Below are positions 1-64,000 of a stretch of DNA of 64,000 nt, one piece after another. Position numbers and translations under genes: made by a program. A model generated the notes under the pieces. The model worked only from the letters and a program-made list of their open reading frames with translations. It was not told the DNA's origin and ran no database searches. Source of the stretch: Monocercomonoides exilis PA203 (lineage: Eukaryota > Protista > Preaxostyla); NCBI GenBank assembly GCA_001643675.2, contig LSRY02000011.1, forward strand, positions 1,364,001 to 1,428,000. Direction: 5' to 3'. Numbering within the stretch: the first letter of the stretch is position 1; every line of letters begins with the position of its first letter.

Positions 1-2
1 CA

Positions 3-2318
3 AGCAGCCAGCTGAGTCCAAGAGTTCAGACATCGCCAGGCGCAAAGGAACACAGTAAAGAAAGCCACGGTAATCCATCACCCTCATCGCCACCACTTAG
101 AGATGAGCCAATCATCCCAACGGTAGAGCTTCCAAATCTTCCAGACTTGATGCATTCTCCTGGTGAAGAGGATTTACCGCCAGCCCCTGAACTTCCATCT
201 GATAAAAAAGAAAAAAAGAAGGACAAGGATAAAAAGAAGAAGAAGAAGGAAAAAAAGAAGAAGAAGAAAGAAAAGAAGAAGAGGAAGAAGGAGAAGAAGA
301 GAAGGAAGAAGGAGGCGCTGCTGCAGGCAGGGGGAGTGAAAGAAGAAGAGTCATCGTCATCTAACGATGATAGTGATTCAGACACTTCGGTCGACCCGGA
401 CGATCTCCCGCCTGCCGGAGCAGCGCAGGAAGATAGCAGCGAGGATGACTCGAGTGACGACTCAGACTCGGATTCAGATAGCGATAGCGATAGCGATAGT
501 GATTCGGAGTCGAGTCCGACGAGTGTGAGCAGAGGGGGTGGAAGGGCAGGGGCAGACGACGAAGAGACGAATCTGAAGCTGGTTGAGGATATGGAGCGGA
601 TGCGGCTGACGGGGACAGGGTTTGTGATTCCGGAGGGGATGAAGAAGACGCAGAAGGAGAAGGAGGCAGAGCTGAAGAGGCGGAAGGAGCAGAAGAAGAA
701 GGAGAAGGAGGAGAAGAAGCTGCGGAAGAAGCTGAAGGCGGAGAAGATGAAGAGGCTGCGGGAGGAGGAGGAGAAGGCGCGGCAGATGGAGCGGGAGAAG
801 GAGGAGCGGGAGCGGCGGGAGCAGGAAGAGCGGGAGCGGCGGGAGAGGGAGGAGAAAGAGCGGCGGGAGAGGGAAGAGAAGGCAGCGAGAGAAGAGGCAG
901 AGCGGGTGCGGCTGATGATGCTGAAGAAGGAGGAGGAAGAGGAGGACTCGTCGAGCTCGGAGGAGTCGAGCAGCACAGACTCGTCGGAGGAAGGAGGAGG
1001 AGGGGGAGGGAACGAGGAGGAGCGGAAGAAGAAGAAGAAAGAGAAGAAGGAGAAGAAAGAGAAGAAGAAGAAGGAGAAGAAGGAAAAGAAGAAGAAGAAG
1101 AAGGAGCAGATGACAGAGGCAGAGGTGATGGAGTATCGGGCGAAGAAGCAGCGGAAGTATCTTGAGAAGCACGGGGGGAAGATTGTGCGGTCTGAGTCGG
1201 CGTCGCCGATGCGGCGGGTGGACGGGGCAGTGCTTCGTCGCACAGCGTCTGTTGGGTCAGCATCATCATCCTCTTCTTCTTCCTCTTCCTCTTCATTGTC
1301 TTCGTTGCGCCCACTGGAGCGGGGCAGAGAGGGGGTGGGGCGGTCGTCGCTGGCGAAGTCGATGGTGCCGGCGAAGCGGTCGGAGCTGGCAGAGGAGCTG
1401 GAGGAGGAGCTGGACCAGCTGGGGCTGCTGATGTCGATGGGAGACCTGGACGGGGCGGAGCCGATCGCGCGGGGCATCTGCAGCACAGTGCTGAAGTGCG
1501 AGTGGCGGGGCACGACGGTGGCGGTGAAGAAGTTTGACGACGAGTTTGCAGACGACCCGCGGCTGGTGAACGAGATCGACATCATGCTGCGGTTCCACGG
1601 GGAGAGCATCATCCCGTTCCTGGGGGCGTCGCTGAACCCGCCGTTCCTGGTGATGGAGTATGCGGAGCGGGGGTCGCTGGCGTCGGTGCTGTACGGGGAG
1701 GACCTGCGGCCGGCGGTGTCGGGGCCGGGCGGGCAGCTGCGGGAGCCGATCAAGGCGAAGGAGCTGGTGTGGGCGACGAAGCTGAACTTCAGCCAGCAGA
1801 TAGCGACGGCGCTGTCGGGGCTGCACGCGGAGAAGAACTTCCACGGAGACCTGCGGGCGTCGCACGTGGTGGTGGAGCGGGACTGGTCGATCCGGATCGC
1901 GGGGTTCGGGACGCCGGCGCGGCTGAACTTCATCAAGACGCGGAAGGACAAGGGGGACGAGGGGCGGCGGGACGAGGAGATGCGGGGCCGGCGGCCGGTG
2001 CGGATGGCAGACTTCACGCACTTCGCACCGGAGTCGCTGCAGCCGCACGGGAAGGTGAATGCGAAGTCGGATGTGTATGCGCTGGGGGTGCTGCTGTGGG
2101 AGATATGCAACCAGGAGAAGGCGTACGACGGGCTCAGCCGGGCAGAGATTGCAGAAAGGGTGGTGGCGGGGGCGCGGCTCCCTGTGGACGGGCCGAAGAT
2201 GAAGGACGTACCGGCGGAGTTTATCGCCATCATGAAGGACTGCTGGAACGCAGTGCCCGAGCAGCGGCCCGACATGCAGGAAGTGAAGCGCAGGCTGAAC
2301 GCCCTCACCGCCTCTTGA
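3..2318 (+). CDS. TKL-family protein kinase-like protein (probably a pseudokinase), 5'-truncated by the window edge; Lys/Glu/Ser low-complexity N-terminus
   Basis: Frame is open from base 3 to TGA 2316-2318. Kinase motifs: WRGTTVAVK, FLVMEY, HGDLRASH, APE, KSDVYALGVLLWE, CW..PEQRP. DFG is replaced by GFG. Confidence 0.85.
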   Translation, partial: SSQLSPRVQTSPGAKEHSKESHGNPSPSSPPLRDEPIIPTVELPNLPDLMHSPGEEDLPPAPELPSDKKEKKKDKDKKKKKKEKKKKKKEKKKRKKEKKRRKKEALLQAGGVKEEESSSSNDDSDSDTSVDPDDLPPAGAAQEDSSEDDSSDDSDSDSDSDSDSDSDSESSPTSVSRGGGRAGADDEETNLKLVEDMERMRLTGTGFVIPEGMKKTQKEKEAELKRRKEQKKKEKEEKKLRKKLKAEKMKRLREEEEKARQMEREKEERERREQEERERREREEKERREREEKAAREEAERVRLMMLKKEEEEEDSSSSEESSSTDSSEEGGGGGGNEEERKKKKKEKKEKKEKKKKEKKEKKKKKKEQMTEAEVMEYRAKKQRKYLEKHGGKIVRSESASPMRRVDGAVLRRTASVGSASSSSSSSSSSSLSSLRPLERGREGVGRSSLAKSMVPAKRSELAEELEEELDQLGLLMSMGDLDGAEPIARGICSTVLKCEWRGTTVAVKKFDDEFADDPRLVNEIDIMLRFHGESIIPFLGASLNPPFLVMEYAERGSLASVLYGEDLRPAVSGPGGQLREPIKAKELVWATKLNFSQQIATALSGLHAEKNFHGDLRASHVVVERDWSIRIAGFGTPARLNFIKTRKDKGDEGRRDEEMRGRRPVRMADFTHFAPESLQPHGKVNAKSDVYALGVLLWEICNQEKAYDGLSRAEIAERVVAGARLPVDGPKMKDVPAEFIAIMKDCWNAVPEQRPDMQEVKRRLNALTAS

Positions 2319-2751
2319 CACACGCGCACCCCTGTTTGTATTGCGATGGCTTCACGGGCCTTGTGGCGAACAGTTTGCGTTGATGTTATTTGCTGTTTGA
2401 AGACGACTGGCTTTCCCCCTTTGCCACGCAAAGTGATAACCTCTAGAATTTTTGATTTTGTGTTTGAAAGTGGATTTTAGATATATCATGCTATTCACAT
2501 CATCTGATTATTACTACCATTGTTATTATCATTGTTGTTATTATTGTTATTTTTTAAACCTCATTTTTTATTTCGTTTTATTCCATTTTATTTCTTTTGT
2601 GTACAACCTTTTCATTTCTTTTCATTTTCTTTCATTTCTTTTCTGTTCTGTTTTTTTACAACTTTCTAATTCTTTTTATTTTGTGCCCCAGCTAGAAAGG
2701 GAAAAAAAGAAAGAAAGAATTGTTTTTTATTAAAATGGAAAAAAAGAAAAA

Positions 2752-2834
2752 TGCAAGGAGTGGGATTCGAACCCACGCATCCGAAGATACTAGTACCTTA
2801 AACTAGCGCCTTAGACCGACTCGGCCATCCTTGC
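2752..2834 (-). tRNA. tRNA-Leu (anticodon AAG)
   Basis: Reverse complement GCAAGGATGGCCGAGTCGGTCTAAGGCG-CTAGT-TTAAGGT-ACTAG-...GGTTCGAATCCCACTCCTTGCA: acceptor stem, D arm, long variable arm and TTC arm are all present. Confidence 0.95.
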
Positions 2835-3399
2835 TCAGCTCAAAAAGTTTTTTCTGCTCTCAATGTCTTTAGTGTTTCTTTTTCAAAAAACAAACCATTT
2901 GAATAAATCATAAACAAAAAATTGCATTTTTAATTCGTCTAATGACACGCTGTTGTGGAAGGAAAAAATCACAATTTTTCATTTTTTTTTTTTTTTTCTT
3001 TTATCACATGAAGGATTTTATTTGTTTTTATAAAGCAATGAGTTTTTATTTTTATGATAACGTTCAAGTTTTATGTGAGTTCTATTCACCAATTGCATCA
3101 AAAATTATTATGAATAGAAAATCTTTCGTTCAAATTCGAAAATGTTACAATGTTTCCCAAAAGAGATGAAAAATGATTGCAATATGAAATTACTCTATAT
3201 TTCCAAAACCACATGTTTTAATTTTTATGAAAAGTTCATTTTGTTAAACTTTCAAAAAAACAATAATTTCATATTTCCATCAAATTTCTGTTCGCACTCA
3301 ATTTACTTCACAAAAATGGAAATAATAACAGTCAAGATTTTTTTTCATGATAATGAAATTTTGTGAGTCGGAGAAGAAATATGATCGAAATATGATAAT

Positions 3400-6300
3400 T
3401 TAGTTTTATTTGAAAATTTTCATTAGCGACTTTTCAAAAAGAATACCACATATCCAACATGATAATTAAATATCTTTCTCATCGAAAAATGTGAAGATTA
3501 TTCTCATTTGTTCCAATATTCTTCAGTCAAGAATATAATGTCATTCATTAAAATTTTATCACTTAACGTTCTCTCCGTAACTCAACAGATATTTTCAACA
3601 GTGATATTTTCAAGTTTTTAAATTCAAAAATACGACGAAATAAAATAAAAAACAATTGTTTTTGAGAGTGAAATTCAAAAAAAAACTTCCTGTGCTTTTT
3701 CAGAAATTCTCCTCAATGCGCTCGCTTTGAATTGAAGCAACCCTTTCTCAACATAAAAATTAACATTCACTATTCTTTATTCAAAAGAGACTCAAAAAAT
3801 TGAATAATAAAAGAAAAACGCAGCTTCACACCCAATTTGTCTATTGATTCTTTGATTGTTGTTTTCAATGAAAAGTTGAAAATTCAAAGCAAAAAAATGA
3901 AAAGGCACAATTTTTAATTCAAAAACTCAAGATTTGGTAAGTGGGCAGATAATGACCGGTAAAAAAATTCGATTTTCATGTTTTTATTTATTTAAACAAT
4001 TATCAATTAATGCAATTATGATATTTTAAAGTGATTTTCGTATAACAGTGATTTTGAACTGAGAAAACCTATCTTTAAAATCCAATATAAATTTTTATTT
4101 GGAAATCCTCACTCAAAATAAAAAACTCTTATCAGTTGAATAAACGAAAAGTTTTCGTTAAACATAACCCTAATAAACACATTGACAAGGGATAAACCAT
4201 TTTTTTTTTAAATGAAAACCTTAAAGATACATTCTCTCTTATTTATCTTAGGGGTTTAATCATAAGCTTTTATTAACTTCTGCCTTTTTTATTCTGAAAA
4301 ATTTTCAGTTTTTTATCGAATATTTTTCTTTTTGAGAATTCTAAATTTCGAAAAAGCGAGTTTGTTAAGGTCAAATATTCTTCTTTAAGACTATTTTTGC
4401 ACCGGTCGCTATGAACCATCTAACCAAAGATTTTCTCCCACATTCTGCAATTTGTTGAAACTAATTGTTCATTGAACAATAAACTCGTAAATAAATTTTT
4501 GTGTTTTGAAAAATAAAATTTTCAATCAAATTTCATTTTTCTCAAACAAAACTTATTTTTTGAATTGCAAACTGTGTTTGTCTGATTATAATTGAAGAAA
4601 TGAAGTGATTTCTGCTGACTATAAAAAACGTCAAACAAAATTAACATTTGAAGAACAAGAATTCAAAAAATCCTCTAATTTTAATAAAGAAGAAGATTTA
4701 ATAAAAACAAAATAAATAAATATGTTGCTGAGAAAATTAACGGAAAAATTGATTTGTGTATGAACATTAAACAGTTTGATTTGTAAAGGAGTTAAAATGT
4801 GACAAAAAGAGCAGAAAGAAACATTTGAAAAACATTTGACAAAAGAGTGGTAAATATATACATATATATGGATGCTTCAAGGTGCTATAAAAAACAAAAA
4901 CACAAGGAACATTCATTTGAAACACAAAATGCAATCAAATAAAAGATTCTTTAAAGATAATCTTTCACGAAAAAAGAGTTCAAAAATTGAAACGAAAACT
5001 TAACTATTAAACACATTCAAAAAAAACGAACAGAAAAATACATTTGAATGAAAAAAATCTTTCATTTCCACTTTTTCAAAAAAAAAAAGTTTTTCCCTTC
5101 ACACACAATTTGTGATTCAAAAACCACGTTTCTCTTCTATTTTCTTCTCCGATCGCCTTTCAAAAGTAATTTCTGCTTGTTTTTACAGTGTTTCTATTCA
5201 CGTATGTTTCTTGATTGTTCTCTTGCACTTGTTTAATATTATCACTTTTTCACTCTTTGTTTTTCGTGTTTGTTCTCATTATTATTCTTTGAGCATGTCT
5301 TTGCTTCTCTAACAACATTTCACACAACACATCCCCACGTTTCTCAAATCATTCATTCTTTTTTCTCCTCAACAAGCAGAATTTCTTTTGACACCTCACT
5401 TCCTTCCATTCTTCCACTTCCATTATTGATTCTGACTGGCACAACATCCATTGCATCTGTCATCGTCATCACCCATCCGCCTTTTCCATACATCCCAAAC
5501 AGTTCCTTCTTCACATCCAGAAGCGTTGGCCTGCTTTCCACTTTCTGCGACAAGCAACTCAACACCAGATTGTGAAGTCTCGATTCACTCACACATTCCA
5601 AGCTTGGCCTTTCTCCATTGGATATCTTCTGTCCAGCTATCTCCGCATCATACTCTCCAAATGGTATTTTGAGAGACAAACACTCCCACAGCATCATCCC
5701 AATCGAGAATGCCACCGATTCCTTTGTTGCTTCCATCTTCTTGTTCATCTGCAGCTCAGGTGCCTTCCATCTCAAACACTCTTTTTTGAAACTATCTTCT
5801 TCCTCAAATGCTGATGAGGGCAGAGAGTCGCTTTCATCATCACCATCATCACTTGCTGATGTTATAACTGTTGATGAAGAAATAGATGAAGAATCTGAAT
5901 CATCATCAGACAATAAGTCTGAATGCATCACGATGCAGATGACCATATGCTCTGAGAACAACACAATGTGCGGACTCAAACTGGATAATGACTGAAGAGG
6001 GTTTTCCATTTCATCAAACGAGTGAATGGCTCCATTTGCTACCCAGAACAAGACCTGGGCAGCTGTCACTTCCCTCTCCTGCAAACTTCCAATTGCCATC
6101 TCCTTCTTCTCGTTCCTTCCATGAAGCAGCATGAACAGTGAATCCCTCAGATCAACAATCAGCTTCTCATGTGGAGATGAGCAGGCCATTGCATCCACCA
6201 GATTCGACATGGACGAGGTGGTTGGGCACAGATCCTCCCCGCGAACAAAAGTTGAATCTGAGTCAGTTGTTGAAGTGGATGTGACCGATGGAGATGGTGT

Positions 6301-9300
6301 TCTCTTTCTCGTCTCCTCCTCTTCATCCACTTTCTCCAACATCCACTCTGGAATCTTGTCTGAATCTTTCCCCAGAATATATTCTGTTGATCCACTCTCA
6401 GACAGAAGATGCTCTGATGACTCTGAATGTCCCAATGTCTTGTCATACGCCCTCTTCTTCATGTTTTCTTCATTCTTCTTTTCTGCCTCCCTCTCAGCTC
6501 TTCTCCACTGCTCCTCAGGCGACATCTCCATTGTAACCATCTCAATTAGCTTTGGATCCTTTTTCACTGAATCATTCATCAACTCTCTCAGATCTTTATT
6601 CTCGTTCTTTGCCCTTCTCCACCTAACGGTAACGATAATGGATACAATCAGTACAATCAGCAAAATCATAACAAGCACAATTACAATAATTGGCCAAAAT
6701 GTTTTTTCTTTCTTTCCTCCTTCAGCAATTCTTTCATCCCCTTTTTGTTCAATTTCACTTTTGTTCTTCAGAATGATTGAATTTGTTGAAGAAGGAGATT
6801 CTGATCTCCCAAACAAAACATGCACGCTCACCTCAATTTCGTCTCCGCAACTGCTGATGAGATCTTTTGCAACACTCCCTTCAACTTCTCTCTCTGACAA
6901 GAATCCATTTGAATCAAAATCATAATGTTCAATCTCTTTCTCTTCTCCTTTCCTCTTCACAGCTGAGAATGACAGATTGCACGGAATAAGAAGGAATCCT
7001 TTAAATTTCAGCTTCATTCTTTCTGTCTCTTCTATTGCTTCCACACTCTCCAACACAGGAATGAAGAATGATGAATCCCTTTCTGAAACAATCCCTTCAA
7101 AACTGCACCCTTCATTCAACATCCAAAGTGAAGTGTTTCTTTCCCATCCATCTCCTCCTTTCACACTCACAACATTCAATTCGCCATTCCCTGTGCAGAT
7201 CACATTCCTTCTCAATGATGGATATCCCTCAATAGATGGATTGTTGTTCTCGAATTCTCCCTTCTCAATATTTAAACTTCCTCCACTTATCCATATTCCT
7301 CCATTCCTGCTGTTTTTGATTGTTGTTTCCCTCATTTCTACATTGCTGTTTTCACCGGTAATCAATGAACCATTCCACCCACAGATTTCTTTCCTGTTCA
7401 TTTTCCCATTTCTTTTCCTTTTCCATTCTCCATTCCCTTCTCCATCAAATGCACATGCCTCAATCCTCACTGCTCTGCCTTCTCTTATCTGAATCATGTT
7501 TCCTTTCTCCTTCGAATTTGTGCATTTTTCAAACGAGCAATTCAGAACACTCACATCTTCTTCTGCTCCTTCTATCTTCATTGCACTTCCTCCTTTCATC
7601 AACGAAATATTATTGGCTGTAATTTCTTTCATCTCCACCTCTGCCTTTCCTCCCACAACAATTGAATCTCCTTCACATTCAATGTTTGAAATGCTTATTT
7701 CAAACATCTCAACTCTTCCTTCACTGCAAAATGACAGAAGTGACACTGTTGAGCGAATCCCACTGAATGACGTTTCGCTCATCTTCAGCTCTCCACTCTC
7801 CACGCTCACAATCGTGTTCTTCATCACAAGATCCATTGCTAACGAGCTAAAAATGCACACTGAAATCTCCAATCTCCCATTCTTCTCTTTCAAAATGCTC
7901 TCCTGATTCCCTTCAAACATCTCCCCAAACACAAATCTGCATTTCTCAACAATGCACTCATTCACAAACACAGCCACACTCCTTTCATTCCCAATTTCTT
8001 CGATTTCTTTGTTAAACTGAATTGTTGCTGGAGTTCTCATCATTGAATTCATTCTCACATCTCCAATTTCGCATTCACCTCCTATCACGCATTCTCCATC
8101 GATCCACAACACATTCATCAGATTCTTTTCGATGTGCTTTACGCTGCAGCTGACGCTCCGGCATGGATTACTCTGCGCTCCACACTGTCTGTTGTCATTT
8201 CCATACACACTCAAAAACACCTGGGCAGAGTAATAAAATGTTATCAGTGGAATAAGATCAACATCAACTTTATCGACATCATCCCTCCCACATATTGAGT
8301 TGTTCGACTTCAAAGCATCTTGATTGAAGTCCAGCACAAACAGTGTTTCATTCACCTGCTCTGCAATTGAAAAGCAGTTGATGAACACATCCTTCCCCAC
8401 AAATGCCTCATTCATCACAAATCGGATGTTCTCCATCTTCAGTCGAAGTGGGGGAGCAGTTTTTGGATTTGCTTCAACATTCGGGTCAAGTGCGTCAATC
8501 ATCATGCCTCCACCTCTTCCAAAACCTGTTGAACACTCACACATCACAAACGAGCATCCACTCACTTTCAGGTCTGATTCTCCACTCTTTAGACACATCT
8601 TCACTCCTCCACCTTCCTCACTCCTCATGCTCGTGCACTTCGTAAGCACACACCCTTCCATAACACATTCAACGCCAACAGAGAACGAGTCCACACACAC
8701 AACACACACTCTATTCTCCTCACTTGTGATGTTTGTGAATGTTGAGTTATTCATCCTTATCATTGTCTTTGTGTTTCTTATTCCTCTTTCGCTCAACCTG
8801 TTTGATTGTGTTTCCTCTTCCAGAGAAATCAAACTTCTTCCAGAAATGGATGTGTTCGTTAACGTGGTATTCACCACGTCAATCACTTCCACTTCTGGCG
8901 TAAACTCCAAAAACCCTTTTTCCAGAGTGAATTGAGAAAGGACACATTCCTCAATCACAATGCATCCTCTACACGCCTTCAACACACAATATTTCGTCTC
9001 TCTCAATTGATCTTCACAAACAAACAAACAGCTCATTATTGATAGTGTTGCTGAGGACGATGGTGATGACCCTGAGTGAATGAGTGATGAATGCTTCCCC
9101 AATTCGCTCGGCAAATTGAATGATAAGTTTTCAAACGAAAGATGAATATCTGATGCTATCATTGACTCTTCATCTCCTTCCGCATCCATTTCACTCACTC
9201 TCAAAATTCTTCCTTTCTCTTCTCCTTCAACCTTCACAACTGGTGTGTTTGATGATGATGATGATGAAGAAGAAAATGATATTGAACTTCGAAGCAATCC

Positions 9301-12300
9301 TGAACCTGACACAATGATCTTTGATTCTTCTGTTTCAAGTGTTGCGTATCTCAATGAAACAAGATGATCAATTGAAGAACATGGTGCTTCTGAATACCCA
9401 CACCCACTGAAGTCTCCTCCTTTCTCTTTCGAAACAAACCCATTCCTGCTCCAGTTTCTCCACAAATACACAACCAATGGAATCACATATCTCTCCTCTC
9501 CTGTTGTCTTCCTCTCCCATCCACACAACTCATCCAACGATCCCAACTCCTCTGAACTCATCTCCCATTTGAATTTCTCTTTGTTCACAATCTCACTCAG
9601 ATCCCATCCAGATATAAACATTTTCTTCCCTTTCCAGGCATTGCATCCTTCGAATATCATTCCTTCAAGCACAGTTGATCCCATTTCTTCTGCAAATCTC
9701 ACAAACATCCCTCCTCCAATTCCTCTTCCCCCTTCCTCTTTATCTATTGATGGAACTTCACATCCATCAAACTTCACATTTTTCATTTCCAGACTCCCTC
9801 CATTCCCCACTGATATCATAATTCCTCCTCCTTTTATCCCATTTCCACCTGAACACACTGATGACAAATTGCATTCTTCAATTTTTGTACTTCCTCCTTC
9901 TTTAATCTCAAAATTCAAGCATCCTCCTCCATTCCCACATGTCACTTCCACTTCACTAACTCTGCTGTTCAAAATCTCCAATTCCATTCCATTTGTCATC
10001 GTTATTGGTGATTTTCCATTCATTGTCACTGGTCCTTCCATCACAAATCCATTCACAATCAGAGTTCCTCCATCAATATTAATCACATTGAATTCAATCA
10101 TTCCATCAATTAATAAATTGTCTGTAAATGAGACAGAACAGCTGGTGATTGTGATTGTCGATGATGAGGAGTGGATAAATACACTTCTCCTTCCATTCAT
10201 TTCCTCATTCAATGCAAATAACAAACGGTTCATTTCAAATGGTCTTGTGCACTCAATAAGATAATTTCGGTTTTTTTCTCCTTCATCACTCACTTCCACT
10301 CTCATCCCCTCTTCTTTCGCTGATGTTGCTTTTCCTGAAATACTCACCTCAAACGAAGTCACTTGCATTTCTCCTTTTATTGAAGAAGATGAGACAACTT
10401 CTATTTCGTGAATGCTGCTGTCAACACGATTGTTCGCGCAATAGTCAATCGTCAGACATCCAAACTTCTCAAACCCACAATAACCGTGATTCAATGAACC
10501 TTCTTCACTTCCATCAACAATCAATTTCGATCCAATTGAGCACAAATACACAAATAGAGGAATCACTTCGTCTTCTTTCCCATCCTCGCTTCCACTCAAC
10601 CTCAACACATCTGAAGGAGTGCTTGTTGAGTCAAAAAATTCAAATGTGTTTGTATTCACTTTTGACTCAAGCAATATCCCTGAACTGCATGATACAAACA
10701 CATCCTTCCCATATGATGCCACATTCTCCTTCACTTTCGAAAACTCAACATTCTGTCCAATTGTCAATCCGCATCCCTCACTTTCCATCTCAACAAATAA
10801 TCCTCCTCCTCTTCCTCCTTTTCCTTCAACATTCACTGCCTCACATCCATCAATCGCACATGCTCCATTCACCACAACTTCCCCGTCACCTGCTAAACAA
10901 ACGCAAATTCCTCCCCCGCTCCCTTCCTCGCACAAACAATTTTCAATTGAGATATTCTGCACCACAAATGTCTCTCCTTCCTGCACACTCTTTGCCATCA
11001 CCACTCCATTTCCTCCTGTCCGATTCACATTCCGAACTGTCACATTTGAAAGAACACTTTCTCCTGATGCTGATCCTTCCATGAACAGCTCAGAAAATAG
11101 AGGCTGAGCCACTTCCATATTTTTTATCTCAACATCACTCATTTTCAGTTGCCTTAGAGCCACCACAAATACTGATGCTGATATTGCACTCCCTCCTTCT
11201 GCTGCTGATGAAAAAATCACCACATCTTCCAAAGAAAGTTCTCCGCTATCTCCAGACATCACAAACACACTCGGCGATGAACTTCTTGTCGCATTGTGAT
11301 CAATCCCCACATGCAACACCTTCAGTCGCCCGCTTGTCACGCTGAACAATGCTGTTGAAGACAAAGAAAGCGAATTCGTCCCAATCACGCTTGCTTCTTT
11401 TCCTTTTCCCACAACATTCATTTTATTTCCCACGCTGATCGTTTCTTGTTCATTTCCATGGTTCCCTTCCATCAGTGAAACAAACAAGCTTGTCTGAATC
11501 GCGTTCTGAGAAACTGCAACACCAATGCTTTTGCATGCGTTTGATTCATTTATTCCGCACAACTCGTTTGTACTGCCTCCATCTGCTGTCACAAGCCTAT
11601 AAAGAATCCCATTTTTCAGCCATTCACTCTTTTCTGTATGCTGATATGACCAAGTATTTGAATATGCATAATTGTATGCATACCCTACCCTCTGAATGTT
11701 TGTGTTCGTGGTGTAACATTCCTTTAAAGGAATTCCAGAGTTCAAATAGTCATTGAAGATATCAACAAACATCAAGTCATGCCCGTATGGTAGATTATTC
11801 AAGCACCTGCATTCGTGGAAGAACAGAAAATAACAAAAAAATCCATCATTGGGTTTTCCTGCTTTTTCAGGTCTAAAATACAATGCTCCCTCTCTCACAG
11901 CAGAACATGAAACAAATTGGATGCTCCTAATTTTGACTTGAACAAGAAAATCATAAATGCACATAGCTGCACCATATGTATCAGAAAGTGAGCATGAAGC
12001 AAAACCACAGTCAAAAATGCATGCGCTCTCTCCTTCTCCATTTTCTGATCCAATACATCCTGTTCCTGAAACCTGAAAATTTTCGATATGAAGCCCTCCT
12101 CCGTAATTAACTGCTTTGCAATTCTGGAAGTCACATCCACTGACTCGAGCACATGATGAAATTGAACGAATGCACATTCCACCTCCAGCCCAGCTTTGTG
12201 CAATGCATGAGTTGAATGTATTATTTATTATCTCAATTGATTCGATTGAACGGCACAAAATTCCTCCTCCAGCATAATGCGCATAACAATCATTGAATGA

Positions 12301-13535
12301 ACAATGACTTACTGAAAGTTCTCCGCTCTCCAGATTGTTCATGAAAATTGCTCCACCATTTGAAGTGCAATCAGTGTAATCACGCCCTGATCCAGTTGTT
12401 TTTGATCCGTTCCATTCGCACCAAATGAATGTATTTGCTCCATTATCCGTAATGTTCTGCCTCTCAGGCTTTAATGGAACCTCTGTAGTTCCAGTAATAT
12501 TCACATTTTTTGTCCGGCAACACCCAACAAACGAGGCGTTTGATACAATAATTGATGAAAGCGGTGAATTGATTGATCGGACAATTCCTCCATCATACGC
12601 ATCGCAAACTGAAGAAAACAAGCAGTTATTTATCGAAGTGGTGCTTTCCCAATGGAGCGTTGAAGGAAAGCTTCGAAGCGAGGGGAAAATAGAAACGTTG
12701 AAAAAGATCAGCCTCGAAACGGAAACACTCTCAACGAAAGGAGCGGACAAAAATGGTGAGGAGGATAATGTCATTGAAGAAAAATGAGAAGAGCAAATCG
12801 AAATCCTTCCAAATCGTGGCAAATACGTTTCAATTGGCTTTGGTGCAAAAAGAGGAGGAATTAGAGGGAATTGGGCTTTTGAAGTTTTGAGAGAGACATT
12901 CGCCAATGTTGCACAACTTCCCTTCAAGTCCAATGGCGAAGCCTCGCTTTCCACAATCATGCTGCACCCATCCATCGCAACGACACTCCCTTCCCAAGCG
13001 CAAATAAAAGCATTTTTATCACCAGAGGCCATCGCCATTCCTCTCCAAGTCACTGACGAATTCTTCAAAATTGCACATCCAACGATCTCGCTTCCTCCAA
13101 ATGTGATCCTTTTCCCGTCTGTTGTTAAAAACTCTGAGTTTGCATGGCCATCATATTTCTCCTTGAAACAATCGTCATTCTTCTCTTTTGCTCGCATTTC
13201 CTTGTTTTCCATAAAAATCTGGTTTTCCCCCTCAATTCCTTCGTTGCATGTGCTTCCATGCAGTTCATTTATCTGTACATTTTCTGTAAGTTGTTTCTTA
13301 TGGATTGCTCTATCGAGTGGCGAAACACATTCAAGTGCAGGAATTATTTCGTTTTCTTTTTCTCTTTCTTTCGGAGTTGCGTTATAAACTGTTGCATCAA
13401 TGCACATGCACCTCCGCTGCAATAACAACGCAAACGCAACAAATATCAAAATTATATTGCTTCTATTTCGCATGATATTTTGCTTTTTTAAAACTTTTCT
13501 GAATTCAATAATTATATTAAACATCATTTTGATCT
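3400..13535. repeat. Left arm of a ~10-kb inverted segmental duplication (partner ~35691-45700) covering the giant receptor gene and ~2 kb of 3' flank
   Basis: Near-identical reverse-complement sequence; ORF-track translations of 5048-5236(+) and 43986-44174(-) are identical. Homology ends at GATCAAA just upstream of the start codons. The outer boundary is approximate. Confidence 0.9.
5353..13527 (-). CDS. Giant type I membrane protein: signal peptide, Cys/Gly-rich parallel beta-helix-like (GGA/GGG repeat) ectodomain, single TM helix, degenerate kinase-like C-terminus
   Basis: 2724-aa intron-less ORF with hydrophobic N-terminus IILIFVAFALLL and repeated C...GG(A/G)I motifs. TM WPIIVIVLVMILLIVLIVSII is followed by RWRR. 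C-lobe motifs LRWKAPE, FSIGMMLWE, IPF, ERP are present, but HRD and DFG are not. Confidence 0.9.
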   Translation of the reverse strand: MMFNIIIEFRKVLKKQNIMRNRSNIILIFVAFALLLQRRCMCIDATVYNATPKEREKENEIIPALECVSPLDRAIHKKQLTENVQINELHGSTCNEGIEGENQIFMENKEMRAKEKNDDCFKEKYDGHANSEFLTTDGKRITFGGSEIVGCAILKNSSVTWRGMAMASGDKNAFICAWEGSVVAMDGCSMIVESEASPLDLKGSCATLANVSLKTSKAQFPLIPPLFAPKPIETYLPRFGRISICSSHFSSMTLSSSPFLSAPFVESVSVSRLIFFNVSIFPSLRSFPSTLHWESTTSINNCLFSSVCDAYDGGIVRSINSPLSSIIVSNASFVGCCRTKNVNITGTTEVPLKPERQNITDNGANTFIWCEWNGSKTTGSGRDYTDCTSNGGAIFMNNLESGELSVSHCSFNDCYAHYAGGGILCRSIESIEIINNTFNSCIAQSWAGGGMCIRSISSCARVSGCDFQNCKAVNYGGGLHIENFQVSGTGCIGSENGEGESACIFDCGFASCSLSDTYGAAMCIYDFLVQVKIRSIQFVSCSAVREGALYFRPEKAGKPNDGFFCYFLFFHECRCLNNLPYGHDLMFVDIFNDYLNSGIPLKECYTTNTNIQRVGYAYNYAYSNTWSYQHTEKSEWLKNGILYRLVTADGGSTNELCGINESNACKSIGVAVSQNAIQTSLFVSLMEGNHGNEQETISVGNKMNVVGKGKEASVIGTNSLSLSSTALFSVTSGRLKVLHVGIDHNATRSSSPSVFVMSGDSGELSLEDVVIFSSAAEGGSAISASVFVVALRQLKMSDVEIKNMEVAQPLFSELFMEGSASGESVLSNVTVRNVNRTGGNGVVMAKSVQEGETFVVQNISIENCLCEEGSGGGICVCLAGDGEVVVNGACAIDGCEAVNVEGKGGRGGGLFVEMESEGCGLTIGQNVEFSKVKENVASYGKDVFVSCSSGILLESKVNTNTFEFFDSTSTPSDVLRLSGSEDGKEDEVIPLFVYLCSIGSKLIVDGSEEGSLNHGYCGFEKFGCLTIDYCANNRVDSSIHEIEVVSSSSIKGEMQVTSFEVSISGKATSAKEEGMRVEVSDEGEKNRNYLIECTRPFEMNRLLFALNEEMNGRRSVFIHSSSSTITITSCSVSFTDNLLIDGMIEFNVINIDGGTLIVNGFVMEGPVTMNGKSPITMTNGMELEILNSRVSEVEVTCGNGGGCLNFEIKEGGSTKIEECNLSSVCSGGNGIKGGGIMISVGNGGSLEMKNVKFDGCEVPSIDKEEGGRGIGGGMFVRFAEEMGSTVLEGMIFEGCNAWKGKKMFISGWDLSEIVNKEKFKWEMSSEELGSLDELCGWERKTTGEERYVIPLVVYLWRNWSRNGFVSKEKGGDFSGCGYSEAPCSSIDHLVSLRYATLETEESKIIVSGSGLLRSSISFSSSSSSSSNTPVVKVEGEEKGRILRVSEMDAEGDEESMIASDIHLSFENLSFNLPSELGKHSSLIHSGSSPSSSATLSIMSCLFVCEDQLRETKYCVLKACRGCIVIEECVLSQFTLEKGFLEFTPEVEVIDVVNTTLTNTSISGRSLISLEEETQSNRLSERGIRNTKTMIRMNNSTFTNITSEENRVCVVCVDSFSVGVECVMEGCVLTKCTSMRSEEGGGVKMCLKSGESDLKVSGCSFVMCECSTGFGRGGGMMIDALDPNVEANPKTAPPLRLKMENIRFVMNEAFVGKDVFINCFSIAEQVNETLFVLDFNQDALKSNNSICGRDDVDKVDVDLIPLITFYYSAQVFLSVYGNDNRQCGAQSNPCRSVSCSVKHIEKNLMNVLWIDGECVIGGECEIGDVRMNSMMRTPATIQFNKEIEEIGNERSVAVFVNECIVEKCRFVFGEMFEGNQESILKEKNGRLEISVCIFSSLAMDLVMKNTIVSVESGELKMSETSFSGIRSTVSLLSFCSEGRVEMFEISISNIECEGDSIVVGGKAEVEMKEITANNISLMKGGSAMKIEGAEEDVSVLNCSFEKCTNSKEKGNMIQIREGRAVRIEACAFDGEGNGEWKRKRNGKMNRKEICGWNGSLITGENSNVEMRETTIKNSRNGGIWISGGSLNIEKGEFENNNPSIEGYPSLRRNVICTGNGELNVVSVKGGDGWERNTSLWMLNEGCSFEGIVSERDSSFFIPVLESVEAIEETERMKLKFKGFLLIPCNLSFSAVKRKGEEKEIEHYDFDSNGFLSEREVEGSVAKDLISSCGDEIEVSVHVLFGRSESPSSTNSIILKNKSEIEQKGDERIAEGGKKEKTFWPIIVIVLVMILLIVLIVSIIVTVRWRRAKNENKDLRELMNDSVKKDPKLIEMVTMEMSPEEQWRRAEREAEKKNEENMKKRAYDKTLGHSESSEHLLSESGSTEYILGKDSDKIPEWMLEKVDEEEETRKRTPSPSVTSTSTTDSDSTFVRGEDLCPTTSSMSNLVDAMACSSPHEKLIVDLRDSLFMLLHGRNEKKEMAIGSLQEREVTAAQVLFWVANGAIHSFDEMENPLQSLSSLSPHIVLFSEHMVICIVMHSDLLSDDDSDSSSISSSTVITSASDDGDDESDSLPSSAFEEEDSFKKECLRWKAPELQMNKKMEATKESVAFSIGMMLWECLSLKIPFGEYDAEIAGQKISNGERPSLECVSESRLHNLVLSCLSQKVESRPTLLDVKKELFGMYGKGGWVMTMTDAMDVVPVRINNGSGRMEGSEVSKEILLVEEKKE

Positions 13536-14381
13536 TTTTCTATTTTTTTTTGTGAAATGTTTCTGGTGATATCTTTTTAGAAAAAAATGATATAAATACA
13601 ATTGTTCACAATCATTGTCTTTTTCAAATTTTAAGAATTTTGAAGTTCTTTTGTTAAAAAAAAAACACTTTATTACTTAAATTGCATCTTTTCTGCTCAT
13701 GGACGTGCAAAGTGTGGGGATTGTTGAATTAAAATTTTAACAAAAATGCGTTATGAAAAGGAATAAATATATTCTGCTGAGTATCTTTCTTTTCATATTA
13801 TTATTCCATTTTATATTTGAAGAAAGAAATTCGATAACGTTGAATAGTTGTTCAAGCATAAATTTCGTTCTGAAGCTTTTTTGATGTTTCATGTTAAAAA
13901 TGTTCGAAATAATATTTAATTAAATTAAGGAAGTTTTTGATGAATGTGAATGACTCAATTTACAAAATTTTTTCTCCTTTGGAAATAAATGTGAAACCCA
14001 AGAAATTGCGGATTATTTATGATGAGTGTTCAAATTTTTCAATCAGTCAAGGATCCTCACAAAACATTTTTGAATTTTATCTTCAGGTGTTTTCAATGAC
14101 CATGAAAAGCATTTAATGCGTTGTCATCTCATTAAAAAGAAAGGCAAATGTTTTTTGAAAACAAATTTTACAAAACAAATTGATTGATAAATAATATTGT
14201 TTATTTTGAAAATTCAATCACATATTTTTAAATGCTTTCATTTGAAAGATTATTTCTAGTCAAACCCATTACAATATATATATATGCTGGAGAGTGTTAT
14301 CTGTTCAAAAAAGTCTTATTTCAAAAAAGAGTCCGCATATAATTTTCAAGGCGGATATACTGTAAAATAGGAAGAAATTAG

Positions 14382-16934
14382 ATGAGAAGTTTGTTTGAAT
14401 ATGGAAGTGATTGCTCGATTTTTTCTGAAATGCAACTTTCTGCTTCTTTTGACCGTATGGCAAATGGAAAAACTGTTCAATGGAGCGGAACTGTAATAAA
14501 AATTCTTTTGGACGGATATGTTCTTTTATTGGAGGATTCACAAAATCATCTAATACCAAATCAAGTCTATTTTAAAGTTGACAAAAATGTGGCTGGGAGA
14601 TGGTATGAATCGTTTACGATGGGATTATTAACGTATTTCCAAGGTACTGTGAGGGCATTGAGCCCATCAATCATTGTCGAAGCTATTCCATTTGATTCCA
14701 ACAGAAAGCTTGATATTGTGGATTCTTTTCCTTCGTTTTGTGAACGTTTTATAAAATTAACAAAATCGAACGTTATCAATACATTTGAGAATAATTGGAG
14801 AGGTGAAAAATTAAAACTTATTGGGACCATTTCAGCTGTTGTTGAAAATCACTCTTTTTGCACGAAAGACTTAATTTTGCAATTCAAACTTCATCCTGTA
14901 GAGATGTCAAGTTTGCCACACGCTATAGCACACCATAGAAAATCATATTTCTTGATTTTCCTTTTCAAAAATTTTCCTTTCCCTTTTCTTCTTTTGTCTT
15001 TGTTTCATTTTGAAACTTTTTTTTAGACTCCCTTCGTTTTTTTCCTGAGCCTGTGATGATAATTATTCCGCATGATTCAAAGGCAGAGCAATATTTCTAT
15101 GCGCTGTTGCAAAAGAATGAATGTATGGGTTCTTTGATATGCATAAGAAAGAATTTGATATTATTTTCATATTTATTTATTAATAATCACTTTTTTATTC
15201 ATTTCTTCTTCTTCTTAATAATTTATTGATTATCTAAGCAACCGAAACTGTTGTAGAGATTACGGCTACTTGCTTGAATTGCGAGCCTCAGCATCAATTT
15301 TTGGTGTCTGACGCTATGCTCCTTCAGATACCATTTTCTTCTGGGCATTCTCTGTTGAATAGCTGCATTCCTCCTCCATCTCTTTCATCTCTTCCACATT
15401 CTTCTTCCTCTTCCTCTTCCTCTTCCTCTTCCTCTTCCTCTTCCTATCCCTCTCCCTCTCCCTCTCCCTCTCCCTCTCCCTCTCCCTCTCCCTCTCCCTC
15501 TCCCTCTCCCTCTCCCTCTCCCTCTCCCTCTCCCTCTCCCTCTCCCTCTCCCTCTCCCTCTCCCTCTCCCTCTCCCTCTCCCTCTCCCTCTCCCTCTCCC
15601 TCTCCCTCTCCCTCTCCCTCTCCCTCTCCCTCTCCCTCTCCCTCTCCCTCTCCCTCTTCCTCTTCCTCTTCCTCTCCTTCTTCTTCCCCTTCTTCCACTT
15701 CTCGAATTTCCTCTCTATCGCACAGCCGCTCTACCATCGACACATTGCCACCTCCTCCTCTGCCATCATCAGCATGGTCGTTGCATTTTCGCTCTTCTAC
15801 TCCAACTGCTTCTTCTTCCTCATCTTCCAACAGAGAATCTTCAGATGAAGGTGAAAATAACGTCATTGACAAAAAGAAGAAAGAAAAATTGAGTTGGATG
15901 CAATTATTGAAAACAAAATTGAAAGAGAGGAAGGAGAAATCAAAACTGAGTGAACAAATTGTGGGGCAGATGGGGCTTGAAGAAGAAGATACACATTTGC
16001 CTTTGACATCTTCTTCTTCCCTTTCCTCTTCATCCTCTTCATCATCATCATCATCATCTTCTTCTTCTTCTTCTTCTTCTTCTTCTTCTTCTTCTTCTTC
16101 TTCTTCTTCTTCTTCTTCTTCTTCTTCTTCTTCTTCTTCTTCTTCTTCTTCACATTCTTCTTCTTCTTCTTCTTCCTCTTCTTCCTCTTCTTCCTCTTCC
16201 TCTTCATTAATTCCTTCCTCTTCAAAACAGCCTTCTTCTTCTTCTTCTCCCATTTCCCTCATTCAACAACCCAAAAAGCATGTTCCATCAATTTTTTCTG
16301 ATTCATCAACGAAACGAAACGAAACAATGAAATTTTCAGAAGACAAAAAAGATGACGTGCCAGTTGAGAGGATAAAAAGACCAAAAAGTGCAGATCTGTT
16401 CAAAAGAGAAATAAGAAACGGATTTGTATGCCCTTTAATTTGTCAGGTTTGTATGACAGAAAATGTGCATATGATTATATTTCAGTGGAAATCAACAGAA
16501 TGAATGGATTGAAAAGTTATTATTATTTTGTGCTTATTACTTCAAATTATGTGCTTTTCTTTATTAATTGCATTGTCTATCAGAAATTTTGCGTTTTTTG
16601 TTTAATTTTTTATGTTTATCCCACTGGTTAATTTTTTGCAGTTTTCAAATTTATTTGTTTACAATCTTTGCATTTCTTTTTACTATTTTATTTTTGTTAA
16701 TCAAAATATTTTCTTTTCTTTTTTATCTTTTCTTTTTTCTTTTTTCTTTTTAATTTTCTCTTCTCAAATAAGCTTATGTGTGAGCCTTGTGTAGCCCCAG
16801 ATGGGTGTCTGTATGAAAGATTAGCCATCGAAAGCTTTGTGGAAGAATTTCACATGTCTCCCTCGACATTCGAGCCAATGGACAAGTCATTTGTGAACGA
16901 TGCACTGGTGAAGGAGAAGATATTCAGTATGTGA
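14382..16934 (+). CDS. Multi-exon U-box domain protein (putative E3 ligase) with (SP)n and poly-Ser tracts; 5' exon structure uncertain
   Basis: Splicing CAG|GTTTGT (after 16446) to AG|CTT (16773) joins FVCPLICQ to LMCEPCVAPDGCLYERLAIESF..MSPSTFEPM, the U-box pattern. Stop TGA at 16932-16934. Upstream exon ORFs are 14382-15026 and 15274-16446. Confidence 0.75.
15448..15657 (+). repeat. Perfect (CCCTCT)35 microsatellite encoding Pro-Ser repeats
   Basis: Directly visible tandem hexamer. Confidence 0.95.
16010..16250 (+). repeat. (TCT/TCA/TCC)n trinucleotide tract encoding poly-Ser
   Basis: Directly visible. Confidence 0.9.
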
Positions 16935-17364
16935 ATATGAATACAATAGATGAGGAGGGAGTAATTCTAGATTTAATAGGGGAAATGACATGTATTGTTA
17001 TGAATTTCTCTTTGAATTGAATTTCATTATGTTATCTTGATGAAACATGATTGATTTGAAATTTTAATAATAATTTTTTATTGTCCTTTAACCTCTGCAA
17101 CTTCTAATGAATATTTATTTGAATGTTATCAAATATTTTTTTTTCTGGATATTTTTCAGTCTATACATCTGAATTTCCACATAGACGTTCAAATTACAGC
17201 GATTACTACAGTCAGAGAGACACAGACAAATGTTTGCAGTTCATTTTTGATAAAGATATATTTTATTTCTGTGATTGTTATTTTTCTTTTAATATATCCA
17301 TTATCTTTTATTATTATAATTTTTCAAATATGCTCATAAATGCATTCTTGATGAATAATAATGA

Positions 17365-19793
17365 ATGCAAAACTTGACAAAACATTGCATCACTTCAGCT
17401 GCACAGCAGATGAAGAAATACATTTCCATCCACCCAGATGAATTTTTCCCCCACCTTTTCATCCAAAAATACGTCAAAACGCAATTCAAAGAGCTTACAG
17501 AACGCAAACCTGGCTGGAATGTGTACATTCCGAAAAAAGTGTTGAATTTGGTCCCACCAAAAAGACAATATGAATCATACGACGATGGCACAGATACAAG
17601 GCAGCCAAAGGGAGACTACCCAAAAATACCTCCTCTTTCTCGTTTTGGACAGCTGGAGAAAGGAAGGCTGCCTGAAAATGTGGTTCTGTCCAATAGAAAA
17701 CAGAGTGTGGACTTGCTGTTTCCGCTGAAGGGCAAGTTTGTGGTTGTGAAGGAGCATGGGAGACAGCCATGGAGTGTGACAATCAATGGAGAAAACAGAA
17801 GAGTTGGGGCTGATAAAACAGGTTTGGATACATCGAGGGCGGAAGATGAAGACTTTTTTTTAAGTTTTATTTTAAATAATATAAGCTAAATGTAAATTTT
17901 TACACACACATATATGTTTCCCTTTCATTGCTTATTACCTTTCCTTTTCCTTTCTTAATTCTTCCACAGACCCATCTTCTTCCTTCCACAAGATGCAACT
18001 CATTGCAGATGAGTCACGTATGCCCATGTTGTATTACGTGTTCCATTTGTGGAGAGACCCTCTTCCATATGAGTTGTGCAGTCTTCCTTTGCATCTTTTT
18101 TACAATGTGGTTTGATTTTGATGAATAAATGTGATTTTTTTATCATTTATTAATTTATTAATTTTGTTTCCTTTCCTTTCCTTTCTTTCTTTTCCAACTT
18201 TCTTTCTTATTTTTATAAACACTTTCAATTTTATCTCATTCTATATCCAACCAACCTCTTTTCTGTTATCATTCTTCCTCATTTCATCAACAATATCTTC
18301 TTCTCCACTTTCTTCTCTCAATCTCTCTCTCTCTCTCTCCACAGAAAAGCGAAGCCTTCCTTTTCCAAGACCTGAACTGCCGCTTTATTCCATTCTGGTC
18401 GCTTTCCAATGCACAGCGCTGGTTCCGTGCGGAGTTTGCGAATGCGACCGGATTCCGCTTTCCAGTCAACAGCGGCGATGCTCTTTTGGGGGAAGAAGGA
18501 GAAGAAGGAGACGAAGATTTCTGCAGCTGCATTTCAGGATTCAGTGAAAGTGACGAAGAAGGAGGAGAAGATGAAAGAGAAGGTAAAAGAGGGTATGATG
18601 ATGAAGATGAATCAGAAGACATTGACTGGGACGAAGCATACGGGATGGAAATGTTTGTGGTGGCCAAAGAGGAAGAAAGAAAGAGAGAAAGAAAGAAAGA
18701 GCAGAGAGAAGGAGACAACTGGTGGTGCTTTGAGTTTGCATTTGATATGAGAGTGCAGCAGTTCCTGAATGATGTGGTGGCAATGAAGCCAATCACAGAC
18801 ACAGAATTAGCAATACATTTTGATGCAGCAGAGTCAAAGGATGCTTTTTATAGGAAAGAAGGGAGAAAGGCAAAAGCTCTGACACCGTCGCGAATAAGAG
18901 CTGGGTCGAATGTGCTGTCGCTTATCAGAAAACTGCTGGGGACGCAGCGAAAATTGTGGGCGGTGCCTCATTTGTGCTGGAAATTCAACCAGATTTTGGG
19001 GAATGAATACCTCCAGATGGAAGCGCTGACAAAAGAGAATGCGAACCGGCTCATTCCAGACATCACATACAAACTGGTGAACTTGACAATCAACATGGTT
19101 CCTCCTTCAATTGACAGGTTGTTCGTGTGGAACGAAGCTATTCGCACGCAGCTCATCTTCCACGCCTTCAACACACAGCTGGAAGTGCTCAAGAAACATG
19201 ACGATATGTTTGTGCTTATTCAGAACAACATCAACTCCACAAAGAGGCTCACAAACTACCCAAACGCACAAGTGGCTGCTGTCTTCCGCTGCAACCGCCC
19301 CGACGATGAATACCGTTTTGCACCGTGTTCACATCTGCAGAACAGGATGTATCTGTGGCACGGCTCGCCAAATGCGTCGTGGCTGTCTATATTGTCTCAG
19401 GGGCTGCAGCCACCAGGAGATCACAGTGTGACATCGAGGGGAGAGGCAGATAAGCAGAACTATGGTGTGTTCTTTGCAGACATGTATGCGAAGGCGTTGA
19501 AGTACACAATGAAGACAGGGGTGCCTCCTTCGCAGACAGTAACATTGGCTCTGTGTGAGGTGGCACTGGGCGATGAGTATAAGTACGGGACTACTGCACA
19601 GACGAAACGGTACTATCACCACAGAGTGTTTGGCACAATGATACCTGACAAAACGAAGTTTGTGAGGCTGGAAAGAGGGCTGGTTATGCCAATGGATCCA
19701 GAAAATGAAGAGGCAGAGAAGGTGTATAACGAGTATATTGTGCATAAACCGGAGCAGATTATTATCAGATATCTTGTACGTGTTCATTTGTGA
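17365..19793 (+). CDS. PARP-family ADP-ribosyltransferase with WGR-like domain; ~3 exons (17365-17821, 17970-~18070, ~18345-19793)
   Basis: Catalytic motifs LWHGS..W.SIL.QGL, YGVFFAD..KAL.Y, LALCEVALG, YNEYIV...QI.IRYLV. Exon 2 reads SFHKMQLIADE..YYVFHLWR and exon 3 starts AQRWFRAEFANATG, both WGR-like. Intron 17822-17969 is GT-AG; the second intron's junctions are uncertain. Confidence 0.85.
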
Positions 19794-20304
19794 TTGTAAT
19801 TTTTTTTTAAAAAAAATTTTAATGAACAAATTAAATAGACAACTTTTTAATTAAATAATTATTGGGTAATTTATAAGCCCGAATTTCTTTCAAATGCATG
19901 AGCAATATGTTTATGAAATGCGTGTTGATTTAAAAAAAATTTTTTTAAACATTATTATTGTGAATATTTTCTATTAGCTCATTTTTCACTATTTTTCAAG
20001 ATTGTTTATCTCTTTTGTTTTATTTAACTTTTTTTTTCTTTTTTCCAAGTGGAAAACTGGTGATGGAAGTGATGAAAATATTCATTCACATCTCCCAGGG
20101 TTAATAAAAATGGTTTTTAAAATCAAAATTAAAGAAATGCCCATTATAAAATAAATTTTGCTTAATACAATAATTATTTTTTTGGGTACGAAAAATGTGT
20201 CTATTACAACTTTTCAATTCTTAAAATTTTGTGCTCCAGCTTGAAAGGGAAAAAAAGAAAGAAATATTTGTTTTTTATTGAAAAAGGAAAAAAAGAAAGG
20301 AAAA

Positions 20305-20387
20305 TGCAAGGAGTGGGATTCGAACCCACGCATCCGAAGATACTAGTACCTTAAACTAGCGCCTTAGACCGACTCGGCCATCCTTGC
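20305..20387 (-). tRNA. tRNA-Leu (AAG), identical to the 2752-2834 copy
   Basis: Same 83-nt sequence, with homologous flanks on both sides. Confidence 0.95.
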
Positions 20388-20391
20388 TCAG

Positions 20392-20787
20392 CTCAAAAAG
20401 TTTTTTCTGCTCTCAATGTCTTTTGTGTTACTTTTTCAAAAACAAACCATATGAAAAAATCTTAAATAAAAAATCACATTTAAAATTCATTTAATGACAC
20501 ACTGTTGTGGAACTAAAAAAACAGAATTTTTCATTTTTATTTTTTTCTTTTATCTCTTTTATCACATGACGGATTTTATTTGTTTTTATAAAGCAATGAG
20601 GTTTTATTTTAATGATAACGTTCAAGTTTTATGTGAGTTCTATTCACCAATTACATCAATAATTATTATGAATCGAAAATCTTTCATTCAAAGTTGAAAG
20701 GTGAAACAATTTCAAAACTTCAAAAAATCCACAAAAATCAAAGAAAGCTAAAAATAATATTTGTTGTTGAAATTTTAACGATATTTG
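20392..20787. repeat. tRNA-Leu 5' flank, present as a near-perfect inverted copy at 46230-46625 and as a more diverged copy at ~2835-3130
   Basis: ORF translations of 20494-20697(+) and 46320-46523(-) are identical; paired coordinates sum to a constant 67017. Confidence 0.9.
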
Positions 20788-20834
20788 AAAATTTAACCAT
20801 TTTACATCTCATTTCTGTTTATATTTTGATTTCT

Positions 20835-20837
<3 letters not shown>

Positions 20838-20870
<33 letters not shown>

Positions 20871-20930
20871 TTTTATTTTTATTTTTATTTTTATTTTTAT
20901 TTTTTATTTTTATTTTATTTTATTTTATTT
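20838..20930 (+). repeat. Poly-T followed by (TTTTTA)n/(TTTTA)n simple repeat
   Basis: Directly visible. Confidence 0.9.
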
Positions 20931-22294
20931 TGATATGTTTCAAATTTTGTATTTGAGACAAATTCTGATTTTATTTTTATTTCATCTCAATTAAAAGCAC
21001 TCAATTTCTCAAAAAATAATTAAAAAAAAGTTTTTCTTTTTTTAAAATTTTATGACGAATGATAAATACAGCAAACTGTCTCTTCTAACGAATTTTTTAA
21101 TACACAATTTATTATTCAAAAATGGAAAACTAATTGTTGTGAATCAAAAAAATTGAGTATTATTTTTTTTTTTAATTTTTATGTGTTATGCCTTCCATTG
21201 ATTGAGTGTCGGAAAGTGATCAAAATATTTTTATTTTTTTCATATTCGTAAAAAGAATGAGAAATTGGATCCCGATTTTTTTGTTTGTCAATTAACATAA
21301 TAATATTCGCTTTTTCTAAATAAATCAATAATCATGAAATCGGATAACTAGTAAGAAATGATTACAGCGACTTTGGAATTGAAAACTTTTTAATGGAAAA
21401 CAAAAGTAAATTTATAATTCTATTTCAATGAAAAATGTATTTATTTTACGAAAAAGGAGAGATAAACAAATTATAAAAATCTCAGAAACGATAAAAATTT
21501 AACGGAGCAAACCCTTAATAAATATTTCAGATTTATTTATTTTTAAATGCATTTCAAAACAGACGAAAAAAGACATTTATCGGAGCTTAACGAATTATTT
21601 CAAGATGAGTTGATTCTTGCGATAGTACATTATTAAATAATATGATGTGTTTGCAAATGTATGATGAAACGTTCTTGTTATTTCAATGATAAAGAATATC
21701 TTTCATTTGCAATATGTTTTCGCTGAAAAAAACAGGAGATAAATAATATTTAACCAAAGTTACAAGATATTTATGAATGAAATTGTCTATTATCGAGTAT
21801 TCATTCTGAAAGAAAGAAAGAAAAGTGATCAAAATATCATTCACAATCGCAATGCGCATTCATTTGTTTTTATTATTATTTCTATTGTTTTTATTTTTTG
21901 TTTATAGAATGAATATGTGAGAATCTTGAAAATAATCGATATTCTATAAAAATTTCGGAAAAGAAAATCAGAGTTTTTTCAAACAAGTTCTAGGGAAAAA
22001 TGTGATTAGTGCTTTGTAAATGTGCGTGAATAAAGAAAATGAGTCAGTTGAAGATTTCAACAAATAATTATTTGATTAATTATGCTTTTCGAAATATTTT
22101 TCTGTTGTTTTGTTAACTTCATTGTTTTAGAGTCATATTTTAAATTTTAATTCAAGTGTTGCTTTTTTTTAAAAGAAAGAATAAGTTTTATTATAATATG
22201 AATGAATTCAACACAGGATTATCAATTGTGAAAAATGCGAAGTTTTTGATAAATGCAGATCGAAAAATATTAAGAAGAAAAGATATTCAAATTT

Positions 22295-24548
22295 GAGTCA
22301 TCTTTTTATTGGCACTTTTTTCTTCATTGGCACTTTTTTTTAAAATAAAAATTAATCTGACCCACAAAACGATATTTTGAAATATATTTTTGGTATACGT
22401 ACAAATGTGAAATATTCTTCTATTTTTATTATGAAAGAAATCCAATTTCTCATAGTGGTGAAATGCGGGGGTTCAAGTCCTTCCATTGAGCTTTCATGAG
22501 AAATTGGAAGGAAGAAAGGTTTGCAAATTTTTCTTATTTAATAAATATATTTCACATTAATGGAATTTCATTCAAAGAAAATTAATAAATAAAAAAATAT
22601 ATTAATGAGCATCACCTGTTATATATTTGTCAAAAATTTTTGAAAAGTTCCTTTTGTTTAATTTTCAAATATATTAAGAATAACATATTATCATCAAATT
22701 TCTGTTTTCTCTTACGAAACTTTTCTTGAATGGAAATAATAACATTGTTAAGATTTTATTTTCATGACAGCGAAATTTGGTTAGTGGGAACATAAAATAG
22801 ATGAAAAAATATAATATTAATTTTTTTTGAAAATTAAACAAAAGGAACTTTTCAAAAAAAATTTAGACATATATGAAATTACTTGTTAAAAAGAAAGCTG
22901 AAGCGGAGCAGAAGTGGCTGAAGTTAGCAATGTCTTCATTGCATTACAGAAAATATAGTTCAAGATTAGAAAGGATCGCACACATTGTGAATGATAATGT
23001 TGTCAGGCTGGTCGACGGGGTTAAATATGGTGGAAATAGCAAAAAATCTTTGGAGCACGCTGTTAAAGCAATAAAATACGGCAAGCCTATTGCAAAAGTT
23101 GGACACCCGCCAATTATCAGTTGAGAAAAAAAAAAGCAGTTCTTTGAAGAAGTTACAATTGAATCCAGATCTGGGACAAGCCTCTCTTTACGAAAAGCGA
23201 GTGATCTGGTTTGTAATTGATATTTGAATTGTATATTAATTGGTATTAAGATGGAAAATATAATCAACGATAGTGAAGAAGAAGGAGAAAAATAAGAAAA
23301 GAAGAAAAAGACAGTCACTCTGAAGATGGTTCACACATTCATAAAGCGCCATCCGGAATTGAAGTCATCGCTTCCAAAGCAAGCAGACATAAACTGACAA
23401 ACAGCATCTTGTCAGAAAGTCCTGAAGCCGTGGTACACCGAATCACAAGCATTACACGATGAAAACAAATATCCAGAGGAATTAATCTTCAATATTGATG
23501 AATCTTCGCTTCGCATATTAACTTCTTCACGAGGTGTTGTTGTTCATCCCGCAAATGAACAAGCTGGATTCAAAAAAACTGCCGAAAGGATGCCGAATGT
23601 CACTCTCGAGGCTGGAATCTCTGCTAATGACTTCTCTCTTCCGTCTGTCATGATGTGGCCGAGCGCAACTTTTCCGAAAGAACTGACAACACTGTTAACA
23701 CCGTAGCTTGACATTTAGCCAAACACAAACGGCTGGATGGATAAAACATCATCCCCAAAATACACCCTAACAGTGATGCTGCCAGTTATCATTGACAGAA
23801 GAAAGCGAATTCAAAAAGAATCTCATCACCGCCTTCTTCTCCTGGACTCACACTCATTTCGAGCAGATCTTGCGATATGGAGACAGTTCAAGGAAGCTGA
23901 AATTGATGTCGTCACCTTCGTTCCACTTGCCTCACACATATCTCAGCCGCTGTGCAGTGCGTATTTGCAGTGTTGAAGTCGGAACTTTCAAAAAATAACA
24001 GCTCCTCAACATTAACCTCCTCATCTTCAAAAAGAACAGCCGTTGCAGTTTTGTTTCCACAAGCCCTTCACACCGCATTCACCAATTCAGTCATCAAAAA
24101 GCCTTCATCAACAGTGGAGTCCTCAGCAATGGATCTGGATCTGTGTTGATGAAACTTTCTCGGTCTTCTCAATACTTCATTCCTTCTCATTCTCATTGTT
24201 TCGACTTCTTCGGAAAAGAAATTACAAAAGAAAAGCTTCTTGATGAATGGGATGAATATAATGAAAAACACAAGATGAAAATTGAAGAAACTGAAGAAAA
24301 AGAAAAGGAAATTGAAGAAGAAGAATTGCCTTAGGAGAAAAAAGTGAAAAGGAAATTCAGAAAAATTAAGAATGATGACAATGAAACAAGTGATGAATTT
24401 GACCCCTTTGAACGTGAAAATGGAAAAAGATAAGTCAGAAGCGTAGTTGATTCGAGTTTTGTATTTTTTTATTGTGTTTTTAATTTTTTTTCATTTCAAA
24501 AAATTTTGGTGCCAATAAAGAAAAAAGTGCTAAATAAAATGATGACAC
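22295..24548 (+). mobile_element. Decayed pogo/Fot1-like (Tc1/mariner superfamily) DNA transposon with ~40-bp imperfect TIRs
   Basis: Left end GAGTCATCTTTTTATTGGCACTTTTTTCTTCATTGGCAC versus right end (revcomp) GTGTCATCATTTTATTTAGCACTTTTTTCTTTATTGGCAC. The right end is followed by TA. Confidence 0.85.
22873..24432 (+). pseudogene. pogo-like DDE transposase pseudogene (stops and frameshifts)
   Basis: Fragments read WFTHS/FIKRHPELKS, LIFNIDESS, NGWMD, RLLLLDSHS, SHISQPL, which are the DDE_1-family motifs. Confidence 0.85.
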
Positions 24549-24915
24549 TATTGCAAATTAAGTGACCAATTTCAGCTCAAACGACATTATTTTTAAAAAA
24601 AAATCATTTTGAATGGGTTTTATATGAAAAATTTGGTAAGTTTAAGAGATTCATTATTGTCATGGTGTTGATGAAACATAAAATAATTGTTTACTGCTTG
24701 AACAATCGTTAATTTTAAAATCGAGAGAAAATTTTCCACACATATTTGTTTCCTTTCCTTTTTCACTTTTTTGTTTAATTTGATTCGACAATATTAAAAA
24801 TATGCACGTTTTAAATCATTTAAAGTGCAATTGGAATCATTCAGTTTTCATTATTTTATTTATAAAAGAAAAAAAATTTTGAGACATGAAAATTAAAAAA
24901 ACATAAAGAAGAAAA

Positions 24916-27900
24916 TGCATATGCTAAACATGTGTTACTTTGTGACCATTGACATCTGAAATTGGTTTCCTGACGGACATCGTGACAAAAGTTACGTCAT
25001 AACTTTTATTTCAATACAAACAATTTTTAAAAAAATATTTTATATAATTCTTGTTCAAATTATCTAAGAAAAAAAAATAAATAAAAAAACAGTTTGAAAA
25101 AAAGGATACTGACAAAAAATCAAAATCGGAATTTCTTGATCGTCAAGACGTCAGTCAGGTCAGTGACAGTCAGTGGCTGTTATTAATTAAAAATGTTGAA
25201 ATCTCAATTTTTATATTTATCAAAATAAATTGCAAATAGTATTCTCGTTAAAAACGAATATTTCACAATGGAATTGGATGGTTAAATTCATCCCCAATAA
25301 TAAATTACAATTAAATTTAAAACTTTCAATAAGAAAAAGAATAATAGTTCTCACTTGTTATTGACTTGAAATTATCGACAATGAAGATGAAAAGATGTTT
25401 TTGGTTATTGAAAAATGAAGAAAATGAATGCTGAAGTTTATATGTTGAAGGTTTATTTAGGTATTCCATAAAAATTATTTTTTCAAAATGTTTTCTCTGT
25501 CAAACGCTTAATTCGAAAAGAAAAGAAGAAAATTTCAGAGTGCTATAAAAAACAAATTATTATCCTCATTTTGAATCACTTTTCCTTGAATGTCAAATTC
25601 ATGGTTTTCCATCTTTTTCAAATACTTTTGTTTCTTTTTTGTGTTTCTTGATAGGGTGTGTGACTTAAGCAATATCTCGATGAAAAAAAAGAAATCATCA
25701 AACATTATAATTGGCAACATGGAAAATTGACACAACTTGCGAATTAGATTGCTTGGCAACTTTTGACAGAAAAACGACGTATTGACAAAGTGTTGGAAAG
25801 AGTAATTATGAACGAGTTGCATTTTATGAAGGAAACTGTTAGAGAAATTGAAGAATCTATTTCTATGTTGATTGAAAAAGAAAAGAAGAAGAGGTAACAG
25901 GAAAAGAAACAAAAGAAGGAATTGTTTTATTGAAATGGCTTCAAATGTTGAAGGTTTATTTTTTGATTGCCAATGGAAGAATGAAGAATTAATTGGATTA
26001 TTATTAACATTGTCAAGATAATTTCGAGCAACAAAGGAGAATCACAGAGAAAATTGCAATAAATGCACTTATTTTATAAGAATAATTACAAAGAGCTCAG
26101 CTGCAAAAGCTGATCACTTATTGGAAAGTGCATATGTTGACTCCATTTTGAAAAAGATTTTGCAATCAATATTGAACAACGAAATCGTAATTAATTGATT
26201 GGAATTCTTCTTTTATCATTCAAAATTGAAATAAAAAGCGGAAGATAAAATGGAAGATGATTAAAGAAAAGTGTTGAAAAGGAAATCGCTTGAAAAGATT
26301 TAAGAAGAATGATATGAACACATTATATCGAACTCTCACGTTTGAAAGAATAATGGAAAAAGTGATTCATGTTTTCATAATTTATCGTTAATTATTTTAT
26401 TCAATATTGTGAATGTCAAACCAAGTTTCTTGCAATTGATTTTGATCAAAAATTTTCCTCTTTCTTTTTTGTCATTTCACAAAATCGAAAACAAACAATC
26501 ATTTTTTAGTTTTTCATATTTATTTTTTCTCTTTAAAATAAAGTGAAGCTTAAAAAAGTTTCATTTAAATTGCGTAATTGTTTTCCAACACTTTCATCTT
26601 TATGCCCTTCTTTTCCTTGCATCACTCCTCCAATCAATTCAACTTCCCATCCCTTCTTCGTATTTATTTCATCACCGGACATCTGTGCTTCCTTCCCTAA
26701 GCTGAAAAATCCTCCACTTGCATCATTCTCCCATTTCACCATCGTTGCATCAGTCTTGTTGTTCATTCATTTACAAGGTTTCTACCGAGCTTTGCCCAAG
26801 CTCCACATCTTTCCCCACTCCATCTGCAATTCCATCTGAAGCTATACTCAAAGACCCATCTGCTGCTTCTTCTTCTGCTCTTGAAATCTCCTGTTGAATG
26901 CCATAGGCGACAAAGAACTGCACACTTCAGATTTCACCGAATGCTGCTTGTCTGCCTCTGTGTGTGTCTTCACCTTCATAAACCTCAGCCTTCCCAGTCA
27001 AAGTTCCTTCACAATCAGAGGTGCCATCGCTTCTTCCAGCTTCCTCTGATTCTCTTTGATTCTCTCCACAAACTCTCTGTGCGCTGTCGGACACCCGCCT
27101 TTCTCCTCATTCCCATCACCTCCCTCTCTCCCTCCATCTTCTTCTCCCTTGTCTTTTCCCTCTTTTCTCCCTCTTTGTCTCCCATTTCTCCTTCCTCCTC
27201 CTCTTCCAACTCCTCCTGCACCTACAGCGCAATCGCTGCTGGTGACAGAACCACATCCTCCATCCTCAGCCCCGCATCATCCAACCCTTTCTCCACAATC
27301 CCCCCCACTTCACACACTGCAATCCCTCGCCCCATCACTTCGTCGTCCAGCTTCACCATCAAATATTTCACTGAGACGATAAAGAAATTTGCACTGGTGA
27401 ATCAAGCAGATTGGTAAGCCAACAAGAATGAATTCATGTCCTCTGCCTAAAAGATCCGCTTGATTCTTCGACTTCGTTCACACTGATGCATCCATCGCCA
27501 GAAGCAGAAATAGTTCTTGAGAAGAGAGCATCACAAAACGCCCTTTATCATTCTCCAGCGCAAAACCTCTTCATAGTGGAACTTTATAAACAATGATCGT
27601 ATTTTTGCAGCCTCATTAGTTCAGCAGCTTTGTTTAAAATCATATATTCAGTCATCATTCGATGTTGTCTTTATCCGCTGCCTCTGATGAATGTGAAAAC
27701 AACAGGAGATGGATCCACCGAATCGATGACAAGTGTAAATGGTGATAATGTTGATATCGATGACTGCTCGAGAGCCGTAAACGTGGCTGACTTCTTTTCT
27801 TCTTTTCTTTACCATCTGAATTGTGAAATAGAGTTCAGTTCAACTGTTGAAAACCAATGTTGGCAGATGAGACAGAAGATTAAGACGAAGAGAGAAGAGG

Positions 27901-28649
27901 AGAAAACAGTGCAGTGCAGGCAACAAGATTTTATTATGAAATGGGCCCTGACATGAGGCTGCAGCTTTATAGGCGATTCAAACAATCATCCGAATTCCAA
28001 TCATAACAGTTGTCAAGTTAGATAACTCACTATTTTTGAGTAAAAAGAAAAGATGAAGGAGACATCATTTCAAAGTTGTTTCCTCATTTGAGATGTAAAA
28101 ATAAGTGAATTATAGAATTGATTTGCAATTGAGGATTGTGAAGGACAATGCAAACAAAAAAGCAACAAAAGTCCAAGGTTTGCAAAATACTCATCTTAAA
28201 AATACAAGATATAGAAATAATGGAACATATTCGTTCGAATTGCATTGTCAACACATATAATTGAAAAAAATGAATAAACTTTTTTTAAACTTCAATCGGT
28301 GTTTTGTCACGAACCATTCAAGAATATATTGATCCTCATAAAACTTTATTGGAAAAAAATGCGAAAACATCTCAATACATCCATTAATAAATTTCAAATC
28401 AAGTTATCATTTATTTCGCTAACTTTAAAAATATAATGGTTCACATAATTTTTTCAAATATAAAGAACATTAATTATTTTACAGGAAAATAAAAATTCAT
28501 AAATAAAAAAATGTGTTTAAAGAAAAAATTACAAAAAAAATCATTTTTAAACGGAGTCAAATAAAAATTACATTCACTGACGTGACTAATTAATGACTGA
28601 CGGACGTGTCGTTCATAAAAATTTATGTAACACATGTTTAGCATATGCA
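24916..28649. repeat. 23-bp perfect inverted repeat pair (24916-24938 / 28627-28649) with internal TGAC/GTCA motif clusters; possible old non-autonomous element
   Basis: TGCATATGCTAAACATGTGTTAC versus GTAACACATGTTTAGCATATGCA; AAAACATAAA also matches further out. Confidence 0.55.
26760..27950 (-). pseudogene. Decayed gene fragment of unknown family
   Basis: GC-elevated block with coding-like runs (FTSANFFIVSVKYLMVKLDDEVMG...EELEEEEEGE) interrupted by stops. Confidence 0.3.
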
Positions 28650-31600
28650 CATCATTTATGTTTTAAACCGAAAAAAAAATTATCATAAACATTTGGGGCA
28701 AAATTTTTTCATTTATGAAAAAAACCATGTTTTGTTCCAAACTTATTCTGCAATTATATCACAATGTGTATAACATTATTAAACAAAAAGAGAAATTGAG
28801 AGCTGTTCCATAATATATATATTTTTTGAGTTTTGTGAACAAATGCTGTTTTTGTGGAAATATCCGGAGAATATCGTGGAAAGTTTGACTTTGATTATTG
28901 ATTTAATTAAAAAATATAATGAATAGGTATAGAACTTATATATAATTGCCAATACTGCTTATGAAGATATGATATTATTCGAGATAATATGTGCATTATA
29001 GCTGTTTTTGAAAAAGAAATAGTTTCTCATTCAAAAAGAAAATTGAATTTGAAGAAGATTTTGAAGAAGAAATGGGAATTGAATTGTTCAAATAGAGAAA
29101 AGAAGAAGAATATGTTTTTTGAGCATCTCTGTTACAGAATCATCTTCATAATGTTTTGTTATACATGCAGCAAACACTTCGAAAAGTGTTGAGGTGCGTC
29201 GGAGACAACAGCGGACTGAAGATTGAAACAGTGAGGATATTCATTCGATGACCATTGTTAGCCCTTTTGCACACTTTCTTCATAAGATTTATACCTGGAG
29301 ATGTGACGCCTTTCAGCATGTGGAAGCTTCAATCAAAATGAAGAAAGGTCTCTTTTCAAACATCTCTCATTGCTTGGTATTTTACTCTTTTTTCAATAAT
29401 TTTTATAATGCCTCAAACCTTGGATTAACATTAGGAGAGTCTGGAAGAGAGGCTTCTCTATCAGTTGCCTGTTTGATTGCTGCTCTTCAGTCTCAGTCCA
29501 AAAATAAGTGAAATTCCGAGCTCCACAAAGCTTCAAGCTTTTATCGATGAGGAAAAGCGACACTTGGTTATGTGATGAATCAAAAGGCAGATATCTTGGA
29601 GATGGTGTATTTTGCATTTCACCTGGTGAATGAGCGAGCTATGTTGCAAGCGTGGAAAAACTAAGAGATACTCTTGCTAATTCTGAAGGCAAAGTGAGCA
29701 CAACGGAATAGACTCAGGAATGAAAAAGACGGACAAAAAGGAGACAAACACATTCACAACAGCATGAATTTTTTGATCACATTTTTGATCCAGTCATGAA
29801 GATCAAGATCACAAATGTGGTTGCCTCTTCGCTCACTACACTACCAATCTGCCAGATATTATTTGATGCAGTGCATTCTTTTCTTCTCTCAATGTTGTCA
29901 AGTGGAAAGCTCCTCTGATACGGCAAGCTGGCAGATAAAAGAAGACGAGCTACTGCTGAGCGATCTTGCATCAATAATAGATTGCTGCCTATCGCTCAAT
30001 CCATGCAAGCACATGAAAACCGAAGAGTTAGTATTCCACACGTTTTGGAATCAAATAGCGAAGCAACAGTCAACTCAGAAGAAGACTGCAATAAAGACGG
30101 CTTACGGATCAGAATATTCTTCGACCTCACGCAGTTTGTCTTCTTTTTTGTCTTATTATTATCTTCATTCTATTCCTGTTCCTCTTTTTCTTCGAATTAT
30201 GCAAATTCTTCAAATTCTTCATTATCTCGCGAGCATTCAGCTAGCAACAGACTTTGCTTCTCCTCTTCAATACCACAATCATCTTCGCTTTCTTTTTCCT
30301 CCCATTCCTTCTCCACAAAATTCTGACATTTTATTTCATTATTTCTCGAATCTTTGTCATATTGTCCATCCAATCGAATGTGTCTGGCCAATTAATGTTT
30401 ATTCTATTGTTATCACTGCAATGCTCTGTGTGGTAATAATGCAATATTAGAACACATCATATCACGACTCTGATATGAAGAAATGGATAATTTTCACGTT
30501 GGAAGTGAAAAGGCGCCTCAAACAAACAGTTGGAGAAAGAAACAGAACTGTTAATGAAACGAACGCTTGTGATGAAAGTATTGTTGATTGCAACAGAAAG
30601 AGAACAAAAGATAAAATCAAAAAGGTTAACAACACATATCCGGGTCTTCATTGTTCATCTTCAATTATCTCTCTAACCACTTGCTGAAGAGGCGTGCTTT
30701 GTGCGGCTTAACTGGAAAAGGCCAACCTATTAACGATAGCTGGATTTGATGTATCAAATCTTCTATCTACCCTGAACAAATTCCATTTGATTGGAGAGCT
30801 GAAGTTGTTCAACAGGAAGAGAATGAGGATTATCTTGTTCCTTTCTTTTCGAAAGAATAACAAAAATAGGAGATTATCGTTCGCAGCAGTTTGTGCAGAA
30901 GATCTTTCCATGTAATAGAGCATCGCAGTTGTTCATCGCTTCAATAACACTGTTCAAACTTTTTCATTTTTTATTTTCCAAAAATCAAATCTGAATCTGA
31001 ATGTTTTCAAATATTGGATAATTGTTTAAAATTTTGAATGTGCTTTTCGATAGATTTTGATTGTGAATTATTTGTTTATCGATTTCATTCTTTAATGAGT
31101 GAATAAGTGTTGTTTTCTAAATATTGCACATTTTGTTTCAAACTTTTCACATTGACATTTATGAATAAATAACTGTATTGAATGAGGAAATAAAAATTAC
31201 TTAAGCATAAAAATAAGTGAAAGAGAATTCAGTTTTCAAAGACAAATGAGGCGAAAAGACAATATTTCTTTGAATAAAAAAGTGATATTTAAATTCAAAA
31301 AAAAATACAGAAAATTTTTCAACATTAATGAACAAAAAACATTTGTCTATTGCTGCTGCATGCAATGGTTCAATCCGACATAATTATCATGTTCTTTTTC
31401 TATCTTTTCACATTACTTCATTTTTGTTGCCTTTGAAAAAGCTTCATTGTTTCACAGTCTTATTACTTGTGTTTCCTTTAACTCATCTTGAAGTTATCAA
31501 ACAGGACCTAAACAATCCGACTCAGTTCCATTCCCCTATTTTGTTCATATCAATTTATCTGAACGCAGATCGAAAAAATCTTCTTTTGCCAATGCTTCAA

Positions 31601-32882
31601 TTCCTCCATTTTCCCATTCTTCCAGTTCAAATCTTGAATTTCTCACGAAATGAATCCCCACACAATCACTTATTCCAATTCTTCATCGTTGAATTAGTTT
31701 CTAATCAAAAACCATAAAGAAGACTGATTCGTAAGTTTTGACGTTGTTTAAAATCTAATTATATACACTGATATCTTATTTATCATCCATGGAAAGTTCT
31801 TGTACATTTTTCAATTTTTGAATAAACATAAACAATAAAACACTCATGTCTTGCAAAACAAAAAATCACACATCTAATTGTTAAATGCTATACAACCCAA
31901 GTCAAGTTATTAACTCTTCTTCCGAAGCTTCAAAATGTTTCTCCTTGTTCATAATTGCTCCTTTTTAAAGATTGGCAGATAGAAAATGATTATTCAGTAA
32001 TATTTCAGAAAAATGAAAAAAAAACCCATTCGAATTTGTCTATGAGATAAATTGTAATATTTTATTTGTTCCTCTCAAATTTTTCTTCTTGATTCATCAG
32101 TTACGGTGTCTTATCAATAAATTTCATTCTTTTTCATTTTGCCCTTAATTTATCCTTTTCACTACCATAACAAAAGAAAAAAGATCTATTAAAATGAACT
32201 GCTATTCTGACACTCCACGTTCGACAAAAAGTCGACATGCATCTCAAATAGATGAATATCTGTTTGAGCTATCTCCAAAGGACCCAAAAGGGTGCTTATT
32301 ATCTTTCTTGTTTCACAGCAAAAAAGGAAAACCCTTTCTTTCAGTGCTCGAGGCTCATTTTGATGGTTTGTCCTTTCTTTATTAAAACAAATATCTAATT
32401 TGCTTTGTGATGTTTTCATGTCTATTTTGTAAAAATTTTATTTTTATAATTGCATTTGGGGATGCGATTCTCTCTTTGGTGTTGTTTTTTCTTTGATTCT
32501 TTTTGTTGCTATTTTTTTAATGTGAAAACTTTTTGAGAAATTTAACGTTGATTAATCAGTAATAATTTTCATTATTTATTTCTTGTTATATATCATCTTG
32601 ATTATTATTTTTTTCATTTATTATTACACATTTTATTTTGTTGTCATATGAAAGTTATAAATGAAAATGACCTTTCCAAATTTGTTTGCTTTTTGAAGAA
32701 CACTTCTTGAATGTTGTTTGATGAAATGTTGTTAATGTTACCATTTTTTTTTTTGAAAAATGATCATTTCTTTTTTCAAAGATAGCACCCCAATGCAATT
32801 ATAAGAAAAAATTTACAAAATTCACATAAAAAAACTTCACTAAAAAGATAAACTTAACAAAATCATAACAAACTTATCTCGA

Positions 32883-35196
32883 TTGTACGATACACTTCAG
32901 AGAAACGACAAGGTTTCTCTTCTATCCTCGGTTTCTTCTGAGATTTCTTTAAAAGATCTCAGAAGATTTGGCTGGGACGTATCCAATGGAGAATATTACT
33001 ACTCCAGAGAAAAGCAATCTAAAAACCAGAACGAAAAAAATTCAGAAACAAACAAAATGACCCGAGCAATGAAATGTTTGATATTAATAATTAAACTTTA
33101 TTTATGTTCAATTTTTAATAGCAAACGAGCAGTTTCATAAAGCCGAAAACTGGCTCTTGAAAAATAGTTCTGCCAGTTGTTCCAATGGAAGACGATTAAA
33201 AAAGAGTTTGTATCAAACATTCCAATTTTAAAGCTTTATTCGAATGAAATGTTGATGAATTGAATAATAATTACACTTTTCTATCAAGGAAAAAGTGAAA
33301 TGCGCACAAATTCCATCTTTTCTTCGGCTGGTCCTTTGCCTCCGGAAAACGAAGGAGATGATGTAATGCAACGATCTAATGTCGAAGCATGCTCGTCCAT
33401 CGATGGATGTACATCATCGGAGTATGGATCTTCAATTGAAACATCAAACGTTTCAACAAAACACCCAGATGATAAGGGAAAAAAGCAAGAATTGAAAAAA
33501 ACAAAAGATGAAGAAAAAGAAGATAAAAAAAATAAAGAAGATAAAAATGAAAATAATACACACAAAATAAATAATTCAAGAAAACAAACAAATCAAATTT
33601 CGAGAGTAAATTTGATTGACAAGGCTTCCAATGTGCTTATCGAAGAAAATTGTTCAGAATCTGAAATGGAGGAATGCGAAAGAGAAAAAATGTTTAATGG
33701 AAACAAGACAAATTCAAATAACAAAGAAATAGAAATATCTGAAGAAGAAAATGAAAAAGAAGACAAAGAAAAAGTTGAAATAAAAATAAAAAGAAATAAT
33801 AACGGTTGTATCAATAACAGTATTTTTTCTTGTAATGAAAAAAGAATTATTGAGAAAACCAAGAAAGAATTATTTAATGAAATGAAGAAAGAAGTGGAAG
33901 TCAAAATGTCCTATTCGACATTTTGCAAGAAAACAAAAAATTTTATAAAATCAAAGAAAAGAACAGATTTGTGTGAAATCTGTGAAAGAGGAAAATATTT
34001 AGAAAAGAAAAAATTTGAAACAGAAAGAAACGGAAAAGAAATTGGCCAAAAAGAAAATGATGAATTGAATTTAATAATTCAGCATAAAAAAATGGCCCAA
34101 CATCAAAGAAATTATTTTTATGAAAAGAAAGAAAAGCTGAAAAAAGATGAAGTGATTATTATCATGGATTTTAAAGAAAATTGGAGCTTGCCAATTTCAA
34201 ATAATGAAACTGGAAAATCTTTCTTTAATAAAAAACAAATCTCTCATTTATGTTTTGTTGTTTATTATGTTGATTGTTTTGGAGCTTTACAAAAATGTTG
34301 TTTTAATTTTTTTTCAGAAATTTTATCTCATGATTATCGTTTTGTTTTGGAGTGTTTGAATAAGTTATTACGTTTCGATATTTTTTCCAATGTTTATTCT
34401 TTTCATTTTTTCTGTGATAATGGTCCTCATTTTCGGAATTCACAAATTTTTCATTCACTATTTTCTCCTAATTCTTTATTGTTTTTAAATAAACACTGCT
34501 CACTTTCATTCTTTGCCGAACATCATGGTAAGAATGATTGTGACAGTGAATTTGGTTATTTAACACAGTTAATAAACAATAATCTTGGCGATCGTATATT
34601 GAATAATGTGTACGATCTCATAGATTTTTTTTGTTCACAGTGTAATTCTTATCTTTTTGGCACTCATGATTCAAATTCTCCAATTTTTGTTTCTTCTTTT
34701 ATATCTGATATATCTAATAATTCATTAGGGCGAATGAATGAAGTTTCGGAGCCAAGCGATCAGAAAGAAAAACTGAACAGAACAAAGCATTTCTTTTTAA
34801 TGTTTGATCATTTTTTTTATTATATTTTTCAATAATTTTTATTTAACATTTTTAAAATTTGTATTCTTCTTTTTTTTCAAAAGGCATGAAGAATTACCGA
34901 ATAATCGTTGGAACAAATTAGTTATAACTGGTATGAAACAATATTTATTTTTCGAATCAAATGGTTATAATGTGCTGGCATCACCGCTGAGTTGCAATGA
35001 AAAAGAACGTATGAAAGAATTAAAATTCAAAATTGAAATGAATTTGGATGAGAAGAAAAGGAAAGTTTTCAAAAGAGAAACTGAAACAAACAATGAAATA
35101 GTTGAAAATGAAAGTTTAAATTTAAAGAAAAGGGTTAGAAACGTACTTGAAAAAAGAATAGAATTAATGAATAATTTTTCTTCATTTAATTTTTAA
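32883..35196 (+). pseudogene. Sola-like DDD transposase; core intact (33300-34801 spliced to 34884-35196), 5' exons apparently frameshifted
   Basis: Motifs KKRTDLCEIC, H...[40 protein letters not shown] intron 34802-34883 restores the frame. The upstream piece ISLKDLRRFGWDVSNGEY is homologous to exon 2 of the 54841-58760 gene, but the NEQ/ENW segment changes frame. Confidence 0.75.
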
Positions 35197-35309
35197 GAAA
35201 TACACAGAAACTGACAGGTATGCTTTTTTTTCAAAACTCTTTTGTTATTTTTATTAAATTTTCGATTTTTAAATTTTTTCTTTTTTTTTTCAATCGTTGA
35301 ATCTTGAAT

Positions 35310-35476
35310 TGTGAAAAAATTGTTTATTCTTGCTTATCCGATGAAATTTGGTTCTATCCAAATTGAGGACAAGACTGAATCCATCCTGTTGTTGCTTTAA
35401 TTGAACAATTATTGCAATAACTTGCAGGCTTTGGGTCCAGATTCAGTTTCCCAGGAGAATAAACAATTTTTTCACA
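35310..35476 (+). ncRNA. Candidate structured RNA (three-way junction with K-turn) downstream of Sola-like transposase 1
   Basis: 22-bp closing helix (35310-35331/35455-35476); UGCUUAU; hairpin CC-GAU-GA-AAUUUGG/CCAAAUU-GA-GG; ACAAGA; CUGAAUC/GAUUCAG enclosing a long hairpin; UUUCCCAG. Same architecture as 54699-54836. Confidence 0.7.
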
Positions 35477-35490
35477 TTTTTACAAGGTAT

Positions 35491-35491
<1 letters not shown>

Positions 35492-35537
<46 letters not shown>
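35492..35537 (+). repeat. Poly-T tract (~46 nt)
   Basis: Directly visible. Confidence 0.9.
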
Positions 35538-35539
<2 letters not shown>

Positions 35540-35690
35540 AAAAATTTTGGAAATTATTTGAATTCTTAAATTTGAGAAAGGATTCAAACCGGAATTATTC
35601 AGAAAAATTGTTGAATGTGGAAAAATATTCATAAATGTTGGGTGGAACAAAATTCATAAAGCTAAAAATTTTGCCCCATTTCACTATAAT

Positions 35691-38600
35691 GATCAAAGTG
35701 ATGTATAATATAATTATTGAATTCAGAAAAGTTTTAAAAAAGCAAAATATCATGCGAAATAGAAGCAATATAATTTTGATATTTGTTGCGTTTGCGTTGT
35801 TATTGCAGCGGAGGTGCATGTGCATTGATGCAACATTTTATAACGCAACTCCGAAAGAAAGAGAAAAAGAAAACGAAATTATTCCTGCACTTGAATGTGT
35901 TTCGCCACTCGATAGAGCAATCCATAAGAAACAACTTACAGAAAATGTACAGATAAATGAACTGCATGGAAGCACATGCAACGAAGGAATTGAGGGGGAA
36001 AACCAGATTTTTATGGAAAACAAGGAAATGCGAGCAAAAGAGAAGAATGACGATTGTTTCAAGGAGAAATATGATGGCCATGCAAACTCAGAATTTTTAG
36101 TAGCAGACGGAAAAAGGATCACAATTGGAGGAAGCGAGATCGTTGGATGTGCAATTTTGAAGAATTCGTCAGTGACTTGGAGAGGAATGGCGATGGCCTC
36201 TGGTGATAAAAATGCTTTTATTTGCGCTTGGGAAGGGAGTGTCGTTGCGATGGATGGGTGCAGCATGATTGTGGAAAGCGAGGCTTCGCCATTGGACTTG
36301 AAGGGAAGTTGTGCAACATTGGCGAATGTCTCTCTCAAAACTTCAAAAGCCCAATTCCCTCTAATTCCTCCTCTTTTTGCACCAAAGCCAATTGAAACGT
36401 ATTTGCCACGATTTGGAAGGATTTCGATTTGCTCTTCTCATTTTTCTTCAATGACATTATCCTCCTCACCATTTTTGTCCGCTCCTTTCGTTGAGAGCGT
36501 TTCTGTTTCGAGGCTGATCTTTTCCAACATTTCTATTTCCCCTTCGCTTCGAAGCTTTCCTTCAACGCCATATTGGGAAAGCACCACTTCGATAAATAAC
36601 TGCTTGTTTTCTTCAGTTTGCGATGCGTATGATGGAGGAATTGTCCGATCAATCAATTCACCTCTTTCATCAATTATTGTATCTAACGCCTCGTTTGTTG
36701 GGTGTTGCCGGACAAAAAATGTTAATATTACTGGAACTACAGAGGTTCCATTAAAGCCTGGAAGACAGAACATAACGGATAATGGAACAAATACATTCAC
36801 TTGGTGTGAATGGAACGGATCAAAAACAACTGGATCAGGGCGTGATTACACTGATTGCACTTCAAATGGTGGAGCAATTTTCATGAACAATCTGGAGAGT
36901 GGAGAACTTTCAGTAAGTCATTGTTCATTCAATGATTGTTATGCTAATTTTTCAGGAGGCGGAATCATGTGCCATTCAATCAAATCAATTGAGATTGAGA
37001 ACAATACATTCAACTCATGCACTACAAAAAATAATGCTGGAGGAGGAATTTATGTTTATGTAATTTCATCATGCGTTAGAATTAGTGGATGTGAGTTCCA
37101 TGAATGCAAGTCATACAGCCATGGAGGAGGACTTTTTCTCGATTCTTTTAATGTTTTTGATCAAGGATGCATTAGGGAAGAAAATGGAGGAGGGGAAAGT
37201 GCGTGTGTGTTTGACTGTAGTTTCACTTCATGCTCAATAACAGATAGATATGGTGGAGGTATGCTTTGTAGACGTGTTTCTGCTAAGGAATTCAAAATCA
37301 GGAGCGTTCAGTTTATCTTTTGTTCTGCAGGCTCTCACGGTGGAGGATTCTGCTTAGCTCCTTGGAGAGATGTAGTGCCTCATGATAAACTGTATTGTTT
37401 CTTCCTTTTCTTTCACGACTGTAGATGCTCGAAAATTCCATCGTTTGGAGATGACATATACTTTGAAGATTATTACAGCCTCTTTTTAAAATCGGGAAAT
37501 CCGTTTAAAGAATGCTATACAACTAATACAGCCAATAGAAGAATATGCTTCGCATTTAATAATTCAAATGATATTTGGTCATATCAGCATACAGAAAAGA
37601 GTGAATGGCTGAAAAATGGGATTCTTTATAGGCTTGTGACAGCAGATGGAGGCAGTACAAACGAGTTGTGCGGAATAAATGAATCAAACGCATGCAAAAG
37701 CATTGGCGTTGCAGTTTCTCAGAACGCGACACAGACAAGCTTGTTTGTTTCACTGATGGAAGGGAACCATGGAAATGAACAAGAAACGATCAGCGTGGGA
37801 AATAAAATGAATGTTGAAGGAAAAGGAAAAGAAACAAGCGTGATTGGGACGAATTCGCTTTCTTTGTCTTCAACAGCATTGTTCAGCGTGACAAGCGGGC
37901 GACTGAAGGTGTTGCATGTGGGGATTGATCACAATGCGACAAGAAGTTCATCGCCGAGTGTGTTTGTGATGTCTGGAGATAGCGGAGAACTTTCTTTGGA
38001 AGATGTGGTGATTTTTTCATCAACGGCAGAAGGAGGGAGTGCAATATCAGCATCAGTATTTGTGGTGGCTCTAAGGCAACTGAAAATGAGTGATGTTGAG
38101 ATAAAAAATATGGTTGTGACCCAACCTCTATTTTCTGAGCTGTTCATGGAAGGATCAGCATCAGGAGAAAGTGTTCTTTCAAGTGTAACAGTTCGGAATG
38201 TGAATCGGACAGGAGGAAATGGAGTGGTGATGACTAAGAGTGTGCAGGAAGGAGAGACATTTGTGGTGCAGAATATATCAATTGAAAATTGTTTGTGCGA
38301 GGAAGGGAGCGGGGGAGGAATTTGTATTTGTTTAGCAGGTGACGGGGAAGTTGTGGTGAATGGAGCATGTGCGATTGATGGATGTGAGGCAGTAAATGTT
38401 GAAGGAAAAGGAGGAAGAGGAGGAGGATTATTTGTTGAGATGGAAAGTGAGGGATGCGGATTGAGAATTGGATCAGAAGTGCAGTTTTCTGAAAACAAAT
38501 CAAATGAAGCAGAATTTGGGAAGGATGTGTTTATTTCATGCAGTTCAGGGATATTGCTAGAGTCAAAAGTGAATGCAACTTCATTTGAATTTTTTGACTC

Positions 38601-41600
38601 AACAAGCACTCCTTCAGATGTGTTGAGGTTGAGTGGAAGCGAGGATGGGAAAGAAGACGAAGTGATTCCTCTATTTGTGTATTTGTGCTCAATTGGATCG
38701 AAATTGATTGTTGATGGAAGTGAAGAAGGTTCATTGAATCACGGTTATTGTGGGTTTGAGAAGTTTGGATGTCTGACGATTGACTATTGCGCGAACAATC
38801 GTGTTGACAGCAGCATTCACGAAATAGAAGTTGTCTCATCTTCTTCAATAAAAGGAGAAATGCAAGTGACTTCGTTTGAGGTGAGTATTTCAGGAAAAGC
38901 AACATCGGTGAAAGAAGAGGGGATGAGAGTGAATGTGAGTGATGAAGGATCAATGAATCAAAACTGGATGATAGAGTGCATTAAATCACTTGAAATGAGT
39001 AATTTGTTATTTGTGTTGAATGAAAATATGAATGGAAGGAGAAGTTCATTTATTCACTCCTCATCATCGACAATCACAATCACCAGCTGTTCTGTCTCAT
39101 TTACAGACAATTTATTAATTGATGGAATGATTAGATTTAATGTGATTAATATTGAGGGAGGAACTCTGATTGTTGATGGATTTGTGATTGAAGGACCAGT
39201 GACAATGAATGGGAAATCACCAATAACGATGACAAATGGAGTGAAATTGGAGATATTGAACAGCAGAGTTAGTGAAGTGGAAGTGACATGTGGGAATGGA
39301 GGAGGATGCTTGAATGTTGAGATTAAAGAAGGAGGAAGTACAAAAATTGAAGGATGCAATTTGTCATCAGTGTGTTCAGGTGGAAATGGGATAAAAGGAG
39401 GAGGAATTATGATATCAGTGGGGAATGGAGGGAGTCTGGAAATGAAAAATGTGAACTTGTCTGAATGTGAAGTGCCAAGAGAGGATGTTGAGGAAGGAGG
39501 AAAAGGAATGGGAGGAGGGATGTTTGTGAAGCTGCCAGATCAAATGGGATCCTTTGTGATAGAAGGAATGACATTTGAGGGGTGCAATGCCTGGAAAGGG
39601 AAGAATGCATTTGTTTCAGAATGGGACCTGAGTGAGATTGTGAATAAGGAGCACTTGAAATGGGAGATGAGTTCAGAGGAGTTGGGATCGTTGGATGAGT
39701 TGTGTGGATGGGAGAGGAAGACAACAGGAGAGGAGGGATATGTGATTCCACTTGTTGTGTATTTGTGGGATAATTGGAGTGGGGATGGATTTGTTTCAGT
39801 TGAGAAAGGAGGAGACTTCAGTGGGTGTGGGTATTCAGAAGCACCATGTTCTTCAATTGATCATCTTGTTTCATTGAGATACGCAACACTTGAAACAGAA
39901 GAATCAAAGATCATTGTGTCAGGTTCAGGATTGCTTCGAAGTTCAATATCATTTTCTTCTTCATCATCATCATCATCAAACACACCAGTTGTGAAGGTTG
40001 AAGGAGAAGAGAAAGGAAGAATTTTGAGAGTGAGTGAAATGGATGCGGAAGGAGATGAAGAGTCAATGATAGCATCAGATATTCATCTTTCGTTTGAAAA
40101 CTTATCATTCAATTTGCCGAGTGAATTGGGGAAGCATTCGTCACTCATTCGTTCAGAGTCATCACGATCCTCCTCAGCAACACTATCAATAATGAGCTGT
40201 TCGTTTGCTTGTGAAGATAAAGAACAAAAGACGAAATATTGTATTTTGAAGGCATGCAGAGGATGTATTGTGATTGATGATTGTGCTCTGAAAGAATTCA
40301 ATCTTGCAAAAGGGTTTTTGGAGTTTACACAAGAAGTGGAAGTGATTGATGTGGTGAATGTCACAATAACGAACACAACTATTTCTGGAAGAAGTTTGAT
40401 TTCTCTGGAAGAGAAAACACAATCAAACAGGCTGAGTGAAAGAGGAATAAGAAACACAAAGACAATGATAAGGATGAATAACTCAACATTCACAAACATC
40501 ACAAGTGAGGAGAATAGAGTGTGTGTTGTGTGTGTGGACTCGTTCTCTATTGGTGTTGAATGTGTTATGGAAGGGTGTGTGCTTACGAAGTGCTCGAGCA
40601 TGAGGAGTGAGGAAGGTGGAGGAGTGAAGATGTGTCTAAAGAGTGGAGAATCAGACCTGAAAGTGAGTGGATGCTCGTTTGTGATGTGTGAGTGTTCAAC
40701 AGGATTTGGAAGAGGTGGAGGGATGATGATTGACGCACTTGACCCGAATGTTGAAGCAAATCCCCCAACTGTACCACCACTTCGACTGAAGATGGAGAAC
40801 ATCCGATTTGTGATGAATGATGCATTTGTGGGGAAGGATGTGTTCATCAACTGCTTTTCAATTGCAGAGCAGGTGAATGAAACACTGTTTGTGCTGGACT
40901 TCAATCAAGATGCTTTGAAGTCGAACAACTCAATATGTGGGAGGGATGATGTCGATAATGTTGATGTTGATCTTATTCCACTGATAACATTTTATTACTC
41001 TTCCCAGGTGTTTTTGAGTGTGAATGGAAATGACAACAGACAGTGTGGAGCGCAGAGTAATCCGTGTCAGAGCATCAGCTGCAGCGTGAAGCACATCGAA
41101 AAGAATCTTATGAATGTGTTGTGGATCGATGGAGAATGCGTGATAGGAGGTGAATGCGAAATTGGAGATGTGAGAATGAATTCAATGACGAAAGCTTCGG
41201 CAACAATTAATTTCAACGAAAAAATTGAAGAAACTGGGAATGAAAGGAGTGTGGCTGTGTTTGTGAATGAGTGTATTATTGAGAAATGCAGATTTGTGTT
41301 TGGGGAGATGTTTGAAGGGAATCAGGAGAGCATTCTGAAAGAGAAGAATGGGAGATTGGAGATTTCAGAGTGCATTTTTAGCTCGTTAGCAATGGATCTT
41401 GTGATGAAGAACACGATTGTGAGCGTGGAGAGTGGAGAGCTGAAGATGAGCGAAACCTCATTCAGTGGGATTCGCTCAACAGTGTCTCTTCTGTCGTTTT
41501 GCAGTGAAGGAAGAGTTGAGATGTTTGAAATAAGCATTTCAAACATTGAATGTGAAGGAGATATGATTTGTGTTGGAGGAAAGGCAGAGGTGGAGATGAA

Positions 41601-44600
41601 AGAAATTACAGCCAATAATATTTCATTGATGAAAGGAGGAAGTACAATGAAGATAGAAGGAGCAGAAGAAGATGTGAGTGTTCTGAATTGCTCGTTTGAA
41701 AAATGCACAAATTCGAAGGATAAAGGAAGCATGGTCCAGATAAGAGAAGGCAGAGCAGTGAGGATTGAGGCATGTGTATTTGATGGAGAAGGGAATGGCG
41801 AAGGGAGAGTAAAAACAAATGGGAAAATGAACAGGAAAGAGATCTGTGGATGGAATGGATCATTGATTGATGCTGAAAACAGCTATGTGGAGATGAGGGA
41901 AACAACAATCAAAAACAGCAAAGCAGGCGGGTTGTGGATGAGTGGAGGGAATGTGAAGATTGAGAAAGGAGAGTTTGAGAACAATAATCCATCGGTTGAG
42001 GGATATCCATCAGTTCGAAGGAATGTGATCTGCACAGGGAATGGGGAATTTGATGTTGTGAGTGTGAAAGGAGGAGATGGATTGAAGGATAACACATCAC
42101 TTTGGATATTGGATGAGGGATGTCAATTGGGAGGGATAGCAGCTGAAAGAGCATCTCCCTTCTTTATTCCTGTTCTTGAAGATGTGAAGAATACAACCCA
42201 GCCATCAGGTGAATTGGAGTTGATCATTCATGGAAAGCTGCTTCTGCCATGTGATTTGTCTGTGAAAATAAGCATGAAAAATGGAGATGAAGAGGAAATC
42301 GTGAGAAAGGGAATTGATGAAGAAGGCTATGTGTCAGAGAATGAGATCCATTCAATTATTTCATGTTCAGAATTGGAGAAAGTGAGAGATGAGACAGAAG
42401 TGAGCGTGTGCATTCTGTTTGGAAAAGTTGATTCTCCTTCATCAACTGAGTCTTTCATTCTGAAAAATGGAAGCGAAACACATTCAAGTGGAGATGAAAA
42501 ACTTGTTGAAGGAGGGAAAGTGGGGAAATCGTATTGGTTGTTGATTGTTTGCATTGTGATTGTTGTTGTACTGCTTGTAGTCATTATTATTCTGGCAGTT
42601 CGATGGAGAAGGGCAAAGAATGAAGCTCAAGATTTGAGAGAGATAGTGAACGATTCAGTGAGAAAGGATCCAAAGTTAATCGAGATGGTAACGATGGAGA
42701 TGTCACCTGAGGAGCAGTGGAGGAGAGCAGAAAGAGAGGCAGAGAAGAAAAATGAAGAGAGGATAAAGAAGAGGGTGTATGAGACGAATATGGAACATTC
42801 AGAGTCTTCAGAGCATTTGCTGGCTGAGAGTGGATCAACTGAATATATATTGGGGAGAGATTCAGACAAGATTCCTCAATGGGTGCTGGAGAAAGTGGAT
42901 GAAGAGGAGGAGACGAGAAAGAGAACACCATCTCCATCGGTCACATCCACTTCAACAACTGACTCAGATTCAACTTTTGTTCGAGGGGAGGATCTGTGCC
43001 CAACCACCTCGTCCATGTCCAATCTGGTGGATGCCATGGCCTGTTCATCTCCTCATGAGAAGCTGATTGTGGATCTGAGGGATTCTCTGTTCATGCTGCT
43101 TCATGGAAGGAATGCGAAGAAGGAGATGGCAATTGGAAGTTTGCAGGAGAGGGAGGTGACAGCTGCCCAGGTCTTGTTCTGGGTGGCGAACGGTGCACTC
43201 CACTCATTTGATGAAGAAAAAGAATTGCCTTCGCTGGCTAATCTGAGCCCACACATTGTGTTGTTCTCCGAGCATATGGTGATCTGCATTGTGATGCATT
43301 CAGACTTATTGTCTGATGATGATTCAGATTCCTCATCTATTTCTTCATCAACAGTTATAACATCAGCAAGTGATGATGGTGATGATGAAAGCGACTCTCT
43401 GCCCTCATCAGCATTTGAGGAAGAAGATAGTTTCAAAAAAGAGTGTTTGAGATGGAAGGCACCTGAGCTGCAGATGAACAAGAAGATGGAAGCAACAAAG
43501 GAATCGGTGGCATTCTCGATTGGGATGATGCTGTGGGAGTGTTTGTCTCTCAAAATACCATTTGGAGAGTATGATGCGGAGATAGCTGGACAGAAGATAT
43601 CCAATGGAGAAAGGCCAAGCTTGGAAAGTGTAAGCGAATCGAGGCTTCACAATCTGGTGTTGAGTTGCTTGTCGCAGAAAGTGGAAAGCAGGCCAACGCT
43701 TCTGGATGTGAAGAAGGAACTGTTTGGGATGTATGGAAAAGGCGGATGGGTGATGACGATGACAGATGCAATGGATGTTGTGCCAGTCAGAATCAATAAT
43801 GGAAGTGGAAGAATGGAAGGAAGTGAGGTTTCAAAAGAAATTTTGCTTGTTGAGGAGAAAAAAGAATGAATGATTTGAGAAACGTGGGGATGTGTTGTGT
43901 GAAATATTATTCGATAAGCAAAGACGTAAACAAAGAATAAAAATGAGAACAAACACGAAAAACAAAGAGTGAAAAAGTGATAATATTAAACAAGTGCAAG
44001 AGAACAATCAAGAAACATACGTGAATAGAAACACTGTAAAAACAAGCAGAAATTACTTTTGAAAGGCGATCGGAGAAGAAAATAGAAGAGAAACGTGGTT
44101 TTTGAATCACAAATTGTGTGTGAAGGGAAAAACTTTTTTTTTTTGAAAAAGTGGAAATGAAAGATTTTTTTCATTCAAATGTATTTTTCTGTTCGTTTTT
44201 TTTGAATGTGTTTAATAGTTAAGTTTTCGTTTCAATTTTTGAACTCTTTTTTCGTGAAAGATTATCTTTAAAGAATCTTTTATTTGATTGCAACTTACGT
44301 TTCAAATGAATGTTCCTTGTGTTTTTGTTTTTTATAGCACCTTAAAGCATCCATATATATGTATATATTTACCACTCTTTTGTCAAATGTTTTTCAAATG
44401 TTTCTTTCTGCTCTTTTTGTCATATTTTAACTCCTTTACAAATCAAATTGTTTAATGTTCATGCACAAATCAATTTTTCCGTTAATTTTCTCAGCAACAT
44501 ATTTATTTATTTTGTTTTTATTAAATCTTCTTCTTTATTAAAATTAGAGGATTTTTTGAATTCTTGTTCTTCAAATGTTAATTTTGTTTGACGTTTTTTA

Positions 44601-45700
44601 TAGTCAGCAGAAATCACTTCATTTTTTTCAATTATAATCAGACAAACACAGTTTGCAATTCAAAAAATATGTTTTGTTTGAGAAAAATGAAAATTGATTA
44701 ATAAATGAATTCTTGCGTTCTGAAAAATATTTTTTTTTTCAGTTTATTGTTCAATGAACAAGTTGTTTCAACAAACTGCAGAATGTGGAGAAAAATCTTT
44801 GGTTAGATGGTTCATAGCGACTGGTGCAAAAATAGTCTTTAAGAAGAATATTTGACCTTAAAAAACTAACTTTTACGAACGTTAAAAACTCTCAAAAAGA
44901 GAAATATTCGACAAAAAACTGAAATTTTTCAGTATTAAAAAGGCAGAAGTTAATAAAAGCTTATGATCAAACCCCTAAGATAAATAAGAGAGAATGTATC
45001 TTTAAGGTTTTTCGTTTAGAAAAAGATGGTTTATCCCTTGTCAATGTGTTTCTAATGGTTTTGTTTAACGAAAACTTTTCGTTTATTCAACTGATTCGGG
45101 TTTTTTTATTTAAAGTGGGGAAACTTTCAAAATAAAAATTTATATTGGATTTTAAAGATAGGTTTTCTCAGTTCAAAATCACTGTTATACGAAAACCACT
45201 TTAGAAAAATCATAATTGCATTCATTGGTGATAGTATAAATAAATAACAACATGAAAAATAACTTTATTTACCGGTCGTTATCTGCCCACTTACCAAATC
45301 TTTGGATTTTGAATTTGAAATTGTTCCTTTTCATTTTTTTTGCTTTGAATTTTCAACTTTTCATTGAAAACAACAATCAAAGAATCAACAGACCATTTGT
45401 GTGGGAAGCTGCGTTTTTCTTTTATTATTCAGTTTTTTGGGTCTCTTTTTGATAAAGAATAGTGATTGCGAATTTAAAAGTTGAAAAGATCACTATTGAA
45501 AAGAACTGTTGAGTTTCGGAGAGTGCGTTAAGTGATGAAATTTTTATAAATGATATTATTTTCTTGACAGAAGTTTATTGGGACGAATGAGAATAACCTT
45601 CACATTCTTTGATGAGAAAGATATTTGAATATCATGTTGAATATGTGTTATTCTTTTTGAAAAGTCGCAAATTAATAAATTTCAAAAGAAATAATATTTT
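35691..45700. repeat. Right arm of the ~10-kb inverted duplication
   Basis: See 3400-13535. Confidence 0.9.
35701..43869 (+). CDS. Paralogue of the giant beta-helix/TM/pseudokinase receptor; true start probably 35701 or 35752 rather than 35635
   Basis: Largely identical to 5353-13527. The track's ATG at 35635 lies inside the transposon that ends at 35677. TM is WLLIVCIVIVVVLLVVIIILAV. Confidence 0.9.
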   Translation: MYNIIIEFRKVLKKQNIMRNRSNIILIFVAFALLLQRRCMCIDATFYNATPKEREKENEIIPALECVSPLDRAIHKKQLTENVQINELHGSTCNEGIEGENQIFMENKEMRAKEKNDDCFKEKYDGHANSEFLVADGKRITIGGSEIVGCAILKNSSVTWRGMAMASGDKNAFICAWEGSVVAMDGCSMIVESEASPLDLKGSCATLANVSLKTSKAQFPLIPPLFAPKPIETYLPRFGRISICSSHFSSMTLSSSPFLSAPFVESVSVSRLIFSNISISPSLRSFPSTPYWESTTSINNCLFSSVCDAYDGGIVRSINSPLSSIIVSNASFVGCCRTKNVNITGTTEVPLKPGRQNITDNGTNTFTWCEWNGSKTTGSGRDYTDCTSNGGAIFMNNLESGELSVSHCSFNDCYANFSGGGIMCHSIKSIEIENNTFNSCTTKNNAGGGIYVYVISSCVRISGCEFHECKSYSHGGGLFLDSFNVFDQGCIREENGGGESACVFDCSFTSCSITDRYGGGMLCRRVSAKEFKIRSVQFIFCSAGSHGGGFCLAPWRDVVPHDKLYCFFLFFHDCRCSKIPSFGDDIYFEDYYSLFLKSGNPFKECYTTNTANRRICFAFNNSNDIWSYQHTEKSEWLKNGILYRLVTADGGSTNELCGINESNACKSIGVAVSQNATQTSLFVSLMEGNHGNEQETISVGNKMNVEGKGKETSVIGTNSLSLSSTALFSVTSGRLKVLHVGIDHNATRSSSPSVFVMSGDSGELSLEDVVIFSSTAEGGSAISASVFVVALRQLKMSDVEIKNMVVTQPLFSELFMEGSASGESVLSSVTVRNVNRTGGNGVVMTKSVQEGETFVVQNISIENCLCEEGSGGGICICLAGDGEVVVNGACAIDGCEAVNVEGKGGRGGGLFVEMESEGCGLRIGSEVQFSENKSNEAEFGKDVFISCSSGILLESKVNATSFEFFDSTSTPSDVLRLSGSEDGKEDEVIPLFVYLCSIGSKLIVDGSEEGSLNHGYCGFEKFGCLTIDYCANNRVDSSIHEIEVVSSSSIKGEMQVTSFEVSISGKATSVKEEGMRVNVSDEGSMNQNWMIECIKSLEMSNLLFVLNENMNGRRSSFIHSSSSTITITSCSVSFTDNLLIDGMIRFNVINIEGGTLIVDGFVIEGPVTMNGKSPITMTNGVKLEILNSRVSEVEVTCGNGGGCLNVEIKEGGSTKIEGCNLSSVCSGGNGIKGGGIMISVGNGGSLEMKNVNLSECEVPREDVEEGGKGMGGGMFVKLPDQMGSFVIEGMTFEGCNAWKGKNAFVSEWDLSEIVNKEHLKWEMSSEELGSLDELCGWERKTTGEEGYVIPLVVYLWDNWSGDGFVSVEKGGDFSGCGYSEAPCSSIDHLVSLRYATLETEESKIIVSGSGLLRSSISFSSSSSSSSNTPVVKVEGEEKGRILRVSEMDAEGDEESMIASDIHLSFENLSFNLPSELGKHSSLIRSESSRSSSATLSIMSCSFACEDKEQKTKYCILKACRGCIVIDDCALKEFNLAKGFLEFTQEVEVIDVVNVTITNTTISGRSLISLEEKTQSNRLSERGIRNTKTMIRMNNSTFTNITSEENRVCVVCVDSFSIGVECVMEGCVLTKCSSMRSEEGGGVKMCLKSGESDLKVSGCSFVMCECSTGFGRGGGMMIDALDPNVEANPPTVPPLRLKMENIRFVMNDAFVGKDVFINCFSIAEQVNETLFVLDFNQDALKSNNSICGRDDVDNVDVDLIPLITFYYSSQVFLSVNGNDNRQCGAQSNPCQSISCSVKHIEKNLMNVLWIDGECVIGGECEIGDVRMNSMTKASATINFNEKIEETGNERSVAVFVNECIIEKCRFVFGEMFEGNQESILKEKNGRLEISECIFSSLAMDLVMKNTIVSVESGELKMSETSFSGIRSTVSLLSFCSEGRVEMFEISISNIECEGDMICVGGKAEVEMKEITANNISLMKGGSTMKIEGAEEDVSVLNCSFEKCTNSKDKGSMVQIREGRAVRIEACVFDGEGNGEGRVKTNGKMNRKEICGWNGSLIDAENSYVEMRETTIKNSKAGGLWMSGGNVKIEKGEFENNNPSVEGYPSVRRNVICTGNGEFDVVSVKGGDGLKDNTSLWILDEGCQLGGIAAERASPFFIPVLEDVKNTTQPSGELELIIHGKLLLPCDLSVKISMKNGDEEEIVRKGIDEEGYVSENEIHSIISCSELEKVRDETEVSVCILFGKVDSPSSTESFILKNGSETHSSGDEKLVEGGKVGKSYWLLIVCIVIVVVLLVVIIILAVRWRRAKNEAQDLREIVNDSVRKDPKLIEMVTMEMSPEEQWRRAEREAEKKNEERIKKRVYETNMEHSESSEHLLAESGSTEYILGRDSDKIPQWVLEKVDEEEETRKRTPSPSVTSTSTTDSDSTFVRGEDLCPTTSSMSNLVDAMACSSPHEKLIVDLRDSLFMLLHGRNAKKEMAIGSLQEREVTAAQVLFWVANGALHSFDEEKELPSLANLSPHIVLFSEHMVICIVMHSDLLSDDDSDSSSISSSTVITSASDDGDDESDSLPSSAFEEEDSFKKECLRWKAPELQMNKKMEATKESVAFSIGMMLWECLSLKIPFGEYDAEIAGQKISNGERPSLESVSESRLHNLVLSCLSQKVESRPTLLDVKKELFGMYGKGGWVMTMTDAMDVVPVRINNGSGRMEGSEVSKEILLVEEKKE

Positions 45701-46080
45701 CGTATTTTGACAAAATTCCTGGTTCCATTCACGAAACTTCACAAAAATGGAAATAAATATATTGATAATGTTATTATATACTTTTTAGTTAAAGTTTTCT
45801 TATACGGAAACAGAGATTTGATCATAATATGATATTTTTTTCAGATAAAAAATTTTCAAAAGATTATTTTCTCAAAAAATATTCCACACATGTGATTGTA
45901 TTTGAAATCGTCACTTTTTTCATGTGGATAATTATTTATTTGATTTATGAAAAAAAAAATACTTCTATTCGCGGAATGTGGATTTCATTTTGATTGAATA
46001 ACAGTTCAATGTTTGATGAAAAAGCGAGAGAGAGTTGTTTTATTGTTAAAGTTATCACTTTTCTGCGTTCATTTTCTAAT

Positions 46081-46146
46081 ATTCAAAAATTCAAAAATTC
46101 AAAAATTCAAAAATTCAAAAATTCAAAAATTCAAAAATTCAAAAAA
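46081..46146 (+). repeat. (ATTCAAAA)8 tandem octamer
   Basis: Directly visible. Confidence 0.9.
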
Positions 46147-46229
46147 ATAAATAAATAAATAAATAAATAAAAAGAAAGAAAGAAATAATAAAAGATAAAA
46201 CGGAAATGAGTGAAAAATTATAAAAATTA

Positions 46230-46625
46230 CAAATATCGTTAAAATTTCAACAACAAATATTATTTTTAGCTTTCTTTGATTTTTGTGGATTTTTTGAAGT
46301 TTTGAAATTGTTTCACCTTTCAACTTTGAATGAAAGATTTTCGATTCATAATAATTATTGATGTAATTGGTGAATAGAACTCACATAAAACTTGAACGTT
46401 ATCATTAAAATAAAACCTCATTGCTTTATAAAAACAAATAAAATCCGTCATGTGATAAAAGAGATAAAAGAAAAAAATAAAAATGAAAAATTCTGTTTTT
46501 TTAGTTCCACAACAGTGTGTCATTAAATGAATTTTAAATGTGATTTTTTATTTAAGATTTTTTCATATGGTTTGTTTTTGAAAAAGTAACACAAAAGACA
46601 TTGAGAGCAGAAAAAACTTTTTGAG
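46230..46625. repeat. Inverted copy of the tRNA-Leu upstream flank, with no tRNA following
   Basis: Matches the reverse complement of 20392-20787 and breaks 4 nt before the point where the tRNA would start. Confidence 0.9.
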
Positions 46626-49429
46626 TAGTCAGGGAGTTAACCCGGGCCGGGGAGGAAATCCGGGCCAGTGATCAGAATAAAAATTCAGAATATTAATGTA
46701 TGATTTATCCAAAAAAAAGACTTCCTTGTTTATTCAAAATAAAAAATGGATAAAACATATGGGTGATTTTTTTTGATATCATAAAAAATTCCGACGTTTG
46801 ATCATAAAAAATTTTCATTAAGGGTGGGGTTGAAAAGAAAAAAGAAAGTGATGATCTCACAAATATATTGCTCTAATTATTATTATTATTATTTATTTAT
46901 TGATTTTAATTTGTTTCCAATTGTTTTAATTACAAATTTTGAAAAAAACGAAAAAAATTATTCTATAAATATCAAAACTGAAGCAAACAGAACGAAACAC
47001 ACGTTCAAACGTTAATAAAACACGATAAATATTATTCCAATGCGTTATTAATCTATTTCTTATTTAAATATTTGCAAAATAATGTCATTGCAAAGAAATT
47101 ATAAAATTTATTTTGTTGATCATAAAATTTTTGTTGTTTACAAAAAATTTTCAAAACAAACATTGACAAATTTGATAGAAAAAAAGGCATTAATCGAATA
47201 AACAACAATTTGTTGTTTATACATGTTAAAAACAAACAATTCTTTTTTTAAAAGTCATTTTGAATAATTGATCAACGTTGTCAAAAGAAATAAAAGAAAA
47301 AATCTATGAAATTCATGCTCCACTTTTAACACTGAAAAAGATTTCACCTTGCAACCGTTCTCACATCATTTTCCTCATCTTTAAACCTTCCGCACCCCAC
47401 TCATTCTCATTTCACTTCTTTTTTTTATCATTTTATATCTAGACATTCACCACTTCAGCTTCTTTCCTTTTGTCGCACTGATTCTTTTCCATGCAGGTTC
47501 TGCAAACACTCCTATCGTCTGCGATGGCTGATGAAGAAGAAGGGCGTGTGCCCATTGATCCAACTGCATCTCCGCTGTCTCCTTGAATGGGCTATTTCTC
47601 CACATTGCAGCTGCATCCACTTTCACCGTACTTGTATCTCATCTATTTGCTTTCTCTTTCTTCGCTGATTCTTCACAAGTGGCCGTCTTCCCGTCTGCTC
47701 TGACCAGCTCAACAGCTTCGAGGCTGAGTGCCTCAGAACCCAGAACAGCCTTCACTTTTGACTCATCAAACATCTGCAACATCGTGAGTTCAGGTGACAG
47801 AAAGGTTCTTGTGTGAACAACTCGTGGAAGCGAAGATACTGTTGAGGGCTGACAGCAATGATGCGCCTTCATAACGATTATTCACGGCTTATTTCATCGG
47901 CACACATCTTCACACAGTACATATGCTCCCATTCAATAAGCATAGGCATTGACCATTTATCGATTGGAAAAAGCGTGAAAGCGCCCCTTCCATCCCTCTC
48001 TTTATCTCCACCTCCACTTTGCATTGAATGATTCCTTCGTGGCTAAGGATTTATTTCTCAGATGCCCAACATCATCAACCAAATCGACGAGTCCTTCTTT
48101 TCCATCAACGTCATCCAGCCCTCTCTCTCCAAAAACACCTTTTCTGCGGCTCCGACTCCTGCTCTCCCTCCCTCGACACCGATCCAGATGTCTATATCCT
48201 CCCATTTCATCACCTTCTACCGCGCCCACCAGATATTCGTTTGCCGAGACATACACCATCTATAATGTCCGATTCGAATCAGTCACTGGAAGCCTTGTTC
48301 TTGTTCACTTCACCACATATATTCCGTTTTTGTTAAGTTTCTCAGCGCTTCTCTCATATAAAAGCCGGATCTCCTTCCGTTCCTCTTGATCGTCCATACG
48401 CTATTCTGTCTTTAACCTTGATGAATAATACTTTGATGTATCTCTCTAACTTCTTTTCATTCGCTGGCCTGTTCTTTTACCTCAATTCTGAACTGCTATG
48501 TGCTTGCAAGGGAGCACTTCACTTTTCAAAACCTGCTCTTCGTGATCGCACATCATACTGATTTTTTCTCTTCCACATCATCCTTTCCTCTTTCAACGCT
48601 CCCTCGTCCGAGCTTGTGTTAGATGATTGCTCCGACAGCTCGGTAGAACATCTTATCGCTATAGATGTCGTAATTGCTGTTAAAGAAATATTCCTTCATA
48701 CTTTTATCCAAATCGATCAGAAAGCTCCTTTGTTTTGATGCGCTTTATCTTTACTATCATTTTTCTCGGCTAGCTCTGTAGAAGCATGTTTGTTGGCCAC
48801 TTTCAACTCACCAACGACGTCCTCTCCATTCTGAATTACCCCTCCACGCTCCGCAATCTTATCTGCTCCAACTCCTGTGTTCTAAACATCGCCTCACTCA
48901 ATGGAGGACGCTGTATGCCACCTGATACATCCTTGTTACTCCTCAAAAGCGGATATGCTCTCTTCTGCGTTGCTTCTCAACACCCTCCCCCACTCTTTGT
49001 TGCTGTTCTCCAAGGCACTCATGAAAAAGAAGCATCATACAAAATGATTCAGATATTCAACAAACTCTTCTTGCTTCGTTGTCGCTTCCTGTTCTGGTCC
49101 GTTATCGTCTTTTGTTCCAACTTCTCCCCCTTTCCATTTAACTTTTGCATTTTTTCAAATCTCTTAATTATTTTCAATCCGATTTCCATTCATCATTTTT
49201 TGCCAATGCATGCTCTTCTTTCTCTTAATCTTCATTCTCTTCATCATCTCGTCAATCTTCTTCTCATTTTCAACTGTTTTTTTTTTTCTTCAGAAATACC
49301 CTTCTTCTTTCTTTCTGTAATCATCCCATATTAAGATGAGACAAAAAAAAAAGAAGAAATCCAATCAAATGAAGAAAGAGATGATGATGAAAAAGTGGTG
49401 TTATATGATATTTTTGCACACAAAGAAGA

Positions 49430-49765
49430 TGAAATAGAAGAAGAGGAAGAGGAAGAGGAAGAAGAAGAAGAGGAAGAAAGAACGAAATCAGTTTGGCGTT
49501 CAGAATGAAGTGATGAAGAGATTGCTTGGCTTGTTGGAGAAGAAGAAGAAGATGATGATGAAGATGAAGAAGAAGAAGAAGGTGAAGAAGAAGAAGAAGA
49601 AGAAGAAGAAGAAGATGATGATGATGATGATGATGATGATGAAGATGAAGAAGAAGAAGAAGGGGAAGAAGAAGAAGAAGAAGAAGAAGAAGAAGAGGAG
49701 GAGGAGGAGGAGGAAGAAGAAGAAGAAGAGGAAGAAGAATACGAAGAAGACGACGAAGAAGAAAA
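49430..49765 (+). repeat. (GAA/GAT/GAG)n low-complexity tract in a decayed gene region
   Basis: Directly visible; the surrounding frames contain stops. Confidence 0.85.
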
Positions 49766-52388
49766 TTGGTGGCAGTCAAAGGAGGGTTTGTAATGAAAGT
49801 GATCGAAGTTGCATTTGAACACGTTTCAGTTGCAGCTTCTTTCTCCACATCCGTAGAAGAGGTTGCAAAAGAGCGAGATATTTGGACATAGCAACATTCA
49901 GTTGCATCACAATCAACTGGCCGTGATGACGATTAGAAGGAAGATGATATAAAAGAAGATGCAAATTCTTGGTGCTCAGTTCTTTCAGCAGCCGCTCCTT
50001 CAAATTGTTCAGATTGATATGAATTAGTCCATTCATTCAGCGCTTTTTTGAACGATTTTGGTGCTTGCATGCTTGTGGCATCCTTCTCAGTATCTTCTTC
50101 TTCACTCTCTCTTTCACTCTTTCTTCATCTAAGTCTCCTTTTCTAACTTTTTCAAGTTCTTTGTTACTTCCGTTTTTTAATTTCTTTTTTTCCCCACTTT
50201 CATCTGCCTTGATTGCAATTCACCACTATCTCTCTCATCTCCTCGATCTCCTTTATCTTCTAAATCATCCTTTTCCCTCTTCATTTACTTCTCTTTCTGT
50301 TTCTTTCGAACTGTTCACTCAACAAAATGAATCAGAATTCCCGTGATTGTTAATAAATAAGGTTCATCTTTCCCTTTTGCCTCTGGTTCAACAGAACTCC
50401 CAATCTGATAACCAGCACTTCTTCTGTGCGGATGAATACAAACAGAATAAGTACAAAGCAAACCTAGTGGAAACGCAGAAAAATAAAGAAAAGAAAAGAA
50501 GAATGGGAAAGCTGCTGCTTATTCCGTGCCTGTGAATGCTTCCAGAGTTGCAGCGGCGAACAGCAGAAGATAAAAAAATGAATTTCTGGAGGCTGAGCAA
50601 AGCCGCCTTTCCTGCTGAGCACTATCTGAAAGTTGCTGAATTCTTCTGATTGAGTCGCCGAATTAAGTTTATTGTTATCGCTCAAGTTGCCAAGCTGACT
50701 CATCCCATTCGTTTCTCCATCGCATTTAACTTTTGAAATAAAATTATCAAAAGAAGAAGCTATTCCTTTTTCATCCTTCATCTTCTCCTTTTTCTCATCT
50801 TCTTCTTTGCTTTCATCTGATAACATTTCTTTAGAATCATCTTCCATCAATTGTTGATGTATTCTCCTTATCGAAGAAACAGCTCTTCCAAAAATGTTTA
50901 TGCTGTGATAGAATCGTTTGGAATGACTGCTGAATGAAGAGAGAAGATGCGCCCAGTCATTTTTGGTGACATATGTGTGCGGAGAACAAGTTGTGGAGAT
51001 TATTTGGCTGGATGAAGAAGAAGAAGAAGGAGGAGGAGGAGGAAGAAGAAGAGGAGGAGGAGGAAAAGAAGGAAGAGGAAGAAGAAGGAAAAGACAAAAT
51101 TTTTGTCAGGATCGTCGAAACTTGCGAGTGATGATGATGCTGACGTACATCTTTGTTGTCAACATTATGAATAAAAGGCGCTCTCTGCTCTTTCTTCGTT
51201 CTCATCCCTGGTGCTCCCTTTGGAGTTCGATAAGTCAGTCCTTTTTCTGTTTTTCCTTCATTTTCCTCCTCTCTATCTCCTTCTTCTCCGTCTCTTCCTC
51301 TTCCTCTCCATACGGGCCATATCCAATCTGCGAAGCACATTCCACAAAGTTGCCTATTGTAAATTCACTTGGCTGCGTTATCAGTAAATGTTGCACTTGA
51401 TTCGTTCTGAAGATGCAGGTTGAGCCAAAATCCATTCGAACATCTCGTTCTGCTGGCGCCGCACATGTTAAGGACAATCTGAATCATCTGAAAAGTCGTT
51501 TGCTTCGTCGTTTTCTTCGTATTTTTCATCTTCGCTCGCTTCGTAGAAGGAGTCTGAAAAAGCAAATCGATGGTGAGAATAAATTTGTGGAGAAGAAGAG
51601 GAAGATAATGATGGTGTATTCCGATGATTTCTTGTATCTATGTCCTGCGCTCGTGACGAATTCTGTTTGTGTTCCTTTTGCTTTGCCTTCTTTTCGGTAT
51701 TTTGTTCTCATTCATCATTAAGCCTATTTTCCACAGTGTCTTTGATCACCTACTCTCTGAAGAAGTTCGATTCGCTCCAGTCTAATTCTTCTTTTTGCAG
51801 CTTGCTTAATTCGTCCTTTTCATCTTTCAATCTCTTCTGTTTTGCATTTTCTTCGTATCTTCGCTTTTTGTGTTCTGAATCACTCATTACTCCTTCTTCC
51901 TCTTTATATTTATCTCATCTTCCTCTATCTTCCTCCTCTTCCTCTCCATTTCCATCTCCCTCTTTTCTTCTCTTTCTCTTTCTCGCTCTTCTCATCTGTT
52001 TCCCTGCCATTTCTCTTCACTGCTGCTTGTTCTGAAAGATGCCGTGCTTTCCCACTGCCACGATGCCTTCAAGGATGCCAACAACCACTCCGCTCATGAA
52101 ACATTCGGAGGAAAAACGAGAAGTCGAATCGAAGCTCATCTCAGGCTCCGTCTTCATCACGCTCATCGCTTCTGACCGAGAGTCGGTGGTGGATTTGGAA
52201 GAAGAAGATGATGATGAGGATAAGGATGAGGAAGATAACGAAGAAGGAGAAGGCACGTGATGTGGTTTTGCCTCGTTTTTTGAAAAAGGAGAAGTGCATT
52301 TTTGATGTTATTGAAGATCGAGAATTTTGAAGATGAATGCATATTATTATCAACTAAGAAAATCAACAAAATTCTCTTCTTCAGGATT

Positions 52389-53736
52389 TTGTCTTCTTCA
52401 GCCGAAAAGAAACCTCAGAATCCTTTTCACTTTCAGCTCAATCATCCCCCCTCTCCAACAAAAAAGTGAAATATTGAGCGATCTCTTTTTCATTCCATTT
52501 CTTTCGATTTTTCACTTCCCCTTTTTTCACAAAAAATCATCTTTCCTCAAAAATAATTCTTTGCCAAAGCCCAATGCTGGGAATCTTCGAAATATCTTGA
52601 ATTTCATCTGTCTGTCTTTATTTTTTCCCCCAAACTTTTCTTTTTATTCTTCAAAATCATCTTATCCTTCGCTCTTTCAGCATTCTTAAAACAAAATAAT
52701 AATCACTTCAAAAAAACAACAACAACAAACCTTCCAAACTTTTTTATTGGCAATATCTATATTTTATTCAGTTGGTATCTGTTTTCCTCCAATTAAATTT
52801 TTTTATTCCTTCCTTTTTCAAGTGTTTCATCATCTGATTTGCCAACCATCCTTTCCAGAAGTCATTTTAGCTTCAAATGCATTGATTTCCCTTCCTTCTG
52901 AAAAATGTGAAATTTATGCATTCTGCTCAATTCCACCCTCATCATTGAAAAATATCCTGTTTTTCCGTCTGAAAATATAACTCCAATTCCCTTCCCAATC
53001 CCTTCACCCTGTGCACTTTTCGTATGAATTCGCTCTCCCAACTCGATGGTCAGCCTGCACAATGAGATATCCCGCTTTCATTCATTTTCATTCTTTTTGA
53101 CCTGCTGCCCCTAAAACAACACAAAAAACATCAACAGGCTAATATTCATATATGGAAAAATAAATAAATATCGAACTTCCTTCTCTGCCTTTTTATTAGC
53201 AATTATTCTTTTCCTCATCAATCATACAAATATTTTCACTTAAAACAAAGAAAGAACACGTGTTGATTTCCTAGAAGAAAGATTTGTTTTAAAGCATGTG
53301 TTTTCCTCATAAGTTAACAAAAAAACAAACCTCGATACAACGTCAATGTGGAGAAAAATTGTTGAAAGAATATTTTGAAATAAAGTTATGGAATTTTTTT
53401 CTAATTGAAAAGAGTGCAAAACACACATTTTTTTAATCATTTTTAATGAATATTGTTGTTTTAATAATTATGAAATGTATGAACGCAAATAGAAAATACA
53501 CATTTTCTCGTTCTTAAAAGAACAAAAAAGAAAAAAATTTTCACAGATTTTTGATCTGAAAATTTGAGATACATTTTTCGAAAAAGAGGTCACACCTTGG
53601 CACCCCTTTTTTTGATATATTTCACACACCTTCATAACAGCAAATCGATTCGTGCAAAAAAAATGCCACCCAAGGTGTGACCCTCGTGGGATACCTTAAA
53701 AATATTTTTTCCAATTGATCTTATCCAAAATTTTTT
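52389..53736. repeat. Left arm of a ~1.35-kb inverted repeat (partner 59534-60881)
   Basis: Identical ORF translations on opposite strands; all paired coordinates sum to 113270, so there are no indels. Confidence 0.95.
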
Positions 53737-54698
53737 GTGTTTGAAAATTATTATTTTAAATGTTTATTATTTGGAGAATAACAAAATATATTTGATATTT
53801 GCATTTGTAATTTACACACTTAATTTAGTGAGATTCATGAATTTTTTTTTTTTATTTTTTATTTTTTTTTTTTGTGAAAAACATATTGAAATTAAGAATT
53901 ATCTTTCATCGATATTATTTATAACTTGTTTTTTTTTAAAAAATTACAATTATAAATTCATTTGTTTTATAATTTTGAACATTAATGTTGTGTATTATTG
54001 TTGATTAAAATTTTTAAGTTATCAAACCAGTTCACTTTGCACAATGTTGGATATGTTTCAAAATTAATGAATTGGTTCTTTGAAACAACAACAAACAAAC
54101 AAAAAAACTGAAACACTTGAAAAACAAAAAAAAAAAAACAAATAAAAACAATTTCAAAAAACTTTTTGCAACATCAAACGATATACAAAATAAACAATAT
54201 TAACATCTTGTTCATTCTAGCAAACACAAACTTATTCGTTTTCAATTTCATTCTCTCGAAATTCTCACTCATCATTATCAAATTACCAAATATTCTGAAC
54301 AATGAAAGGAAAAAGAAAAGGTTGCACCAAAACAGCTGATTTATGGAATCAATGGCAATACCAAACAAAAAAGATAGCAAATACTTCAAGTACAAAAACT
54401 AACTTGACTGTTTTTCTTTTGTTTTCCATCACATCGACACTTTCTGATATTTCTCTTGTCCAAACTCAAAAAGATCAAATTCAACAAAGAAAAAAGGCAG
54501 ACACAATGATAAAACATCACTTCACACTCTCAACTACACTCCTTTCCAAAAATCAAATCCAAAAATCATTGAAACTCTTCACAACACCCATCAAAAAATG
54601 AATCTCTGCTTAGACATATATCGATAAAATGCGGGACAATAACCAATTCTATAATAGGGACATCATAGGGACAAAAACCACAAGAAAACAATCGGATT

Positions 54699-54836
54699 CT
54701 AACTGTTGTGCACCTGGGAGGCTGTTCGTCGTATCCAGGTCCGGATAAAGCAGCCCGAAGGCTGCAATATCTAATACGAACAGTCATGTCCAGCACCCTT
54801 CCGATAGAGTGCTAGCTAAGCATGCACAACAACTAG
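54699..54836 (-). ncRNA. Candidate structured RNA (three-way junction, cUUCGg tetraloop) starting 4 nt after the transposase stop codon
   Basis: Minus strand: 15-bp closing helix CUAGUUGUUGUGCAU/GUGCACAACAGUUAG; GCUUAG; 10-bp hairpin CUAGCACUCU/AGGGUGCUGG; ACAUGA; CUGUUCGU/ACGAACAG enclosing GCAGCC-UUCG-GGCUGC and UAUCCG/UGGAUA; CCUCCCAG. G-U pairs set the strand. Confidence 0.75.
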
Positions 54837-54840
54837 TTTC

Positions 54841-57761
54841 TTAATAGGGGTCACCATTAATACAATTTTGAGATTCATTTAAAGATGAAGAGTCAAGAAG
54901 AAGATCAAATCTTCTTGAAAGAAGATCTTGAGAAGATTGAGAAAGAAGAGAAGAGTTAGATGATGTGATATCAGAGTGAAATGACTTCCTTGTTCGTTGC
55001 ACTTTTTCTATCATTGTCGAAGATTCGAGGGCAACCAGAGAGCGTTGAGGAAGATATCCAACAGCAGATGCGCAGACAAATGAGCCCTTGCGCTCAAAAT
55101 ACAAGTAGTCCTTCATGTGAGGGATTGACAGCGATGGCCATGAAATTTGCTGAGATTGTACGTACTCTTCAAAGTACCTCTCATGAACAGAGTCATTGAC
55201 AGATGATGTTGATAGAGAAGAATTAGTTGAGGATGATTCAAAAATGTCTTGTTGTGATGTCGAAGAAGCAGATGTCGATGTGTTCATGTTGTTTTCGAAG
55301 AAGTTGATTAAGTCGTAAAGTGTGGTGATGTGTTCAGTTGATAGGTTGTTGTTGATTGTGTTCACAAGTGCACCAAATTCACTATCGCAAATATTTTTTC
55401 CATGATGCTCAGCGAAGAAGTTGAGTTGAGAATTTTTCTTTTTTAGGAGTTTCGATTGTTTGGAGAGGATGAAGTGAAGAAGGAAGCGATTTCGGTTGTG
55501 TGGACCAGAATCGCAGAAGAACTTATAAGTGTGAGTGTCTGAGAAGAAGTGTCTTTTGATCACAGATTCCAGACACTCAATAACAAATCTGTGATCATTT
55601 GAGAGGCAGTCAGAGAAGAAGTTGAAAGTTCTTTTAATTTGTTGATTGTTTATTTTTTGAAGTGAGATGATTGTGAATTGAGAAACTTGTTGATAGTTGA
55701 AGAATTCTTGTTGAAGTTGGTTTTTTCTAATAGGCAGCTTCCATTTCTCTTTGAAGTCAAAAACGAAGACTGCCTCACCGTCTTTGAGATTGTTAACAGT
55801 TGATTGATAATGTTTCCGTTGCATTTCTGCTACAAGTCGATGCTGACGAAGAAGTTTGAGTGTATGAAACTCGGCGGAAGAAAGTCCATTTTTGTTTTGA
55901 GAAGATTTAAGTTTGTTTTCGAGATAGTTCAACTTCTCACACATGCCGCAGAGATCTGTGCGCCTTTTTGCTTTGGAGAAGTTGGTTGTGAGCTTGTAAA
56001 AGTGAGATAATGAAACTTTGATGTTTGTTTCATCTGTAAACTCTTTCCATAATTTCGTCTTGGGCTTAAAGATTAATCTCTTTTCATTGGGAGAAAAGAT
56101 GCCCGTTTTCTTTCTTCTTTCTTTAAGTTCTTCCAATCCATAGTTAGTTGTTATTGATGATGATAGTTGTGGAATGGAAGTTGTTCGAGGAGGTGGTGTG
56201 ATGAGTAATGATGATGATGATGATGATGATGATGATGGCGTTGCTGTTGTTGTTGTCGAAGTTAGTGCTGCTGTTGTTGTTGATATGTTATTTAAATTGT
56301 TCAAATTTGATGTTTCTGAAGAAGAAGAACCACCAAATTGAATTGATGAAAAAGTTGGTTTGGCTTTTTCTTTGATATAGAATGAAAGTGACGGAGTGAA
56401 ACCTTGAGCATAAAGATCCTTCCATGCCTTTGTCCAATTTTCGATGTTCAGTTCTGTCACATCAACGTCGTTACAGATATTCCATATGCAGTTGTTAACG
56501 CTCTTTCTTTTAATCACAGCGATGTAATGTCCATTCTGTTGATCTAAACGCTTGAAAAGAATTTGCCCAACGAGATGATATATGAAGATTTCCTTATTGT
56601 TCTTTTGCGTATGTTGAACGTTTTCTGTTGAAAACACTTTGATAAACGATCGCTGGTGAACACGATCAGTTTCAATCAGAAGAGTTCGTGAAGGAGCAGA
56701 GCTAGCAGAGTCAGTGCATTCGTGACAGAGGGCCAGCACCTCTGGAAATGCAGCCATTTCCTCCCATCTCTCAGCACAGCATTTCTCTTTGCACTCGTTG
56801 CAACAAACGGTGTTCTTTCCAATTAAAACTTCAGTTGCAAAAAGAGATGATAGGCCGTTGTGAGGAGAAGAAGAATTGATTACGACACTGTTGCAAACTT
56901 CGTTGAAACGTGATGTAATTTTTTGGCAATTTTGGCATTTAAAATGAGTAATTAAAACAGGGTTGAATGTGTCCTTGTTTATCAACTCATCTGTTTGAAG
57001 AAGTTGGCAAAGATTGTCGAATGCATGAGCCACATTTTGCTGTTGCCTTTTTCCAAAGTTGCAGAATTCTTCCCATTTATTAATAAGCGATGGGACCCAC
57101 GAACGCACTGCCATTCCATCTTTAGCCAATTGTTGACAAACACTAATAACACGCGAAGATGTGTTCTTCATAGCTGTTTGTTTTTTGAGAAAAGATGGCT
57201 TTTGTGATATGATTGAAGATAAGCATTGAAGAAGAGAGGCCAGATAGCAAGTATTTCCTAAATTTTGCAAGCCTTTAACTGTTTTTGATGAAGAACTGGA
57301 ATCTTTGTTAATGTTAGAAAATATCGATGAAGAAGGAGATTGAATTGAAGGAAGAACATCCATTTTGTTGCTGTTTGAGATGATTTGTGGAGAATAATCA
57401 TGAAGTGTTTCATCTCTATCATCTGCTTGTGTGTTATGAAGAGAAGAAGTGATACTGCCTTTTGAAAATGATGACAGAAGATTTTGAAAAGCCTGAGGAG
57501 GAATAAGAGTGGGTGAAGTGGCATATTCAACTAATTGATCACTCACCCACACATCATTGTTGCTGAAGGAAGAAGTGTTTGTTGTTTCTTTTTGTTGCTT
57601 TTTGGAAGATGAGGAGGATGAGGAGGATGAGGAGGATGAGGAGGATGAGGAGGATGAGGAGGATGAGGAGGATGAGGAGGATGAGGAGGATGAGGAGGAT
57701 GAGAAGGATGAAGATGAGGAAGATGAAAAAAAAGGTGAAGAAGAATATGAAGAAGAAGAAG

Positions 57762-57792
<31 letters not shown>

Positions 57793-58760
57793 TGATGATT
57801 TTTTTGTTTTGAAGAATTTGTGAATTGGAATGGGCGAAGGAGACGAGTGACGTTTTTGATGTGATTTATTTGTTTTTCTTTTTGTTGATCTCCTTTCTCT
57901 CATAATTGGAGTGTTGATTGGAGCATCAATAGATTGAGAAGGTGAAGAATTTGAAGAAGGAGATTTTTTTTCTGAAACGACATTTGATTTTTTATTTTGT
58001 TGAGATGATGATGAAGAAGAAGAAGATTGTTTTTTCTTTGAAGAGGAATTTTCTGTAATTATATCTTCTTCCCAAGCTGCTTCATCAATAAATCTTGCAT
58101 AATCCGGTTCTGCTCGCTGCTTTTTCTTTGCTGACTGAAGCGAAGTTGAGGCTTCAGTGGAATGGGCTAACATCCAGTTGTTGCCCTTTTCCCAATCCTG
58201 TTCATTTAAGCCTAAAATAAACAGAGAAAATTATTCAAAAAAAATTCAAATAAAAACAAACCACTTTTGCAAGACGGTAGATGCGGTTTTTGAGGCTGGA
58301 CAATAAATCCTTGGTTCTTCTTTAAAGTTTGTTTTGCATAAATGTATTTGCCTTCTGTGACATCATATCCATAGTCTTGTAAATCGGATAATGATGTGTT
58401 TCGAGACAGCGCCTGTAGCATTGTTGTCTGAGTGTGCAATGGAGCGTTGTTGTACACAACAGACATGTCTTCGAGCAGCTTTATATGATATTCTGTTTGA
58501 AAAAAAATAAATAATAAACAAAAAAATAAGAAAATGACAAATATGACAGTTCATGAATTTTTCTATATAAAACTTGAAAAAATAAAAATCAAACCGTTTA
58601 ATGTCTTCAGTAAATCGTTTATTACTGAAGATGATTGCCTATAGTTGAAAAACAGATAGACAAGCAATGCATCCACGTCATCTCCACCGATGCGTTCAAT
58701 TTCTTTCCAAAGAATTTTCGATTGTGAATTAAGAGTTGATTGAGGTTTCGAAAAAGACAT
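54841..58760 (-). CDS. Sola-like DDD transposase with an internal ubiquitin-specific protease (peptidase C19) domain; join(58760-58595, 58492-58262, 58211-54841), ~1255 aa
   Basis: Two phase-1 GT-AG introns give one uninterrupted frame. USP motifs: Cys box [18 protein letters not shown], His box [18 protein letters not shown]. Transposase motifs: [44 protein letters not shown]. Confidence 0.9.
57606..57795 (+). repeat. (GAGGAGGAT)n/(GAA)n tract encoding the poly-Ser linker of the transposase
   Basis: Directly visible. Confidence 0.9.
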
Positions 58761-59533
58761 TTTTGCGAATAATTTAATTTATAATGGAATTTTTAATGTG
58801 AAAAAAAACCTTTTTATTCCTTTGTCATCCTCCATTTTCTAAAATTATTTATTCACTTTCTCCAATAATAATTTTGTCAAAAGACATTCAGTAATCCAAA
58901 AAGCTCACAAATAAAGTCACAAAATTAAAAGAAAATAACTTCAAAAAGTTGATAATTCACAAAATATTATTATTATTCCTTCTTTTTTCAATAAAAATTG
59001 TGTTGTTTGATTCCAAAATGAAAGATTATTTTTCAAGAAAAAAAATTAACGAGAGATGAACATTTTGAAAAACTTTTTGATTTTTTTCATTTTCATTCAA
59101 AGGAAAAAATTGAAGATATCTGTTTGGATGACTAATTAAAATATTTTTGATAACAGATATAAATATTTTTTTTTCACAAATACAACCTTGAAGAAATTAT
59201 ATGTTTTTTCGATTTATTCGTTCAAAATCAAATGTGGAATTTTTTTATTTGCACAATAATGATGAAACATTTTTTGTTCAAATTTTCAACTTTTGGAAAC
59301 CTACTCAAGATAATTTCTTCTTTTCTTATTTTGTTGATTCAATCAAGTGAAATATAATAATTCATTTTCAAAACTTTCACGAATAAATGTCAAAATTTAA
59401 AATTTCTTTCAACAAAAGTGGACGAACAACAAAATATCTCACAAACCAATGTCAGAATGTTAAAATTTTTGTGCAAACAATGAATTAAAAATAATCTTTT
59501 CAAAATATAATATTCACATAATTGTATAAAATA

Positions 59534-60881
59534 AAAAAATTTTGGATAAGATCAATTGGAAAAAATATTTTTAAGGTATCCCACGAGGGTCACACCTTGG
59601 GTGGCATTTTTTTTGCACGAATCGATTTGCTGTTATGAAGGTGTGTGAAATATATCAAAAAAAGGGGTGCCAAGGTGTGACCTCTTTTTCGAAAAATGTA
59701 TCTCAAATTTTCAGATCAAAAATCTGTGAAAATTTTTTTCTTTTTTGTTCTTTTAAGAACGAGAAAATGTGTATTTTCTATTTGCGTTCATACATTTCAT
59801 AATTATTAAAACAACAATATTCATTAAAAATGATTAAAAAAATGTGTGTTTTGCACTCTTTTCAATTAGAAAAAAATTCCATAACTTTATTTCAAAATAT
59901 TCTTTCAACAATTTTTCTCCACATTGACGTTGTATCGAGGTTTGTTTTTTTGTTAACTTATGAGGAAAACACATGCTTTAAAACAAATCTTTCTTCTAGG
60001 AAATCAACACGTGTTCTTTCTTTGTTTTAAGTGAAAATATTTGTATGATTGATGAGGAAAAGAATAATTGCTAATAAAAAGGCAGAGAAGGAAGTTCGAT
60101 ATTTATTTATTTTTCCATATATGAATATTAGCCTGTTGATGTTTTTTGTGTTGTTTTAGGGGCAGCAGGTCAAAAAGAATGAAAATGAATGAAAGCGGGA
60201 TATCTCATTGTGCAGGCTGACCATCGAGTTGGGAGAGCGAATTCATACGAAAAGTGCACAGGGTGAAGGGATTGGGAAGGGAATTGGAGTTATATTTTCA
60301 GACGGAAAAACAGGATATTTTTCAATGATGAGGGTGGAATTGAGCAGAATGCATAAATTTCACATTTTTCAGAAGGAAGGGAAATCAATGCATTTGAAGC
60401 TAAAATGACTTCTGGAAAGGATGGTTGGCAAATCAGATGATGAAACACTTGAAAAAGGAAGGAATAAAAAAATTTAATTGGAGGAAAACAGATACCAACT
60501 GAATAAAATATAGATATTGCCAATAAAAAAGTTTGGAAGGTTTGTTGTTGTTGTTTTTTTGAAGTGATTATTATTTTGTTTTAAGAATGCTGAAAGAGCG
60601 AAGGATAAGATGATTTTGAAGAATAAAAAGAAAAGTTTGGGGGAAAAAATAAAGACAGACAGATGAAATTCAAGATATTTCGAAGATTCCCAGCATTGGG
60701 CTTTGGCAAAGAATTATTTTTGAGGAAAGATGATTTTTTGTGAAAAAAGGGGAAGTGAAAAATCGAAAGAAATGGAATGAAAAAGAGATCGCTCAATATT
60801 TCACTTTTTTGTTGGAGAGGGGGGATGATTGAGCTGAAAGTGAAAAGGATTCTGAGGTTTCTTTTCGGCTGAAGAAGACAA
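59534..60881. repeat. Right arm of the ~1.35-kb inverted repeat
   Basis: See 52389-53736. Confidence 0.95.
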
Positions 60882-62235
60882 TAACCTGAAGACGAGAATT
60901 TCAATGAATATCTCCGTTGATGTAAATTGACACTCATCTTCTTTAAATCCAACAATTAATCATTTCATGACATTCATTCATCATCTTCTTCTTCTTCATA
61001 ATCAAATATTTCAACATCATATCATACAGTATCTTCTTCTGTTTTCTCTTTCTCTTCCTCATCATTTTCATCCTCCTTATCCTTCTCTTTCATTTCATGC
61101 ACCTTTCATTCACCTCCTCCTCTCAACCAACAGATCTTCCCTTGTTCCTTCTTCATTGGCTCTTCAATTCTCTTCTCTTTCTCCATCTTTCCCTTCTCTC
61201 TCTTCTCTCTCTCACATCCCTTCTCTCCCTCATTCTTTTCTCACTCAACAGCTTCTTTCTCAGTCAACTTCACCTGATCTTTCTCCTTTTCCTCCGCCTT
61301 TCTTTGATGAAGACAACGAATTTACAAACATTCGCACAAGAAAACTTCAATTGAGGCAGAACAGACTGAGATGGGTGCAGAAAAACAAGCAGATGTCGAA
61401 CAAAGAGCAGAGGAAGCTGGCTATTTTCACTGGAATATTTGAGAATGGGAATAATTGGAAAGATAGAAAAGGAAAAAGAGGAAATGGAGTGAGATGAATA
61501 ACACGAAAAACAGCAATGAGGGAGAGAGAGAAGGAGAAGTGGAAGGAGAAACTGAAAGAGAGAGAGAAAGAGAAAGAGAAAAGAGAGAAATTTCATGATT
61601 TAAAACTATTAGGCGATTGGGTGGAGCTTCTTGATACAGACGAGGCAGTCGATGAACGTGGAGTCAATCCATTGACACTCGAAAACTCCTCATCTTCCAA
61701 CACAATCAACACATTTGATTTTCCTGGCTATGTAACCAATCTTATTGACAACTTTCTCTTTGAGCAATTACTGAACAATGGCGATGGCATTCTGCGAAGA
61801 AGATTCGGTTCGCTTGCAAACAGCCTCATTTCGAGCAGAGAATTGTCTGTTTTTCAGTCAGATGCGATCTGAATCCATCTTTTGTGCCTCGAAGACAAAG
61901 ACTGAGAAAAAGCAATCAAAATTCAACATAAACCTTTTTTACTCATTCAATTGCTGGCATTGGCACAGGAACAGGAACATCTCCTTCTTCATTACCCAAT
62001 GAATCTTTTATTTCTCTTTGTCAGCCATCTCCTTCTCCCTCTCCTTCATCATCATCATCATCATCTTCTTCTTCTTCTTCCTCTTCTTCTGTCTACCAAT
62101 CAGAGCCAATTTCATTCAGAATCCATTCTTCTGCTTATTCCTCCATTCCACCTGCCATTTCAGCCACTTCTTCATTCAATTCCCCCACCTCTTCCATCAC
62201 AATGACACAAACTTCAACCTCTTCTTCATTCTTCT

Positions 62236-62298
62236 TCTTTCTCTTCTTCCTTCTCTTCTTCCTTCTCTTCTTCCTTCTCTTCTTCCTTCTCTTCTTCT
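62236..62298 (+). repeat. (CTTCTCTTCTTC)n 12-bp tandem repeat
   Basis: Directly visible. Confidence 0.85.
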
Positions 62299-64000
62299 TA
62301 TTCTTCTTCGTTGCTGCCCTTTTCTAGAAACAAATTTCTGACAGGCGTTGAGCAGCAGATGAGGTGGATGAGGCAGCAGTTCGGAAGAAGAAGGAAAAGA
62401 CAAAATTTTGTTCTTTCACGATATGCGTTTGAGGCGCTGCCGCTGTTTGCAGAGTTTCGGATGGTGGAGCAGAATGCAGAGAATTTGGAGAAGAGGAAGA
62501 GAGAAAGAGAGAGAGCGAAGGAAAGAGAGAGAGAAGCAAGGAACGAGAGGAGAGAGGAGAGAAGAACAAAATTACTGATAAGTTGAGGAAGGAATTAAAG
62601 CATGCAAGTGATAGGGATAATAGCTACAATGAAAATGAATATTTAGCAAAAGCAGAAGAAAACGAGAGTATATCATTGATTAGAAGAAATTCTCTGAAGA
62701 AAACAAAAAAGAAAGAAGAAAGTGAATGCCTTTACAACAGCTCCATCTTCAGCCATGAAGACAGGAGAAGAAAGATGAGACACAAACAGAGATAAAAACT
62801 GCTTCGGCTGATGAAACCGAAGGAGATATAGAGGAAAGATGAATGAGAAAGATGAGCGGGAGAGCAGGAAAATGGAGAAAGAAGAAAAAGACAAGAATTT
62901 GTTTAACAGCATCCCAGGAATACTACAACCACACCTTGAGACAGGCACGCCGAACAACCAGAAGGAGAACAAAATGGCCAGCTAGGCACAGCAAGAGGCG
63001 AAAGAAAGTCAAACGCCAATTTTGACGAGAGAGCGGAAATTGGACTGCATGCTGAATGATTTAGCCAATTCTGACTTAGAAGATTTGGACAATGAACTGG
63101 ATGTGCCTTGCCGCTATGTGCGTATTAAAAGCGAAAAAAAACAGGCAATTTGTGTGGAAGATGCGAAAATTGCCTGTGTGTGCAGCAGTCGACGCGAGGC
63201 AGACGAGAACAAGACTGGATCTAATGAGTGCGCTGAAGATCGTTCTTAAGCAAAGACGTGCGGAACTGCAAAGAGGAAGCATAAGTGACACACAGAAAGG
63301 GAAGGAAAGGAGAAGGGAAAAGATAACCGCAACTGTTTCAGAAGGAGAAATGGATAAGAACCTGTAGAAAGAGCAGTGTACCTGGGAGAAGAGATGCGCT
63401 GTCGTTTTCAAAATTGGAATCTTTCTTCGCGTAGCAGAATTCGATGGCGATGGATTTGATGAGGAAATATTCTGCACTCAATTTGGTTGCGCCTTTTGAT
63501 TCAGCTGCTGATTTTGCTGCAAATACAAATATTGCTCTTCATCCTCTTTCTCACTGAACTTTTTCACTTGTCAGTTCTCCCTTGTTTATGAACGCCCAAC
63601 AACAGTCTTCTCGTTCTTTCAGAACATCTCAATCTCCTTCCCTCTTATCTCGATCCGTTCATCCATATTCTGCTAATCCTGCTGCTCCTGGTTCACTTTC
63701 TCCACTTTCACTATCTGCTCTATCTTCGTCTCCTTCTCTTTCGTTCAGCTTTCGTCAAATTCATCATTAGGCCTCGTCTATCATTCCTATTCAGAAGCAC
63801 AGATAATTATTTATTCTGAAATAGAATTTCAACCAACCTAACACGTTAATGAAATGAATAATATTGATCTGGAATAGCCTATCATCGTGCATGCAACAGA
63901 AAATAGAGATAGACTCAGCTTTTCATTTGGAAGCTGAAAGAATTCACAGAAAGCAGAAAGAGCAGGGCAGAAAACAATATTTGGTACGAATGATTATATG

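Follow-up and report, generated by a model that had tools for sequence, protein, structure and literature searches.

The window analysed here, a stretch of 64,000 nucleotides of the Monocercomonoides exilis genome, contains two copies of a structured RNA, each encoded on the sense strand behind the gene of a DDD transposase (Table 1). The structured RNA family of these transposons is previously undescribed and is a candidate for its own Rfam family. We tentatively infer its function to be that of a cis-acting module in the 3' untranslated region (UTR) of transposase mRNA, in one DDD-transposon clade of oxymonads. That the RNA is functional is supported by at least 150 genomic copies, by homologues in a metagenome, by covariation in the helices, by a peak of conservation at the RNA and by the lack of relevant matches in Rfam, in agreement with the preliminary description, which had proposed a functional structured RNA linked to transposases on the grounds of conserved junction bases and covarying helices.

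Table 1. Features of the two transposons and their RNAs, in window positions
Feature	Positions	Strand	Basis or remark
RNA copy A (type A)	35307..35479	+	sequence, fold z -5.8, inverted repeat I10, model R1 match
RNA copy B (type B, commonest type)	54699..54836	-	sequence, fold z -5.3, model R1 match
Transposase gene, element A	33300..35196	+	511-aa ORF 33300-34835 with DDD core
Transposase gene, element B	54841..58173	-	single 1110-aa ORF, stop TAA 54843-54841
Right terminal inverted repeat, element B	52329..53736		1408 bp, 98.8% identical to 60941-59534 (BLAST in window)
Left terminal inverted repeat, element B	59534..60941		1408 bp, 98.8%
AAUAAA poly(A) signal in P1 3' strand, copy A	35458..35463	+	T-run 35492-35537 behind
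Candidate pseudoknot 5' strand, copy A	35430..35435	+	UUUGGG, would pair with CCCAGG 35450-35455
Candidate pseudoknot 5' strand, copy B	54735..54739	-	CCUGG, would pair with CCAGG 54717-54713

Fold and covariation of the RNA

Minimum-energy folding gave for each of the two copies a three-way junction, with the long helix P1 as its closing stem, and energies of -58.2 kcal/mol for copy A and -57.4 kcal/mol for copy B, and in neither case was any of 200 shuffled sequences as stable. The architecture put forward in the preliminary description was thus reproduced, and the motifs that it had listed for the two copies were all present in the sequence. From 5' to 3', the order common to both copies is P1, UGCUUA(U/G), a hairpin P2 ending in GG, ACA(A/U)GA, P3, (UU/CC)UCCCAGG and the 3' strand of P1 (P1'), and P3 starts with CUG and ends with CAG. 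In copy A, nucleotides 35307-35330 of P1 are paired with 35456-35479, the strands being 24 nt long, 96% complementary and detectable as an inverted repeat in the window; they enclose UGCUUAU, the P2 hairpin with its final GG, ACAAGA, the helix P3 (CUGAAUC/GAUUCAG, around an inner hairpin, P3a) and UUUCCCAGG, which leads into P1'. In copy B, a P1 of 14-15 bp is followed by UGCUUAG at 54822-54816, a 10-bp P2 hairpin, ACAUGA and then P3 (CUGUUCGU/ACGAACAG), which encloses an inner hairpin capped by a cUUCGg loop and the invariant stretch CGGACCUGGAUACG, and the junction is closed by CCUCCCAGG.

The helix sequences of A and B are almost wholly different, and the DNA common to the two elements, besides the RNA motifs, amounts to one 48-nt match. 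Across the RNA family, P1 ranges from 14 to 24 bp and the length of the RNA from about 135 to 170 nt. The junction strands UGCUUA, ACAWGA and UCCCAGG are near-constant across the types, with GCUAG replacing ACAWGA in types found in a metagenome. A covariance model, R1, in which five types (A, A', A2, B and C) were represented by 14 sequences, matched copy A at 35317-35469 with 106.3 bits (E 1.4e-26) and copy B with 147.5 bits.

For the analysis of covariation, 56 matches, 43 of them distinct, were aligned to R1. Standard pairs occupied 97.1% of the cells, and changes on both sides were seen in 21 of 24 pairs (13 of 14 in P1 and all 8 in P3). The covariation score was 0.339, compared with 0.116 in shuffles, and was reached by 0 of 500 shuffles, a count that is not a probability because the sequences are related. 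When the partner was slid by 1-3 columns, pairing fell to 30-50%, and it is on these slid controls, together with the complete turnover of helix sequences between types, that the case for covariation rests. The earlier claim that the helices differ and still pair is therefore well founded, covariation in P1 and P3 being far above the controls. G-U pairs were frequent; for example, one pair of P1 is C-G in 14 copies, U-G in 15 and U-A in 12. The antisense strands folded 5-7 kcal/mol worse than the sense strands, with z-scores of -5.2 and -5.5. Since G-U pairs are common, the fold was assigned to the sense strand of the transposase.

A further, tertiary contact is suggested by complementarity to the last junction strand, J3/1. 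The best complement of CCCAGG was located 19-20 nt upstream of J3/1 in seven of seven types, within an internal loop of the P3 arm, where it reads UUUGGG, CUUGGG, CCUGG, CUUG.G or UCUGGG. Judged from these sequences, a pseudoknot between YYUGG of the internal loop and CCAGG of the junction strand is likely, if unproven: 93% of its cells are paired, the changes are one-sided (C or U opposite G) with a constant 3' strand, and 69-74% still pair in the slid controls. A second pseudoknot, GGAC/GUCC, was tried by eye and rejected, as it fits types A, A2 and E, would need another register in D and is absent from B and C.

The P2 hairpin differs in form among the types. A K-turn is composed of a canonical stem and a 3-nt bulge followed by tandem sheared G-A pairs, and P2 of types A, A' and A2 (window 35332-35368, L040, L038), which can be written CC-GAU(UGU)-GA...U-GA-GG, fits this consensus by eye and could, from its sequence, bind a protein of the L7Ae/Snu13 type. 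In types B, C and D, P2 is a plain hairpin without this consensus, so that a K-turn is not a defining feature of the RNA family. In addition, some type B copies (L029; C20, C24, C39) have the tip of the inner hairpin flipped from CCUUCGGG to CCCGAAGG, a DNA-level inversion of a small palindrome by which the stem is kept.

Transposons that carry the RNA and its conservation

The transposase of element A is divided between two frames, the C-terminal part being encoded in another frame at 34804-35196, with an intron or a frameshift between the parts; this C-terminal part is homologous to the C-terminus of the B transposase (E 2e-6). The ORF of element B, to which annotated proteins of M. exilis show 90-93% identity, contains a ubiquitin-hydrolase UCH/USP domain (Pfam PF00443, E 2.9e-13) at residues 301-578 (window 56380-57275), followed in frame by the CxxC motif and the DDD transposase core at residues ~690-1010. 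Fusion to a UCH domain was also observed in the type C element (L039), and element A is without this domain. The catalytic cores of A and B share 41% identity over ~280 residues, and are thus closer than the preliminary description had supposed in granting them only motif-level protein similarity. With the transposase core as query, HMMER found 671 homologues among 1.84 billion representative proteins. In 19 aligned homologues, D117, D199, D241, C53 and C56 are invariant, and the DDD triad expected of transposases of the Sola superfamily is thus present in them; placement in this superfamily would further call for homology to reference Sola1/2/3 transposases and for termini and a target-site duplication of the Sola kind. 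Pfam gave a weak match to DUF7869 (E 2.7e-4) in one of the 19 members, DUF7869 being the Atlas lead as well, and no relatives of the transposase were found in the PDB.

Element B is an 8.6-kb transposon with long terminal inverted repeats (TIRs), whose arms differ from each other in their outermost 50 nt. Its RNA is separated by ~960 nt from where the right TIR begins on its inner side, and by ~2.4 kb from the outer end of the element. For element A, similarity to other copies stops ~200 nt beyond the RNA. In five other copies of element A, the shared part is confined to 33762-35680 (1.9 kb) and always starts at ORF residue ~154, and one copy (C22) shares a further stretch of at least 3.2 kb upstream; going by these alignments, element A exists in a short and a long form. 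The start of a 2744-aa receptor-kinase-like gene is repeated in inverted orientation with 99% identity at 35689-36500 and 12725-13537, which places element A between two inverted copies of this giant gene. Two tRNA genes of 58 bits each, at 2752-2834 and 20305-20387 on the minus strand, lie 17.5 kb apart and probably belong to a duplicated segment.

In the M. exilis assembly (82.3 Mb, 101 contigs), a pattern of two motifs occurred 107 times, against 0 times in a reversed control, and R1 matched at least 150 genomic copies, all of the 150 scored candidates giving E values from 7e-36 to 2e-8. About 115 of these 150 scored matches are of type B, and about 35 are more diverged, with 49-106 bits. 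R1 also matched two contigs of one JGI metagenome (3300010163), in both of which the RNA is on the sense strand of the transposase. In one of them (L072), the gene is at 276-2039 and the RNA, with 36.6 bits and a fold z-score of -5.9, at 2087-2250; in the other (L084), the gene is at 2367-4412 and the RNA, with 35.3 bits, at 4432-4597, so that the RNA begins 48 nt and 20 nt past the transposase stop, respectively. The transposases of these contigs, 30-44% identical to those of the window, are among the closest relatives from outside M. exilis; P1 and P3 of their RNAs have new sequences that still pair, and UGCUUA and UCCCAGG are unchanged. No RNA was found with R1 near 14 more distant relatives of the transposase (the oxymonad Blattamonas nauphoetae, ENA and Logan contigs, and eight metagenome loci), where divergence or short contigs, rather than true absence, may be responsible. 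The RNA is either confined to a sub-clade or has diverged elsewhere beyond the reach of the model. The covariance-model search of this genome and of others, which the preliminary description had advised, thus yielded at least 150 genomic copies and two metagenome homologues.

The position of the RNA relative to the transposase gene was found to vary. The statement that the RNA lies just 3' of the stop was accurate for copy B, at 4 nt past the TAA, and not for copy A, at ~113 nt past the stop at 35196; in type C, the transposase is 200 nt upstream of the RNA. A recoding signal was excluded as an explanation by this variation from 4 to ~200 nt. Transposase coding sequence continues upstream of the RNA in all the B copies examined, and several diverged RNA matches have a transposase match on the same strand 0.7-1.1 kb upstream, or in one case 3.8 kb upstream. 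The two copies lacking a transposase (L038 and L040) are short fragments of transposase-bearing families, situated between other repeats. Every RNA copy that could be checked is within a DDD-transposase element or a fragment of one. An independent mobile unit of the MITE or SINE kind was rejected, P1 differing between types and the checked copies being embedded in transposase elements or their fragments. Some intact-looking transposase loci were without an RNA among the 150 scored matches, and at such loci the RNA may not be obligatory or may have diverged beyond detection. Three type C copies (G000 C13:991969-997769, C11:1559053-1564853 and C12:510891-516692), with 84-85% identity, lose their similarity to L039 at about the transposase stop, before the RNA, and may have a diverged RNA or none. 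Short high-copy repeats of ~590, 265, 500 and 630 bp abut fragments that bear the RNA (L040 5300-5890, L039 6272-6535 and the flanks of L038), and are probably MITE-like elements nested with the DDD transposons.

A conservation profile was obtained from 42 distinct B copies aligned across 2.9 kb. Mean pairwise identity was 0.98 and 0.95 in the RNA and 0.98 in the catalytic core, as against 0.91-0.94 in the C-terminal coding region and 0.81-0.85 directly downstream of the RNA. The few positions of the RNA that varied among the 42 copies fell in loops or in pairs with compensating changes, and no variation was seen in the junction strands or in CGGACCUGGAUACG. The profile shows the RNA to be under purifying selection.

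Relation to known RNAs

Rfam 15 (4227 families) was searched with the whole window at gathering score and with both RNA loci at E values up to 10. At gathering score, the window gave the two tRNAs and nothing else, and at the two loci the permissive search gave unrelated matches at chance level, with 9-19 bits compared with thresholds of 35-103. The earlier impression that the RNA is not of a known family thus agrees with the Rfam scan, which returned no relevant match at either RNA locus. The literature searched described no structured RNA for these or for other eukaryotic cut-and-paste transposons.

Several known RNA elements resemble the transposon RNA in position or in architecture. The constitutive transport element of Mason-Pfizer monkey virus (MPMV), the RNA transport element of intracisternal A-particles (IAP) and the ENE clamps are folded modules that act in cis in the 3' part of mobile-element mRNAs, where they attract host factors or shield the 3' end. 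By analogy, theirs would be the role that we think most likely for the transposon RNA; in sequence and fold, however, they are unrelated to it, and none of them is known from a cut-and-paste DNA transposon. An ENE consists of a stem, interrupted by an internal loop that is U-rich on either strand, and of an A-rich tract downstream, and no conserved U-rich internal loop of this kind was found in any type of the RNA. The PTE-type 3' cap-independent translation enhancers of plant viruses form a three-way junction in the 3' UTR, in which a C-rich junction strand has been proposed to pair with a G-containing bulge. UCCCAGG of the transposon RNA would similarly pair with YYUGG(G), a likeness to be taken as a lead only; unlike in the enhancers, the G-containing partner is in the P3 arm and not in the basal stem, and there is no sequence relation and no Rfam match.

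Possible roles of the RNA

As a 3'-UTR element, the RNA would be a compact protein-binding module near the end of the transposase mRNA, promoting nuclear export, stability, translation or 3'-end formation. Such an element is in keeping with the position of the RNA, which without exception lies on the sense strand and downstream of the ORF, but not at a fixed distance from it. A conserved host factor acting in export, stability or translation would most likely be the partner, and a host factor of this kind, or catalysis, is the easiest reading because the junction bases are constant while the transposases are at 37-41% identity. In M. exilis, the poly(A) signal, AAUAAA or AAAUAA, has U-rich sequence around it and precedes the cleavage site by 20-30 nt (Treitli et al. 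2021, PMC8767320). The 3' strand of P1 in types A and A2 (L038) contains a canonical poly(A) signal, which is followed by a T-run of 20-46 nt, and this location of the signal in P1 favours the 3'-UTR reading. In these two types, cleavage directly past P1 would make the fold the terminal 170 nt of the mRNA, immediately before the poly(A) tail. In type B, on the other hand, no canonical poly(A) hexamer was present in the 600 nt downstream of the RNA, which counts against the 3'-UTR reading. Also counting against it, the combination of constant junctions with covarying helices is no less characteristic of ribozymes, or of RNAs bound by a conserved domain of the protein of the element. Among sequencing runs, a single RNA run contained part of the stretch, amounting to 5% of the sampled words. 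Before the T-run, the A-type copies have in common the conserved sequence AGGUAUG, which is similar to a 5' splice site as well.

The RNA could instead act in trans: released from the transcript or made separately, it would associate with the DDD transposase and serve it as a scaffold, regulator or guide, much as transposon-encoded RNAs do in OMEGA/Fanzor or IS110 systems. The omega RNA of OMEGA systems is encoded beside a TnpB or Fanzor (RuvC) gene, overlaps the 3' end of the ORF and reaches the transposon end, with the guide lying beyond it, and the bridge RNA of IS110-type elements has internal loops complementary to the donor ends and to the target. The transposon RNA is like both in being an element-encoded structured non-coding RNA that adjoins the gene of a mobility protein in sense orientation, and in combining a conserved core with family-specific parts, here the helices P1, P2 and P3a. 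Its linkage to the transposase gene, directly behind it on the same strand, in at least seven types and two organisms, and its conservation, as strong as that of the catalytic core, also speak for a cofactor. However, the protein, a DDD transposase of the RNase-H-like kind that has a CxxC motif, is neither a RuvC nuclease nor a DEDD recombinase, and the RNA is internal, about 0.2-2.4 kb from the element ends (~2.4 kb from the outer end in B), unlike the end-located omega RNA. The variable parts are self-paired helices, with no evident free guide-like segment and no complementarity to the element ends; comparison of the B RNA with the outer 150 nt of the B TIRs revealed no 8-mer identity or complementarity, which leaves a guide unsupported, although the test is a weak one as the termini and targets of B are not delimited. 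The constancy of the junction bases behind transposases that are only 37-41% identical also argues against this reading, and we consider a trans-acting cofactor unlikely.

Somewhat less probable than such a cofactor is a role in forming or regulating the 3' end of the transposase transcript, either as a self-cleaving ribozyme of a new class or as a folded target of a host RNase. Near-invariant junction strands, covarying helices and a likely tertiary contact, here the candidate pseudoknot, liken the RNA to small three-way-junction ribozymes and aptamers such as the hammerhead and the purine-riboswitch type, and the lack of a canonical poly(A) hexamer in the 600 nt past the RNA of type B also counts in favour of this reading. 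The hammerhead ribozyme is a three-way junction with the core strands CUGANGA and GAAA and a UH cleavage site. In both copies, this CUGANGA/GAAA core was absent, and Rfam gave no hammerhead match either. The conserved cores of the hammerhead and purine-riboswitch families are thus missing from the transposon RNA, no Rfam model matches it, there was no ribozyme match even at E values up to 10, and its junction strands are unlike those of the hammerhead or of any other small ribozyme known to us. In addition, with the poly(A) signal of types A and A2 inside P1, cutting within the fold would remove the tail of the message.

That the sequence is a DNA-level signal for transposition or replication of the element, such as a cruciform, a folded single strand of DNA or a palindrome bound by protein, is very improbable. 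P1 is a long, near-perfect inverted repeat, the antisense strand also folds well and the inverted hairpin tip of some copies reflects a DNA-level event, all of which would be compatible with such a signal. However, conserved G-U pairs are A-C mismatches on the other strand, compensation has passed through G-U intermediates, the asymmetric invariant junctions and the candidate pseudoknot are features of a single-stranded tertiary fold, and the sequence is always in sense orientation, downstream of the ORF and within the element. That the RNA has no function, its motifs being left over from common descent and its hairpins incidental palindromes of AT-rich transposon DNA, is scarcely credible: all copies belong to one transposase clade and their relatedness inflates the shuffle statistics, but A and B have identical junction strands and only one 48-nt match outside the RNA, the helices have changed nearly throughout and still pair, in contrast to the 30-50% of the slid controls, family B has a conservation peak at the RNA, and a second organism has kept the RNA behind transposases that are 37-44% identical.

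According to the prevailing view, eukaryotic cut-and-paste transposons require nothing beyond a transposase and their terminal repeats. A fold kept as tightly as the catalytic core, across transposases of ~40% identity and in two organisms, suggests an undescribed requirement at the RNA level in the life cycle of the element. It is possible, although we regard it as rather doubtful, that the RNA takes an active part beside a eukaryotic DDD transposase, which would need it as a scaffold, regulator or targeting cofactor, or that it processes the transposon transcript as a self-cleaving ribozyme of a new class; if so, no dedicated functional RNA would have preceded it among eukaryotic cut-and-paste DNA transposons, those of the TnpB/Fanzor lineage apart, and a ribozyme or transposase cofactor would constitute a new class of RNA. 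In either case, the RNA is a candidate for a new family with a covariation set of at least 150 copies. If the RNA is an expression module, it would show how a DNA transposon secures the export, stability or translation of its mRNA in a deep-branching eukaryote without mitochondria, and would represent a compact, portable 3'-UTR element.
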